NCBI GenBank assembly: GCA_977017575.1
Contig: CDRNVI010000056.1
Location: 62,001-126,000 of the forward strand
Direction of reading: 5' to 3'
DNA from: Paramoeba atlantica
Taxonomy: Eukaryota; Protista; Discosea
Length of the DNA: 64,000 nucleotides
Position numbers and translations under genes: made by a program. Below the pieces are notes generated by a model that made no database searches, was not told the origin of the DNA, and saw only the letters and a program-made list of their open reading frames with translations. This document shows, piece by piece, positions 1-64,000 of the stretch (position 1 is the stretch's first letter; the number at the start of each line of letters is the position of its first letter).

Positions 1-330
1 AGCAGGGTTAAAGACGACCCCATAGGAAATCCTCGGATGAGGCTTCCTGGGCTGCCAAAGCATCCATGCCAAATTCTTCTGCCAGAAGAATCGGTATCGT
101 ATGCATCCACAGATGCAACCACAGAAACCACTGTGGTTACAGTGGTCACAGTGGCAACCACTGTGGTTGCATACCACGTCGTATGCAACCACAGAAACCC
201 TTGGATAAGATGAGGGGATAAAGAAACAGAGCTGTGGATGTGTGCTCTAAAAATCATACGCAGGGTCGCTGATCCCTGGCTACTTACTACAAAATTGTAC
301 TAAAAATAACTAAAGAACTTATGATATCTG

Positions 331-415
331 AACACTACAAATAAGAACACTACAAATAAGAACACTACAAATAAGAACACTACAAATAAGAACACTACAA
401 ATAAGAACACTACAA
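331..415. repeat. 15-bp tandem repeat (AACACTACAAATAAG), 5 full copies plus a partial
   Basis: Read directly from the sequence. Confidence 0.95.
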
Positions 416-605
416 TATTAAGAATATTTCTTACGCTACGTCAGTGTCGCTGCTTTCCGTTGAATCACTTTCTATTTCGAACTCAGTATCCTCTGATTCG
501 CTTTCCATTGAGAATATATAGTCCAGCTTGTCAACATTGCCACGAATGAAAACCTGCTCCGCGATGACTTGCGAAGACAGCGAAGCTTGTCGTGAGTTAT
601 ACATA

Positions 606-1918
606 CAGGGGTGCGGGTCTAAAGGTGGGGGGGGGTCTAAAATTCGTAAAAGTTGTCCAATTTTGGAAAATAATAGCGCATTGGATAGCTCTCACAGAGT
701 TGTATGTTTTAGGCGCATTAAAATCCTGTGATTTTAACGTACATATTTTTTGATACCACATTTCGCTTTTTTCCCTCGCAGGAATTACATTTTTTACTAG
801 AAAATGCCCCAAAAGCGCGCTCGCTCGAGGACTTCCCGTGGAGTACTGAGCGATAGATCGTATTCTTCCCCCGCCCCCGTCAAAGAGAGTCACCGCATGC
901 TTTTGGTGGCGGAATACGAGCGCACAGGATCGTACTCCGCTACGGCGCAGCACTTTGGTGTTCATGAGAACACTGTAAAACGTTGGGTTGAACGTTTTAC
1001 CCTTACAGGTGACGTGTTAACGGCATCCCGAGAGCGTGTCTCGACGGTGGTTACCCCTGCGTTCCTGGATGTGGCTCTCAAACTTGTCGACGAGGGGTAT
1101 CGCGACCTTGTTTACGGTGTAGAGAGCTGGAGCGATCTTCTGCGAGAGATCCGTAGCCAAGGATTCACCTGCAGTCGACGGACCCTAGTCGACACATTGA
1201 AGAAGCAAGGCGTTGTGCTCCGCACTCTTCGGCGACGACCATCACTCACACTCGAACACAAGGAGAAACGGTTGCAATTTTGTAAGGCGATGCTCGAGAA
1301 GAGCGACGCTCAACTCCTTCATTTTGTTTATTGTGACGAAAAGAAGTTTACTTGCGGTCGTGGGCGTTCCGGGCGAACTTACCTTTGTCGGAGCACGGAC
1401 CCCCATAAGGAACAACGAGGCGAGCTAGAATCATGGTACGGCGGAAATGGGATTATGGTTTGGATGGGTGTGAGCGTTTCCGTTCTCCCCTGGCCTGCAA
1501 AATCTCCAGACCTGAATCCGATCGAAAATTTGTGGTCTGTGATGGACACAGACAAAAATCTTCTTCGACCCCGAAATCGACAGCAACTGGAAGCCGCTAT
1601 TGAGGAGTCTTTCCTTAAATTGAAACAGACCCACTCTGCAACGGTTCAGAAAACGTTGAAGAGTTTCAGGAAGCGTTGTGAAATTGTTATTGGTCGGAAC
1701 GGGGGGCACTGTGGTTACTAATTGTCTTTTGCAATCCAAATTACAGAAATTATTGACATCACTAAAGTATTGCAATATGTGTTTTTGACCCTTACATGAA
1801 ATGCTACCTATCCTAAAACATACAACTCTGTGAGAGCTATCCAATGCGCTATTATTTTCCAAAATTGGACAACTTTTACGAATTTTAGACCCCCCCCACC
1901 TTTAGATTCGCACCCCTG
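606..1918 (+). mobile_element. Tc1/mariner element with ~105-bp TIRs and TA TSD
   Basis: TA|CAGGGGTGCG at 604-615 and CGCACCCCTG|TA at 1909-1920; 606-712 is the near-perfect reverse complement of ~1812-1918. Confidence 0.93.
804..1721 (+). CDS. Tc1 transposase with in-frame internal deletion of the second catalytic Asp region
   Basis: N-terminal HTH, YCDEKKF, WPAKSPDLNPIENLW; WMGVS is joined directly to VLPWP, and the missing segment is present at 2067-2275. Confidence 0.85.
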   Translation: MPQKRARSRTSRGVLSDRSYSSPAPVKESHRMLLVAEYERTGSYSATAQHFGVHENTVKRWVERFTLTGDVLTASRERVSTVVTPAFLDVALKLVDEGYRDLVYGVESWSDLLREIRSQGFTCSRRTLVDTLKKQGVVLRTLRRRPSLTLEHKEKRLQFCKAMLEKSDAQLLHFVYCDEKKFTCGRGRSGRTYLCRSTDPHKEQRGELESWYGGNGIMVWMGVSVSVLPWPAKSPDLNPIENLWSVMDTDKNLLRPRNRQQLEAAIEESFLKLKQTHSATVQKTLKSFRKRCEIVIGRNGGHCGY

Positions 1919-1980
1919 TATGTGTGTACATAATCAAAAGTGTGTAAATCAAAAGAACACTTCGCTATCTAAGGCACAGA

Positions 1981-2596
1981 TAAGGACGGACCCCCATAAG
2001 GAACAACGAGGCGAGCTAGACTCATGGTACTGCGGAAATGGGATTATGGTTTGGATGGGTGTGAGCCTCAAACACGGCTTCCATCTCCACATTTTCCCTC
2101 CTCGAAATTCAGAAGGCCAGAAACTCACCGTTACGGGTGAAATTTTTGATCAGGCTATGAAAAAGCCACGGGGCTTTCTTCAATATCTAAAGCGACATCC
2201 AGCGGCCACGATTGCCATGGACAACTACCCGGCCCACAACAAGGCGCGTGCTACAGGAATTTCCGTGATACAGGAATTTCCGTTCTTCCCTGGCAAAATC
2301 TCCAAACCTGAATCCGATCGAAAATTTGTGGTCTGTGATGGACACAGACAAAAATCTTCTTCGACCCCGAAATCGACAGCAACTGGAAGCCGCTATTGAG
2401 GAGTCTTTCCTTAAATTGAAACAGACCCACTCTGCAAAGGTTCAGAAAACGTTGAAGAGTTTCAGGAAGCGTTGTGAAATTGTTATTGGTCGGAACGGGG
2501 GGCACTGTGGTTACTAATTGTCTTTTGCAATCCAAATTACAGAAATTATTGACACCACTAAAGTATTGCAATATGTGTTTTTGACCCTTACATGAA
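1981..2596 (+). pseudogene. 3' fragment of the same Tc1 transposase, frameshifted, no TIR
   Basis: Near-identical to 1392-1798 but contains LKHGFHLHIF...AMDNYPAH; 17-nt duplication at ~2252-2283. Confidence 0.85.
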
Positions 2597-3240
2597 AGGG
2601 GGTACCCCCAAACCCCGGAAGCTTTGGGAGAATACAATGGTGGTAGGACGTACTCTTTTTCACGTACGTAGAGCACACTAATTATTATGTGCTCCGATTT
2701 TACCCTGTCAATCCCTGTGTCGACAGCTATTCCGTAATAAAAACAGTCATCGATGGCATTGCGTAATTTTTGCCAAAGCTCATCAGCAATAGAACCGCTG
2801 TCGCGGTGCAGTTGTTTGATGGTCTTCGGTAAGTTGCTTAAAATTAGCTCTTGGGTACAATTCGGACGGAGTTTTTCCATCGTCTGGATAAGCCATATGA
2901 AGCGCGTAGCAGGCAAATTGGTTAGGGTCTGCAAGCAGGGTATTATTTTCCACGCGTATCTCTGCACGTCGGAAGCATCTGTACGTTCCTCTGGTGATTC
3001 CGGCAGCTGCTTCTGCATACATCGAAGACGACGTAGAGACACGAGATAGTGATTTTTAGTTTTGCAGTGAGATGCGAAAGCGCACCCATCATAAATACAC
3101 TTGAAGTGCAGATTGTATCCCATTGCATCGATCGGCCGACCTTCATGAGAAAATGCGCAGTCAAAACCACAACGCACAAGTACAAAATCATTCGGCATTG
3201 CATCAGCCGTCATGTTGTATCTTTTGCCGCGTGCTTTCAC
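2597..3240 (-). pseudogene. hAT-like transposase 5' half, truncated by the Tc1 fragment
   Basis: C2H2-like N-terminus (C..C..F..H....H) and FYYGIAVDTGID...IISVLYV resembling the hAT first-Asp motif (FSIALDESTD...L.VRY). Confidence 0.5.
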
Positions 3241-4527
3241 GGTTGTAGCATTGCGCTCTGGTGTTGCAGAAATTGAGCCACAGATGGTGACGAATCGTCG
3301 GGTGGAGTCAAATCAAGTTCAGCTCTACGCTTCGCACGTGTCATTTGACAGGGAGATAAAATGAACTCAGTAGTATGCTTCGATAAATATTTTTTTATGT
3401 GTACTAAGTGTGAATGAATGTGATACAATTTAAAAACAGTGCAAAATACTTAACCGTGCTTTGAGAGTTGATTCGAGATCATGTTTTCATTTTAGTAGTC
3501 GTAAAGACATGTGAGCCTTAACCGAGTACAGCGAGTACGTACTCGTGTACGGCGAGTACAAGCGAGTATGGCCTGGAAAGCTGAAGAAAACGGAAAGATT
3601 ATAGGCAAAAATAGTCGATTTTTCGGGTAAAAATTGGGTCATTTTTGGGTATTTTTGCTCTCCGAGCACTAAATCATTCTTTTGCGCGTGCGAAATCACT
3701 CGTGGACATGAATGAAGTAGAGAATGCGACTCCAGCCACACCATTCCATACAGAAAGGCCCCGTGGGGTCCGAAAAATGCTACTATTTACCGAAAAATAC
3801 TACTACTTACTACTCTACACATACCCCTGCCGGGTAAATGGGGAATTACCCGGGTCGGCGACCCAGGTACCCGCACGGACCCGCACCGACCCGCACTGAC
3901 TCGTCGTCTTATAAAGATACATAAACATCTGTTTTTTGGACCATTTCATTGGGAAAAGATAAAGTATATCTTTGTTTTGGATCGTATTGGTAGTACTCTG
4001 ATTTCGAATGACAAAAACGTTGTTTCCTGGTTGACGCACTGGCGATCGGGACCTCCCAGTGTGATGAAATGGCTGAACCGTTTACTTTTTTATCATATGA
4101 AGGGTTATGTCCGCGATATAGGCCACGGCGTCCGATTCACATCGGACGATGGAACAGCGATCCCAGCCTCCCGAGCTAAGGCCGGCGCTAGAAAAACAAA
4201 GCGCTAAATAACTAGGCCCGTTCAGGGCACTGGTCGTCCCTCCGGGATCGCTAGTGAATGAGTGCGTCCTCACTCTATGTCCCTTGATGAATTCTCGGTG
4301 GTGAGATTCTGACGCCCGTACTCTTCAGGAAACGGAGAGGTTGCTCAGCCCCACTTAAAAAGAGACTCAGACCGACGTAGAGGTTTCTCTGTAACGGAGA
4401 ATCCTGCTACGATCCCATAGCCCTAGTTGGCCAAACGGGATATCTTATCTTATCTTATCGTGTTCCAATAAACCACCAGATCGGGGCCTGAACGATGGAG
4501 TTGTTTCCCGCCGCAGACCTTGTGGTG

Positions 4528-4797
4528 TCATTGTTGATTGTGATGATCGACAACGTTTTGACAGGATAAGCATGTCCATGAGCTGACCGAGCGCGGCTCT
4601 TTCTCACACGGAATTACCGCTTTGATGCATAGATTGTAAAGGAACCGTAACATTGCATTATGTTTGGAGGATGCATTTAGTCCGGTGCATCGCACACATC
4701 CTGGAATGAGAATTAGTATGTTGTTTGAGTCGAGAACGATGTTGCAGCCAGGGCACTGAAGGTTCTTCAGGAGTTTGGGAGGAAAGCAACATGTCAA
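4528..4797 (-). pseudogene. Fragment of the non-LTR retrotransposon zinc-knuckle/pre-RLE region
   Basis: CPGC...GC......KHNAMLRFLYNLC..A.IPCEKEP fits the CCHC/'RHN' region of RLE-type elements. Confidence 0.6.
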
Positions 4798-4987
4798 AAT
4801 TTTAAAAAAAGTTCAGACCATATGGACTCAAAGCGGAAGCCCAGGTGTCGAAAAATTCGCCAAGTGTTTTCGTCCATTGAAATAGCTTAGCTTTAGCGGG
4901 TGCGGTCGGGTGCGGCCGGGTGCGCCAAGTAATCGTAATTTTGGCGGTCCACCCCTCTTAATAATCACTTAATTACTCTTCTGTCCC

Positions 4988-5425
4988 ATGGTCAGAGGTA
5001 ACAAGCGACCACGCGGATTTGAATCTGATAAAAATTACCCGACCCGTAGTCTCCTTCCCTTTTGCGATCGCAATGGAAAATTTGGTTGGACGAAGCATAC
5101 CCTACAAGTTGAATTAATCCGAGCTGGTATAGAGGAAAACCCAGGCCCGAAGCGCCCACGCGGCCGGCCCAAGGGAAGCAAAACAAGAGTTAAGGGAGTG
5201 TTGAATCTGGAAGAAGTTCACCCTGGAAGCCCTTGTACATCCGGGGCCTCAGAAGCAGTCCCACGTGGGACCATACTGGAGAAGATGGCTGGAGGAATAT
5301 TCGAATTGTTCAACCAAAGAGGTTCAATCGGAATCGCATATCACAGAAACTGTGTAATACGACAAATCTTCCGCCTCGTCAACTCCACGAAATACAAAGC
5401 CTGTGGGAAACATACATATCACTGA
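4988..5425 (+). CDS. ORF with 2A-like motif (LIRAGIEENPGP) followed by an AT-hook (KRPRGRPK); frameshifted downstream
   Basis: Motifs at 5126-5149 and 5150-5173. Confidence 0.5.
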   Translation: MVRGNKRPRGFESDKNYPTRSLLPFCDRNGKFGWTKHTLQVELIRAGIEENPGPKRPRGRPKGSKTRVKGVLNLEEVHPGSPCTSGASEAVPRGTILEKMAGGIFELFNQRGSIGIAYHRNCVIRQIFRLVNSTKYKACGKHTYH

Positions 5426-5769
5426 TTACACGACCTAGTCTGCGTAAATTGTATCACATGCAATTACCGTGTTGGAAGGAATTATGCGGTGGAATATGCA
5501 GAGACTTTGAAATACAACACACAGACGCAAAAGCAAAGATGCTATTGTAACTTACAAGCCACTTACTCCAGGGTGTGTTCTTTGCGCCTTTAATATTTTA
5601 TGACCCGGTCGGTGCGGGTAACTGGGTCACAGACCCGGGTAATTTACCCGCACAGACCCGCTAATGGGTAATTACCCATCGACCCGGCAGGGGTATGTCT
5701 ATACGACCAGCATGTTATTTTCTGTAGTTTCTTATACTTTGTAGAAGCGTTGCTACACTTTCTATCGAA

Positions 5770-6441
5770 ATGCTACCATACTTGTTGTTGGAGGACGTGA
5801 ACTACAGTATTCGAAAGCCAGCTAAAGTTTCTGGTGTGCCCTTACCTCCTCAATACGATTTGTTACGACTTTTGCAAGACGTCGAAAATCTGCATCCTTC
5901 ATGGAACAGTATTACTCCGGCTTGTGAGTGGGAACAGGTGTTTTGTACGCCTCCAGATGAAATTGAAGACATTGCTGACCTTATTTGCCCAAAACCATCA
6001 TCAAAACGATCAGGTGAAATTTCTCGGTTTTATTGGTGTAATAGAGGGCTCCGTGGAACTTTAAATTGGAATTACTTACCTGCGAAGCTAAAACGGTTGA
6101 ACGTGGATAAAAACCAGCTTACGGGTGATGTTCCTTTTGATGTATTGCCCGCTACACTGAAGGTGATCCACTTGTCAAACAACCGTTTTAGTGGAACGCC
6201 TTCCTTTCGCCACTTACCCGCACTTGAGGAGGTTTACTTGAACGAAAATAATTTTGTAGGATGGGTGAAATTTGAATTTCTTGCTCTTTCGGTTAGAAAT
6301 TTATTTGTAGGTAACAATCCGTTGCTACAAGGGTCGCTGGATGTTGCTGAGCGCGCAGACATGTGTTATAGCGTTATTAATACTAAGATTTCGCCTAGCA
6401 ACGGTCAATTGAGTGCATTTCCCAACTTCCAGGTGGACTAG
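5770..6441 (+). CDS. Short LRR protein (family member 1)
   Basis: TPACEWEQVFC cap plus LPxxLxxLxLxxNxF repeats. Confidence 0.85.
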   Translation: MLPYLLLEDVNYSIRKPAKVSGVPLPPQYDLLRLLQDVENLHPSWNSITPACEWEQVFCTPPDEIEDIADLICPKPSSKRSGEISRFYWCNRGLRGTLNWNYLPAKLKRLNVDKNQLTGDVPFDVLPATLKVIHLSNNRFSGTPSFRHLPALEEVYLNENNFVGWVKFEFLALSVRNLFVGNNPLLQGSLDVAERADMCYSVINTKISPSNGQLSAFPNFQVD

Positions 6442-6857
6442 GTCCATCTGTATCTTAGATGATAAAAATGAAATCGTACGCTACTATGTACCGCCCCCCG
6501 TTACCCATCATTGCTTTTCGGAAAAAGAGGACAGACAATTTCGGGGAGGAGGGGTTTGACAATTACTTGTGGGCTCAATATTAGGGGGATGAAAAGTACA
6601 GGGCAGCATTAAATTACGGTCACATTTTATTACGGTTTTATTTTATTACGGGATTCTTTAATTAAGTTTTTTTGCCGGCAAAAAACGTTAAATTATTTTT
6701 ACTAAAAGCTGTAAAATTATTCGTAAAAACTAAATATTTTTCTGAGGGAGATACGGTAAGTATCTAACTCGCTTACTGTGGTAACTCGCTTAACTAAACG
6801 TGCTTCAGTGGCCAGGGCTATAACGAATGAACGAAAAAAAAGTACGATATTTTATGG

Positions 6858-7295
6858 ACAGCTGGTCACCCCTCGAAAAAATGGCGAGCTGGCCACTTTC
6901 TGAAAAAGTTGGCCAGCTGGCCGCCTGACGAAGGAGTGGTCAGCTGACCACCGAAAAGGCGTTCGCATTTCGTATGTGTAAGATAAATCTTCAAATCCTA
7001 AAAACGTGGCCGGCTGACCACCCCCTAGAGGAGTGAGCATCTGGCCACTTTTTCAGGGGGTAGCCGGAACCACTTTGTGGCAGGGGGTGGTTAGCAGGCC
7101 ACTTTTTCAGCGGGTGATCGCCTGACCACTTTTTCAGGGGGTGGTCAGTTGGTCACTTTTTCAGCAGGTGGTCAGCAGGCCACCTTTCCAGGGAGCGGCA
7201 GGCTGGCTTTTTCTTGGTGGGCGGTATGCTGGCCATTTTATGAGTGGGCGGTTAGCTGGCCACTTTTTCAGGGGGTGGCCAGCTGAAGGCCTTGA
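6858..7295. repeat. Degenerate ~27-bp repeat array (GGCCACTTTTTCAGGGGGTGGTCAGC), left block inverted relative to right block
   Basis: At least 8 forward units at 7040-7290 and reverse units at 6858-7030; resembles transposon subterminal repeats. Confidence 0.75.
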
Positions 7296-7332
7296 AGGCC
7301 TTCTCTGACTCTCTCGAGGGTTTATGGAATCG

Positions 7333-7531
7333 AGGCAGAAAGGAGCGAGGGAGATACGAAGCAACAGGTCTAGCCGATTCCTACTGAAAAAAATTCGTAT
7401 CTCTCTGCACGCAGTTGACTCCAAGCAAGCGAGCGCATAGTTAAGTATTTCTTGTGCAGAGAGATACGATTTCTTTTCAGTAGGAATCTGCTACACCTGT
7501 TGCTTCGTATCTCCCTTGCCCCTTTATGCCT
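7333..7531. mobile_element. 199-bp foldback/MITE, copy 1
   Basis: Arms GGGAGATACGAAGCAACAGGT...ACCTGTTGCTTCGTATCTCCC; homologous to 55862-56061. Confidence 0.8.
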
Positions 7532-8137
7532 GGTTTTTTTTTTGAGTCGCTTTTTGACTTGGATCAAAATGTCTCTCCCGATAGATGTCACGCTAGCCGT
7601 GGAAGTATGCGATAAAGACGAGAATCGTGAGGTCTGGATCAGGGAGCTATTCAACGTGTAACTGATTTCGCTCATATGACACGCACAACAAAAGAAAGGT
7701 TTCGTACTCACCTGTTTGTAGTTGGTTAGGCATTGGGCTGATATTGATTGATATAGGTATTTGAAAAATTTAATGTTTCCGCCTTCTTCTAATTGTCTTG
7801 CAATACTTAGGAATTTTACTTAATTACGGTATTAGTATAATAGTTATTATTGTATAATAGTTATTAACTAATTATGTGTATTTCTATTACGAACTATGTT
7901 TATTTCGTATAATTGTATTTTGTATAGTTGTATAAACTATGTTTATTTTTGTATGAAAATCTAAGTATGTGTTTTTCCTGAATAGAAAAAAACGGATTAC
8001 CGTACACCGTATTATATTATTAATAAGTGTGCGAGGGATTTAATAAAAACAGGAGAAAGAGAAAGATTTTTACGCAAAAGAACCCTTAAGGAACAATTAC
8101 TAATCTTGAACCCGTAAGGAACAATTACACGTCTCAG

Positions 8138-9011
8138 TTATGGCTCGGAGTCGTGCCTTTCTTGAAGACTTGACCTACCCAAACTACCCCACTCACACAT
8201 TAACCTTTTCTTTAGCATCGAATTCGCCCCCTCAACAATATTAGTATGCACCCCTTCAATTATCCATTCATTTCGGTGAATAACTTCACTCCAAAGGTAC
8301 TTCCCGTCGAATCCAGGAGCGTTGTGCGTCGCCCCGTCTGTCCATATCCTCGTACGGGGCTCGCGAGCCAGTTCCTCAACGAGGGGTACCAGAGTTGAGC
8401 CTTTTTTGTCTGGCACTGGAGTCACATAGATTTCACGAAGTTTTCCACCCCTTGTTGTGTCACACAAGGTTTGAGCAACCTCGCTATCGGCCTGACGCAC
8501 TCTTCGGTTTCGATTCGGGCCTCCGACTTTAATCTTGGAGAAAAAAGTCTCATCAACCTGCATATAGTCACCATTTACCTCCAGGCGTCGATATTGATGG
8601 GCCCATGATGCGGTCCATACTCTGTAGGAATTTGCACGCTGTCCTCTCAGAAAACAAACATTCTTCGGACATGTTCTTCCCCTACATTGAACGCGAGTAG
8701 CAGATCAATGCGATGACTAGTTGCTTTGGTGTGATCTTAGACCTGGAAGGAAGAAGGGGGGATTCCAAGGAATAACGGGCCCGACAAGTTCGTACGGGGC
8801 ACTGCCACTGACCATTCTGAACAACACATGTCGTTAATGAGTGGCCCTGCTCACACTTCACAAGTTGGGCTACAAGATGGTGCCCTTTAAGCCAGTGAAG
8901 GCAATTCAGAGCGAAGTCATCCCATTGCCCCACCTCACTTAATGGAAGACGTGCGGAACATTTCATCTTATGGCATCCGCAGCAAAACCCACCATTAAAG
9001 TCATTCATCAT
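8138..9011 (-). pseudogene. Merlin/IS1595-family transposase, interrupted
   Basis: QVDETFF, IWTDG and VIH...GVHTNIVEGANSMLK motifs; upstream ORF has the W.C....C...S zinc finger. Confidence 0.85.
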
Positions 9012-9860
9012 GATTGCACCAGTAGCTGAGAGCGTAAAAAAGTCAAAAATACTAGCAAAGACTCTAAGCTATGTATTTAGCAAGAGACAGAAACGAAAAC
9101 AAAATACAAAAAGCGCATTTTATATTTTCGAAAAAGTATGACATCTTCGTTTAATTCCACCCGTACTATCCCCCCTATCGTAGCGTTGCCCCGGTACCCC
9201 ACCTTATTAGCGTTGCTTTTGAACAGTCCGTCCTTGGAGTTCCGAAATTTCCAACACCGTGAATATCCAGGAGCTCTTCCAGTCGTTGTATAGTATTCTT
9301 CGCGCTTCTTGGCCGTTTCTCTTGTTAATGCTTGTTGTGCGAGGAGAGTACGAGGGTTACAGGTGCGGTAGAACGTGTACGTGCCTTCTCGTATAGCACG
9401 AGCTCGGTTGCGAAGCCCGCCTGGGCCTCTTGTCATACAGAATGCCTGTGTGACTTACTACAGTAACTAACAAAAGTGTTCAAATGTTTTCACAAATTTT
9501 AATGTTTTTATATTTTACAAAAGAGATGCAGAGGATAATGCAGTAGTATATTACAGTAGTGTAGGCTGGAGTAGTGCTTACATTCCCACGTACTTAGACT
9601 TCATCAACGATCTTACAATAAAAAACTATGAAAGATATAATGCGATCCCAACACTTGAACACTTTTTTCACTTTTTTGAGATTATTTTTTTTTGACCAAA
9701 ACTTTGCCTTACTTCACCCTTACCAAACCAAAATGACCAAAACTTAATACTTCGTAAGTCCCCCCTTCGCCCTAATTACTGCCCTTAAACGACGGGGCAT
9801 GCTGCGGACAAGAGGAAGACATGCACTCGGAGGAAGGCCTGCCCACGCTTTTTGGGCGCG

Positions 9861-10673
9861 TTACCAAAGTTCCAACATTCCTACGGGAGGATCTGGATGA
9901 TCCGCAGTCGACTTTTTGAGCTCGCCCCATAGGTGCTCTATGGGATTTAAATCGGGAGACTGCGGGGGCCAGTCTAGGACACACAATTCTTGTAAACGAA
10001 GGAATTCCCGGGCCTTCTTACTCGTGTGCTTTGGATCATTATCTTGTTGGAAGATGATCCGGTCCTTCATGACTTCCAACTTGTGGAGGGAAGGAGACAA
10101 ATTCTGTTGAAGTATTTGAACGTACTGTTCAGCATTCATGTTGCCATGAACCAGAGCAATGGAGCCCACGCCGTGAGCCATCATACACCCCCATACCATG
10201 ATGGATCCCCCACCGTACTTCACGGTGCTGTGTGTATTACGCTCTGAAAGTGCTTCCCCAAAGCTCACCCACGCCCACCGGCTGCCATTCGACTCGAAAC
10301 GGCAGATCTTACTTTCATCAGTGAAAAGCACACGGCTCCAGTCGGCGTTCGTCCAATGCTCATACTTCTTTGCAAAGGCAAGACGTAGAGCTTTGTGACG
10401 CTTCGTAAGGTGGGGTTTCCGTAATTTCTTCTTCCCCTTCAAACCACGCTTCCGAAGGGAAACCCGAATGGTTTGGGGCGAAACATCTGCAACCCCCTCA
10501 TCTCTCAACCTTTTACTGGTCGCGACTGCATCCTTAGTTGCACCGCTGGTGATGAGGCGGCGGACGCGATTGGAGCATGTCTCTGTAAGCTTGCGAGGGC
10601 GACCTGTTTTCGGTTTGTTAACTAAGTTGGGTAGGTACTTTTTCTTAATGTTACTTACATTTCCTACGCTCAA
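9861..10673 (-). CDS. Tc1 DD34E transposase, left arm, 5'-truncated
   Basis: FTDESK, FQQDNDPKH, WPPQSPDLNPIE with 34-residue D-E spacing; starts at TTG, no upstream ATG. Confidence 0.85.
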   Translation of the reverse strand: MSVGNVSNIKKKYLPNLVNKPKTGRPRKLTETCSNRVRRLITSGATKDAVATSKRLRDEGVADVSPQTIRVSLRKRGLKGKKKLRKPHLTKRHKALRLAFAKKYEHWTNADWSRVLFTDESKICRFESNGSRWAWVSFGEALSERNTHSTVKYGGGSIMVWGCMMAHGVGSIALVHGNMNAEQYVQILQQNLSPSLHKLEVMKDRIIFQQDNDPKHTSKKAREFLRLQELCVLDWPPQSPDLNPIEHLWGELKKSTADHPDPPVGMLELW

Positions 10674-10775
10674 TTGTAGATCTGACGATACCTTCCACCC
10701 AGTGATCTACGTAGGCTTGTTGTAGAAAAACTAAAGAACGGATTATCAATTCGGAAGGTATCGTCAGATCTACAA

Positions 10776-11588
10776 TTGAGCGTAGGAAATGTAAGTAACA
10801 TTAAGAAAAAGTACCTACCCAACTTAGTTAACAAACCGAAAACAGGTCGCCCTCGCAAGCTTACAGAGACATGCTCCAATCGCGTCCGCCGCCTCATCAC
10901 CAGCGGTGCAACTAAGGATGCAGTCGCGACCAGTAAAAGGTTGAGAGATGAGGGGGTTGCAGATGTTTCGCCCCAAACCATTCGGGTTTCCCTTCGGAAG
11001 CGTGGTTTGAAGGGGAAGAAGAAATTACGGAAACCCCACCTTACGAAGCGTCACAAAGCTCTACGTCTTGCCTTTGCAAAGAAGTATGAGCATTGGACGA
11101 ACGCCGACTGGAGCCGTGTGCTTTTCACTGATGAAAGTAAGATCTGCCGTTTCGAGTCGAATGGCAGCCGGTGGGCGTGGGTGAGCTTTGGGGAAGCACT
11201 TTCAGAGCGTAATACACACAGCACCGTGAAGTACGGTGGGGGATCCATCATGGTATGGGGGTGTATGATGGCTCACGGCGTGGGCTCCATTGCTCTGGTT
11301 CATGGCAACATGAATGCTGAACAGTACGTTCAAATACTTCAACAGAATTTGTCTCCTTCCCTCCACAAGTTGGAAGTCATGAAGGACCGGATCATCTTCC
11401 AACAAGATAATGATCCAAAGCACACGAGTAAGAAGGCCCGGGAATTCCTTCGTTTACAAGAATTGTGTGTCCTAGACTGGCCCCCGCAGTCTCCCGATTT
11501 AAATCCCATAGAGCACCTATGGGGCGAGCTCAAAAAGTCGACTGCGGATCATCCAGATCCTCCCGTAGGAATGTTGGAACTTTGGTAA
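10776..11588 (+). CDS. Tc1 DD34E transposase, right arm; frame open from 10686 but with no N-terminal ATG
   Basis: Identical protein to the left arm; the spacer extends the HTH (PSDLRRLVVEKLKNGLSIRK). Confidence 0.85.
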   Translation: MSVGNVSNIKKKYLPNLVNKPKTGRPRKLTETCSNRVRRLITSGATKDAVATSKRLRDEGVADVSPQTIRVSLRKRGLKGKKKLRKPHLTKRHKALRLAFAKKYEHWTNADWSRVLFTDESKICRFESNGSRWAWVSFGEALSERNTHSTVKYGGGSIMVWGCMMAHGVGSIALVHGNMNAEQYVQILQQNLSPSLHKLEVMKDRIIFQQDNDPKHTSKKAREFLRLQELCVLDWPPQSPDLNPIEHLWGELKKSTADHPDPPVGMLELW

Positions 11589-11994
11589 CGCGCCCAAAAA
11601 GCGTGGGCAGGCCTTCCTCCGAGTGCATGTCTTCCTCTTGTCCGCAGCATGCCCCGTCGTTTAAGGGCAGTAATTAGGGCGAAGGGGGGACTTACGAAGT
11701 ATTAAGTTTTGGTCATTTTGGTTTGGTAAGGGTGAAGTAAGGCAAAGTTTTGGTCAAAAAAAAATAATCTCAAAAAAGTGAAAAAAGTGTTCAAGTGTTG
11801 GGATCGCATTATATCTTTCATAGTTTTTTATTGTAAGATCGTTGATGAAGTCTAAGTACGTGGGAATGTAAGCGCTACTCCAGCCTACACTACTGTAATA
11901 TACTACTGCATTATCCTCTGCATCTCTTTTGTAAAATATAAAAACATTAAAATTTGTGAAAACATTTGAACACTTTTGTTAGTTACTGTATATA

Positions 11995-12186
11995 ACCCAG
12001 GCTAAAGTGGACGAGGGAGATACCAAAGGCACCTTTGGAAAACCACCACGAAATCGGAACGGTATCACCCGTTAAATATCCTTTTATCACACCAGAATGC
12101 TCCACAAACTGAGAAATACCGTTCCAGTATTGAGGTGATTTTACAAAGGTGCCTTTAGTATCTCCCTCGTCCACTTTAGCCTGGGT
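11995..12186. mobile_element. 192-bp MITE with ~45-bp TIRs and TA TSD
   Basis: TA|ACCCAGGCTAAAGTGGACGAGGGAGATA...TATCTCCCTCGTCCACTTTAGCCTGGGT|TA. Confidence 0.85.
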
Positions 12187-15100
12187 TACATAGCCATCGG
12201 AACATGCTCCCTAGGACCCTTACAGCTTCCCACGCGAGGAAGTCGTCGTCGCCGCGGCAAAAGGCTCCGCCTTCTGCCTTTTTCCCTTGCGCCTCCTCCT
12301 TCCTCTACGGTCTTGCGTGTCACACACTTCCAGACAATTTTTGGACTTTGTAGGTCTATTACCGGTAAAGGGTGAAGAAATATCGAATGAAACCAAAGCG
12401 TATACAGGTATATCAGGTCCCAAACTCTCAAAAAAGGTCTAGGAGTTGATTTGGGAAAAATGTATTTATTGACATTCATTCATAAATTTTCAATTTTTTG
12501 TTTTTCGAAATTTCAGAAATTGCTATGATCACCCTGGTGGGGATGGGGGGCAGGTGGGACCCATCGGAATTGTTGAAAAACTAGTGGTCTTGTCACTCAA
12601 TTCGATTCATACGTCTTTGTAATCATTTTTTTCGAAAACTCACCTGAAACGGTATTGGGCACGAAATCGGGCCAACAATCGGACACGAAATCGGGCACGA
12701 CGAATTAACCTACGGTAGCGAGGGAGTAGTATCTTCCTATTTAATATTGTAATCTATATTTAATATGGGTTATACTTTATAACTTATCTGACCAATGAAT
12801 AGTTAAGAAATTGTATAATATTATTATAACAATTTCTGGTCGCATTTGGTAGCGGGAAGTAGTGAAAGACTGGCGAGTTCGTCCCGCAGCGTGACAATTG
12901 CTCCATCTGGAATGCTAGGGGATTCGAAAATCATGAAATCATGAGGCGCAGTGTAACATTCATGTTTTTCAGAGCGCCAATCTCCTGCAATGGCTTTTTA
13001 CTTTGATCCGAGGGGGTTGCAGGAGCGCTTCCATGTTCAATTAGGCTGAGTGCGTTCAACACAGAGTCGCTCGACATGTGAAGGAGATTGAGATAAAAAT
13101 GGCGTGAATTCGTCTTTTTATACGTGCATACTGCACGTAGGTGATGACGATACATGCATCGCCAAATAACTACTGTACCCCCCCAGTTATCTCTCCCCCC
13201 CCACCCCCACCCCTAGTTATCTGTCGCTTTTCGGTCCTTCGAAGATTTTTTTTCGTCGACCACCCCCCCTAGGTATCTGTCGCCTTTCTAAACAAAGTGA
13301 AAAATGGATGAAATTAGAAGCGCAACTTCAATTGTTTTTCTGTTCTGCTTTGAGGCTAATGGTTTTGCGTGAAGTTCTGCGGTCAAAATTGAGAAGCACG
13401 AGTCGGAGCTCGTTATCCCCTCCATCATCCCCTTCATCGTTCCCTTCATTCAATTTAAAGATCGTCTACCGTCACCCCCCCTCACTAGGGGGGGATATCT
13501 TTTCTTTGCAGGATCGTAATCCCCAACCTTCATTTTAGCAGCGATGGACGACCACCTTGCGCCATCATACAAGCATGAAAAAGCGGCGATGACTGAATCG
13601 CGATCGAAGCCCATGTTGTGGACAAGGAAATGTAATGTAACCAATGACAGGCCGCAATCCATAAGCTCGCTTTCCATATAAACTATAGTGGAATATTAAA
13701 AAATCTCTTTAAATACGGTATTATTCATAATATAAATTTAATGTTTTTTTAATTAGTGTTGGACCCAGGCAAATATTAATTTAAAAAAAACGGAATAATA
13801 AGTGTGCGGGGGGTTTACTCTGTTCGGCGTTTCTTTATGAGTTTGTCTGATTCTGCGGAGCGCCGAATGTTGAGCACATGTTTTTCCGGGACCGTAGCTA
13901 CATGTAGATCCATAAGAACATCAAAAACTTCTTGCGAACTTAAGGTTTCTACATCTACATCGTTTGCCTTATGAATGCATGAAGTTTTGATTTTTACATT
14001 TGTTTCAATGCCTTTGATCTTTTCTAGGAGTTCGTCGGCGCGTTCCTTGCGCTCGTTGCGTCGAACAGATGATACTTCCGAGGCATAAGAAGTCCACAAT
14101 TTTCCGAAAAATTTTAGACAACGGACGCAGCTCATCTGAGCGGATGGATCGCTTAAAATAGTTGGAGCCCAGAAGACGAGCAATACGAAGATATACCCCA
14201 TCGTCTCCAAGTTGAGGAGAATCGGACGTTTCATTGGGAACAGTCGGAGACGATGAATTGCGCAAGGGCAAGGCAACCTCTTTAAGGCGAGGAACTGGCG
14301 CAAAGAATTTTACCCACCTAGTGAGCGATCCCGCTCACTAGAGCAGGTTGACATAGAGTAGTTTATAAATTTATGAAAATTCGTTTAAGTGAAGTGCCAA
14401 AAAAATCGCTTCGTGAAAAGTGGGTACCAAACCATTCACTTAGAAAAAGGAACTCATAAGTACCAGAATGGGGGGAACTCATAAAGAGTCATGGTAGCAA
14501 AATTAATAATAATTTGTACCTCTAATAATAAAATATCATTAATTATTATTTATTTTATTATTATTTATTTTATTGTTCTTGAGAATTATTATAGACTTAT
14601 TTTCGCTACTTACGGACAGCGATATTCTTATGGAATGGTGGTTAGTCAGAAATCCTGAAGACGCAACGTACTGGCTTTGTCAAAAAAAGGAGCCATCTTT
14701 CTGAGATAAAGATACCGTTCCTGCAAAACGCGCTTCACTGAAGCCTGGTACACTCAATGTGGGGAAGTAAGGTGGGGAGCTCCTCGCGGTCTTCCCTGAC
14801 ACTGCCATCTTTCAGATAGATAGTGGATAGGCTCTTAACATGAATATACAACTGAAATATTGAGAAATAATACCCAAGTCAAAAGTAAATCGGGCATTTA
14901 TAATTTTTGTCACTTTTTCTTAAAGGTCGTTCCTTTTAGGGTGTGCGGCTTGCAGCAGGGCAGAAACGGATTGGGTGTTTCTCTTTTTTTTTTGCGCCAG
15001 CTGTGCTGGCTAAAGCTCGAGTATGACCCGCCAAAAATGGGACGCAGCCCAAGGCTTTGCGTAGTACACAGAGTCTGGGAGGGTACCGACGGCATTTCGT

Positions 15101-16479
15101 ACATATTGCTTCCCGCCTCTAAACCCAGTTTGGGTCAGGCACTGGTGCAGTAATTCAGAGCACCGCGGCGCTTCGGGTATTCTGATGACGGAGCGAAAGA
15201 TTTTTTGGATATCTTTCGACATGCGCTGCTTAGCATGGTGCTCGGCGGATCAGAAGCTTGCGCCGTGAGGGTGGCCACGAGCGCGCACAATGTCCGGCGT
15301 GCACTGGACAGTGATTTATTTCCAGATAGACTTTTTGTCCTAACCACCAGGTGCAGATGGTTTTTTTGTTCAGATTTTTTTTAACTTATACAACTTTCTG
15401 CTTCGAACTTTCCCTACTTTCCTCGCCATGGCGTGCGTAATGGCGGAAACGAATCTTCAGCGGGCAAGCGATTGACCAGCATGCGCTCCTGGGCCCTCAT
15501 CAAAGTGACATTCATTTCGATCAGAAGCCGAAGGGAAGCTTTGGAGCGAGAGAAGGTTCCCTGGGGTGCTGCTGAGCGACGTTTGGCCACCTGGCGCAAG
15601 ATCCCAATGGCACTGTCGGACCAGGATTCGGAGGACTACACCGCCATTGGACCTTCTCCAAGTCCACCTTTTTAGAAGATTCTATGGGTAGCACAGATTG
15701 CACTGGGTAAATTATTTTCAAAAAAAATCTTCCTTTAATCTATGTTTTTGAAATTAGTGCTCTTTGAGATTACGATTCAGAATACCGGTCTAAACTTAAT
15801 TACGCCCAAACTTAATTAGGCCCAAAGACAGATTTGGGGCTATAATTAATTTCTAAATCCGTTCTGCCTTAATTACTTTTATCCTTAATAGCCGTTTCAC
15901 CGGTAAGTTGGGCGTAATTATGTACGGGCGTAATTATGTTCGGCACGGTACAATAGAAGAGAAAATAATTTACCACGTTAACCTCATTCCCTTGCAGGAG
16001 AATTAAGTGTATCTGTATTTTTTATTCGTTTGTTTGTTTGTTTGGTACAGGAGCGCCTGCAGTCCCCACGTGCAGACGCCACAAGTACCACTCCGGCTCC
16101 CGACTGATTCCGGGTACGGGGACGCAAGGCTCTCCTAGGGCGCTTCACCAGTGACACTGTACACTATATAGTGAGCCTACTATGTGCCAATCCCACTGGG
16201 AGGGTTCCTGATCAAGCACGAACGCCGCTTTTTCATGAATTTATAAATAATGCTGTAAAAAGAAAGTAAAGTTGAAGTGAAAAATGGAAAGAAAAAAAGA
16301 AAGATATTCAAGGTGACATGCTAGTAGAAAACCATTTCACCTTGACGCATGACCTTTTTACGAAAGGTGGAGTGACATACCAGAACAAAAGTTAGTGTAT
16401 AATAGTACATGTAGTGTGTACATGCAACGTAGTCTGCGTCGCTGACGTAATTTTCCTTTCTACTAGATATCTAATGTAT

Positions 16480-18217
16480 CTAAGGCAAAATTCTGCTTAC
16501 AAAAGTCGCTCCTTGCTGCTCGTACACGTGTAAAGCATTGATCAATCGCTCCCAGGATTTTGCGCACCTAAAACAGTACTCCTCGTCTGTGTACTTTTTG
16601 TTTGGACGAGTTCCAACATCGGCTAAATTTTCTTCACTTGGAATGTCGCACATGATTATTCTTCCATGAAAGTCCTTGTACACTTTGACTATTTTATCCA
16701 GAGATTCTACCTGAGAAAAACCTTTTGAAAAGGAGCGAGCGGCTGCCGTGTTGTCGCTACCTATAATAATGTTGGAAAAATTTTATCGCCATTCGGATAG
16801 CTTCTGATATAGCAGTTGCCTCGGCCAGAACTATCTCCATTTGACAAGTTTGCTCGACTATTTGACTATTTACTGGCTTAGAATCGGACATTGGCCACAC
16901 GGCCAACCTGGTAGTTGTGGCGTCCACGACAGCATAAAATATTCTCTTGCCCTTAATGTAACGGCGATACATTTTCCAATTGTGTGGATGAGAGTTTTCC
17001 CGGATAACTCGAAAAGAGGTCTCAATAGTTACATCTCTCGCACAACCCGATAACAGCTTTGCATCCCAGTCATCCACCAGACCAAGTTCGCTTTGATACT
17101 TGGTGAGCCTACCCAATTCGCGAGGAGGTATACCAAGAATGGCAGAAACGTGTCGCACGTACCCGCAAAACTGAAATAAAATACGCGGAGTTATTTCTAC
17201 TAAGTTCTTCAAAGCGTTGGACCAGGTTTCAGCAACAGTCGGGTCAGCCATCCACGATATATGCCCCTCTTTTTGGATAATCCTTATACCACAATACGTG
17301 AACTGACACGTGTTCTTCTCCATGGTCATGTATTTTGCGACTACATTGAATTTACGAAAGTTGTATTTTAGATTGACGTGCCATCTTTTCAGTGTACTTT
17401 CTGTGCTGACGATCAAAAATGAATCGTACATAAGGGCAATGAAACCTCCTTCATGGAGCAGTACGATCCCTGGAGCTCTGGTATCGGTAAGCGCGCTTTC
17501 TAAACCATCAAGTTCTGTTGGATTATGATCACGATAGGTCAATATTCCCCACATGATGCTCTGAGCGATACCGCATGCGAGTTTATACCCCATAGGTAGC
17601 ACCGTAGGTCGGAGATTTGAGGAGCCTTGCCTGATGCAACATGCGCTCCCAAGTTCAGGGGTAATAGGAATTTGGTAATACCAATTTTTGATGTCCCCAT
17701 GAAGAAAGCGGAAACGCTTTTTCGTGCAATCCCCCAAATCCACTAATGCTTGTATAAGTTCCGCAGTGCTCGGAATTTTAAATGAAATTTCTGTAAGAAT
17801 AGTGCGTTCGTTAGTCCATCTCAAATCGAAAATTGCACGGGCGAACTTTTCGTCCTTCAAAACTGCCATATACTTGCCGACTCCTGTGACATTTTGTGGT
17901 GTCGTAGGCACTAACACTCTGCTATCACATCAAGTGTCCAAATGGTGCCTATAGGATTGTGAATTCGGTGTATCGGACATACACTCTTTCTGAATGTCTG
18001 GAGGGAGAGGTGAGGTGCCAAGTAACTTCAGTGCCTGGCATGCAAGGGGAATACGAGCGAAGTCGGAACTCATTATTTTTATTCCCCCGACGTTTTGAAG
18101 GGGACAAAGAGGAGCCCGATCATTCGCAAATGAACCTCGACCACGCCAAGCCGTGATTTCTTCATCGTGATAAACACCCCCGCTTAAATCAGTGTCGATG
18201 AAGGAGTGCGCAATCAT
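16480..18217 (-). pseudogene. Reverse transcriptase-RNase H of a DIRS-class (VIPER/TATE-like) retroelement, frameshifted
   Basis: RAIFDLR, GDIKNWYYQIP, VLPMGY, MYDSF; RNase H VVDAT, GSDN (other frame, ~16750) and IPSEENLAD. Confidence 0.88.
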
Positions 18218-18599
18218 TCCTTTATATAGATTTTGAAATATGAAATGTGTTCATACGTAAGGAAGATGTGGCACAATTCGTTGTAGGCGTTCGTAGAATG
18301 CTCCTCATCTTAAACTAATGGAGTAGTATGTACACGGTGTGTAGAACAGTGGAGATGTGCAGTAACTGCATCGAATAATTTAATTTTATTCATAGTTTCA
18401 TCAAGCAATGTCGTACAACATGATTATGTCATGCTCCACAGATCTCTTGGATTACAAAATAAAGCAATTAACAATCGGTTAGTGGTACGTGGTCGCATAG
18501 CCCATCGATCCGGTTACGTAGAAAATTTTCGTGTACATTGTAATACTAAAAGTAGCAAGGAACTTCTTGGAGTTTGCCGGTTTATCAAAAGCTTAAAAT

Positions 18600-19394
18600 C
18601 TAATTGTAGGACTGTTCCATAGAATAGTGAGTAGCTGTGAACTCTGACATCCAACGCACGCGCCGGAGGCGTGTCGTAAGGTCTGTTCCTTCGCGAGTTA
18701 AATGACCAGCGCATCCATGTCGGAGACAGTGGAAGGACCAAGTTTGATGTGAGTTCCACTGCAAAAGGTTCGCAACATGTGATCTGATTCTGTTTGCTTT
18801 CACTTTGTCCCAATTAGGAAATAAGGCCAGATGGGATGATGATGATTTTAGGTACATCAACAGATGACATACTTCTGGGGCTACGACAGTGTCGACAATA
18901 TAATGTTGACGTCCTTTTCCTCCACGAATCTTAATCAATGCGTCAGAGGAATTCGCTTCAATATCTATCTTTTCGAGATTCACTAATTGTTTTCTGTGAC
19001 GCAGAAATCCGAAATACGCGACGGCGAAGCCTTGACCATAGGCGAGTTCGCCTTGGTCTTTACAGTAATTAGTCAGAGACCGCATTTGCGCGAGTGTGAT
19101 CGAGCCTCGAGGTTTGGGCTGCAGACAGATATTTTGGACGCCTTTGAAGCGTCTGCGAAAGCGCGAGGTCTGCGACCAACACTGATCGGTGTTTTGATCT
19201 TCTAATTGCCGCCAAACTACAGCGGCACGGTAGGATTCCAAAGTGGATCCCCGATAGAAGCGTGACAGGCTGACGCACAACGCCAAGAAGTCCTCTTCCG
19301 TTACACCAAGAACCTCCCGTGTACACCAAATAATTGTTCTATGCGGGAAAAATAGTACACACGCTTTTGTGCTGTCGCAGGGGCCACTGCCCAC
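18600..19394 (-). CDS. Tyrosine recombinase of the same retroelement
   Basis: AYFGFLR (R), GGKG (K), HCLRHG (HxxR), RWMS, ATHY (Y). Confidence 0.9.
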   Translation of the reverse strand: MGSGPCDSTKACVLFFPHRTIIWCTREVLGVTEEDFLALCVSLSRFYRGSTLESYRAAVVWRQLEDQNTDQCWSQTSRFRRRFKGVQNICLQPKPRGSITLAQMRSLTNYCKDQGELAYGQGFAVAYFGFLRHRKQLVNLEKIDIEANSSDALIKIRGGKGRQHYIVDTVVAPEVCHLLMYLKSSSSHLALFPNWDKVKANRIRSHVANLLQWNSHQTWSFHCLRHGCAGHLTREGTDLTTRLRRVRWMSEFTATHYSMEQSYN

Positions 19395-20144
19395 TGAGAA
19401 ATTTATCGATGTACGTTGTTTTGACGCGCTTGACGATAACTTTGCCTGATGGTTTCATCAGAAACTCGTGCGCTGCTTTGAGAAGACATGCAGGAAATGT
19501 AGCTCTATCGAAAACAAAATTTATAGAGAAATCCTATTGAGAGTAACAACATGTTTTACACCCTTTCGTTTAGTGTTACAAACATGTCCCGTTTGGGAGA
19601 AGAAAATCCCTAGACTTTTGAATGTGGCTTTAGTCCCCTAGGATAAAGTACCAATGTAATATTCTCATAACTTACTACAGTTGTTACGAGTTGCTCAAGT
19701 ATAGCATAAAAAAGAATAGCCCAACTTTTTTTTTGTAAGTGCAAAAGCAGCCGTGTCATTTCACACGGTTAAAAGGAAGCATCCAGTCAGAATAGAACAG
19801 TCCCTGTGAGTAGTATACTATATTTCTACGTTTTTGAAAAACGTTAAGCAGTTCGATCGGTTTGAAGCATAAGCAATGCAGTAAATTTGTAGTAAAAAAT
19901 TGCGCAGATATAAATATGCAACAGCATTTCAGAAGTAAAGCACATTGAGCATTTTCTTCGCTAAGCACAAGTTTCTCTATGCGTAAAAAGAGATGTTAAA
20001 CAAATATCGATTTCGAAATCACACTCAAGCCTCTAAAGCTACTATTTCGAAAGTAGGTCTATTCACGACCGCGCTTGTACCCCGGCTTTTCATTAGGGGT
20101 TTTCATTTTGAGACGAACCTGTTCGTCGGTCAATCGACAATTCT

Positions 20145-20681
20145 TCAGTTCATGACCGCGCATCCCGCAGTGCTTACATGAACCACGTGGTGCATTGGGA
20201 TATAGCCACGTTTTCCAGTTACGCCCCCGTATGGCAGGCGAACGGGGCTTCGTTTCGACTTTTCTTCCCGTTCAGGACGGCTCACGTGCGTCAGCCAAAC
20301 ATCTCCATCCCTTTTTATAACCCCCAACTCCTTTAGACGACTTAAATACTCATCAGGGGGTATGTCCTCTGGTTCCGCAATTTCAGCGCAGCGATGGATA
20401 TACTGTTGATGGATTTTCACACCAGCACTCAAAGGTCCCAGGCACTGATGCACATGGGCCATCAGGTTTTCTCTGTCTTGCTTTCTCTTTTCTGGCGAAG
20501 AGCCGGTGTATGAGGCCCATATTCGTCGAAGAGTGTTCGACAAGTGCATCTTGTCGAAGTCACGCAGAGGGTGTCCCAAATACTTAGCGACGGCTGAGGC
20601 AGATCGTAAGTAAACTTTGCTGGGGCCCGTTGTTTTACTGTGTGAGTAATCATCTCGAAAACTGTGATACGATTCAACCAC
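20145..20681 (-). CDS. Hypothetical protein, similar to 62212-62613
   Basis: LKELGVIK...LTHVSRPER versus LKSMGVIK...LHITRPPR. Confidence 0.4.
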   Translation of the reverse strand: MVESYHSFRDDYSHSKTTGPSKVYLRSASAVAKYLGHPLRDFDKMHLSNTLRRIWASYTGSSPEKRKQDRENLMAHVHQCLGPLSAGVKIHQQYIHRCAEIAEPEDIPPDEYLSRLKELGVIKRDGDVWLTHVSRPEREEKSKRSPVRLPYGGVTGKRGYIPMHHVVHVSTAGCAVMN

Positions 20682-20890
20682 GAGGGGGGGACACTAGAGT
20701 ATGTATCACGTATTTTTCATTGATCTTTCCTCTCCCCTACTTAGAGTTTCATTTTGCCCTATTCTACTAAACACTAAATAGTGGGACGGGATAATCCTTA
20801 TACGTGTAGGAGTCCTTAGAACTGCTTTTAACTCTAATCCCAAAGTATACAAGTAGTTTTAGCACCCACGGGTTCACCTACATATTTACA

Positions 20891-21799
20891 ATGGATGATG
20901 GCTCGGACGTTCGTCTGGGTAAAGTCACCACGCTGTTGCTCCCTCAAGAAGAAATGCTGCAGCATTTTGTCTCCAATCTCACCGAAAAGCATAAGTCCTG
21001 GCGTATTACGAAAAAAAAGGGTTCCTTCTTCAAGCGCGTGCAATCCCCAATCTCCGTATGCACCTGGGTAGGGGTGTTCTGCGATGAACATCAGCAGGTG
21101 ACATCGATCCAGTGGATTTGGATGGGCCCCTCCAAGTCTTCTTCGTGGGGTCTGACTGGGACACTACAGTGGCAGTGGCTCCCTCCCACGCTACGTAGCT
21201 GTGATGTGAACTCGAACTTGCTTACCGGAACGGTGAGTCTGGATCGTTTACCACCTCGACTTTCCTTTCTGGATCTATCGCAGAATAAATTTATCGGGGA
21301 GTTGTCCTTGACGCGATTGCCTGACACCTTGGAGAGTCTTCGTGTGAATAGGAATCAGTTCGAAGGGGGTGTGGATCTAACGCGTTTGCCAGCAGGACTA
21401 ATGATGTTACATCTTTGTGACAATCATTTTTCAGGTCGTGTTGACTTGGCACATTTGCCGGAAAAAATGCAGGTGCTCGATTTAAGGAGGAATAATTTTA
21501 TTGGCGCACTTGACTTAGGTCACTTGCCACAAAGCATGCAAACTCTAGATGTCTTCGAGAACAAATTTACAGGAACGCTTGACTTGGAACACTTGCCTCC
21601 TTTATTAGAATATCTAGATATCCGTTCGAATAATATGGCTGGATGCGTTACTTTTGGAAGTCTTCCGAAATCTTTGCGAACGCTTCGAATAGACCGAAAT
21701 TACAATCTTTGTGGCGTACTTGATAAATCTGTTCTTCCGGGTCAATTGAAAGATTCCATTACCATACAGGACACTGCCATTCGTCACGCGAACCCATAA
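20891..21799 (+). CDS. LRR protein (member 2)
   Basis: DDGSDVRLGKV N-terminus, CTWVGVFC cap, ~8 LRRs. Confidence 0.92.
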   Translation: MDDGSDVRLGKVTTLLLPQEEMLQHFVSNLTEKHKSWRITKKKGSFFKRVQSPISVCTWVGVFCDEHQQVTSIQWIWMGPSKSSSWGLTGTLQWQWLPPTLRSCDVNSNLLTGTVSLDRLPPRLSFLDLSQNKFIGELSLTRLPDTLESLRVNRNQFEGGVDLTRLPAGLMMLHLCDNHFSGRVDLAHLPEKMQVLDLRRNNFIGALDLGHLPQSMQTLDVFENKFTGTLDLEHLPPLLEYLDIRSNNMAGCVTFGSLPKSLRTLRIDRNYNLCGVLDKSVLPGQLKDSITIQDTAIRHANP

Positions 21800-23258
21800 A
21801 GCGCCACGTTTAGAATCACAGTCTGCCATTCTACTTGTATACTTTGACCCCCACTTTAATATGCACCCCCTGTATCCCCCCCTTTAATATGCCCTTTAAT
21901 ATGCACAAAAGTGAGGCTGCAGAAAGTTCATGTAGTGGGACCCACTGGGTAAATTGGATTTTTTCCCCTTTTTTGTTCTCCTTGGAAAGTCACTTACGCT
22001 ACCAACTTCTAGCATTACATATTATTATGTACTACGTATTATGTTCCATAGTACTGTAGACTTTTCCCCCTCCTTGGTACCACCTACGGCATCCCTGGCC
22101 CCGAGATGTTAATGTTCCTAAACTCTGTCGCGGAAGGCTACCCAAGAATGGCGCAATCAATGGCATGTGGTTGCGTTTTAACATTGTCCAACCACACTCC
22201 CGAGCCAAATCCGCTCCCGAGAGATCTCGCGTGATCTCGCTTGATCACTTGAACTCGTTTTGGGCCTCATCCGCAGCCCCACAATTGCCTTTTCACTTTC
22301 AACTTCCGAGGGGTTCGCAATTCTGGATTTCAGATCATCATTGCTTTCAGTTCCTCTCATTGTCAAGATTAAAAGAAACGGAATGCAAAACAACAAACCA
22401 GAGATATGCAAAAACCGTCTTACATGTACAATGTACATTAACTACGTGTACATTGAGTACATGCACATTAAGCTTAAACATAAACGGCCTTGTTACATTA
22501 AGGCCTAGAATATGAGTATTACATACAATTTACAATGTGTATTACATACCATTGTACCGGTACACAAAATACAAATCCTTTTTTATTCGAATTGTACTCC
22601 ACACCAAATCCAAAAACGAGTACTTTGCGGTCCCTCGAAGTCGAATCGCGGTCCCAGCACGGTCCATGACCCGCAGCCCCTGAGATCTTTCCTCCTACTT
22701 TTTAGTGACAGACTTGTATCACACCTCTAGCCCTCCCCCCTCGAGATTATGTCAACTTTTTCCGATTTCTTTTTTCGAAATTCTGAAAAACGATGAAGTA
22801 TCACATACAGGGAGTGATCGGGCGACGCACACACGCTCCACCACAACGGGACGTTCGACGCCCCCCTCCCCTCGTGTAAATCGCCGATAACCCAAGGGAC
22901 GGAGGGTCAAATTGAAACGTGTTGACTTCCCTTCGGGAGGTCCCCTGTATGGGGGGTAAATCAGATGCTGCGGGGGATCTAAAAATTGCAAAACCCTTCC
23001 AATTTTTGGAAAATGATAGCGCATTCGAGAGCTCTCGCAGAGTTCTATGTTTTAGAAAAACCATTTTGAGTTTTTGAGATTTGAGCAGATACTGTTTTAC
23101 TGAAATCTCCTTTATAATAAACAAAAGTAATCCAATTTACTCGACCAAAATAGTTTCCTAATTTTGGGTCGACTGCAGTCAAAATATACCCCAAAATTTT
23201 TTTTTTTAAAAATACATATTTGCATCAGAGATGACTTTCTTGTTCCTTGTATTTCTAC

Positions 23259-23390
23259 GTTTCTTGTTTTTCTTCGTTTCTTGTTTTTCTTCGTTCCTTG
23301 TTCTTCTTCGTTTCTTGTTTTTCTTCGTTTCTTGTTTTTCTTCGTTTCTTGTTTTTCTTCGTTTCTTGTTTTTCTCCGTTTCTTGTTTTT
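23259..23390. repeat. 17-bp tandem repeat (GTTTCTTGTTTTTCTTC), ~7.7 copies
   Basis: Read directly from the sequence. Confidence 0.92.
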
Positions 23391-23872
23391 AGTTTATTAG
23401 GTGTAACTCGTCGTAAATACGCCAATTTGCCGATGCTTTCCACCTCGTTAGCAACAAGTTAGATAGGCGTTCTGAAGAGAAAAGTGGAACTCCAGAATTT
23501 TAGGGTGGTACTTCGAGCTGTCTTCGAGCTTTTCGAAGCATCGCTTCCTTCTAGGTTTCTCTTCGCAGCTAAGTTATGGCGCATCGGTTCCGAAAGAGCG
23601 GTTCGCTAGACAGACAGCAAGGTACTCCGACGATGTTTGCAAAATTGACATCACTATCGTCAAACATACAAAAGTGCTGCACAAAGAGCAGTCCATAAAA
23701 ACAAAAGTAAAAGCATAAGACATAAATAAAGCTAAAAAGTGGATGTAAATGATCTAAACTAAAAAGCGGATGTAAATTATCAAGAAAATCCTTTTTCCAA
23801 AAAGATATTTTTCGAAAAGAATTGAAAAAAAATAAATTTGAGAGTATTTAATTTTCTACCTAATTTTCTGTT

Positions 23873-24673
23873 CATGAGTGATACCAACCCACAACGAACG
23901 GGAAGAGTATCCCAGCAAATCTTCCCCCTGGAAATACAACTCGCTCGGTTTATTTCGAGTATCGAGAATCGGCACGAGACGTGGAAGGACTCTATCCCGG
24001 GCTATAAGTGGGCAGGAGTTGTAATGTAGGAACGAATTCGATTATAATTCATTGGAGTTATGACGACTCTTTCTCGCATGGTGTCGTAAAAGCTCCTTTG
24101 AAAGGAAATCTCCAATGGAAATATTTCCCTGCGAAAGTGGAAGAGATGAGGTTTTCTTTTAATGGGATTGGGGGAGGAATCGATACCTCGTCCCTCTCCT
24201 CGCCTCTTTTGGAGTTATCGGGTTCTGTGAATGCCCTTTCCGGGCCACTGTGCCTGGAAGCCCTCCCACAGAACCTACGAGAGCTTTGCCTCAGGTGTAA
24301 TGATTTAAATGGGACGCTTAATTTGACGCAGCTACCTCCTTCTTTGGAACGCTTGTGGTTGAATTTCAACCACTTCAGTGGGGAAATTGAGCTAAGTGCA
24401 CTTCCGTCTTCATTGCACACACTTCTACTGTACGGTAATGAGCTCTCAGGGACCGTAGACTTTACTCAGCTACGAGAAAGCATTGTAGAAATAGATCTTG
24501 GCCAAAACCAATTTAACGGAACGGTGGATTTTTTAAATCTTCCGAAGAGTTTAAAGAATGTAAGTTTACTCACATCTGCGGAGGAGGGAGAACGCAACGT
24601 GTGGAAAATATCAATATCTGAAGAATGGGAAACATTCTCGGAAGGGTGCTGGCGCAGAATTAAAGCTAAGTAG
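23873..24673 (+). pseudogene. LRR gene (member 3), frameshift near 24015
   Basis: N-terminal cap (GRV..QIFPLEIQLARF...YKWAGV) and the LRRs are in different frames. Confidence 0.8.
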
Positions 24674-25257
24674 TCATGCAGTTGTGGAAACAGTAGAAAC
24701 AATGTCATCTTAGAGGTCCACTGAACATGCTCGTAAATCGATCCATGGGGTACAAACACGCGAACCAAATACTCGCATGATTGCCACATTGTGAACTTAT
24801 TTTCATTTTTTGTTGATACAAATATGTATGAAATCTCATAATTTCTCTATCATTTGATTCACCTCCACATATATTTTAGTCAGAGGACTCCACTCGCGAT
24901 CCATCAGCGATTCCTGCCTGGTAGTGGGTTTCTAATGGTCATTAATGGTAATAATTCCTAAGCATTCAAATATCTGAGCATAGCTTGCTCTTTTCATGCA
25001 ACAAAATACCTTGTTAGCTAAAAGAATTTTATTGAATCATCGTTATACATTTGTTAAATCTCTGTACATTCGTATTTCCGTCCTACGTATTACGCCAAAG
25101 TGGGATGACCTCAACGACTTCAAATGATTTCGCCGAATACAATGCACCTTTGAAACTTTACATGAATTTAACGGCATGCACGTACACTTGGAAACGAAAT
25201 CTCAAAATTCGGATGAAAGAAATGAAAATTTATACACTCTTTTGATGCCCCCCGCAG

Positions 25258-25389
25258 TGGAGGGGGGCATTGCTGCACTGGCATTGCTGGATGTCACCGT
25301 CGTGAACCCACTGGCCCCGTCCTACATGGAGAAGGAGGCCGCAGAGCCTTCTCATACCCTGAGGATGGCCGAGGCCAACAAGCGGCGCT
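25258..25389 (+). pseudogene. Restriction-like endonuclease fragment of a CRE/SLACS-type retrotransposon
   Basis: LLDVTVVNPLAPSY...AEANKRR matches the RLE pattern DVTV..P.A.SY...AE..K. Confidence 0.7.
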
Positions 25390-25480
25390 CACACGTATTA
25401 TTTTCTCTTTTTTTGTTTCCTATCTCCATGATCTCTTTTCTTATAGGATTACCCCTTTCCTCCTTTTTTCCTTACCCCAA

Positions 25481-26722
25481 ATGTTTCGTGCGCTCCAAAA
25501 CCTGTTCGATCGCCCCTACCACGAGATTGTGGCAAGTGCCACCGCCCCCTCGCGAACCGAACCCGACCTACGCTTAAATCTCTATCTCTCCAGCCAAGCC
25601 AATGGGGGCATTCAAAACGCAAAGTCGATCCTTTCCTCGATGAAACAAAAACTCAAAAGTGAGAGCCTCGAGACGCGTTATCTCGCCCTTGTCGCCTTAT
25701 CGGGGGTTGTCAAAAACGGAAATCAAACTGTTCACTCCGTTTTGTCGAGTAAACGGGAATTGCAGCAGTGGTTGGTGCAGCTGGCGTTTGGTGCGCCCAA
25801 CAGCGTCCAGCGGAATGGTCGCGGGGAGGGGCGAATGGAAAATGAGCGGATTTTAACAAGCCCTCGGGAAAGGACAGCTTTGGGGGGAGAGACCCGCGCT
25901 GTGCTTTTACGGGAAATTCAAAAAGAAGCACGGGATGTGATTGTGTATTGTGTGGCGCTGCAGGAAAGTGGGTTGGGTCGATTTCCGTACCTGCATGCCG
26001 TTTTTACGGCCATGAGAAATGCAGCACAAGGGGATTTTGAGGGTAGAGAGCACCGACGAGGGAATAACGAATTCACGAATTCCAGAACACCGCGTTCCGA
26101 TGAAAGATACGAAAATAATCCGTATCGAGAAAACGAAAATCGGAATACGCTTGACTCTGGCGTGTCGTTTGTCGATCAGGAAGAGCACATGTCACTGCTC
26201 CATTCAAGCTCGGATTCGCCTTTGCATACAAATGGGGGTTTGAGAACAGGGACGTCTCTAGGCTCTCCAAGTGTGCTATCCGCAGCGAATCTAGACGAAA
26301 TGTTGCAGCATTTGAGTGAATTCGCAACGCTGCTGAAAAAACACGTTTCGACTTTCGAGGATGGAAAATCAGAAAATAGTGCAGATTATCTTGAGGAAGT
26401 CAAGGATGCACAAAAGGGAGTTTCTGAAGATTACGCAAAACTAATGAATCTGTTGTCCGCTTCTTCACTTGTTGACCAAACAACTCAGGAGGAACGTCAA
26501 TTATTTCGGACACTTTCTGTGGAACAGAATCGAATGTTGGAAGAATACCAAAGTTTTGTGCAAAGCTCGGGTAAAAAAACACAGCCCAGTTCGATCTCAA
26601 AAGAGGTTTCGGCAACGCAAATCAGCTCCACGCCCGTGGCTGTTTCGTGGGAGGCCCTTTTCAAAACTAAAGAGCCCTCGCCGAAAGAGGAAGAGTCCCG
26701 ACCGCTTCAGAAACTAGATTAA
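25481..26722 (+). CDS. VHS-domain protein (TOM1-like)
   Basis: AT...EPDLRLNL...KQKL...LAL.AL..VVKNG...VH; helical C-terminus; polypyrimidine tract upstream. Confidence 0.75.
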   Translation: MFRALQNLFDRPYHEIVASATAPSRTEPDLRLNLYLSSQANGGIQNAKSILSSMKQKLKSESLETRYLALVALSGVVKNGNQTVHSVLSSKRELQQWLVQLAFGAPNSVQRNGRGEGRMENERILTSPRERTALGGETRAVLLREIQKEARDVIVYCVALQESGLGRFPYLHAVFTAMRNAAQGDFEGREHRRGNNEFTNSRTPRSDERYENNPYRENENRNTLDSGVSFVDQEEHMSLLHSSSDSPLHTNGGLRTGTSLGSPSVLSAANLDEMLQHLSEFATLLKKHVSTFEDGKSENSADYLEEVKDAQKGVSEDYAKLMNLLSASSLVDQTTQEERQLFRTLSVEQNRMLEEYQSFVQSSGKKTQPSSISKEVSATQISSTPVAVSWEALFKTKEPSPKEEESRPLQKLD

Positions 26723-27669
26723 TGCTTCGTTGAAGGTTATTCTATATTACGGGATGTGTTCAACAAACTGCAATGTTACGATTGACATTTATTTCATAAT
26801 GTGTTGTAATTTTGTAAACCGTGAAAGTATACACTGCATGAAGTAAGGTAGTGCTAGGTAGTGTAGAAAGTATACACTGCAAGGTAGTGTACATGTTCCA
26901 TCTATAGTACAAATATGGGAGAATCTATAGAACAAATATAGGAGGTACTCTATACATTTCCCCTTCCTATCGATGTCCCCCCTTCTATTGTGGCGCCCAG
27001 CCCATCTTTTCGCTCTAGGACCTTCCAGAATTACCTTCTAGAATAGTTCGAGGGGTCATTTTCCGCAAGGATATGAACCTTGCCACAAGAGTTCCACCTT
27101 TCAGAATTCATTGCATGGATTGAACGTTCTCTTGCGCCATGTAGCACATCAACACCAGCGTGTGTGTGGGGGAGTGTATGGGCTATCATGGAGAGCGACA
27201 ATGGTCAAAAGGATTGATTGGCCTTTGTTATCCTCTCAAAGGTCTGCGCTGTCTGGGCATTGCCTTTCTGTATGGCCGCTCCGAGGACTAATAAAATGAC
27301 TCAGACAGCATTTTAGTCGGACGTGTATGTCCTGGCAAGCCTAGACTAGATTTGTTGTTCACTAGGCTAGTCAAGAAGTTGAGGGTCTTCGGGCCCGGTA
27401 CCCCCTAGGTGGTGAAGGCGGGGGGAGAAATTACATTCCCATTATATTCGCCATCTCTTCGTGGGTTCGCCGTTCAGCCTGCCTAAAGGAGAAAAACGAT
27501 TCTGAGGCTTAGAACCTCCTGAAGGTATAGCACTCTGCCAGAGCTCTCAAATGCGCTATTATTTTCCAAAATTAGTCAAGTTTAACAAAATCATTTAATC
27601 CCGTGACATCTGATTTACCCTTCAGTAAGTCGGTAAAGAGTTCCTTTCACGCTTTGTAATCGATTCACC

Positions 27670-28578
27670 ATGTTTACACTTTCACGAATTCATTTTGCCG
27701 ACCCGCAGCACTTATCCGAAGAGATGACGAAACTTCACGTTTCTACTCTCGGTAAAGTACGTGGATCGGAATTACCCCCGGAGTATGAATTGGTACGATT
27801 TATTGCGGATGTCAAAAATGCGTGTTCCTCCTGGAAAGTCTCCACACCCGCGTATAAATGGGAAGGGGTGTACTGTGATGCGGACTCCCGTGTTACGATA
27901 ATCAATTGGGACTTGACTTGGTTGATGGAGTTGGCGCTCGACGATCGCGGTCCGTCCTGGTCCCTTTGCGGGTCCTTGGAGTGGGCGTATTTGCCCCGTA
28001 CCGTACAGCTGTTTGGTGTTCGAACGCATGAGCTCAGCGGAACGGTACCGCTCGATTTATTGCCTCCAGGTCTTACGGACTTCACTGTGTACCAAAATAC
28101 GTTCAGTGGGGAAGTAAACCTAATGAACCTGCCTCGGACGTTAGAGCAACTTATTCTTGCGAATAATGAGTTTAAAGGCTGTGTGGACTTTACTCATCTA
28201 CCGCCTCATCTGGTTTCCTTGCACGTTTCTTATAACCACCTTTCCGGACGAGTCGACTTCTCGTGTTTGCCGAACATGTTGAAGAGGCTTAATTTGTCGG
28301 CCAATCAATTTGAGGGCCCAGTGTCTTTCAACAAAATTCCTCCCAACCTCGAAGTTTTGAGTCTTCAGCAAAATGAAAACCTTTGTGGTGAGCTTGATGA
28401 ACACTTTTTTTATGAGAGGCACCAAGCCATACGTTACTCCGAGACCAAGATCCGTGGAGTGAATAAAATGCTCCCTAAAGGAATATTTGTACAAAGTCCG
28501 CCTTTTTATCATCGGATGCCCTCCCGAATTCGAGGGAGCGCACCACATGGAGGCAGCGTACCACATTACAGAAAGTAA
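27670..28578 (+). CDS. LRR protein (member 4)
   Basis: LGKVRGSELPPEYELVRF, YKWEGVYC, LRRs; paralog of 34666-35598. Confidence 0.92.
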   Translation: MFTLSRIHFADPQHLSEEMTKLHVSTLGKVRGSELPPEYELVRFIADVKNACSSWKVSTPAYKWEGVYCDADSRVTIINWDLTWLMELALDDRGPSWSLCGSLEWAYLPRTVQLFGVRTHELSGTVPLDLLPPGLTDFTVYQNTFSGEVNLMNLPRTLEQLILANNEFKGCVDFTHLPPHLVSLHVSYNHLSGRVDFSCLPNMLKRLNLSANQFEGPVSFNKIPPNLEVLSLQQNENLCGELDEHFFYERHQAIRYSETKIRGVNKMLPKGIFVQSPPFYHRMPSRIRGSAPHGGSVPHYRK

Positions 28579-28749
28579 AGTGCGGTTTTCCCCGTTGTAT
28601 TTATACATTTCTTTTTTAGTGACTTCGTTAAAAGCGGTGATTGTTTTCAACTTAGAAGTCACTCATGCTGCGCGCTTCGCCTTGAAAACTACCACCGCGT
28701 TTAACGAACAGCCCAAAAAAGAACAATCACCAAAAAATCATGAATAATC

Positions 28750-29960
28750 TATTTTTTCTTGTCAAAAAGCTCGATTTTTCGGTGAGAATTGCGACTTTTT
28801 AACCCGAAATTGGGCCGTTTTGGATGCCTTACCAGTAGTGGTAGGAGGCGAATCTGTCGAAGGGGTCACCCTAAAAATTTCGGAATTTTTCCTCAGGTGG
28901 GGGGGATGACAATTTATCGCCGCGGCATACTCTACCACTTCTCCGCGTCCAGGGGGGGTTCCAGGGGGGGCATACGGCGCAATATTTTTTTCGATTTTTT
29001 TGCTTTTCAAAGGCGAGCGCAGTTAAGTGTTATGATTTTCGGCGGCGATGATTTTCCACCTCCCCACCTGGGGATGACCCCTCCTGGTACGCGCAGGGTC
29101 CGACAAGGTCAAAATTTACGAAATTTACGGGGGTGACCAAAAACAATTTTGACCGCAAAAACAGCGAAAATAATATTTTTCCAAAATTGACTCCTAAAAA
29201 TTTTAGCGAAATACGTTTTAAAAAAGTATTTTAAGAGTTTGAGACCTCAGCTATCATTCTCTCGATGTTTTCGGGTTGAAAAATGAAGAGCCTATAGGAA
29301 GTGGTGACATGGCTATTTCTTTAATGCTCGCATCAAATTTGCTAGTGCTTTAAAGGGGGTCCAAAGAGCTTTAAAGGGGGTTTCAAGAATCCATTTTGGG
29401 TCATAATAGGTCTAATCCGTGCTACTGGGGGGAATGTTCTTTTTGGGTGAGAAAAGACCTTTTTTGTTCATGAGTGCGTTGATTTTTAGGCCATGGGGAC
29501 ACGATTTTTAGGCCAATAATGCGAAATTTTAACCAGAATTTTGGTCTGTTTTTGAAGCCTTACCAGTAGGGGTAGGAGGCGCACCTGACGAAAAAAACGT
29601 CATAGAATGGTAGCCCAAACTCTTTAAATATGTTTTAGGAGTCGATTTTCGAAAAATATTGCCTTTAATTTTTTTTGGTCATCCCAAAAATTTCGGAAAT
29701 TTCGAACCTGTCGGACCCCTCCTGCGCGCACCAGGGGGGGTCACCCCCCGGTGCGGGGGAGGGGGTGAAAAATGATCGCCGCGGCATACTCTACGACTTC
29801 CCCGCGCTCGATTTTGAAATCCAAAATTTTCAAACTTTCAAAAAAGCGAGAGGTGGGAAAGCGTATACCCCCCTGGACCCCCCCCTTGGACCCCCCCCCG
29901 CTGGACCCCCCATTGTTTTCAATTTTGTTTTTCAATGTTTGTACCTACGACGACTATATT
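28750..29960. repeat. Non-coding modular element with internal direct and inverted repeats
   Basis: GCCTTACCAGTAG.GGTAGGAGGCG at ~28825 and ~29556; ATCGCCGCGGCATACTCTAC at ~28916 and ~29774; ~29035-29150 inverted to ~29670-29790. Confidence 0.65.
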
Positions 29961-30299
29961 GTATGCGGGCTGACGCTTTGCGAAGAAGAGGTTGCAAAGT
30001 CTATCCTCGACCGCGTCACGTATCGTGGTGGGTGGCTTGGTGCAGATAAAAAAGAAATCATGTGATGAAGTAAGCTCTCGAACTGAAATCAAAACAAGGC
30101 ACATAGTAAAAGTTAAGACTTTTGAACACACAGCTAACATATTTTTTGAACATTTTTAACAAATAACAGTTTCTTTAGCAGTAGATGTTGCGTGTCACGC
30201 ACAAGTAACTTCCACATTGGACTTTTTTTCTCCACCGCAGCCCTCGTTAACAGCAGATTATTGTCCATTTCTTCCATACTCTGCCGATCACCACAGATG

Positions 30300-31408
30300 C
30301 GTGCCCCCCTCTAAGAATTTGTCATTGCATCAAAATAAATTTGAGGGGCCCATCGATCTCAGAAGTTCGCCAGCGACGCTCAACCTCTTGTCCCTTGGAG
30401 TGAATAGTTTAACGGGAGAGTTAAATTTTACTCAGCTGCCAAGCTCATTGGAGGACATGGAAGATACAGTTTCTGTACCTTGTTGGTGCTTTTTTCCTAG
30501 CTCATCTTTTCTCTCCCGGAAACGGGCATTTTTTTACAATGTCAATGCCCGTTTCCGGATGGCGCTAGGAGAGGAACTGTCCCTCTTGTCGCAAAGTAGG
30601 GGTGCGCCTCCCTTCCCTCATCTCCCACCACCCAACACGGTTCCGAGTCCCCATGCGCTGCAGGACCCTACTACGGGACCACGCGGCGTGCCTTCACTAT
30701 CCAGCGACACCGGTACTTCTGCGCGTAGGAGGCTTCCATATACCGGAAGTCTCGCACACGGCGAGCAAACACGTTGTATGCGTGTTCTAGAGGATGCCCT
30801 ATGTACCTCTCTTGCTCACCAGCCGCGGCGGACTCTGTGGGACCCCGATACCCATGATGCATCATGAACCATGACTCCATTTGCCAGCATGCATCCATGG
30901 CCCTGAACATGTTGTATCATGAACCATGGAAGTCATTTGTAGCATGTACGATGGGAATACCATCTGCGTCCCACAAATCCGTATGTCTACCCTGGCAGGA
31001 CTACGCTCTCTTCCCGTCTCAGGACATCTTATCCCGATGAAGCCGTTCTTTTCGTTTCCCCAGGATATGCCGCGCTTTTCCCGGTGTCGTAGAGTGAGGC
31101 GACAGGTTCAGCAGGGGGCGCCCTTTGCGTCACCCCTGCTGAGCCCAGTATCTCTACTGGTTTTCGCCCTGTATGAATAAAACTTCATGATGAATCAATT
31201 TCACGGTGTAGTTGACTTAGACCACCTGCCGCGTAATCTGTATTCACTCGAGCTTTCCTTCAAGCCAAATTTGAGTGGTGAGTATCATGCCGAAGAAAAT
31301 GCGAACAAAAGAAAAATTCTTCCCACGATTCAAATACAAGTTGCGCCTCGCGGACGGAGCTCGGTTCAACATCGAAAGCACAGGAATTGTGGAATACTGA
31401 ACAAATGA
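30300..31408 (+). pseudogene. LRR gene (member 5) interrupted by the SL-headed element
   Basis: ...FTQLPSSLEDM before 30460; NQFHGVVDLDHLPRNL resumes after ~31190. Confidence 0.85.
30461..31181 (+). mobile_element. SL-headed element, type A copy 1
   Basis: Starts AAGATACAGTTTCTGTACCTTGTTG|GT and ends CCCTGTATGAATAAA; homologous over its full length to 51347-52062. Confidence 0.88.
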
Positions 31409-31617
31409 AGATTAGATGCAATATGCCTCTATTACAGTAGCATTGCGGTATAATTCTAAATTTTCTTTTTTGGTCGATTCGTTTAATGCGGTAATGGTTT
31501 TCAGCGTAGAATTCATTAATGATACGCGTTTCGCTTTGAAAACTACCTCCCTTTAAAGACGATTAAAAAAGAAACACTGTCAAAAAAAGTCATGAAGAAA
31601 AGTACTACCCCCCTCCC

Positions 31618-31885
31618 CTTCCTTTCGTATACTTTGGTCTCCTTTAACCCTGCAATTCCGGTTGCAGCCCGGAGCCACATACCTGAGAAATGGTATGATG
31701 GAAAGGTGATGGAAGGATGATCAATGTAACATGACTCTATTATATGCAATTTAAAGCTTTCTGGCGATGTTACAATTAATTGGTATGTAGCTAAATCAAA
31801 AAAAAAAAAAGGGGGGGGGGGGGGTGCATCCGACCTAGGCTTTGTCCCGGAAGGGTTAAAGGAGACCAAAGTATACGAAAGGAAG
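31618..31885. mobile_element. MITE with 34-bp TIR CTTCC...GTCTCCTTTAACCCT
   Basis: Perfect TIRs; related copy at 45197-45389. Confidence 0.8.
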
Positions 31886-32164
31886 TAATGCATTACGACC
31901 CACAGGGAACATTATGCGCACTTCCTGTCGGGACGGAGGTCGGATGCACCCTAGATCAGAGAACCCTCGTTGGGTATCGTATGGTTAGGACGTATCTTGG
32001 AATTTTTATTTTCGTACGTTATTCCTACATTGTATTTCACGTATATTGTACATCATACTGTATTTTTTATCATAAAATGAACAGTGTATTACGTTTTTCT
32101 ACATGTTATTGTTTGTTACGTACCCTCTTGGGTATCAAGGGAAATCCGGGGATAAGCAACAAAT

Positions 32165-33230
32165 ATAAGTGAGTGTGTGAGTGAGTGATTTGAGTCACTA
32201 GATAGTCACATAATAAGTCGACAGTAAGTTACTAACAAAATTATCCGACTCGTATGCTAGCCCGCAAGTGTGTTCGTCAATTAGAAACATTTCTTAGTTA
32301 GTTGTTGCGTAATTTTAATTTGTCTTATTAATTAGTTTCTAGTTAGACATTAAATCCGTGGTTTAGTTGCTAGCTTAGTCCCTTAGATGACTGTCTCGAT
32401 AGTGACTCAGGCAGCTGTTGTGTTAGATGTTCCCCCAGATGTGTAGTGAATCAATTGGTTACTTTCTGTAACTAGCTGCTGAAATTTTCTTGTTAGTCGG
32501 TGAGCTAGTCACTCAGTTATTTAGGTACTTAGTTATTTAAGCAGTTGCGTAGCTAATCGCCCACAGACCCGATTAGTGGGTTGATTACTCAGTTTCCCAA
32601 TTGCATACTAGTTAGTTACTTGGCCAGTTCTCAGATGCCTTTTAGTTATTTTCTTGGCGACTTGCTTAGTTGATTAGTTAGTTACTTAGTGATCTTCTTA
32701 GTACTTCAGTAATTAAACTTAATTGAGACTTCATCAGCTTTTTAGTTGGTAACTTAGTTGCTTAGTAAGTTAGCTGTTTAGTGAACACCCTAGTATTTAG
32801 TTAGCTTCCTAGTTAGCTTGCGTAACAAGTTATTCAGTATTCGACCGCTCGGTTGCTTAGTGTCTAATTAGTATTCATTTAGTTAGTTGCGTGCTTAATA
32901 GTTTAGTTTGCATAGTCATTTGTTCAGTTAGTTGCCTGGTCAGTTGCTTAGTTCGTTGCCTAATTAGCCTTTATACACTTCGTTGCTTACTTAGTTACTT
33001 TAGTGTTTACTCAGCACATTAGTAAAGACCTCAGCTTAGTTAGTCTCCCAGTTAGTTTGCGTAACCAATCCAAGTTGGTTTGCATAATCAGCTAGTTTCC
33101 TGCTCAGTTTCTGATAGCTGCATAATTAAGTTAGCTGCCTAATTAAATTTTCTTACTTAGTTGCTTAGCTAGTCGCCTGGCTAGTTATATTAACCAGTTA
33201 GTTTGCATTATCAGTTGCTCCGTTAGTCTT
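32165..33230. repeat. ~1.07-kb strand-asymmetric TTAG/TAGT-rich low-complexity tract
   Basis: Dense TTAG/TAGTT words; no ORF of 60 aa or more in the track. Confidence 0.8.
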
Positions 33231-34010
33231 ACATAGCTTTAAATCCTCAGTACAGTTTTAAATCACACAGTAGGTCTCACATAGCTTTAAATCCTGCAAG
33301 GCAGGTGCCTTAGATGCATACTTACATGTATATCTTTGAGATGTCAGGTCTCACATACATTTAGCTTTAAATCCATAGATGCATATTTAGGTCTTTGAGA
33401 CACCAGGTCTCACACAGCTTTAAATCCTGCAAGGCAGGTACCTTAGATGCATTAGATGGAATTAGACTTGAGACACCAGGTCTCACATGGTTTAAATCCT
33501 GCAAGACAGGTGCATAATTAGATTTGAGACGCCATGTCTCACATAGACATGGATCCTGGAAGTTACAACGTTAGCTCTGATTTATTATGCAGAGCGTAGT
33601 TGGATCTTTGAGACACCGGGTCTCACATAGTTTAAAATTCCTGCAAAGCAGGTTCCTTAGATGCATTAGATTTGAGACGCCATGTCTCACATAGTCATTC
33701 ATCCTGTAAGGCAGACAGTTGGCTCAGATTTAGTATAGGTAGTGTAGTTAGATTTTTGAGGTACTAGGACCCACGTACATGTAGCTTAAGATCCTGCAAG
33801 GCAGGCACTTTAGATGTACTCTTAGATCTTTGAGACAGCTTCTTTTGCACAGAATTTTACATGTAGTGTTATATCCTGCAAGGCAGGTAGTTAGCTCATA
33901 TTTAGTTAGTATAATTAGATCTTTGAGGGGACATGTCGCACAGAGCCTGAAATCATGGAGGACAAATACCTCAGATGCATACTTAGATATTTGATACGTC
34001 TTCTAGCGCA
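33230..34010. repeat. Degenerate 55-80-bp satellite, ~11 units, with GAGAC-N5-GTCTC and CCTGC-AAG-GCAGG palindromes
   Basis: Recurrent GGTCTCACATAGCTTTAAATCCTGCAAGGCAGG...TTAGAT.TTTGAGAC.CCA. Confidence 0.85.
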
Positions 34011-34117
34011 TACTCTTAAGTCCCAGCGTAATCTGAATCCTAGCCCTCTCTTACATTTTTAGACAATACTCGAGCACTGTATTTCTTACGTATCTAGCAT
34101 GTGGTAATTGTGAAATC

Positions 34118-34268
34118 ACCACATCATACGTCATCATCATATCATACATCATCATATCATTCATCATCACATCATGCGTCATCATCATTTCATACCTCAT
34201 CACATCATACGCCATCATCACATCATACCGTACTTCATCATACGTCATACATCTCAACATCACATCAT
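34118..34268. repeat. Degenerate (CAT)n microsatellite
   Basis: Read directly from the sequence. Confidence 0.85.
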
Positions 34269-34665
34269 ATTAAGGGACATCTTCCCTATGATCCTTTCTT
34301 GGTTAACCCATAAGGGTGTTAAGCCAGAGCGCCACTTCAAGGCGAAGGATAGAGCTCTGGTTGGAGTCAAGAAGTTGGGGGTCTTCGGGCCCGGTACTCC
34401 CTAGGTGGTGAAGGCGGGGGGTGAAACTCCATTCCCCTTATACTCGCCATCTCTTCGTGGGTTCGCCGTTCAGCCTGCCTAATGGAGAAAAACGATTCTG
34501 AGGCTTAGAACCTCCTGAAGGCATAGCACTCTGCCAGAGCTCTCAAATGCGCTATTATTTTCCAAAATTAGTCAAGTTTAACAAAATCATTTAATCCCGT
34601 GACATCTCATTTACCCTTCAGTGAGTCGGTAAAGAATTCCTTTCACGCTTTGTAATCGATTCACC

Positions 34666-35598
34666 ATGTTTACACTTTCACGAATTCATTTTGCCGACCC
34701 GCAGCACTTATCCGAAGAGATGACGAAACTACACGTTTCTCCTCTCGGTAAAGTACGTGGATCGGAATTACCCCCGGAGTATGAATTGGTACGATTTATT
34801 GCGGATGTCAAAAATGCGTGTTCCTCCTGGAAAGTCTCCACACCCGCGTATAAATGGAAAGGGGTGTACTGTGATGCGGACTCCCGTGTCACGACGATCA
34901 ATTGGGACATCACGCGCTTGAGGGAGTTCGCGCTCGACGATCGCGGTCCATCCGGGTCCCTTTGCGGGTCCTTGGAGTGGGCGTATTTGCCCCGTACCGT
35001 ACAGCAGTTTGGTGTTCGAACGCATGAGCTCAGCGGAACGGTACCGCTCGATTTATTGCCTCCAGGTCTTACGGACTTCTGTGTGTACTCAAATACATTC
35101 AGTGGGGAAGTAAACCTAACCAACCTGCCGCGGACATTAGTGCAACTTGTTCTTGCGAGTAATGAGTTTAAAGGCTGTGTGGACTTTACTCATCTACCGC
35201 CTCATCTGGTTTCCTTGGACGTTTCTTATAACCAACTTTCCGGGCAAGTCGACTTCTCATGTTTGCCGAACATGTTGAAGAGGCTTGATTTGTCGGCCAA
35301 TCAATTTGAGGGCCCAGTGTCTTTCGACAAAATTCCTCTCAACCTCGAAGTTTTGGGTCTTCAGCAAAATGAAAACCTTTGCGGTAAGCTTGATGAACAC
35401 TTTTTTTATGAAAGACACCAAGCCATACGTTACTCCCAGACCAAGATCCGTGGAGTTAATAAAATGCTCCCTAAAGGAATATTTGAACAAAGTCCGCCTT
35501 TTTATCATCGGATACCGAGTTTAGCTTCCCGAGTTCGAGGGAGCGCACCACATCGAGGGAGCGTATCTTACAGAAAATACCCACATTACAGAAAGTAA
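34666..35598 (+). CDS. LRR protein (member 6), recent duplicate of member 4
   Basis: Near-identical to 27670-28578 including ~300 bp of upstream sequence. Confidence 0.92.
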   Translation: MFTLSRIHFADPQHLSEEMTKLHVSPLGKVRGSELPPEYELVRFIADVKNACSSWKVSTPAYKWKGVYCDADSRVTTINWDITRLREFALDDRGPSGSLCGSLEWAYLPRTVQQFGVRTHELSGTVPLDLLPPGLTDFCVYSNTFSGEVNLTNLPRTLVQLVLASNEFKGCVDFTHLPPHLVSLDVSYNQLSGQVDFSCLPNMLKRLDLSANQFEGPVSFDKIPLNLEVLGLQQNENLCGKLDEHFFYERHQAIRYSQTKIRGVNKMLPKGIFEQSPPFYHRIPSLASRVRGSAPHRGSVSYRKYPHYRK

Positions 35599-36074
35599 AG
35601 TGAGTTTTTCCACGTTTCATTTCTAAACATTTTCCAATATGTATATGTATATAGGAAGTAGCGACATTGCTATTCCTTTAATGCTCGCATCAAATTTTCT
35701 AGAGCTCATATACGTTATGCTAAGACCAATATTCATGGAGTTAATTAATGAATGAAAATATGCGGTTGAATTGTTTCGGTAAGTTTGGCCCGGCTTTGTA
35801 TACTCCTCGATTTCATACTCCTTGATTCGCATCTTGATTGACGCTCTCTAAGCTTTGCGTTAATAAAAAATTATAAACACTTTGACGTGTTAACAGTATT
35901 GAACATAATTTGATTATGGCAAATATTATCATGTAATGTTACATGATTTAAAATTTGATATTATAACGCAAAAATTATAGCCGTTATCACCAATCAATAC
36001 CCCATTACGAATACGATTAGTATGTATTGAGAGGACTAATGCCTCAAGATCACCAAGTGCTTTTCATGTACTTC

Positions 36075-36530
36075 ATGTACAGTGACCCCACGTTTTATGA
36101 AACTTATTCGATGCACAATTTATGTGGTATAGACGACGGCTCCGATCTACGCCTCGGTAAGGTGACCGCTCTGCTACTCCCCGAAGAAGATATGCTGGAA
36201 CGCTTCGTTTCAAACGTAACAGAAAAGGATGAATCTTGGCGTACGACTAAGAAAAATATAAATGTATTCCGTCGTGTCAAACGCGTTTCCCCGTGTAATT
36301 GGTGGGGTTTTGTCTGCAATGAGAAACAGCAAGTAGAAGAGATAAATTTCGCGCGTGCATGTATACTCACAGGTTCGCTACATTGAGAATATCTGCCCTC
36401 CACGATATTGTCCTGCAAAGTGCGAAGACAAGACTTCACAGGCTCTGTCATGTTCCATGCACTACCGAGCCGGATGATTGAACTCGATGTATCACACAAC
36501 AAATTCAGTGGTGAGTTATGCTTAACTCTT
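36075..36530 (+). pseudogene. LRR gene (member 7), in-frame stop and truncated
   Basis: IDDGSDLRLGKV...; TGA at 36384-36386 where paralogs have TGG. Confidence 0.85.
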
Positions 36531-36994
36531 GAAAACAACCACAGCGTTTAACCAAGAGCCTAAAAAAGAAAATCTAGCAGGTCCATTAACTTAATTTGAA
36601 TGATTCAACTTACCCGATTACGCCCGTTTTTTTCCATGTTCCGGTTGAATATTCCAGTCTGGTGCGCTTATGCTTTCCTTTTTGTCAAAACACTGGAACA
36701 CATAGTCAGGGGAGTTCACATTCTCTCTTTTCCATTTTTCCATTCTTCCGTTAGTTCATATTCCGCAACTTCTTATTCCCACGGTTTATCCGTTATCCAA
36801 AAAGGAGGGAGGCGTATGAACAAACGTTGTATTAAACAAAACGCGTCTGAAAGTCTTTCTTTCTTTCTTTTCTTTTATCCTTCTTTCCTTCCATCTTTTT
36901 CTCTCCCATCTTTTTTTTCCTCTTCCTTATTTTAATTTCCTTTTTACCATGATTACCATGAAAACTTTATTCTTCTTTGGTATTTTTTTAACTT

Positions 36995-37250
36995 CCTTTT
37001 TTAGCCACCTTTTTAGATTATTTTTAGCATCCTTTCTAGCTTCTTTCTTAACTTCCTTTTTAGCTTCTTTTTTAGCTTCCCATTTTACCTTCTTTTTTAG
37101 CTTCATTTTTTAGCTTCATTTTTAGCTTCTTTTTTAGCTTCCTTTTTTAGCCTCCTCTTTTAGCTTCCTTTTTAGGTTCTTTTTCGCCTCCCTTTTTAAC
37201 AAAAATTTATCTTCCTTTTTATCTTCCTTTTTAACTTACTTTTTTAGCCT
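36995..37250 (+). promoter_or_regulatory. Polypyrimidine tract with tandem TTTTAG units (candidate trans-splice acceptors) upstream of the importin gene
   Basis: About a dozen T-tract+AG units at ~13-nt spacing. Confidence 0.55.
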
Positions 37251-37273
37251 CTTCCTTACCCCCCCCCCTCTCC

Positions 37274-40200
37274 ATGTCCCTTCCCTCCGGTCCCCAATTC
37301 CACGCTCTCCTCCACCAACTCCTCAGCACGGACAACCCTACCCGCAAACACGCGGAATCGGAATACCAAAAACTCGCCCACGCCCACCCCTTCTTCGCCA
37401 TGTCTGCCCATCTAGCCTTTATCGGGAGCCCTTCCCCGTTGCAAGGGGAGTCGCTCCCGGAGGCACAGCTCTCTACCGTTTTACTGCGCAAACTGTTTCG
37501 GAGAAAACATAAAATCGGCTTGGGGAATCAGAAGGGAAATCAAGGCCATACCAATCAAAGCCTTACAAATCAGAATACAAATCAAAGCCCTACAAATCAG
37601 AATATAAATCAAAACGGGGACCACGAAACTGCAAACGGATTAGCCGTTCACGAAAAAGAGCATCTCCAATCCGCACTTCTCGGGTTATTCCAAAACGAGC
37701 ATCTCCCCCACTGCCTTCGTAAAGGCATCTCGGGATGTCTCGCGGCCTGGTTGCTCGGGGAGGCCGAGAGCGGGGCCTGGGAAGCCCCCCTGGGGTTGGT
37801 GCTGCAGTCCATCCAGCCCGGTACCGCCTGCCCCGAGGGGGTGCGCCAAAACGGTTTTGTGGTTTTAGAACAAATCGCAACCTGTTTTGTCGATCGTATT
37901 GTGGAAAACAAATCACTAGCCCATGCGCTGTGTCACGCGCTGGTCGGGGCGCTTGAAACCGGAACGGTCGAGAGGCTTCCGCAAGTCACCAACACGCTGT
38001 CCCATTTCGTCGCGGTGCTGGAGAGCCAGGACTATGAGGTTCTGCGTCCGACACTGCAGCCGTTGTTGGTTTCACTGAATCGACTGAAAGCGCATGGGGA
38101 GAGTGGCACAAATGATTTTGAACCTCTTGCCAAAGTTTTTGACGCTCTCGTGCATATGGCCGATAACAATATGGATTTCTTTGCGCCCCGTCTGGGGGCT
38201 TTTGTGGAGGTGATGCTGCATTTTGCCGCCATGCCCGCAAGTCCCAATGCTCAAATGATCCGTTCCTACGCGATTGAGTTTTTGCTCACCTTTTGTGAGC
38301 AGTGTCCGAAAAAGGCGCGAGGGATGCCCGCGTTTATTCGTACCTTTTTTGAGTTGGCCATGAAATTAAGTTTCCAGCCCCCGGAGAATAAAAAATGGGA
38401 AATTACCTATCATGATGATCATGAGGGGTTTGCGCAAAATGAAGACGAAGAGGACGATGAGGACGAAGAAGAGGCCTCGGACTACGATCTCGGCCTGGAA
38501 GCCATGGACCGTATGGCGGAGGCTCTCAAAGGGAAAGTCCTCGCCCCCCTGGCGACTGAGTTTATTCTCCAAAACGCCCAAAGCCCGGATTGGCGCGCCC
38601 GGCAGTGTGCGCTCACCTGCATTGGACAAATCACCGAGGGCTGTCACCGGGCGTTTGTGAAAAACCTTGATGCGATCCTTTCCTTGTTGTTGACGCATTC
38701 CCGGGACGAGCATCCTCGCGTGCGCTACGCCGTGATTGCCTCTCTAGCTCAAATCTTTACCGACTTCGAAAACGAGCTTACGAGCCAGGACTATCAAAAA
38801 GTACTGCCGGTTCTCTTCAGCGGGTTAAACGATCCGGTGCCTCGACTTCAAGCGCTTTCTGCGGCTTCGTTGTGTAATTTCTGTGACTCCGCATCGGCTG
38901 AAATTGTGGATGAATGCGCCGGGTCTATTTTAGCCCCCATCACGCGGCTGTTGCGCTCCACCAGCTTTCCGTTCGTCCAGCAGCAGTGTCTGGCCACGAT
39001 TGCCTCGGTGGCGGAGAACAGCAGCCAGGAAGCGCAGCTGTTTCACCAATTTTATCCGGAGTTAATGCCTTTACTTTTTCCCTTATTGGTTTCGCAAAAT
39101 GTGCAAAGTAAAAGTTTTCAGACGTTACGTTGTCGCGCCATGGAGGCCGTGGCGCTCATTGCGGCAGCCGTCCCGAAAGAGGTTTTTGCCAAAGATGCGG
39201 CCGGGTTGTGTGGGTATTTGCAACAGCAGATGGGGAAGTATGGGGGAGGAGCGCAGGCAGGAGGCTCAGGTGCCACGGGATTAGCTTCATCTTCACAACA
39301 GAATGAAAAAGAAAACCAAAAGAACCCAAGGCTTTATCCGACAGACGACCCTATGTTTCGTTACTTACTCCGGGCTTGGATTTGTGTAAGTCGGAATCTA
39401 AAAGAGGACATGGCTCCGTACCTCGAGGCGCTGCTCCCTGTGGTGCTTGAGATTGTGGAAACCGCGGTGGGGTTGGAGCCGTGTGGGCCAACAGGAGAGG
39501 AGGAGCACCATGGAAACAACGAAAACGACAGCAGCTTGCTGGGGGGAAACGACAGTGAGAGCGAAAATGAGGACATGCCGCAAATGGAAGATGAAGAGCA
39601 AAAGGAAGAATCCGGAGTTCAAATCATTAATCTCTGCATCAAAGGGGTGGGGGAGCAGAAAGTGAAACTGCGGACCTCCGCTTTGGAGGATAAAAGCTTA
39701 GCCCTGGCGGTGGTGCTGTCGGTGGTGAAAAACTGTGGCCGCGCGACGCTCCCGTATTTGCAACAAATTGTGGAAAAGGTGCAACCGCTTTTTACGTTTG
39801 GTTATGTCGATGACGTGCGGGAGAAAGCGGCGCAGATCGCGGCGCATTGTGTCAAAATTGCGCACGCGTTTACGAATCCCGAGGCGACGGTTTCCTTAGC
39901 GATGCATTTCTTATCCTCACTGTTTGCTGCGCTGCGTAAAGAAACCGAGACCGCGACGGCTGCGGAATTCCTGGAAGCGATTCAGCTGATTTTGGATTCC
40001 ACCCCGAATAATTTTTTACCTTCCGAGGCCCTCGAGGAGAGCAAAAATGTGATGCAGCAAATCTTTGCGGAGAGTATCAAACGACGACAGGAGCTTTTTG
40101 AGGAACTCGAGGAGGAAGGGGAGGAGGATGAGGAAGCGATGCTGGAGGAACATGAAGAGGAGGAAAATCTGCTGATTGAGGCCGTCGATGTGATTGGGAA

Positions 40201-40930
40201 GCTGTTGAAAACCCAGGACGCATTTCTGCCCGTGTTTTTGCATGATTTTTTGCCGAATTTTCAACAACTGCTGGATGATAAACTCGGGCAAACGGAGCAC
40301 AAAATTGCGCTTTGTGTGTTAGATGACTTTTTGGAGATTCGTCCAGAGACCGCGGTGCAGTGTTTTGATCCTATCCTCCAAGCCTTGCTTCGGTTCGCGA
40401 ACGATACCCATTATGAGGTTACCCAGGCAGCATGCTATGGACTTAGTCTGGCGCTGGACTTACTAGCAAATAAAAAAGGGTACAATCCGGTGTTACTTCC
40501 GCAGTATGAGATCAACGCACAAACTAGTCATGGCCATGGCCCGCTGATTCCCGCACTCTCCTTTATTTGCCAAAGTTTGTTGCGCAATTTAACCACAAAA
40601 CCCGATGAAGAATCCGAGGAGTATTTTCACAGTATTGCGAATGTCGCGACGGCAAGTATGAAATACGTCACACAGTTTGCGCCCAAGCTTCGAGAGAACG
40701 CAAATGTACAAAAATTCGAATCCGAGCTGCTGATGGGTGTACTTGGGGTTCTTCCTTTGTCTCGGGATTGGCAGGAGGCCCAATTTGTGCATTTGGAGCT
40801 CGCACGGATGACATGGGTGGAGAAACATCCGATTTTGGCCCCGCATGGGGGAAAAACAAAGGAACTACTGATGCGTGCGGATCCCAGAGGGTTGTGTGAG
40901 CAGACCAAGCAGATTTTGTCGTCGAGGTGA
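37274..40930 (+). CDS. IPO5: Importin-beta family karyopherin (importin-5/Pse1/Kap121-like), intronless
   Basis: 1218 aa of HEAT repeats, acidic loops, DWRARQCAL..IGQITEGC and DEHPRVRYA motifs; importin-4 not fully excluded. Confidence 0.85.
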   Translation: MSLPSGPQFHALLHQLLSTDNPTRKHAESEYQKLAHAHPFFAMSAHLAFIGSPSPLQGESLPEAQLSTVLLRKLFRRKHKIGLGNQKGNQGHTNQSLTNQNTNQSPTNQNINQNGDHETANGLAVHEKEHLQSALLGLFQNEHLPHCLRKGISGCLAAWLLGEAESGAWEAPLGLVLQSIQPGTACPEGVRQNGFVVLEQIATCFVDRIVENKSLAHALCHALVGALETGTVERLPQVTNTLSHFVAVLESQDYEVLRPTLQPLLVSLNRLKAHGESGTNDFEPLAKVFDALVHMADNNMDFFAPRLGAFVEVMLHFAAMPASPNAQMIRSYAIEFLLTFCEQCPKKARGMPAFIRTFFELAMKLSFQPPENKKWEITYHDDHEGFAQNEDEEDDEDEEEASDYDLGLEAMDRMAEALKGKVLAPLATEFILQNAQSPDWRARQCALTCIGQITEGCHRAFVKNLDAILSLLLTHSRDEHPRVRYAVIASLAQIFTDFENELTSQDYQKVLPVLFSGLNDPVPRLQALSAASLCNFCDSASAEIVDECAGSILAPITRLLRSTSFPFVQQQCLATIASVAENSSQEAQLFHQFYPELMPLLFPLLVSQNVQSKSFQTLRCRAMEAVALIAAAVPKEVFAKDAAGLCGYLQQQMGKYGGGAQAGGSGATGLASSSQQNEKENQKNPRLYPTDDPMFRYLLRAWICVSRNLKEDMAPYLEALLPVVLEIVETAVGLEPCGPTGEEEHHGNNENDSSLLGGNDSESENEDMPQMEDEEQKEESGVQIINLCIKGVGEQKVKLRTSALEDKSLALAVVLSVVKNCGRATLPYLQQIVEKVQPLFTFGYVDDVREKAAQIAAHCVKIAHAFTNPEATVSLAMHFLSSLFAALRKETETATAAEFLEAIQLILDSTPNNFLPSEALEESKNVMQQIFAESIKRRQELFEELEEEGEEDEEAMLEEHEEEENLLIEAVDVIGKLLKTQDAFLPVFLHDFLPNFQQLLDDKLGQTEHKIALCVLDDFLEIRPETAVQCFDPILQALLRFANDTHYEVTQAACYGLSLALDLLANKKGYNPVLLPQYEINAQTSHGHGPLIPALSFICQSLLRNLTTKPDEESEEYFHSIANVATASMKYVTQFAPKLRENANVQKFESELLMGVLGVLPLSRDWQEAQFVHLELARMTWVEKHPILAPHGGKTKELLMRADPRGLCEQTKQILSSR

Positions 40931-41433
40931 GGCCAATAAAGTGGAAGTTGCATTTCTTTAAGGAAATTGATTGTATTAGGAAAATACAAATATAATATCC
41001 CTCTGAATCGGATTGCGCGGGAAAAGAGGGAGAAAATGAGGCTATTGGAGTGGGCTTAATAAGGAGGAATAAAGTCAAACCATTTAATTTATTTTTTTGG
41101 GAAGATAGAAATTCGAAATAATGAACTTTTTTGAAAATAATGTATAATGGGCTTTTTTCTGTATCGAGTTCCGATCAGTTTAACATCTAACGTATGTATA
41201 CACGTATACATGTATACAGACAGTGCCAAAAACCATTGTGCACCACTCACGACTGTCCGTCACCCTTCCATCCATGGATTGATCTTTTACCCTTTACCCC
41301 ATGATACCCTTCTCTTCAACCCTCCATTTCCCTTTTTACACCAAAATACGTGTATGACCAAAAATACGCATGACTCAATCTTTACTCAATCCTAATATAA
41401 ATTTTTATATAAATCTCTTTTTTCCTCTCTTCC

Positions 41434-41760
41434 ATGCCGAAACCCGCGCCTTCCTCATCCTCTCGAGCGGGTCACACCGCTGCCCCCGCGAACAACGGCG
41501 TCCTCAACTGTTTCGGGGACTGCCTGAACTGCACCTACTGCAGCGCGGCCATCTTTGCTGTTCTCCTGCTCGCGCTTTACCTTTCCCTTCGCAAATGCTG
41601 TGGGTTCGGGAGCTGCTGTTTTGCGGGGGGGAGCAAGGGCTCGGAAAAAGGAGCAGAGACCGGCGCCCATAGTAATCGGAACACAATCGCGGCGACCCCG
41701 AGTAAAACCCACCCCATGCGTACACGAAGCGGATCGCGAAGTGTGCGAAAGGAGGAATAA
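41434..41760 (+). CDS. Small Cys-rich protein with one predicted TM helix
   Basis: AAIFAVLLLALYLSL flanked by CxxC and CC clusters; same strand as neighbours, pyrimidine tract upstream. Confidence 0.5.
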   Translation: MPKPAPSSSSRAGHTAAPANNGVLNCFGDCLNCTYCSAAIFAVLLLALYLSLRKCCGFGSCCFAGGSKGSEKGAETGAHSNRNTIAATPSKTHPMRTRSGSRSVRKEE

Positions 41761-42139
41761 AGGAGTGTTGTTTAAAAACAAACTCTTTGTTTCTTTATGG
41801 GGAAGTCGAACCCTTTTGATTTGAAGAAGGGTAAGGCTTTTTGTGGAGTGGAAAGTGGTAAGAAAGAAGAAAAAGATAAAAAAGAGGTAGATGGAAAATT
41901 GAGGATAGTAAAAGAAGAATAAAATAAAAACGGTGGATCGGGTTGGCCTGCTCAAGCATGTGATGTGCACAACGGTAGGTCGATTTCCACAGCCATTGGT
42001 TTTAAAAATGTGTTGAATGGAGATTCGCAAGGGTTATTTTTTCCCTGACACAAATTTTTACCGGACCGGATCTTTCTTCATCGTCTTTTTTTCCTTATAA
42101 AATGCTTTAACTTAATCTCCCTCCTTCTTTATCACGCCA

Positions 42140-42952
42140 ATGTTACACTCTCCCACCCACAAACGCAAATCCGTGAAATGGGATGAGCACAATCTGGAGG
42201 AAAATGATCACTACTTTGCAGCGCACCCCGCACAGATGCGAATCACGGAGCCCAAGACACCGTTCGCATCCACATTCTCCGAGTGCATTACCTCCAACGA
42301 TGAAATCACTGAGCTCGTTTTACCGAATCCATCGGAAAACACGGTGCAAACAGAGGCGAATGCGGCAGAACGTGTAGACGTCAATACTAAGGATCACAGA
42401 ACGATCGAATTAACGAAACAAGATAATACATTGGAAAATATGAAATCCCATCCTACGAAAACTCCCCCCTTTGAAAATCAAGTCGATCCTTTGGATTCTG
42501 ATTTTTTTCATAAATCTTCGGAGCCCGTAGAGGGGAGTCCCGCGGACAGTACATGGCGCGAAGAGGAGAACCAGATGGCTCGTGCCGCGAAACAAGCCAT
42601 TCTACGACAAGCCTCGGCTTTGGAGGCTACGGGTGGAACCCCGTCTTCGCCTTCTCGAGCGTTTGTATCTTCTTGTTCTCTGCCTTCAGAAGATCAGGAA
42701 AAGGGCATCGACGCCTCGAATACAACAACCAAATCAAAACCCAACGATTTTCACACGCCTGAAAAGTGTTTGAGCTCGGGAGCGAATCCAGCAGCCTCTG
42801 CGCCTCCTTTTCCGTTTGATCACTGCCACGAGGATGAGAGATTTCGAGCCATGCGCAAAGCCGTGTTGTTGGATGAGGCACAACGGTTCCGCGCCTCACG
42901 AAGCACGAACGAAGGAGATTCGTTTGATGCTCCGGAGAAAATGCCCTCGTGA
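42140..42952 (+). CDS. PPP1R2: Protein phosphatase 1 inhibitor-2
   Basis: KSVKWDE.NL, RITEPKTPF and F.AMRK...DE motifs. Confidence 0.82.
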   Translation: MLHSPTHKRKSVKWDEHNLEENDHYFAAHPAQMRITEPKTPFASTFSECITSNDEITELVLPNPSENTVQTEANAAERVDVNTKDHRTIELTKQDNTLENMKSHPTKTPPFENQVDPLDSDFFHKSSEPVEGSPADSTWREEENQMARAAKQAILRQASALEATGGTPSSPSRAFVSSCSLPSEDQEKGIDASNTTTKSKPNDFHTPEKCLSSGANPAASAPPFPFDHCHEDERFRAMRKAVLLDEAQRFRASRSTNEGDSFDAPEKMPS

Positions 42953-44394
42953 AAAGAAAAAGAATGGATTTACATGTGCATAAATTTTCAGACAATGTGT
43001 GAGGCGAATAAATTAAGGAAAATCAAGGAAGTTAAAAAGGCTCTTTACATTAAACGCTCTACCAATCTTAAGCTACCTTTGTGTAGCGCACGTTCTTCGT
43101 TCCTTGTAAAATGCGTCAAATGGATTTGTTGTTGATTTTCGTAGCATGAGTAAGATCGTGTTCACACCTAACGAACCTCTTTTCCGCCTTTTTTTCATAG
43201 CCAATAGGGCGCACGATGGGATCCATACACGGTTTCTATAGGTTATCTTACTCCATAGACGCATGTCTTCAGGTTACACCACCCCATTGGGGTTGAAAAG
43301 ATTCTTCCTTGGCAATAAAGATGCCGTTTCTGTAACTCTTCGCTCTTTCTATTCACAACTCTTGTTGATTGCTCCTTTATTTTTTTACTCAGGAAAATTA
43401 AAATTCGTTCCGCTTCATTATTTCAAGTGAATAAAGGAGCAACGCTGCGATAGCTCTCGAATGCGCTATTATTTTACAAAATTGGACAAGTTTAAAACTT
43501 GTCCAAATCAAGTTTTACAAATTTTAGACACCCCCATATTTTGGTGCCACCCCCTGTATCACGACGCGGACCTGTTGAAAACGCCACACTACTTCAAAGT
43601 TACTTTTTTATTGAAAATCGATTATCGTTATGATTGTCTCTATGCTTTCGGCCGACGTAACGGAACCGTTAAGAAAGAAAGCCCGAAGAGAAACGAACTC
43701 TTCCGACACGACGCTTTCCACCAGTAGTTCTAATGTGACAAGAAAATCCCGCCCATCAAACTCAATGCCCTGTCGTTACCCGTGGAGTAACATTTGATGA
43801 GATTAGTAGAAAACCCTCCACACTCATGGTCCACCGATACTCCGAGATGTAGATGGGATCGAGTCGGATGCAACGACAAGGGCGACGTGGTTTCGATAAA
43901 CTGGAGTAATATCTGTAATGGGGAATAGGCACGAAAAACGTCAGCGAATAAAAAATTACTTGAACGGTCACAAAGAAATAATTCATGTTACGGTTGTGTA
44001 TTGTTCAAAACGGAATTTAAATAACAAACCCCGCGTCATGAATAAGTGACCCCCCCTTATTTTTGACTTAGGGATAGCGTGTTCGCCCGTGTTCGCCCAA
44101 CTGACCTTTCTGTAGGTTTCACCCCTCTAAGTGACGCCCCCTTATTTTTCGCACGAGAAGGAATCGCAGGGTTGTCATACCACTTTTTCGTTCAAAATTT
44201 TGAGATCTGCAGGTTCCCGCAGTTTTTAGCTCACTTTAAAACAAAAAAAATCAAGAAACTAAAATTGATTTTTCAACCTTTTTTTTCTAAGATTCTCAAA
44301 TCATCATATTGGCTCCCAGGAAGCGGACTTTCTGATAGTAGGAATCTTCCTTTGACGATGAGATACGGAGATACAAACGATAGCACAAGAAATA

Positions 44395-44567
44395 CTATCC
44401 CCCCCTACCCTAGTGTTGCCTCGGCACCCCCCCTCATTAGCGTTGCTTTTTAGACTGTCTCTTCAAGACTCTTTTGCCGCGAAGCAGCGATTTTGTTTTT
44501 ACCCCCCCCCCTTAGCGTTGCTTTTTCCATAAAAAAAACAGGCAACACTAGGATACGGGGGGGATAG
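44395..44567. mobile_element. TA-flanked MITE
   Basis: TA|CTATCCCCCCC..CCTAGTGTTGCC / GGCAACACTAGG..GGGGGGGATAG|TA; a related end lies at 9164-9220. Confidence 0.75.
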
Positions 44568-44752
44568 TACGTGGGTAAGGCGCGATCAAGAAGCAGCTAC
44601 GCGTCAAAAAGTACGTTGGGGTCCAAGGTACTAAGCTTGGGGGGCTATTGGGGTAGGGTGGAGGTATTTCATTATTCTACAAGATGACACATGTATTAAG
44701 AGTATGACGTACGTAGAAACATTGAAGCGATGTACATTCCCCCCTCATCGTA

Positions 44753-45035
44753 TATTTCAACATGATGGGTCAACGGCAAACACTGCCCGTCCCTCCAAAG
44801 AGTACATTAAAAGCACAATGTGTGAACTTCTAAAAAGTTGGTCCGCCGACTCACCAGATCTTTATCGATAGAAAACGTCTGGTCTATGGTCTAAGGGGCC
44901 GTGGACGAACCGACCCCATCAGATAAGCCTTCACTCACCCGATGTGTACGCAAAGCGTGGTCTTGTTTATCTCAAAATGCGATCGACAATACGGTCTTAA
45001 GTTTTGGCTCACGCCTTAAGAAATGTATTGCGGTG
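44753..45035 (+). pseudogene. Tc1 transposase C-terminal remnant
   Basis: FQHDG, WSADSPDL, IENVWS, SFGSRLKKCIA. Confidence 0.75.
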
Positions 45036-45196
45036 GTTATAAACTTTATAACTACCGCTCTACCCTCGATTATTGAAAAAAAAGTGAACAAGAACAGTGA
45101 AAATATAAAGAGGAACACAGTAATATAATAGAAGAAAAAAATATAAACGAGGGCTCCGGTGGTCCAAAACTGAAACAAATGGGCGTCTAGGGGGGG

Positions 45197-45389
45197 CTTC
45201 CTGTTACGGTAGCCTGTCTCCTTTAACCCTGCTAAACCGGTCCATAGCCCTTGACCACATTCATGTGGAAATGGTGAGGGAAGGATCACTTGTATATCAG
45301 AATTTCGTTGAAAAGGGGGAGGGGGTATACGTCCGACCTAAGGCCTTGGATTGGCAGGGTTAAAGGAGACCTGCTACCGTAACCGGAAG
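45197..45389. mobile_element. MITE of the CTTCC...GTCTCCTTTAACCCTGC family, copy 2
   Basis: 36-bp TIR with few mismatches; shares an internal G-run plus TCCGACCTA with the 31618 copy. Confidence 0.8.
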
Positions 45390-45399
45390 TACAGTTTAA

Positions 45400-46121
45400 C
45401 TAGCCCGCTGGAGTTTGTTTTTTTATGCACTTAGTGCAGAGATTTGCCTCACTACATGTCCTTACCCCGCAAGCGACGGGTGGATAACGTGAGGTTTCGC
45501 CTTCGCCGGTGGTAAATCGGTGCAGAGATCTGGCGTCCCATGTATAGAGAGCTCGGTTGTCTTGGGCAGGCGCAGAGGGCCGCGAGTCTCGTCGGCGGAT
45601 GACACGCCTAGTGGTCCTGAGGGGAGGCCACCGTGGCGCATGGCCTCTCCGGAAAGGTAATTGTGAGAGAAGGGGAAGCCGAGAGAGGGAAGCACACTCA
45701 CTCCAGGGGAGTGAGTCGGGAAGGGGTGAATGGGTGGTTCCTCTGCTTCAACAATAGAGAGGGACAGTTTAGGCCTTAGTGCCGGCCGGCAACGGGGATA
45801 GAAATACAGTAAGAGTATGCCCGTTGCCGGGGAAACAAAGGACGTACTAAAGAAAAAGTCCCAACAAGGTACAGAAACTGTATCTTGCATGTCAGACCTA
45901 GCCTTCATAGAAGCTGTATACCCACAGCCCTTTCATTCGTAGGCCTTACTCAATTTGAAAACCCATATTTTACCTCACGGGGGAGGGTCTACGGCATTAT
46001 AGCTTCCGCGAAGCCGATTTATCTATGCATCTGTATCTATCATGGCGAGTAGAGTGTACTTTTAGAGTACGTTCAGTCATTAGTCAGTTAATGCAAACTC
46101 TTCTATTAAAATTGTAAAGTT
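45400..46121 (-). mobile_element. SL-containing element, type B copy 1 (leader + SL core + downstream)
   Basis: SL core at 45862-45886; leader shared with 47975-48254. Confidence 0.75.
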
Positions 46122-46645
46122 CTTCAGCCCCGTTACTTGCGTCACTTCGATGAGAAGCGAGTGGGAAGATGACTCTGGCGCCATTGCTGACAAACGCGAG
46201 ACTGCTTCCCCGAAACAGAGCGCCACATACTGTCGACAAAGTTGCCTAATTCGCCTTGGCAACGGGGAGCAAAGAGAAGGTACGTCGAGAGGCTTGGTAA
46301 GACGCTTCACGCATTAGGTTTGCAAGCTGTAAGTCCTCATCCACCTTTCTTCAGGGAGAATTTCAAGCTCTGTAGCTTGAAGTTTGCCCATCCATCATGT
46401 GCATTTCGTGATTCTAAAACTGTTTGAACGTTCGGTTAAATTAAAGAAAAATTCGGATTACGTTTCCAACTCGATGAGTTCTCATCGAACGGGCGCTCAT
46501 TTGATGAAATCCTCAACGAGCTGGAAATGAACGACTTCGGAGGAAAGTAGTAAAGTTTTATCTCATGGGATTTTTTATAGCTACCTTGGGTTGTGGTGGT
46601 TGCTGGGGATACGACGAGCTCAGCGAAGTGAAAAAGACAGCCCAT
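46121..46645 (-). pseudogene. Degenerate gene; empty-site paralog of the gene interrupted at 51347-52062
   Basis: LPVAK...ATLSTVCGAL.RG is shared with 51190-51340. Confidence 0.6.
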
Positions 46646-47060
46646 GAGATCTTATTGAATAAAGAGCAATTCGGACACACCAACGACTTTGGATAAGGGA
46701 AAGCAAGAAAGGACATGAAAGACACGGAGGCCGAAACAGGGTAAAAGCGGAGACAGTTCGGAGCAGGCGATGAACGGAGCGAATTTCATTGGTGTTTTTG
46801 TAGTGCGAAAGAAACTGTCTCAGAATCGTCTACGAGAGACTCACATTCCGACGGGTAGTCCCACGTACGGTCGGCTGAATGCTGCTCCTTACGATGTTCC
46901 TCTACGCATAACGATGCTAGGGTTCCCATGGTGTTTCGATCAAAAAAACGGATTCGAACATAATCTTGCAAAGTTGAATATAATCTTGCGAATTTGAATA
47001 TAGTGTGTAATTTAAGTATAATCTAGACCCCCGGGTTACTATCAGCACGCTCGTCTGCAC

Positions 47061-47420
47061 TTACAACTTCAAAAAATTTTCAAAGCACGTCAAATGTGTT
47101 GTCAGATTCAACGCACGTTCAAATGTGTTGAAAAAGAAAACTCGGTTCATGCATCGAAGGATGTTCGTGAGCCCGTCCTGCCAAGCCTGAGCACGAGCCG
47201 TATGTTGAGATCCGAAGTTGACACACTGCAAAGTCTCGTTTCGTTTCAACTCCATTGAGGGCATTCCATAGTTGTAATGCTGAGGGCGCGTCCAAGTTTT
47301 AATAATGCGATGTACATACTCCACATGATTAGTGTGGTACCCGTGTAGCTCTACAAACTCTTTGCTGTGATTTACGGCGTGGTGGCGGCAAAATCCATGC
47401 CTCAATGCCCGAATATCCAC
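47061..47420 (-). pseudogene. Merlin/IS1595 transposase C-terminal fragment
   Basis: HHAVNHSKEFVELHGYHTNHVE. Confidence 0.75.
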
Positions 47421-47742
47421 GCCAACAGTCGTTTAATAATTTTCAACCTTGAATAGTTGTTCTATTGTATTTAGACCTATACTCGACTTTACACTTAGTA
47501 TTCCCCCTATTTAGTGTTTAGATTTTTCTTTAGATTCCTTCTAGATTCCCTCGAGAAATGCTCTCTCGATGTCATCACTTACTTGAGGGGCTGCGGGTTT
47601 CGAGGTTTCACGAGCTTTCGCGAAGTTTTCAAGCTACACGGTCAGCTCAATGTAAAATATTTGCCGTACGAATTGGAAATTTCTTCTTTTTTAGTGGCTT
47701 CGTTAAACGCGGCGGTTGTTTTCAACTTAGAAGTCACTCAAA

Positions 47743-48254
47743 GGAAAGGTAATTGTGGGAGAAGGGGTAGTCGAGAGAGGGAAGCACACTCACTCCACGG
47801 GAATGAGTCGGGAAGGGGTGAAGGGGTGGTTCCCCTGCTTCAGCAATAGAGAGGGACAGTTTAGGCCTCAGTGCTGGCCGGCAACGGGCATAAGAATTCA
47901 GTACGAGTACGCTCGTTGCCGGGGAAAGAGGGGATGAACTAACGAAAAACAACAAGGTACAGAAACTGTATCTTGCATGTCAGACCTAGCCCTTATAGAA
48001 GCTGTGTACCCACAGGCCTTTCATTCGTAGGCCTTACTCGAATTGAAAAACCATATTTTGCCTCACGGGGGAGGGTCTACGGTAGTATATTAGATTATAT
48101 TAGTATATTATATAGGTAGGTCTACGGTACTATATTATGTAGTTCCGCGAAGCCTATTTATCTACACACCTGTATCTATCAAGGTGAGTAGAGTGTATTG
48201 TTAGAGTACATCCAGTCATTAGTCAGTTAATGGAACCTCTTCTATTGTAAAGTT
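47743..48254 (-). mobile_element. SL-containing element, type B copy 2, 3'-truncated
   Basis: SL core at 47950-47974; highly similar to 45655-46121. Confidence 0.75.
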
Positions 48255-48260
48255 TACGCT

Positions 48261-49145
48261 ATGCATACTTTATTCGGTATAGACGACGGCACTGATCTAC
48301 GCCGGGGTAAGGTGACCGCTCTGCTACTCCCCCAAGAAGATATGCTGGAACGCTTCGTTTCAAACGTAACAGAAAAGGATAAGTCTTGGCGTACGACAAA
48401 GAAAAATATGATTGGCCGTGTCAAACGCGTTTCCCCGTGTAATTGGCGGGGTTTTTCCTGCAATGAGAAACAGCAAGTCGAAGACATAAATTTCAGCATC
48501 ATTGGCCAGACAAAATTTACAGGTTCGCTACAGTGGGAATATCTGCCCCCCACGATATTATCTTGCAACGTCGGAGGTCAGAGCTTCACGGGTTCTGTGT
48601 TGCTCGACGGACTACCGCCTCGGATGACTAAACTCGATGTATCATGCAACGAATTCAGTGGTGAGTTATGCTGCACTCGTCTTCCTGATACATTGACATG
48701 TCTCATGTTGGGCAACAACGATTTTGAAGGAAGTGTCGATTTGACGCAGTTCCCTGCAGGGGTAACGGTAATACAACTGTACAATAATCAATTTACCGGA
48801 TCCCTGAATTTGCAGCACTTGCCACAAGGAATGAGTGGGATAGGCATATCGAACAACAACTTTTCCGGTCGACTCGATCTGCAACATTTGCCGCAAGCAC
48901 TGTTTTCTCTGTATTGTGATCGAAATCTTTTTTCAGGATTGGTGGCGTTTGATAATCTTCCTCCGCAGTTAAGATACATTAACTTAAGGGGCAACAAAGA
49001 TCTTTTTGGGGTGCTTGACGAATCAGTTTTGACGAATCTTATATTGCAGGTCCAAATACAAGGCACCGGCATTCAGGTTAAAAGAAAACCTTGTGGGTTG
49101 GGGTACGACTTGCTTACTGGACATCCGGACTCAGATGACTGGTAA
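48261..49145 (+). CDS. LRR protein (member 8)
   Basis: IDDGTDLRRGKV, CNWRGFSC, LRRs. Confidence 0.92.
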   Translation: MHTLFGIDDGTDLRRGKVTALLLPQEDMLERFVSNVTEKDKSWRTTKKNMIGRVKRVSPCNWRGFSCNEKQQVEDINFSIIGQTKFTGSLQWEYLPPTILSCNVGGQSFTGSVLLDGLPPRMTKLDVSCNEFSGELCCTRLPDTLTCLMLGNNDFEGSVDLTQFPAGVTVIQLYNNQFTGSLNLQHLPQGMSGIGISNNNFSGRLDLQHLPQALFSLYCDRNLFSGLVAFDNLPPQLRYINLRGNKDLFGVLDESVLTNLILQVQIQGTGIQVKRKPCGLGYDLLTGHPDSDDW

Positions 49146-49361
49146 TGGCCTTTGGACGATAGTGATGGTAACTGGGGAAAGAGTAAATTTTCAGAATAGG
49201 CGCCGTGGAAATCCAAGACACCTTGGAAATCATTTATCTTTATTACGACTTCGTCATCAGAGTTATCTACCGTAAGTACCTTACCGGTGTTGTGTCGCTT
49301 GTTGCGTTATACTGCTTCACCTTCTGTGCAATCATTTTCACGTCTTGTAAAGTACTTAATA

Positions 49362-50508
49362 CATACCCTGGACGGTAATAGGAGGTAATTACCTCCTATT
49401 ACCTCCTATTACCACATATTTTAGTCTACAGTGTGACTTCTAAAAAGTCTTATGTTATCCTATCTAATTGTGTTCTAAGTGATACAGGGGGCTTTTTTCG
49501 CTACTAAGACAGAGTTTCTGCTTTCTTGTGGCGCAAAATACGATGTTATTTATACATACATACATAATAAATACATAAATAATAAATACATGTAGGTTTA
49601 CCTAGGTTTTTTTCCGTCAGTCTATAATTTGGGTCAACTGCAGTCAAAATGTACCCTAAATTTGTTTTTTCTAAAAACTGTATATTTCCATCACATATGT
49701 GTTCCTTTTTTGTTTTTACGCAAAGCATTTGCATATAAATAAGACGATTTACCGATAATTTCTGCCTCGTCTACAACAAATTCGATAGGTCTTCTGATGA
49801 AAATTCCGATTTTAATAGAACTGAATGGTTTTCATCCACCCCAAGTTCCCGCATCAAAATGAAATATATATGCTTACATCGATTGCCCAGACGTCCGTCA
49901 CGGCAAGTGCATCGAGAACCACCAGGACCAACATAAATAGTGTAGTGGCGGTCAGTGGCACTTTTTATCATATACTTGTGGAATCCCATTTCATCCCTTC
50001 CATATCTGCGTTTGAGTCTTATATGTTCAGTGAGCGCTCGACCTAGTCGCGTGGTTGGGCTTTCATAATCTTCCTGAAGGTCCTCACTAGAGTCACTGGA
50101 AACTTCCGCATCTTCTTCATTTGACTGATCTCCGTATACCGCGCTATTGTCAGAGGAGTATCTCGCCATAACAGTCATAAGGTTCTGAAAACGCTTTTTA
50201 GCTTCCGCCTTGAAGAAGACCGTGCAAATAAAATGCGCTCGTGCCTGACAGCTTTCCAAACTTCTGCCCCATTTGTGAAAAAAACGCTTGCAGTAACCCT
50301 TTACACTGGCATGGGCAGACTCTGCGTTGTTGATATGAATGTTGACGTGCGGGGAGTGCTCTCGCGAGAATGCATCAGCGTGGCAAATAGTGTAATGTCG
50401 GTAAATTTCTGCCCACGTTCTGTCATGGTAATTGGGTAATAGAAAAGTGGTAATTACCACCTATTACCACGCATGTGGTAATTACCACCTATTACCGTCC
50501 AGGGTATG
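49362..50508. mobile_element. TIR element (CATACCCTGGACGGTAATAGG ends) with perfect 6-bp TSD TTAATA
   Basis: 32-bp TIR with one mismatch; TTAATA at 49356-49361 and 50509-50514. Confidence 0.9.
49771..50460 (-). CDS. Cargo ORF: Merlin transposase C-terminal segment fused to a SWIM zinc finger
   Basis: HYTICHADAF...IHINNAESAHASVK followed by YTIYVG...CTCRDG...CKHIYFIL. Confidence 0.65.
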   Translation of the reverse strand: MVITTFLLPNYHDRTWAEIYRHYTICHADAFSREHSPHVNIHINNAESAHASVKGYCKRFFHKWGRSLESCQARAHFICTVFFKAEAKKRFQNLMTVMARYSSDNSAVYGDQSNEEDAEVSSDSSEDLQEDYESPTTRLGRALTEHIRLKRRYGRDEMGFHKYMIKSATDRHYTIYVGPGGSRCTCRDGRLGNRCKHIYFILMRELGVDENHSVLLKSEFSSEDLSNLL

Positions 50509-51189
50509 TTAATACTGTACAAAGCTCAATAAACCTCCCGCGCGTCCGAGAAATATATTATTCCGGGCGGGGCACGAAAACTGACAAGGTCCGCACAAGA
50601 GTTACATTCGCTTAAGTTGTACATTCACTCTGAGAGTTACATTTCACTTAAGAGTGATTTAGATTTACTTAGGAGTACTAATAATTAATTGCATTTTTTT
50701 CATGACATCTGAGTCTTCGGAACTGATTCGCAAGAATGAACGTACGCAAAAACAGGTGAGTTATAGAGTTAAAGTCAGCGCCGGTGGCATACCAAGGCCG
50801 CCTCTGGTGTAATTTCGTTTTGAAAAAAAATTTAAACGAAACACCTACCGGAGAAGATTGTCGTAGAGTCTCAAAAGTTTCACGAACATTTGTCTTTTAT
50901 TAGTGCTCACGTTGGCGCTGTTATCCATTTCGAAGAAAGACTATCTATTATCTGTACCCAATGACTTAAAGAGATGTTGCACATTAATTGCCGTCGGAAC
51001 ACTAAAGCAGAAAGAGGCCGATGGGTATGAAGAATTCTATGGAAGGAATTGCCCTACCTTGCCTTCTAACCTTCTACAGTCTCTCACTGTGTGTCTACCT
51101 CTACAACGCCGGAAACGAACCACAATCCGAAATAGCTATGTAGCGAGCCACAGAATACGACGGAGGATTGTATTCTGGGGGTGGTAGTT

Positions 51190-52440
51190 CTTCAGCCCTA
51201 TTACTTGCGTCACTTTGATGAGAAGCGGATGAGAAGATGACGCTGGCGCCACTGCTGGCAAACGCGAGACGTCTTCCCCTCAACAGAGCGCCACATACGG
51301 TCGACAAAGTCGCCCACTTCACCTTGGCAACGGGGAGTTGTTTGTTCATACAGGGCAGTACCTGTAGAGATAATTAGGTCGAGCCGGGGTAAGCGCAATC
51401 AACGTTCCCTGCTGGACCTTTTCGCCTTCCGAGGCAACACAGGGAAAAGCGCGGGATATCCTCCCCAGGAAAGCGAAAAGAGAAGGCCTCATCGGGATAA
51501 GATGTCCCGAGATGTTTTGTAAGCGCAGTGCGCCAGGAAAAATATACGGATTTGTGGGACGCGGATGATATTCCCATCGTACATGCTACAAATGACTTCC
51601 ATGGTTCATGATACAACATGGTCAGGGCCATGGATGCATGCTGGCAAATGGAGTCATGGTTCATGAAGCATCATGGGTATCGGGGTCCCACAGAATCCGC
51701 CACGGCTGGTGAGCAAGAGAGGTGCATAGAACATCCTCTAGAACACGCATACAACGTGTTTGCTCGCCGTGTGGGAGACTCCCGGTATATGGAAGCCTCC
51801 TACGCGCAGAAGTACCGGTGTCGCCGGATAGTGAAGGCACGCCGCGTGGTCCCGTAGTAGGGTCCTGCAGCGCATGGGGACTCGGAACCGTGTTCCGAGC
51901 GGGGTGCTGGGAGATGAGGGAAGGGAGGCGCACCCCTACTTTGCGACAAGAGGGACAGTTCCTCTCCTAGCGCCATCCGGAAACGGGCATTGGCATTGTA
52001 AAAATATGAGAGAAAAGATGAGCTAGGAAAAAAAAGTACCAACAAGGTACAGAAACTGTATCTTTATTAAAGAGAGGGTCTTTTTGAAGGTACGCTTCAA
52101 GGGCAGCAGTGGCCTCTCCAAGGACGTATGCGCTCCGGGGGCAGATGCTCAGAAACAGATGGCCCCGGCGGTCAAACAAGTGGAACAAGACGCGAGTCAC
52201 GATGCACGAGGTCAAGTCAATGCCACACACAGAGCGTGCAACATGTAAGAAGTTGTCCATCGTACGTGACAGGTACCTTGCAATCTCATCCGTTATCTCC
52301 GCATTGCTTATTTCCAGACGTGGTTTAGAGAAAAGGTTGGGCCTCTTTGTAAAAACCAGGACCGTCAATGCCTTGATGGCATCGAAGAGTTTGTCTTCGG
52401 CACTTGGCTCAGCATCAAGAACAATCAATCGCTCTTGCAA
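51190..52440 (-). pseudogene. Unknown gene split by SL-headed element A2
   Basis: EAYLQKDPLFNK | NKQLPVAK reads in register with the paralog at ~46250-46300. Confidence 0.65.
51347..52062 (-). mobile_element. SL-headed element, type A copy 2, 716 bp, flanked by AATAAA/AACAAA
   Basis: Minus strand reads AATAAA|GATACAGTTTCTGTACCTTGTTG|GTAC...CCCTGTATG|AACAAA. Confidence 0.9.
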
Positions 52441-53290
52441 TGTATCATCACTCTCGATAGATATGCAAAATAAAATTGTATAACTGTATCAAAAGTTGGG
52501 AGAACATTTGATTCCCCCAATTTTTCTCCCAATTTACTTTTTTGGGAGAAAATTTAACAGGAACAAAAAAACACTGTCGATAATAAGAAAGATGAAAAAG
52601 AGTCAGACAAAGAAACATTGGAAAATATCGCTAGAAGTGTACACCGAATTTCAATTTCCACATAAAAATAATGCCGTCCCCCCTATTTACTATTTAGTAC
52701 CCCGCCCCCTCTATTTAGTGTTTAATTTCAAAGCTTCGTAGAAAGGCGCCGATTTCTTTTGTACAACCCCGTTCACGAAAACTGGGATCAACTTCGAAAG
52801 AGCATACCATATTTCAGGCATACTCAGATTACCACAGAGAACACCGAAAAAATAGTGCTGAAGGAAATGGACCATTGTCGCCTGGGTTAGACGCAAAGCT
52901 TTTAGGCCCATGCCACGTTTCTGTACCTTCCTGTTGTTTGAAAATGCTCTTTTGTGGGCCATAGAACGAAAAGGAGGACAGAATGAAGAAGAAAGAACGA
53001 AAACGTGGCCTAACTTCAGAATTTCCCACTTTGAAACATCACGATTTTTTTAACTTTTTAAAAACGCGGGAAACGCATTACAATCACATTATACGTAACT
53101 CTGCGAGAGCTCTTGAACGCGGTACTACTTTCCAAAATTGGCTAAGTTATACGAATTTTGACCCCCTCCCCACATTTTCGTACCCACCCCTGTGTATTTT
53201 ATTTTGGCGCAAAGTATCGCAATTGTTTTTCGTATTTTATTGGGTAAAACTCGTAGTAGTATTTCGCTACACAAATTCTACCTTCTGCAT

Positions 53291-54113
53291 ATGCCGCTAA
53301 CTGCAGAGATCATTTCAATGGATATTGCCGAGAGTACTCGCAAGGGTAGAGTACGAGGAGCTAATTTACCACAAGAGTACGAACTTTCGCGATTCATTCA
53401 AAATATAGCGAATCCACATCCGTCGTGGAACACGTCCACGCCTGCATGTGACTGGAGCAACGTGTATTGTGACGTCGAGTTGCACGTAAAGAAGATTTAT
53501 TGGAGACGAATGAAATTGGCAGGGTTACTTCAATGGAACTATCTATGTCGCACAACACGCGAATTTACGACAGTCCAAAACGATCTTAGTGGAGGTGTAC
53601 CACTCGATACATTGCCATCCCCCATGACTGAATTCGTCGTAAATGCCAATGCATTTTCAGGAGAATTGGATCTGTCTCATTTACCCAATGACATGGATAC
53701 ACTTACGAGTGAGCGACAACAATTTTAAGGGTTGTGTGGACCTGACCCACTTGCCTCCCACATTAGCATGTCTGTGGATTAGTACCAATCAATTTTCTGG
53801 GAAGGTTGATCTCGCAATGTTACCATCAAGCATGGGACGTTTGAGTATGTCATACAACTGTTTTACGGGACCACTTGATCTGCAACATTTGCCCTCATCG
53901 TTGAAGTATTTTGAGTGTCGGAAAAATAGATTCAGTGGTCTCGTGCTGTTTGATCGTCTTCCTATAGGATTACATCATCTGAATGTGGAAGATAATTCTG
54001 CTCTGTACGGTGAAGTGCGCCACTCAATTCTGCCGAAAACTTTGAGAAACGTGTACGCGTCCGGCACGAATATATCCTCAGACACACGTTATTATTATAA
54101 CTATAACTTATAG
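53291..54113 (+). pseudogene. LRR gene (member 9), frameshift near 53710
   Basis: GRVRGANLPQEYELSRF, TPACDW; LRRs continue in the second frame. A sequencing error is possible. Confidence 0.8.
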
Positions 54114-54723
54114 CGGTTTCCGGGTCTGGCAAGATAAATGACTTTTTTATTGAATCGGCGATTTCGATCAAACATTGTGGAGCGACTCTTAAACATTGTT
54201 TGAGTATTTGGGCAAAGTCTACTCCCTCTGTCGTTAATCATTAACGACTTATTAATAATAATGATAGTTTAAAAACATATTATGCATGGTGAAAACTTCT
54301 AAAAATAAATTTCACGTAAACAGTATTTTCTTAAATTTTCTTGAGTCAAAAGCGACTTTTTCCCAAAAATCTATTATTTTGAACAATCGTAAAGAATTTT
54401 CGAGTTTTAAGGCGTTTTTCAAGGCTATTATATTATAATGATCATCATAAAAAAATGATAATAATAATCTGAAAATCAGTACCATTCTTGAAGTTTCTTA
54501 TTATCTTTATTAATAGCAGGGACAGTACCTAAGTTGCGCAAGGAAAACATCATGATTTTTAAATTGGTAGAATTATCGTGACTTCCTCACATGTATCGTG
54601 CCGCAGGGCGTTTTTTCCTTTTATAAACTATACTCGCATTTTGCGCTTATTCGCTGTTAAAATCGAGCTGTAACAAAACGGTCTAGCACTATCACGAAAG
54701 GCATAATAATAAATTTTATAATC

Positions 54724-55512
54724 ATGCGCGTTTCATCGAACGACACCGGGGAACCCTGTAAAAAACGCAGAAAGCAAAGCGAATGTGATCCTTCATTGAT
54801 TCCCGGAACGGATATTAAGCAACCTATCCGCTCTTCTGTACGAGCTGCTAAAGTGTTTAATTTACCTCAAGAGTACGAACTCGCGCGTCTCACACAAGAC
54901 ATGAACTATCCGCACAGCTCGTGGAATGCAAGTACCCCGGCGTGCGAGTGGGATGGTGTGATGTGTGATGACAAATACAAAGTTGTGGTAATCGACTGGA
55001 AAACGCGTTTCCTGACAGGAATGCTACACCTTGAGCATCTCCCGCGTTCGACATTGAACTTCGTAGCGCACGAAAATAAATTAAATGGGACGGCAATTCT
55101 TGATAATCTCCCGTGCGTGCTCCATAGGATGAGCCTCTATCGGAACCATCTAGATGGAGAGTTAAATTTGACTGCTCTTCCACAGGCCATGCGAGAGTTG
55201 TATTTGCAACGCAACGAATTTACGGGCGGCATAAATCTTTGTTCCCTTCCTACGGAGATGAATTATCTGGAACTTTCTCATAATCTCTTATTCGGGACCC
55301 CCGATCTGACCAAACTTCCTTTTAACATTAAATTTTTAAGTTTGAGCCACAATAATTTTTCGGGAGAAATAAACTTAACCCGACTGCCACGTTATATGCA
55401 ACGACTAGACTTCGAGAATAACTCTGACTTAAGAGGGGAGGGAAAGCGGTCGTTCATGCCGTTGCGTTTAGGTTGTTGCTACAGCGGTACACAAGTCACT
55501 ATTTTGGATTAA
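54724..55512 (+). CDS. LRR protein (member 10) with a basic NLS-like N-terminus
   Basis: KKRRK; LPQEYELARL; TPACEWDGVMC; LRRs. Confidence 0.9.
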   Translation: MRVSSNDTGEPCKKRRKQSECDPSLIPGTDIKQPIRSSVRAAKVFNLPQEYELARLTQDMNYPHSSWNASTPACEWDGVMCDDKYKVVVIDWKTRFLTGMLHLEHLPRSTLNFVAHENKLNGTAILDNLPCVLHRMSLYRNHLDGELNLTALPQAMRELYLQRNEFTGGINLCSLPTEMNYLELSHNLLFGTPDLTKLPFNIKFLSLSHNNFSGEINLTRLPRYMQRLDFENNSDLRGEGKRSFMPLRLGCCYSGTQVTILD

Positions 55513-55861
55513 ACGTGAGATACACTAGCATAGCAATGCTAAACGAATTTTAGATTCTAACTGCAGATTAGTAGCTACATTATTGCTGTGGTTGTATAAC
55601 TACCGTTCTACCCTCGATTATTGAAAAACAAAAGTAAACTAAAACAGTGAAAATAAGAGGAACACAGTAATATATTATAATACAGGGGGGTACGCGACTG
55701 TGGTGATCGACAGAATATGCACAGTTGGTAGTTAACGTAGAATTCTGCGCGTTCTACGTAGAAATTCTACGTAGAGACTTAGATTTTTTTTACCTAGATA
55801 GCAGTCATTAATTCTTTGATCGAATGATTAGGATTTGGCCTGAAACTATATTTCTAAATCC

Positions 55862-56061
55862 AGGCATAAAGGGGCGAGGAAGATACGAAGCAACAGATAG
55901 ACCAGATTCCCACAGTAAAGCAATCGTATCTCCCTGCACGAAGTTGACTCCAAGCAAGCAAGTGCATAGGTGGCCAATTCTCGTGCAGGGAGATACGATT
56001 TGTTTTCAATCGGGAATCTGCTACATCTGTTGCTTCGCATCTCCCTCGCCCCTTTATGCCT
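55862..56061. mobile_element. 200-bp foldback/MITE, copy 2
   Basis: Homologous to 7333-7531. Confidence 0.8.
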
Positions 56062-56628
56062 TAATTCGGAGCGCGTTCCTTCGTTGCGGGCCATTTTGAA
56101 CGATGCAGACTGGAGACCTCTTTTTTAAGGTTCCGCCCACGCGCGCCCACACGATGCAACGGGGTGGATGCCCGTCCTGGTAGCTACAGTTGGGTAGCCG
56201 TGCTGGGCAGCAAGGCATCGAGTACCGTCTGGGGAGGGGGTATCAAGATAATGAGGGTTGGTGGCCTTAGACTCTACCCTAACGGATGGCGCTGCAGAGC
56301 CCTCCATGTTTCTTTTCAGAATCTAAAAAAAAATAGAATCTAGAGAAGTATCGATCCAAGGGTATTCACCATGGTATCCGGGATTAGCTGACCAGGCTTT
56401 ACCCATTCAAGACGATTTTCTTCATCTGTATTGGACGAATACACGTTTGTTTGATGCGTTGAATTTTTACTTGTGCGTATCTTTCTCTGTACCGAGAGAA
56501 GTCTTGAGTACTTCTTTTCCGGAATCATTTTCTCATATTCTACCGTCTGATTCATACTTCCTACACTTTGCTCTGTATACTTCCTCTACTTTACGTCATC
56601 AGGATTCGGGTGCATGCATTTTAAGTAA

Positions 56629-56847
56629 TCAAAGCTTCCTTGCTTTGCGCCGGGGAAGCGGTCGTAACTGATCTGCAAGTTTGACCCGTGACAAAGCAAC
56701 GTAGACCGCGGCATGTGATAGCGTTTTGCTATGGTAGCTCGTGGGTCTGTGATTTAGATTAATGCACACGTTTTCAGTCAGCGTAGCCCCTTGTACCTTA
56801 TGTATTGTATAAGCAAATCCGCCCTCAACTTCAAGCTCATTATCCAA
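56629..56847 (-). pseudogene. PIF1/Helitron-type helicase C-terminal fragment
   Basis: FAYTIHKVQGATL and VYVALSRV (SF1B motifs V/VI). Confidence 0.85.
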
Positions 56848-57158
56848 ATCACTTTTTTAAACTCAATTGAAAGGCTTCCATGAACCGTGGAAGCTGCAAC
56901 ACCAAGAATAGGATATGGTGTGCAATTCCTTTGTTATATTGCTTCATTAACTAAACTTTGCAGTTCCTTTATTATATTACTGTGTTCCTCTTTGTATCAC
57001 TGTTTTTGTTCATTTTTTTAGTAATCGAGGGTAGAGCGGTAGTTATACAACCGCCGCAATCTAGAGTAATAAATGAAGCGGGAAGAATAATGATTGTTCC
57101 TCAATCTCCTACTTTTGGAAACTTTTTTTACTGATTCTGAACCAAATCTGTATTATAA

Positions 57159-57978
57159 TATGCACTGCTTATACAGTGTTGATGACGGTTCCGATTTACG
57201 TCGGGGCAAAGTGACTTCTCTGTTACTACCCCAAGAGGATATGGTGGAACGATTAATTTCAAACGTAACTGAAAAGCATAAATCTTGGCGTACGACTAAG
57301 AAGAATATGTTCGGTCGTGTCCAACGTTTATCGGTATGCCAATGGCGAGGCGTGACATGTGATAAGGAAGAAATGGTGAGACGAATATAATGGTTTTCAA
57401 TGAAACTTTTAGGCACCTTACAGTGGGAGTTCCTCCCTTATGCATTGCAACATTGTGACCTTTGCAGTAACAGACTAGGAGGATCGCTTCCACTTGACAT
57501 GTTGCCATCACACCTTACATAATTCACATTATCGGTAAACACCTTTACCGGTGAGGTAAACTTAACCCAATTGCCCAACACACTGTATACACTTGGGATG
57601 AGTGACAACCAATTTGAAGGAAATATTGATCTCACGAATCTGTGTTCTAGATTACAATATTTATGTTTTCATGGAAATCAACTTTCAGGTCCCGTCGATC
57701 TTTCTCACCTACCGAAGAAGTTGCGACACTTATATTTGTCCAGAAACAGATTTACAGGACCTCTCTCCTTGCAGCACTTACCTTCATCACTAACTCATTT
57801 TATTTCGGATCACAACTTTTTCTCCGGCTTAGTGATGTTTGACTGTCTTCCCGGAAAATTACAATATTTATCCGTGCACGAAAACAGAGATCTTTACGGT
57901 GAGATTAACACGTCGCTTCTTCCTAGGACTTTAGAACCCTCTTTTCTGGTCGCGGGAACTAACATTCGCTATAAATAA
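57159..57978 (+). pseudogene. LRR gene (member 11) with premature stops
   Basis: VDDGSDLRRGKV; TAA at 57388-57390; LRRs continue to 57978. Confidence 0.85.
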
Positions 57979-58908
57979 ACATGTAACTATTTACGTATAC
58001 ATGTCATTCCCAACATTCACGCAAACTTTATCAATTTTAATCAAACTTTTAATTTTCTCAGCTTCAACTCACTCAAATTCAACTTTCCCAATAGCTTGTA
58101 AGGGGTCCCTCGGCCCTCGTGTAGTTCTCACGTTCTCGCTTGTTCATGCCCAGCATTTTGATACAACATTCTTCGTCGTGATTTATTCGATACAATTGCC
58201 CTCTCATTATTTGTACTAACCAACATGCACGAATTGCTCGGAATTTGTTAGTGAGCGTACTGTGCACCTTTTAATTCTTCGCATCCAATTGACACTGATC
58301 TGGACTTCCGACATCTGCTGATGTCGAAAGTTCTGTACTTGAGCCCGCGGCTCTGTGTTGCTTTGTCAAGTTAGTAAAATCAAAATTGCTTATGCTAAGT
58401 GTGTAAGCGTGCGCGCTGCAACTCGCTCCATAAATACATGTATGTGAGGAGCCAGAAGTGCGAACTGGCGGTACGTACTGGCGGTCTTATTCCTTACTTC
58501 TACACCCATTCGTTTCATGGAGCAAAACTGCATGTACGTGTCCTCAGGAGAGGAAAGTACGTTGGCTGAAGAGGTCTGACTTAAAGAATCAAAGCACGTG
58601 ATTGACGTTCGTGATAAAACAGTAGAACGAGAAGAGAAAGACACCACAAATTTGCAATTGACATCTTTTACTTCACTAAAATGTTTCGAGACAAAGGCTA
58701 GTTCGCCAGATCTCATACATCGTATTTTAGGGGATCTACGGAATCACACGAATCTAACCTGAAGTTACCCAAAACTGGCTGGATGGACACCTATTGACTG
58801 ACCACACAAATCATACTACAATTCACTCAACGTTGCTCAGTAACCCTGGGGTCGGATTACCGTTTAAATGCGGATCACCGTTCCAATTGCACATTACCGT
58901 TACGTTAT

Positions 58909-59724
58909 CTATAGTGAAGTATTTTTATAACGTGTGTCATATATGTTGGGTTTATCGATTTCTCGTCCCGATCGCGTGTGAGTGACGTTGAATTTTCGAT
59001 ACTCTTCCCAAGAATTTGCCTGCATTCCAATGATAGCCGCCACATGGCGTAAAAATCCTATGACCTTGAATAAATTACGCGGCGTGTTGTCCGGTGTCAT
59101 GTGCGTGTTGCACAGCCACTGATCAACCACTGCGGGATCGGCACGCCACGATAGTTTTCCTTGTTTCTGGGAAATTTCTATGCCACAACATACGAATCGA
59201 CAGGTGCTGTTTTCGAGTGTAATGTATTTTGGCTGCGTTTCCAGCAGTCCAAAGTTTCGTACAAGACGTTTTTTTCCATTCATAGAGGGTTTGCCCATTT
59301 GGCCAGTAGTACAGCGCCTAAATGTCGACGTCCATCATTGACGATAAGCACGCCAATTTCTGTACCATTAAACGAGCCTCGTCTAGGGTGATACATGGGG
59401 GGATCCACTCTAAAGCGCCAACGGACAATACCACAACCGTGATGTGTTACCTTAGTACTTGATCTGTACCCCCATCTGGGTCGTTCAAACGCCAAAGATT
59501 CGTCGATCATATTCGTCAATCAAATCCAATATTTTCTCCCACAACACATGAGATATTTCAACGATGTCATTTTCCAATGGCCTCACAGTTTTCGGGATTT
59601 CCCTTCGCATGACTTCACTTACGGGATCAGGACGAACCTCTTCGAATGAGGAAACAAACGAATGGCCACGGAAAGAGGAATGTTCGTTCTCACAATCGCA
59701 GCGAAACACACCCTCCGGACTCAC
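58909..59724 (-). pseudogene. Degenerate second copy of the VIPER-like RT
   Basis: KYITLENSTCRFVCCGI...SWRADP...TPRNLF aligns with KYMTMEKNTCQFTYCGI...SWMADP...TPRILF. Confidence 0.75.
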
Positions 59725-59781
59725 GAAAAATGGAGCAAAAAACCGAATTTGTGTCCAAAAGTTAACTCTGAAGGCAAAGAA

Positions 59782-60675
59782 CTAGCATCCGGAATGGCCT
59801 CCATTATTTCGCAACACTTTTCGAAGTCTATTTGGGACTGAATTTTTGTTGCACACTTTACGTTTTTCTTGGGGACGTTTTAGAATCTGAAAAGCTTTTT
59901 TGATGGCATCGGCGAGGGTGATTGTGGGGCTGATTTTTTTCTTTATGATACCGTTCATTTGTTTCCAAACATTTTCTATTGGATTTAAATCAGGCGAATT
60001 CGCTGGCCAAGACAATTGTTTAATACGATATTTTATCAATTCGCCTTTTGCCAAGTTATGGGTGGTAGCATTATGTTTGCACAGTCACATCATCAACGTG
60101 ATCTTTGAGATAATGTAAAAACCCATTAGGCTTCTGAAAGGAGTCAAGGATCACTCCCCCAGTGACCTTGTGCGCGTTTTCATAAGTTGTATTGTCATTG
60201 GGTTCAAACACGTTCAGGAAAAACCCGTGTTCTACACTAATACCCATCCAAGCCATTGCCTCCTTGCCATGTAAGCAATTTGTTTGCTAATCTCAAACGC
60301 TGCGACTTGTGTTCCTCAGTTAGGTCACAGTTCGGCGACTTAGCCGATCTACCGTAATCAATATTTTTCAAAATAGTTCTTATTTTGTTTAACGAACATT
60401 TATACCCCATATTCAGCACTTGCTCGTGTATCCAAGTATAAGTTAAGCAACCATCGTACGTTTCGTTTTCATCATCCACAATTTTTTTACAAGGTCCTTA
60501 AAACGCCTTGATGATTTTTTCCTGGGGATTTTTGGGGTGTAAGATCTTTGCCTTCTTTCCACAGGTTAACAATTCTTCTAATGGTACGACGGTCACGTCC
60601 AAAATTATTTGATAATTTACGTATGCTTAATCCCTTATTTATTATTTCTTTTCTCTCACAAAGGATGTAATGCAA
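59782..60675 (-). pseudogene. Degenerate Tc1 transposase related to 804-1721
   Basis: HTH, WMGIS.EHGF, WPANSPDLNPIENVW, NGGH spread across several frames. Confidence 0.85.
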
Positions 60676-60943
60676 ACAGATAGTGGCAGACGGTGGCAGA
60701 CAAAAAGACCACTTGGTACATTACATTTATTTTTTCCGTCTAGCATAGATAAGCCGCTTGCCAACATTACCTTTTCGAAAGTTCACATCACCCCCCCCCC
60801 TGACCAGTCGCTCAAAAAACACGATCGACCCTGTAATATCGAGCTTCTAAAAAATCCAAAACGTAGCACTACGTCGTTAGATGAGCTCTTTGATAAACGA
60901 GAGGAATAAAGCAAAAAAAAGTGTTACCAAGTTAAAGATCTAA

Positions 60944-61954
60944 TTATGAACTCAAATCAATCTCATCGACTGCGTTAAAATAGTCACGAGAGTCGCTCTG
61001 AGTATGAAATACGTTAGCGTCCATTGGCCCCGTTTTACTAAGCTGCTCGGGAGCTGGATATCGAGAACTCTGATTTTCATGTTTTTCAATGATGTCTTCG
61101 ATTTCCCGGATTTTGTTACATGTTAATGCTTGATATCTACACTTTGCTCCGTGACGATGAAAATTATCAATGTTGTGTACAGTGAGAGCGCAGCAGAAAG
61201 CGTGAAACGACATTTCCGAGTTTCGAGTCCACTGCTTAAACGCCAGAAAACGACCGACATTGACGCGCCCAAATACGTGTTCTATACGAGCACGAAAAAA
61301 AGGAAGGCTTTCGTTTATTTTTAACTTGTCGTGCGCTTTTGTCATATACTCTCTATTGCTCAAACGACTTCGTGAAAATTGTGGCCATATCTGCGATTTG
61401 GAAAATGAAAGTATAACCCTTGTTGTGGCTCCGTTGTAGAACCCTCCGTCTTCAAGAGCACGCAAGCCTTTTCTCTCCAGGAAATTCATCACACCGCAAG
61501 CATCTTGTATGACAGAATCCGACGACGCCCCACAATACAGCGAGTCGCCAACGAAACATAGGTATCCACTCAATATACATGCAACAAACGCTTTAGCTAC
61601 GTGCGTTGAGTATTTGGGTTGATAGCAGTGTGGCAGGTTGTCCACGTATAATGGCACTGTGTCGAATAGCACCTTGACATCCTTATTCCAAAATGGGGTG
61701 GCGTTATTGCCTTCATGAAATAATATGTCATCATCCAAATCTAGCCACGTGTTCTTCATATCGTGGTACATGCGGGAAAAGAATTGTGGGATTTTGTTAG
61801 CACAAGTTCGCTCTCCCCACCCCCTCCCAAATTTCATTGCAAGATATTCTGATATGGTGAAATAATTCCCCCCCGTTCGAAGAAAATAGAAGCTAGCGAA
61901 TACTACGTCTTCTTCATAAAATTGCGATAGAAATTCGTAAGAGTGAAGACTCAA
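60944..61954 (-). CDS. PIF/Harbinger-ISL2EU (DDE_Tnp_4-like) transposase
   Basis: LFDTVP, YQPKYSTHVAK, GASSD, LEDGGFY, N...FRARIEHVFG. Confidence 0.8.
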   Translation of the reverse strand: MSLHSYEFLSQFYEEDVVFASFYFLRTGGNYFTISEYLAMKFGRGWGERTCANKIPQFFSRMYHDMKNTWLDLDDDILFHEGNNATPFWNKDVKVLFDTVPLYVDNLPHCYQPKYSTHVAKAFVACILSGYLCFVGDSLYCGASSDSVIQDACGVMNFLERKGLRALEDGGFYNGATTRVILSFSKSQIWPQFSRSRLSNREYMTKAHDKLKINESLPFFRARIEHVFGRVNVGRFLAFKQWTRNSEMSFHAFCCALTVHNIDNFHRHGAKCRYQALTCNKIREIEDIIEKHENQSSRYPAPEQLSKTGPMDANVFHTQSDSRDYFNAVDEIDLSS

Positions 61955-62211
61955 ACCGCATCGATCTTCTGCTTAAAGTATTTGATGCGTCAGCGGGCAT
62001 TAAAAAATGTCTTTGAAATTAATTTAAATTAAATCTTTTTAGAAATTCTTAAAAATGACATCAAAATCAGTCCACCAAAACGTTACACGAAAATACTGTT
62101 ACGTAGTCTCTAATGCGCAACTTTTAACCTTGAAACTTCCCTAACTCCTTAGCGTCTTTAACATTTGCGGAAAAAACTTTATCTTTCTTAACTCCTTACC
62201 GTCTTTAACAC

Positions 62212-63380
62212 TTACGCATTAAACTTTAATACATTAGAAGGCGACGAAGTAGCTACAATTGTCTTACGGATGCGTTTTGTTCTGGGGGACACTTCCGAAT
62301 CTTCGGCTAAATCTATTTCTTGGCGTGGATTTTGTCGCGGAGGGCGTGTGATATGAAGTAGACGACTTCCAAAGGCTTTCTCCTTTATTACGCCCATGCT
62401 TTTGAGCATCTCAAGCTGGTGGTTCTGTGTTTCACGGGTCGCTGCATTGCCGATGCTTAGCAAATCTTCCTCTTGGACAAGATGAAGAGATGAGTAGCAG
62501 ATACGCATCTCCTTTGACCGGGCTGAAGCGCGTAGTAATTCCTTTAGAGCCACTGCAACACGTTCACGCATCCTTTTTTCCCCGCTGATGCATCTGCCTT
62601 GTAAGACGCCCACATGTTGGCAAGAAAATTTTTTGCCTCGCGCATCTGCGGCTTGCTGATCGCACGATCTAAGTACCGTCCAACAGATTATGCAGCACGG
62701 ACGTACGCCTTTTCCTTCGAAACATTAAATCGCTTTTTAATTAATACGAGCATGTTCCCAATATGCCCGAACTTAAGCGTGACACCGTTGAAAGTAACTC
62801 CAACATAGGCAATACAAGTACGCATGACCCTCTCCTCGTCCATGCCTTCGCACCTAATTTGATCCACTACAGAGGTTGGAAGTCCTTCAACTTCTTGTGG
62901 AGTCAAGCACAGTGGGCAGTACTGTGCACCAAGAGGCACACCTACTTGCTTACAAGATACGCAAAGTTCTGTGTCGCTGCCGTCTATGCGACACGCACAA
63001 ACAAGACAACGCTTTGGTGCAACAAGTGAGACGTTGCGCAAAACCTTACATCTCGGGCACATTTCCTTAGTGGCAGGCTCGGGCATCGTGCTAAAAAATG
63101 CGTTTAAAGACATCTTAAATAGCACTGCTTTAAGAAATATAAATATTGATTGAAGTATGATTGAGGAAATTTGTAAAACAGCTGATTTAAATCCATGAAC
63201 AAAAGCATAAATTTTGCAAAATAGTGGCAGATGGTGGCAGACAAAACCATACACTTCTGCAGTACATCCAAAGAGGTAATGCCACGGCTCTTTGTGGGAT
63301 ATTAGGGGGTTGTCTTCTCTTTTGTCATTCCATCCTTCTACGTACTCACCCTGTTTGAGGTTAGAGGGTCTGGTCTTCAT
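62212..63380 (-). pseudogene. Cys-rich zinc-ribbon ORF plus downstream domain (two frames), possible transposon accessory gene
   Basis: Four CxxC pairs in 62688-63380; 62212-62613 resembles 20145-20681. Confidence 0.45.
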
Positions 63381-64000
63381 AATGTAGAGGTGTTGACTAT
63401 ATTAAATTAGGCAATAGAGAGGGTACTAGGCATAGCTTTAAAATTATCAATTTAAAAACACTATTACTCGTACTTACAAGTGCAAAATATATAGAAAATC
63501 GGAAAAACGAGGCAAAAAATGGTTGTGTACACAGAAAACGCCCAAAAAACAGTGTTTATTTGATCCAGGGGGCACCAGGGGGTCTCTATGAAAAAAAGGC
63601 GGCAAAGCTCTTCGCTAGGAAGACAAGATCTCTCCAATGCTGCAAAGTTTAGCAAAAACAGATAAAAAAATCAAAATTCCGAGGGGGGGGGGGGGGGAAG
63701 ATCAACTGAAACCACTGTACGTGATCAACTGAAACCACTGTATGTGTTTGTATTACTTTTTTCTCCGGTTAATGTTTTTTCCATACCTAGTACCATACCA
63801 TATCACCTGTCCCATTCCATATCACCTGTACCATACCTGCTAGAGCCTCTTCATCTAACAGCCCTACGATGTTCCCCACAGCTGTATCCCGCGTTGATTT
63901 GGCTGACGCACCGCAACCCTCCCCGAAGCGCCGAAAACGAAATGATCAGGACTCTCGTCAGAGCGCTGAAATACATGCCGTGGATGGTCCAGTCGCTCGC

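Follow-up and report, generated by a model that had tools for sequence, protein, structure and literature searches.

The insertion in the LRR gene and its relatives

Within the window, by which we mean the whole stretch of 64,000 nucleotides that was analysed, a non-coding insert of 721 bp occupies positions 30461 to 31181 on the forward strand and separates two parts of an LRR gene on the same strand. The upstream part (30217 to 30460) has an open frame across the junction, and in the downstream part (31182 to 31339) the frame is restored once the insert is removed; deletion of 30461-31181 in silico gives a single open LRR frame, ...LPSSLEDM-D-FMMNQFHGVVDL..., with the 23-residue period of the LRR family. 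Paralogous LRR genes align through the insertion junction, a contig from run X2 tracks the LRR flank exactly to 30460 and diverges beyond it, and the insertion itself is a precise one of 0 bp with no target duplication at the LRR site. The rejoined frame and the paralogues bear out the preliminary description, according to which a unit of ~720 bp splits an LRR gene and so has moved, and the features listed there were all found, none of them displaced by more than 1 nt.

The insert, copy A1, is a type A element of an older lineage that lies 10.6% from the type A family consensus. Numbered by the spliced leader (SL) exon with which these elements open, its head is 5'-truncated and begins at SL nt 14, SL nt 11-13 being lost; the longest copies begin 3 nt before the start of A1, with ATA as in the real SL. 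The second type A copy of the window, A2 (51337 to 52067, reverse strand), belongs to a young subfamily at 1.4% from the consensus and is 87.5% identical to A1 over about 724 bp. Its head begins at SL nt 11 (ATAAAGATACAG...), its tail reads GAACAAACAAC, a 13-nt deletion takes out the 5' arm of the inner stem described below, and an unfilled paralogous site for it lies at 46290-46118. Type B is represented by B1 (45413 to 45886, reverse strand), which has the same 5' module and a different body, and by B2 (47743 to 47974, reverse strand), which is cut off after ~230 nt and duplicates the B1 insertion, ~265 bp of upstream flank being common to the two (48246-47975 vs 46107-45887). The four copies first recognized in the window all stand, with type A at 30461-31181 (forward) and 52067-51337 (reverse) and the type B heads at 45886 and 47974 (both reverse).

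Beyond the window, eight more type A copies and one more type B copy lie at eight places in the genome: L012, which contains L009, and the seven loci L004-L008, L010 and L011. With those of the window this makes 10 copies of type A and 3 of type B, which represent ten type A and two type B insertion events; one type B copy is nested in a type A copy (L006, 3362-3935). All type A copies sit in different, unrelated flanks, and the mutual identity of 97-99% among six of them (A2 and those at L004, L008, L010, L011 and L012) indicates that the family moved recently. With the precise split of the LRR gene and the unfilled A2 site, these insertions support the mobile, dispersed element that had been proposed. 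The opposing view, that the copies are passive debris (fragments of an SL array, or segmental duplicates with no mobility of their own), can point to B1 and B2, which are one insertion duplicated later with its flank. It is contradicted by the ten type A copies that share one 3' end in unrelated flanks, by young copies with 99% identity at different loci and by the exact interruption of the LRR frame; furthermore, neither an SL intron nor a 5S gene nor an array context was found around the copies. The count of genomic copies and their ends thus describes a constant 3' end in unrelated surroundings, not random pieces of the SL array, and we give the debris view a negligible probability.

The 5' ends are ragged. 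Across the family, the ends within the SL piece lie at SL nt 11, 11, 14, 14, 23, 24, 24, 25, 27 and 32. The type A copies account for SL nt 11, 11, 14, 23, 24, 25, 27 and 32, and two of them begin deeper in the element, at 142 and 244. Nt 11 is where the two longest heads begin, and none of the SL-internal ends (0/10, a small sample) reaches nt 1-10, an outcome that uniform truncation over nt 1-32 would give with a chance of about (22/32)^10 = 0.02. When the ends of 10 copies were compared, no consistent target duplication was seen, one of 6 bp included, which is compatible with insertion of the R2 type (RLE) and not with LINEs of the APE type, and is also compatible with other insertion routes. 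One such route would be recombinational insertion without target duplication of a derivative of a tyrosine-recombinase retroelement (SIRE/VIPER-type) whose termini hold an SL fragment by chance, and a tyrosine recombinase ORF is indeed present in the window (18600-19394). Nevertheless, graded 5' truncations with a fixed 3' end are the signature of target reverse transcription, the element is unlike the tyrosine-recombinase region of the window, and terminal or split repeats are absent from it, all of which makes this derivation very improbable.

The SL-headed 5' module

The head of A1 starts with SL exon nt 14-38 (30461 to 30485, forward strand; AAGATACAGTTTCTGTACCTTGTTG), 25 nt identical to the SL of the organism, with GT next. 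This GT is the start of a linker of GTGC and T6 (30486 to 30495, forward strand), for which the family consensus is GTAC and T7-8 and after which comes an invariant TAG. In the structured domain (30496 to 30569, forward strand), the outer-helix extension CCTAGC/GCTAGG (30496-30501 / 30564-30569) encloses a perfect inner stem of 15 bp (30516-30530 / 30544-30558). Next comes the box AGGAACTGTCCCTCT (30572 to 30586, forward strand), within which AACTGTCCCTCT at 30575-30586 is invariant in 11/11 heads, and CCCTCT in the box region is the start of a third small hairpin. The stem, its extension and the box are thus as previously reported. Folding of the A1 head gives z = -5.9 against shuffles, and the window has the 23-nt core GATACAGTTTCTGTACCTTGTTG at four places, where chance would give 0.00.

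The common 5' module therefore comprises ~150 nt: SL nt 11-38, GTAC, the U-tract, the invariant UAG, two nested helices, the AACUGUCCCUCU box and the third small hairpin. Types A and B are similar over the first ~130 nt only, some ~110 nt past the exon, and differ in their bodies; B1 carries SL nt 14-38, a GGCAAC/GTTGCC stem, the AACTGTCCCTCT box, a similar terminal hairpin and a AAAAAAACAAAC tail. Four of the 30 pairs in the module are compensatory between the two types, namely the change of GAAAC/GTTTC to GCAAC/GTTGC that had already been pointed out and three further outer-helix pairs, so that a structured core of ~120 nt is conserved across the copies with its compensatory changes included. 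Pairing of the box with SL ACAGUUUCU is predicted for type A, at a probability of 0.7-0.98, but not for type B, and SL:anti-SL pairing was accordingly rejected as a trait of the whole family.

The SL piece itself is 100% conserved in all copies but one, while the adjacent sequence differs by 10-25% between lineages. Every head that reaches the junction reads ...CCTTGTTG and then the body, bar one with a 3-nt slip. The junction variants, TTG followed by GTAC or by TAC, track sublineages, and several copies lack the G or GT of the linker. Of the proposal that the element begins with the 3' half of the SL exon and a GT donor, the first part is fully upheld, with 25-28 nt of exon identical to the SL, and the second is not general: GT after TTG is present in 5/11 heads and missing in 6/11, including both type B copies of the window. 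SL nt 1-10 (the cap4 part) occur in no copy, there is no SL promoter either, and the U-tract 3' of the exon is not a canonical Sm site. An Rfam search of head and tail with gathering and E-value thresholds found no family and only weak miRNA-like noise (30300-31300), and a covariance model of the heads found nothing beyond the 11 known A/B heads in the 133 kb searched. The same lack of an Rfam match extends to a Pol III promoter or a small-RNA head (tRNA, 7SL, 5S), so that the element is not a SINE in the strict sense.

The organism's spliced leader and the origin of the head

The SL is the one sequence common to every mRNA of the cell, and the host lineage of this element is a free-living kinetoplastid. 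Its SL exon is 38 nt long. A transcript contig (L002) has GTTTCTGTACCTTGTTG at its 5' end and continues with the genomic sequence of the window gene at 42140-42952 (IPP-2), and comparison of the organism's SL with the head motif finds the two identical, as had been supposed from the motif. The only true-looking SL RNA gene with the same exon is on L003, a metagenome contig possibly from a close relative and not from the organism of the window, where AACTTTAACGATAAAGATACAGTTTCTGTACCTTGTTG is followed directly by the kinetoplastid-typical intron start GTATGAGAAGC beside a 5S rRNA gene (an SL RNA/5S gene repeat). This was the one contig returned by a metagenome scan with an SL 25-mer; exact SL 20-mer scans of bacterial and archaeal genomes and viral contigs gave no occurrence, and the SL string CAGTTTCTGTACCTTGTTG was not found in the full texts searched. 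Run X4 (labelled 'RNA?') has zero depth on the element, but with 3 contigs it is too thin to bear on transcription, and the many loose ends just past the U-tract in run X2 are probably mRNAs that exceeded the aligner length threshold by chance.

In the preliminary description the head was taken as a spliced-leader RNA. On this reading its ~120-150 nt would descend from a variant SL RNA gene (exon, GT donor, U-rich site and stem-loop), and the element would be the first SINE of SL-RNA origin, perhaps one that still serves as a splice donor or binds SL RNP factors. The exon, the GTAC consensus, the U-tract, the strong stem-loops and the SL-RNA-like size speak for such an origin, as does a head that is common to families with different bodies, in the manner of SINE heads, and the GTA with which the post-exon sequence starts matches the start of the true intron. 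However, the ~100 nt past the exon score 13-16 against the L003 intron where shuffles have a mean of 14, i.e. there is no similarity, and the true intron begins with the typical start given above. Within 10 nt past the exon, depth in the organism's DNA runs falls by a factor of about 7 in X1 and about 20 in X3, and the element's GTGCTTTTTT is not reached by ~85% of the depth that the SL piece has, which implies that most SL copies do not continue as the element does. A T run such as T7-8 serves as a terminator in trypanosomatid SL genes, and here one stands 4 nt past the exon, where it would be expected to end an SL gene. The loss of GT in 6/11 heads, the lack of SL nt 1-10 and of any SL promoter, and the missing Rfam match count against this origin as well. 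A 'leader' upstream of type B, tried as an SL-type promoter, was rejected, since it has no similarity to the sequence upstream in L003 and is missing at the independent type B insertion in L006; it is read as flank.

What survives of the SL-RNA-derived SINE is hence a mobile, short, non-coding family that carries exon nt 11-38; beyond these the head does not resemble the SL intron, and we consider descent of the head from an SL RNA gene distinctly unlikely. No paper on a SINE derived from the SL turned up in full-text searches. That the element donates leaders or hijacks trans-splicing is, judged by the sequence of its heads, also unlikely, because only exon nt 11-38 are SL, the intron similarity is lacking, GT is often absent and neither nt 1-10 nor a promoter is present.

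The 3' end and a probable LINE-dependent route of propagation

The 3' domain of conserved hairpins (31046 to 31181 in A1, forward strand) contains 42 pairs, five of them compensatory among type A copies. Its terminal stem, TCTACTGG/CCCTGTA.GA, lies immediately before the A-rich tail, and the 3' hairpins of A1 fold with z = -3.8 and end in AATAAA at 31176-31181, in agreement with the earlier statement that the unit closes in hairpins and AATAAA. This end is constant, with hairpins and a AACAAACAA-type tail (...CCCTGTATGAACAAACAA), and 10 type A copies end alike (...CCCTGTATGAAMAAACAA). No Pfam-bearing ORF and no coding signal was found in the element. The only ORF in common, an antisense one of 79 aa, was rejected as a gene, with pN/pS of ~1-3 and stops in old copies. 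Nor does the element encode a reverse transcriptase or a restriction-like endonuclease, as a coding element of the CRE/SLACS/CZAR kind would, and it could at most be a passenger of one. Exact look-up of the VHS and importin proteins gave no match.

Reverse transcriptases are present beside two copies (L010, 6493-8295, and L012, 3450-4178). Their best match is to R2 structures, there is no L1 match, and these R2-like elements are cut off or degenerate; a LINE with the same 3' end was not found in the ~140 kb examined. The one on L012 is headed by a complete, near-identical SL joined directly to the LINE 5' UTR, outside any SL gene context. The covarying 3' hairpins would fit recognition by a reverse transcriptase. 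We read A1, with a probability of about 0.55, as a member of a family of non-coding, LINE-dependent retroposons of 0.5-0.75 kb with an inherited SL piece, SINE-like in the loose kinetoplastid sense. By the anatomy of the copies, the element RNA would be reverse-transcribed at the target, starting from the constant 3' end, with an enzyme that a LINE of the R2/CRE type with a restriction-like endonuclease would probably provide in trans. Target reverse transcription by such a LINE would account for 3' ends that are constant, 5' ends that are ragged and the missing regular duplications.

The SL piece is the harder part to explain. It is invariant among neighbours that are 10-25% diverged, which would need no selection if trans-splicing added the SL anew in every cycle. 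In that case the copies would be relict-SL retrocopies, made when non-coding RNA from one or a few SL-less master loci is trans-spliced, as kinetoplastid Pol II transcripts generally are, and copied by a LINE, so that the SL is added afresh and nt 1-10 are lost by incomplete reverse transcription. The exon stops exactly at TTG in the heads; A1 has 0 mismatches in its 25 nt of SL vs 10.6% elsewhere, and B1 and B2 have none; the L012 LINE bears a complete SL on its 5' UTR; and dinoflagellates provide a precedent (PMC6050394, PMC5585692). Against this, 0/10 SL-internal ends pass nt 11 and two stop exactly there, and in the same small sample 0/10 copies have a complete SL. The similarity of A and B for ~110 nt past the exon needs related masters, which the model permits, and the body is not preceded by AG, so copies could not be re-spliced at the same point. 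Re-acquisition throughout the family is thus somewhat less likely, and we modestly favour an SL piece that is an inherited, selected part of the element and not a working SL RNA.

On the retroposon reading, the piece was probably captured once from the SL exon, at the place where elements of the CRE/SLACS/CZAR type cut SL genes. CZAR and SLACS have their insertion point between nt 11 and 12 of the SL (PMC5814959). In the 39-nt T. cruzi SL, whose sequence was confirmed from print, this is the position that nt 10/11 here match when the two are aligned by the conserved GATACAG block. Its present role can be guessed by analogy: it may be a 5' recognition module, or one for transcription and processing like Pr77 of ingi/L1Tc. 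A bolder reading, which we regard as unlikely, makes the 5' module a new retroposon head built on the Pol II SL system, with an SL fragment, an SL-complementary box (AACUGU/ACAGUU) and a covarying scaffold. Such a head may be an internal promoter or a signal for processing, with SL-gene factors recruited to it as TBP and SNAP50 are to Pr77; it may pair with SL-bearing RNAs, leading to SL capture by template switching or to riding on SL-capped LINE mRNA; or it may be a true descendant of a variant SL RNA. If the SL-based head reading is true, the family is the first SL-based SINE class, whichever of the three holds.

To our knowledge, kinetoplastid mobile elements are known almost solely from parasites, in which there are four retroelement clades. 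The short passengers there are RIME, NARTc and SIDER, trypanosomatid retroposons of the ingi/L1Tc clade that are non-autonomous and have the Pr77 head in common. This conserved 5' signature of ~77-79 nt is an internal promoter and ribozyme (PMC3383444, PMC8190864). Like them, the present elements are short, non-coding, dispersed and LINE-dependent, have a 5' signature and affect host genes at their landing sites. Unlike them, they have an SL exon fragment and a new structured domain in place of Pr77, no poly(A) and no ~12-bp target duplication, and the adjoining reverse transcriptases are R2-like and not of the APE type. With SLACS, CZAR, CRE1/2 and the nematode NeSL-1 they share the tie to the SL exon, the longest heads starting at the CZAR/SLACS insertion position, and the CRE-clade LINEs have R2-superfamily enzymes, as do the reverse transcriptases beside the copies. 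Those LINEs, however, are autonomous and reside inside SL RNA genes, whereas this family is non-coding and takes the 3' portion of the SL with it to LRR genes and elsewhere; its insertion sites are not SL genes, and only the start of the carried fragment coincides with the CRE-type exon position.

Classical SINE heads derive from tRNA, 7SL, 5S or, in SINEU, snRNA. The design of head, body and tail is the same here, as is a head common to families with different bodies; by contrast, there is neither a Pol III promoter nor a small-RNA match, and only the exon fragment is traceable to SL RNA. In the relict-SL retrogenes of dinoflagellates, retroposed copies likewise have an SL at the 5' end of their genomic sequence (PMC6050394, PMC5585692), but these are ordinary mRNA retrocopies with whole, sometimes stacked SLs, not a structured, amplified, non-coding kinetoplastid family with a partial one. 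SIRE/VIPER of Trypanosoma cruzi is also a short interspersed kinetoplastid element in or near genes, with a polypyrimidine-AG motif (PMC6681497). SIRE, however, is made up of both ends of a tyrosine-recombinase retroelement, and here no such parent was seen and the series of 5' truncations suggests a LINE mechanism.

The family thus gives a free-living relative of the parasites a recently active short passenger with a different, structured head that contains part of the SL, and it connects three usually separate topics, namely the LINEs that target the SL, the relict SLs that record retroposition and the head modules of SINE-like design. Its dated series of copies offers a way to ask how retroelement RNAs cope with obligatory trans-splicing. 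Its insertions disrupt genes that belong to a large LRR family, and in this genome the SL-like 25-28-mers that it scatters in genes will confuse the mapping of trans-splice sites by the SL.

Copies in the window and the spliced leader at their head

The window has four occurrences of a 23-nt core (GATACAGTTTCTGTACCTTGTTG), against none in shuffled sequence, which agrees with the four copies of the preliminary description. Two are full type A elements, A1 at 30461-31181 (+) and A2 at 52067-51337 (-), with 87.5% identity across ~724 bp, and two are type B heads, B1 and B2, starting at 45886 (-) and 47974 (-) and having only the first ~130 nt in common with type A. When 30461-31181 is removed, the flanks fuse into a single open LRR frame that keeps the 23-residue periodicity seen in the neighboring paralogues, and these paralogues align through the A1 junction, so that the element did land in an intact gene, as had been proposed, with exact borders. 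The insertion of A1 is a 0-bp one; an unfilled paralogous site of A2 lies at 46290-46118.

A1 carries nt 14-38 of a 38-nt spliced leader (SL) exon. The preliminary description had allowed that the organism's SL might differ from this motif, and we find this SL on a transcript (L002) and a metagenome contig (L003), and a near-identical one on a further contig with a type A copy (L012). L002, a 916-nt contig of a JGI transcriptome, contains the window's IPP-2-like gene (42140-42952). It starts with GTTTCTGTACCTTGTTG and continues with sequence found just upstream of this gene in the window; because the SL is joined there to the gene's own upstream sequence, the unusual CCTTGTTG end is the true SL 3' end. 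An exact scan of metagenome contigs with the first 25 nt of the element returned one contig, L003, where the 25-mer sits within AACTTTAACGATAAAGATACAGTTTCTGTACCTTGTTG and is followed by GTATGAGAAGC, a typical beginning of the intron in kinetoplastid SL RNA genes. Beside the exon lies a 5S rRNA gene (L003:450-568; 98 bits), the usual bodonid arrangement. L003, as a metagenome contig, may come from a relative instead of the organism itself; a near-identical complete SL is also present on the organism's own L012. The ends of L003 (1-1785) overlap by only 7 nt, so its reading as one ~1.78-kb tandem unit is plausible but weakly supported; on that reading the putative SL RNA would have a ~75-nt intron with a strong terminal stem-loop. 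In the window itself there is no SL RNA gene, and no Rfam family reaches gathering score.

In the IPP-2-like transcript, L002:1-25 joins the SL (...CCTTGTTG) to CTTTAAC, but in both assemblies (window 42090-42103, L001:880-895) CTTTAAC is preceded by AAAATG. No AG acceptor fits this junction; either the trans-splice site is non-canonical or the transcriptome comes from a different strain.

Ends, age and abundance of the family

With the antisense 79-codon ORF common to A1 and A2 as a handle, a protein search gave four clusters with 11 members, all in one ENA assembly. The contigs of these matches supplied eight more type A copies and one more type B copy, and 13 copies were examined in total. 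The ORF was rejected as a gene (pN/pS ~1-3, with stops in the older copies).

All copies end alike (...CCCTGTATGAAMAAACAA plus one variable base), and the 5' ends are graded. They fall at SL nt 11 in A2 and the type A copy on L006, where ATA precedes as in the real SL, at nt 14 in A1 and the B1/B2 insertion, and at nt 23 (L004), 24 (L011 and the type B copy on L006), 25 (L008), 27 (L012) and 32 (L005), with element positions 142 and 244 in L010 and L007. Graded 5' truncation together with a constant 3' end is characteristic of target-primed reverse transcription. No consistent target duplication lies next to the copy ends examined, and on L006 a type B copy (3362-3935) is nested inside a type A copy. 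B1 and B2 have ~265 bp in common upstream of the head; this leader is missing from the independent type B copy on L006 and is unlike the sequence upstream of the SL gene on L003, so B1 and B2 represent one insertion, later duplicated with its flank, and were rejected as promoter-bearing source genes.

Six type A copies (A2 and those on L004, L008, L010, L011 and L012) have 97-99% mutual identity in unrelated flanks, which points to a recent burst. A1 diverges by 10.6% from the family consensus, and the type A copies on L005, L006 and L007 are also older. In DNA run X1, depth reaches ~19,300 at 30486, ~1,000 on the element body and ~61 on single-copy sequence; the SL piece is thus far more abundant than the body, and these depths are in line with a repeat present in tens of copies. 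A further run, X2 (read over window 25201-31200), behaves like an RNA library, with good depth on genes and very low depth on intergenic repeats that are high-copy in DNA runs X1 and X3; 68% of its placed sequence continues into unlike sequence. Its summed depth on type A bodies is low (~22-32 vs 43-86 on neighboring genes), which hints at weak transcription.

Structure of the head and source of its leader piece

The first description holds for the motif, for the perfect 15-bp stem of A1 (30516-30530/30544-30558) with its CCTAGC/GCTAGG extension, and for the AACTGTCCCTCT box. An alignment of 11 heads spans ~150 nt. After the junction, 5-8 T lead to an invariant TAG, which is followed by an outer helix, an inner stem of 14-15 bp, the invariant box and a third small hairpin. 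The head folds far better than shuffled sequence (z = -5.9), and the 3' 150 nt also fold well (z = -3.8). RNAalifold predicts 30 pairs in the heads, at four of which both partners differ between types A and B with pairing preserved; the compensatory changes noted earlier therefore hold, but as effectively a single A/B split they are modest evidence of covariation. The 3' 140 nt of type A have 42 predicted pairs, five of them compensatory, including one in the terminal stem that precedes the tail. Pairing between the SL core ACAGUUUCU and AGGAACUGU of the box is predicted in type A (probability 0.7-0.98) and not in type B, and we regard it as a lead only. B1 and the type B copy on L006 differ in their bodies and 3' halves, each ending in a short hairpin and an ATGAACA/ATAAAAAAACAAAC-type tail; the family is modular, in that the head is common, the body varies and the tails are related.

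The preliminary description had derived the whole head from an SL RNA, opening with the exon end and a GT donor. GT is missing from 6 of the 11 heads (consensus GTAC; GTGC in A1, TAC in L004, L005 and L011, GGAC in B1, none in B2 and the type A copy on L006). Against the L003 intron, which is possibly a relative's, the 110 nt after the exon score 13-16, which is not above shuffled sequence (mean, 14); A1 and B1 score 50 against each other over the post-exon region. Depth falls ~7-fold (X1) and ~20-fold (X3) within 10 nt past the exon in the organism's own DNA runs, indicating that most genomic SL copies do not run on as the element does. No head reaches SL nt 1-10 or carries an SL-type upstream region. 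By these comparisons only the exon fragment appears to be SL RNA, and the derivation of the remainder is not upheld; the element was likewise rejected as an SL RNA gene and, having no Pol III-type head, as a strict SINE. In trypanosomatid SL genes a run of T7-8 four bases after the exon would stop transcription, and together with the missing intron likeness, donor, nt 1-10 and upstream region this makes a leader-donor function unlikely.

We favor, at roughly 60:40, an SL piece inherited as part of the element over one added to each template RNA by trans-splicing. None of the 10 SL-internal ends passes nt 11 (chance ~0.02 under uniform truncation), and the two longest heads both begin exactly there, which also counts against repeated addition. 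When the conserved GATACAG block is used to align the two leaders, nt 10/11 here matches nt 11/12 of the 39-nt T. cruzi SL (whose sequence is confirmed in print), and CZAR and SLACS insert at SL nt 11/12 (PMC5814959). This coincidence suggests that the part of an SL 3' of a CRE-type cut was captured once and would then have been inherited with the element; junction variants follow sublineages. Addition by trans-splicing has a precedent in the relict SLs of dinoflagellate retrogenes (PMC6050394), and it would suit the SL pieces of A1, B1, B2 and the type A copy on L006, which have no substitution next to sequence that differs by 8-25%. Copying of whole SLs does occur in this genome: at L012:1462-1499 (the contig that includes L009) a complete SL (AATTCTTTAACGATAAAGATACAGGTTCTGTACCTTGTTG) is fused, with nothing in between, to the pyrimidine-rich 5' UTR of an R2-like LINE that is now degenerate (RVT_1 ORFs 3450-4181 and 4865-5716), outside any SL gene context and with a flank unlike the L003 upstream region, and is an SL-capped LINE retrocopy.

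Likely driver and other mobile elements

R2-superfamily elements, including the CRE/SLACS/CZAR clade, recognize a structured 3' end, need no poly(A) and make small or no target duplications. The copies share these traits, with a structured 3' end, no poly(A) and no consistent duplication. On two contigs, type A copies are accompanied by reverse-transcriptase ORFs (RVT_1) whose best structure matches are R2 elements (E-values 3e-11 and 8e-6), L1 being absent from the matches. We infer a partner LINE of R2 type, which would supply in trans the enzyme that reverse-transcribes an RNA copy at the target; no LINE with the element's 3' end was found in the ~140 kb searched. In how they work, RIME, NARTc and SIDER (Pr77 head) and the non-autonomous passengers of R2-type elements are the nearest analogues; by theme, the SL-targeting CRE clade and relict-SL retrocopies come nearest. 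Full-text searches, mostly outside the subscription literature, returned no SL-headed short retroposon family in kinetoplastids.

The window also contains Tc1/mariner and Harbinger transposases, which to our knowledge trypanosomatids lack, so a free-living kinetoplastid of bodonid type is the most likely source. Two inverted Tc1-like transposase genes (DDE_3, HTH_Tnp_Tc3_2) form a 2.5-kb perfect-type palindrome at 9459-11990 (arms 98.7% identical); a further Tc1-type ORF occupies 804-1721, and 60944-61954 holds a Harbinger-type DDE_Tnp_4 ORF. The region 16757-19394 (-), with a tyrosine-recombinase ORF (Phage_integrase, 18600-19394) and then a 386-aa ORF without a Pfam match, is a Crypton- or DIRS/VIPER-like element and has no similarity to the SL-headed family. 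Another repeat family, ACTACCGCTCTACCCTCGATTATTGAA then GTGAACAA(A/G)AACAG, lies at 45030-45150, 55595-55680 and 56964-57047 and at L010:5960-6340, just upstream of an R2-like RT ORF, and may be the terminus of another retroelement. Immediately 3' of B1, at 45205-45385 (-), is a long inverted repeat with ~35-nt arms (CCGGTTACGGTAGCAGGTCTCCTTTAACCCTGC and its complement). The flank of B2 adjoins a 294-aa ORF without a Pfam match (48261-49145), the 5' part of which is repeated three times in the window, including 36111-36528 and 57160-57326, at 77-83% identity.

Follow-up and report, generated by a model that had tools for sequence, protein, structure and literature searches.

What kind of element interrupts a repeated, open reading frame (ORF)-bearing unit at 51341-52068 of the 64,000-nt stretch of DNA analysed here (the window), and how did it arrive there? 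A sequence-only reading of this place had described a second spliced-leader-headed copy of an element, bounded by a 6-bp duplication of the form AAYAAA and ending in GATACAG...CTGTATG with a 6-bp terminal inverted repeat (ATACAG/CTGTAT). Searching the genome (45.7 Mb, 248 contigs) finds a dispersed repeat of ~0.73 kb at this place, on the minus strand, and reveals full or partial copies, some of them short fragments, on many contigs with 74-98% identity. The motifs named are present as well: the borders AATAAA (52063-52068) and AACAAA (51341-51346), and GATACAG and CTGTATG. Read on the minus strand, 51341-52068 starts AATAAA-GATACAGTTTCTGTACCTTGTTG-GTAC... and closes ...CCCTGTATG-AACAAA. In this study, we assign these motifs differently. 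We consider it probable, with good confidence, that the insert belongs to a small family of non-coding, SINE-like non-LTR retroposons in a kinetoplastid-type genome and was retroposed from an RNA bearing the host spliced leader (SL) by a target-primed process and without duplication of the target. The corrected limits of the copy are 51338-52068 on the minus strand, in place of the earlier figure of 51347-52062 (Table 1).

Table 1. The insertion, its parts, its host unit and a second copy of the family, in window coordinates.
Feature	Position	Strand	Basis
Whole insertion, 731 nt; young subfamily of a probable SL-headed, non-coding, SINE-like retroposon	51338-52068	minus	Limits from nine empty-site paralogs and alignment to 24 other copies
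Head: last 28 nt of the host SL (ATAAAGATACAG...CCTTGTTG), ATAAAG...GTTG, including ATAAA of the left hexamer	52040-52067	minus	String shared up to CCTTGTTG with unrelated elements
Extra A where the SL has G	52068	minus	Empty paralogs and head comparison
Private deletion in the copy under study, without the small CCCGGAAACGGG hairpin	52008-52009	minus	Alignment of copies
3'-terminal hairpin TCTACAGG / CCTGTA(T)GA (supported but not proven), 3' arm containing CTGTAT	51346-51368	minus	Consensus fold of 20 copies
Conserved A-rich 3' tail AACAAACAA, containing AACAAA (51341-51346)	51338-51346	minus	Young copies compared
Upstream flank, part of repeated ORF-bearing unit, ending ...CCTCTCTTT	52069-52568	minus	96% over 500 nt to G000:C30:75579-76078; 78-86% to other longer matches
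Downstream flank, same repeated unit, beginning CTCCCCGTTGCC	51033-51337	minus	Directly continues the upstream flank in empty paralogs
In-window empty-site paralog, truncated host-unit copy, CTCTTT (46271-46276)-G (46270)-CTCCCC (46264-46269)	46118-46300	minus	Sequence comparison
Copy A1, same family, older subfamily, ~88% identical, tail GAATAAAAC	30461-31184	plus	Genome search and copy alignment

The limits can be read directly from the target. The host unit is repeated at least 20 times in the genome and has no match to a Pfam family. In its closest empty paralog, on another contig (G000:C30:75579-76437), the two flanks are contiguous as ...CCTCTCTTT-G-CTCCCCGTTGCC.... In another seven paralogs CTCTTT leads into a short run of pyrimidines, for the most part T and then CTCCCC or CCCCCC; two of these paralogs differ slightly in length, and the junction of L042 is divergent. 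An empty site retaining one AAYAAA had been postulated, yet all nine paralogs, including the in-window one on which that postulate was built (46264-46276), read CTCTTT-(G/T)-C(T/C)CCCC without any AAYAAA. There is no target-site duplication, because the empty paralogs lack this hexamer; the filled site is CTCTTT-[731 nt]-CTCCCC, the insertion comprises all 731 nt, and 0-1 nt of the target was changed. Either one target base (G/T) was lost or it is represented by the extra A at 52068, which may be the target's own base (G/T in the paralogs) or an untemplated or mutated junction base. For the family as a whole, this exact pair of filled and empty sites is known from one site only; another copy, L009, has unique flanks and no allelic empty site.

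The empty site had originally been argued from reading frames. In the frames then chosen the flanks do read EAYLQKDPLF-NK-QLP and the in-window paralog translates as EASYQASRRTFSLLP, and the equal length of 15 residues had been taken to fix the ends of the element. This equality is a coincidence. The in-window paralog carries a 12-nt deletion and unrelated sequence upstream, and in the frame chosen it meets a stop six codons after LLP. The empty paralogs have the open frame ...DPLF-(A/S)P..QGEVG.., which is one base off register compared with NKQLPVAKVKW. In the family register, substitutions at codon positions 1, 2 and 3 number 118/64/93 upstream and 124/69/101 downstream of the insertion site, and only in this register is the pattern the same on both sides. 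The count gives a slight hint that any coding register of the host unit crosses the site without a break, as in the empty paralogs, and perhaps on the opposite strand. The host unit and its closest paralog are 96% identical, less than the insertion and its relatives (about 99%, the closest being L002/L003), and an insertion after the duplication of the host unit would fit this order of similarities.

The surroundings hold other mobile-element-like sequences, so that DNA-transposon-type ORFs and retroposons occur together in the window. Downstream of the host unit, at 49771-50460 on the minus strand, lies an ORF of 229 aa that matches a SWIM zinc finger (E = 1e-4), possibly the remnant of a Mutator-like transposase. 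A Tc1/mariner-type transposase ORF (HTH_Tnp_Tc3_2, DDE_3) occupies 804-1721 on the plus strand, and an ORF at 60944-61954 on the minus strand matches DDE_Tnp_4 weakly, below the Pfam cutoff.

Of the two hexamers that had been read as a duplication, the right one belongs to the 3' end of the element, and the left one supplies ATAAA to its SL head. The downstream flanks differ among nine independent insertions of the young subfamily; of these insertions, eight end in ...CCCTGTATGAACAAACAA (tail GAACAAACAA) and the ninth differs by a single A-to-G. The second subfamily ends in ...CCCTGCATGAAAAAACA and the third in ...CCCTGTATGAATAAAAC, with GAAAAAACA or GAATAAAAC as tails. Within each subfamily the 3' end is fixed, and sequence varies only beyond the tail. 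AACAAA is accordingly part of a conserved tail that runs 3 nt further, to 51338, which places the 3' junction 9-10 nt beyond CTGTATG. In composition the tail is short, conserved and heteropolymeric (GAACAAACAA, GAAAAAACA or GAATAAAAC), not poly(A). The sequence-only reading had left room for the A-rich hexamer being a tail or a recombination core rather than a true duplication. As a tail this is right for the right hexamer, the left one being leader sequence. In two independent insertions (L006 and L013/L014) TTAGG(C/A)A directly follows the tail, perhaps by chance, perhaps because they share a target or have a longer variant of the tail.

Just inside the tail, the consensus fold of 20 copies predicts a small hairpin. 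At one of its pairs 14 copies have A-U and 6 have G-C, both sides having changed; we count this as one event since the six G-C copies all belong to subfamily 2. In that subfamily the 3' arm reads CTGCAT, the SL head is still ATACAG, and local pairing is kept while the match between the two ends is broken. The supposed terminal inverted repeat thus dissolves into SL sequence (ATACAG) and the arm of a local hairpin (CTGTAT). At about 20 sites a sister family, which includes the "type B" element at 45415-45443 of the window, also has a hairpin here: TCTCT and ATGAAnAAA flank it as well, and its stem differs (GCAC/GTGC). Folding of single sequences is not significant (z = -1.3 for the hairpin, about -1 to -2), and some copies offer competing pairings; the 3' hairpin is supported but not proven.

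Two type B copies lie in the window on the minus strand (45415-46107 and 47743-48246); in these, a leader of ~230 nt precedes an internal SL fragment (AGATACAG...CCTTGTTG). One of them, at 45415-46107, ends TCTCTGCAC-TAA-GTGCAT-A-rich, resembling the tail of the SL-headed family, and lies 10 nt downstream of the truncated host-unit paralog. A type B tail is also found just past the paralog at C30:80528-81295 (C30:81771).

The identity of the head rests on its recurrence in front of unrelated sequences. The string up to CCTTGTTG heads the unrelated elements L031 and L032 and a second element in L016, and divergence sets in immediately after it, as expected for an SL exon. A 22-mer of this string, GATAAAGATACAGTTTCTGTAC, occurs 707 times in the genome. 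A longer form precedes the unrelated body of L031, where an A-run is followed by AACTAAC, TTTAAC and then GATAAAGATACAGTTTCTGTACCTTGTTG. The core CAGTTTCTGTAC is the conserved kinetoplastid SL core. The SL as used here is defined from element heads only. A pattern search of the assembly for the full SL followed by GT found no locus, and the SL RNA gene array seems either to be absent from the assembly or to differ from the SL inferred from the heads. The junction between SL and body, TTG/GTAC, has no AG acceptor in any copy, and an exact-pattern search of the assembly found no SL-less locus with an AG acceptor before the body.

Some loci combine these parts in other ways. In L016 (G000:C34) the second SL-headed element lies about 150 nt downstream of a family copy; it has the head GATAAAG...CCTTGTTG and an unrelated body, and apparently ends about 1.2 kb on in a TCTCTGCAC-TATAA-GTGCATGAAAAAA tail (C34:81258-81284). 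L004/L005/L008 and L021/L022 represent two independent insertions from two subfamilies that share a palindrome-containing leader of ~100 nt, 78% identical. It is joined at CTCAG/TTTC and replaces the 5' part of the SL; these loci could be source-type copies or 5' chimeras.

At its 5' side the family has no fixed end. Copies start at query positions 1, 2, 5, 9, 10, 11, 14, 15, 16, 23, 61, 86, 136 and 143. The SL part measures about 35 nt in L016, is a variant in L017, spans about 24-25 nt in A1 and 28 nt in others, and some copies are truncated further. Copy A1 had been seen to end in AATAAA without the hexamer on the left; it lacks ATAAA there because it is truncated 3-4 nt further within the SL than the copy under study. 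A start at ATAAAG after a non-SL base is also found in L018, L019/L020 (ATAAAA) and L026. Together with L001 these make four independent copies that begin exactly 28 nt from the SL 3' end, preceded by the non-SL bases A, T, A and T, respectively, and reverse transcription may have a preferred stopping point at this place in the leader. The small CCCGGAAACGGG hairpin missing from the copy under study is present in the other copies that cover the region.

Tabulating junctions was the check that the sequence-only reading had itself put forward. In other copies they are heterogeneous (query positions 1 to 143 on the 5' side) and not centred on GATACAG and CTGTATG, so that the claim of a duplication and of those ends fails by the standard which that reading had set for itself. 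Across 18 independent copies the best match between the two flanks of a copy averages 2.39 nt, compared with 2.05 nt for mismatched pairs in which the 5' flank of one copy was combined with the 3' flank of another. A 6-nt match is reached by one copy only, in a C-run. Some young copies appear by eye to sit in pyrimidine-rich targets; this is inconsistent, and we do not claim a target preference.

The family is small and has been active recently. A first-look count of 504 candidates overestimates its size, for the 3' motif occurs at 40 sites genome-wide and the last 120 nt match at only 38. We put it at ~40 genomic sites, haplotype and segmental duplicates counted in, many sites being near-identical pairs on two contigs (haplotigs or segmental duplicates). 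Three or more subfamilies are separated by diagnostic changes, including changes in tail and hairpin, at 86-99% identity. Young copies at different loci are 97-99% identical to each other, and the copy under study stands in the same relation to them. Coding signal is absent: the element has stops in all six reading frames, the differences between subfamily consensus sequences fall 22/21/22 on the codon positions without periodicity, and neither an ORF nor a Pfam domain was found in it. An Rfam scan of the element gave no match at E <= 0.1 and a tRNA scan none; the same scans of the whole window returned nothing meaningful, and a search of a phage collection, irrelevant for a eukaryote, no match. 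Subfamilies hardly differ in the central third of the body, about 240-420 nt into its aligned part (CCTAGCTC), and differ most in the 3' third; the central segment may be under constraint, for example as a promoter or protein-binding site.

Taken as a non-autonomous non-LTR retroposon, the family is short, non-coding, dispersed and multi-copy with subfamilies, and it has a constant 3' end with variable 5' truncation; a target-site duplication is absent. As a canonical SINE it lacks a head derived from a Pol III gene (tRNA, 7SL, 5S) with internal promoter and has 28 nt of SL exon instead. As in a processed retrocopy of a trans-spliced RNA, the 5' end of the copy carries an SL that ends exactly at the exon boundary (CCTTGTTG); the poly(A) tail of such a retrocopy is lacking. 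The SL is added to RNA and is not encoded upstream of genes. An SL fragment ending at the exon boundary therefore argues for reverse transcription of an SL-bearing RNA, the more so as the dispersed heads vary in length.

We propose the following course of events. The element RNA would carry the host SL at its 5' end and a short hairpin with A-rich tail (GAACAAACAA) at its 3' end, the hairpin presumably being the handle for the enzyme. A LINE would provide the reverse transcriptase in trans, and this enzyme would copy the RNA from a nicked chromosomal target (target-primed reverse transcription), and copying would usually halt inside the leader, here 28 nt from its end, giving rise to variable 5' ends. 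Joining of the second strand would be nearly flush, leaving no target-site duplication and, here, a change of 0-1 nt of target. Target-primed reverse transcription by a LINE enzyme in trans has just this signature, a fixed 3' end with a hairpin and a specific tail, and 5' ends that vary. Given the missing duplication, the second strand was presumably cut nearly flush, as by R2-like (restriction-like endonuclease, RLE) LINEs; some LINE classes, for example the R2-like ones, also make no duplications. Among the mechanisms offered by the sequence-only reading, LINE retroposition fits, with an RLE enzyme as one possibility, and integration by a tyrosine recombinase (YR) and a Dada-like DNA transposon do not.

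A partner LINE was sought among reverse transcriptase (RT) loci. Thirty RT loci gave no match to the element by BLAST, to the tail pattern or to the covariance model R1, loci that are centred on the RT and probably fall short of LINE 3' ends. A PF00078 search gave scores for 150 RT places out of 1851 candidates. Of the tail sites genome-wide, none lies a few kb downstream of these 150 places except, loosely, C69:325027, which is an ordinary family copy and was rejected as the tail of a partner LINE. On a broader and distinctly tentative view, the family would stand for a class of SINE-like retroposons without Pol III head that obtain a capped 5' end from host trans-splicing. The 28-nt stop would then be the point at which something in the leader, such as a modified base or a bound protein, blocks the reverse transcriptase, and integration would be near-flush, duplication-free and R2-like, recognising a minimal hairpin with A-rich tail.

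A trans-spliced non-coding host RNA from one or a few source genes might also have been copied repeatedly by LINE enzymes into daughters that are dead on arrival and do not propagate. We regard this as unlikely, even though the SL lengths differ between copies (24-35 nt) as if a full SL were freshly added to each template RNA, daughters without an AG acceptor at TTG/GTAC could not be re-spliced at the same place, and about 40 sites make a small family. The exact-pattern search for a source locus that lacks the SL but has an AG acceptor before the body came back empty. Moreover, at least three subfamilies with diagnostic changes suggest several successive masters, as in true SINEs, and a conserved hairpin with a specific tail in place of poly(A) resembles the handle of a dedicated enzyme.

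That the copy is a non-autonomous derivative of a YR retroelement, as SIRE is of VIPER, whose circle would integrate at an A-rich core AAYAAA without duplication, is very improbable. The missing duplication and the A-rich hexamers at both borders of the copy under study agree with it. However, the left ATAAA is SL sequence that is missing from copies truncated a few nt further, the empty site contains no AAYAAA core, and a circle integrated by recombination should leave both ends constant, where the family has variable 5' and fixed 3' ends. Least probable of all is a cut-and-paste, Dada-like DNA transposon with 6-bp terminal inverted repeats (TIRs; ATACAG/CTGTAT) and a 6-bp duplication, a model that we consider refuted. 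It can draw on a single copy, in which 6 nt near the ends are reverse-complementary and the borders bear similar hexamers. Its 5' arm is host SL sequence; its 3' arm pairs with the neighbouring TACAGG, and both changed together (CTGCAT) in subfamily 2, with ATACAG unchanged in the SL head. The 3' end of the element lies 9-10 nt past CTGTATG, no TIRs are conserved at its true ends, its 5' ends are truncated at many positions, and there is no duplication, of fixed length or otherwise. The target is a repeated ORF-like unit and not a small-RNA gene.

Retroposition from an SL-bearing RNA thus remains our preferred reading, and known systems show where the family stands. Stringent-type LINE/SINE pairs such as UnaL2/UnaSINE1 of fish share a 3' hairpin-and-tail. 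Like UnaSINE1, the family is short and non-coding; a small hairpin and a short specific tail form its constant 3' end, and it shows variable 5' truncation, subfamilies and recent bursts. Unlike UnaSINE1, it is headed by part of the host trans-spliced leader instead of a Pol III gene and makes no target-site duplication. The element works like a stringent-type SINE in which these two classical features, the Pol III-derived head and the duplication, are lacking. SIRE/VIPER of Trypanosoma cruzi is likewise a short, dispersed, non-coding kinetoplastid repeat without obvious duplication. SIRE shares both termini with VIPER and its ends are constant, whereas the 5' ends here are heterogeneous, and what had passed for "termini" is a piece of the SL on one side and a hairpin tail on the other. 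RIME, NARTc and SIDER (ingi/L1Tc group) resemble the family as short non-coding retroposons of the kinetoplastid lineage mobilised in trans by LINEs; their duplications are 12 bp long. They carry the 77-nt Pr77 hallmark at the 5' end, poly(A) tails and duplications (PMC12278014, PMC8190864). The family begins with SL sequence, ends in a hairpin and a heteropolymeric A-rich tail, and makes no duplication; it is outside this group, from which the absence of poly(A) and of duplication sets it apart.

CRE/SLACS/CZAR are site-specific LINEs of SL RNA genes (PMC12278014). They share with the family the kinetoplastid host and the association with the SL, and their restriction-like endonuclease is compatible with near-flush insertion. 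They are, however, coding and occupy one fixed position inside SL RNA genes, with SL gene sequence on both sides; the family has SL only at its own 5' end, flanks unrelated to SL genes and no ORF. It is a member neither of this group nor of the SIRE/VIPER or Dada groups. In dinoflagellates, SL relics are found at the 5' end of retrocopied genes, as one-off retrogenes (PMC5585692), and in Hydra transposon transcripts are trans-spliced according to RNA-level evidence (PMC12220107). These cases have in common with ours a trans-spliced RNA as template or product of mobile-element expression, but here a multi-copy, non-coding mobile family carries the SL relic as its regular head. A limited literature search found no report of SL-headed SINE-like families in kinetoplastids, and PMC12278014 lists only CRE, INGI, TATE and VIPER.

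These results remove a false lead, namely the duplication and the inverted repeats together with the recombinase and DNA-transposon models built on them. What is gained are the true limits of the family and its first exact pair of a filled and an empty site. They raise the questions of what stops the enzyme 28 nt from the end of the leader and how the leader-bearing template is regenerated. For the biology of the organism, the locus provides clean evidence that leader-bearing RNAs are reverse-transcribed into a free-living-type kinetoplastid genome by an enzyme that leaves no duplication.
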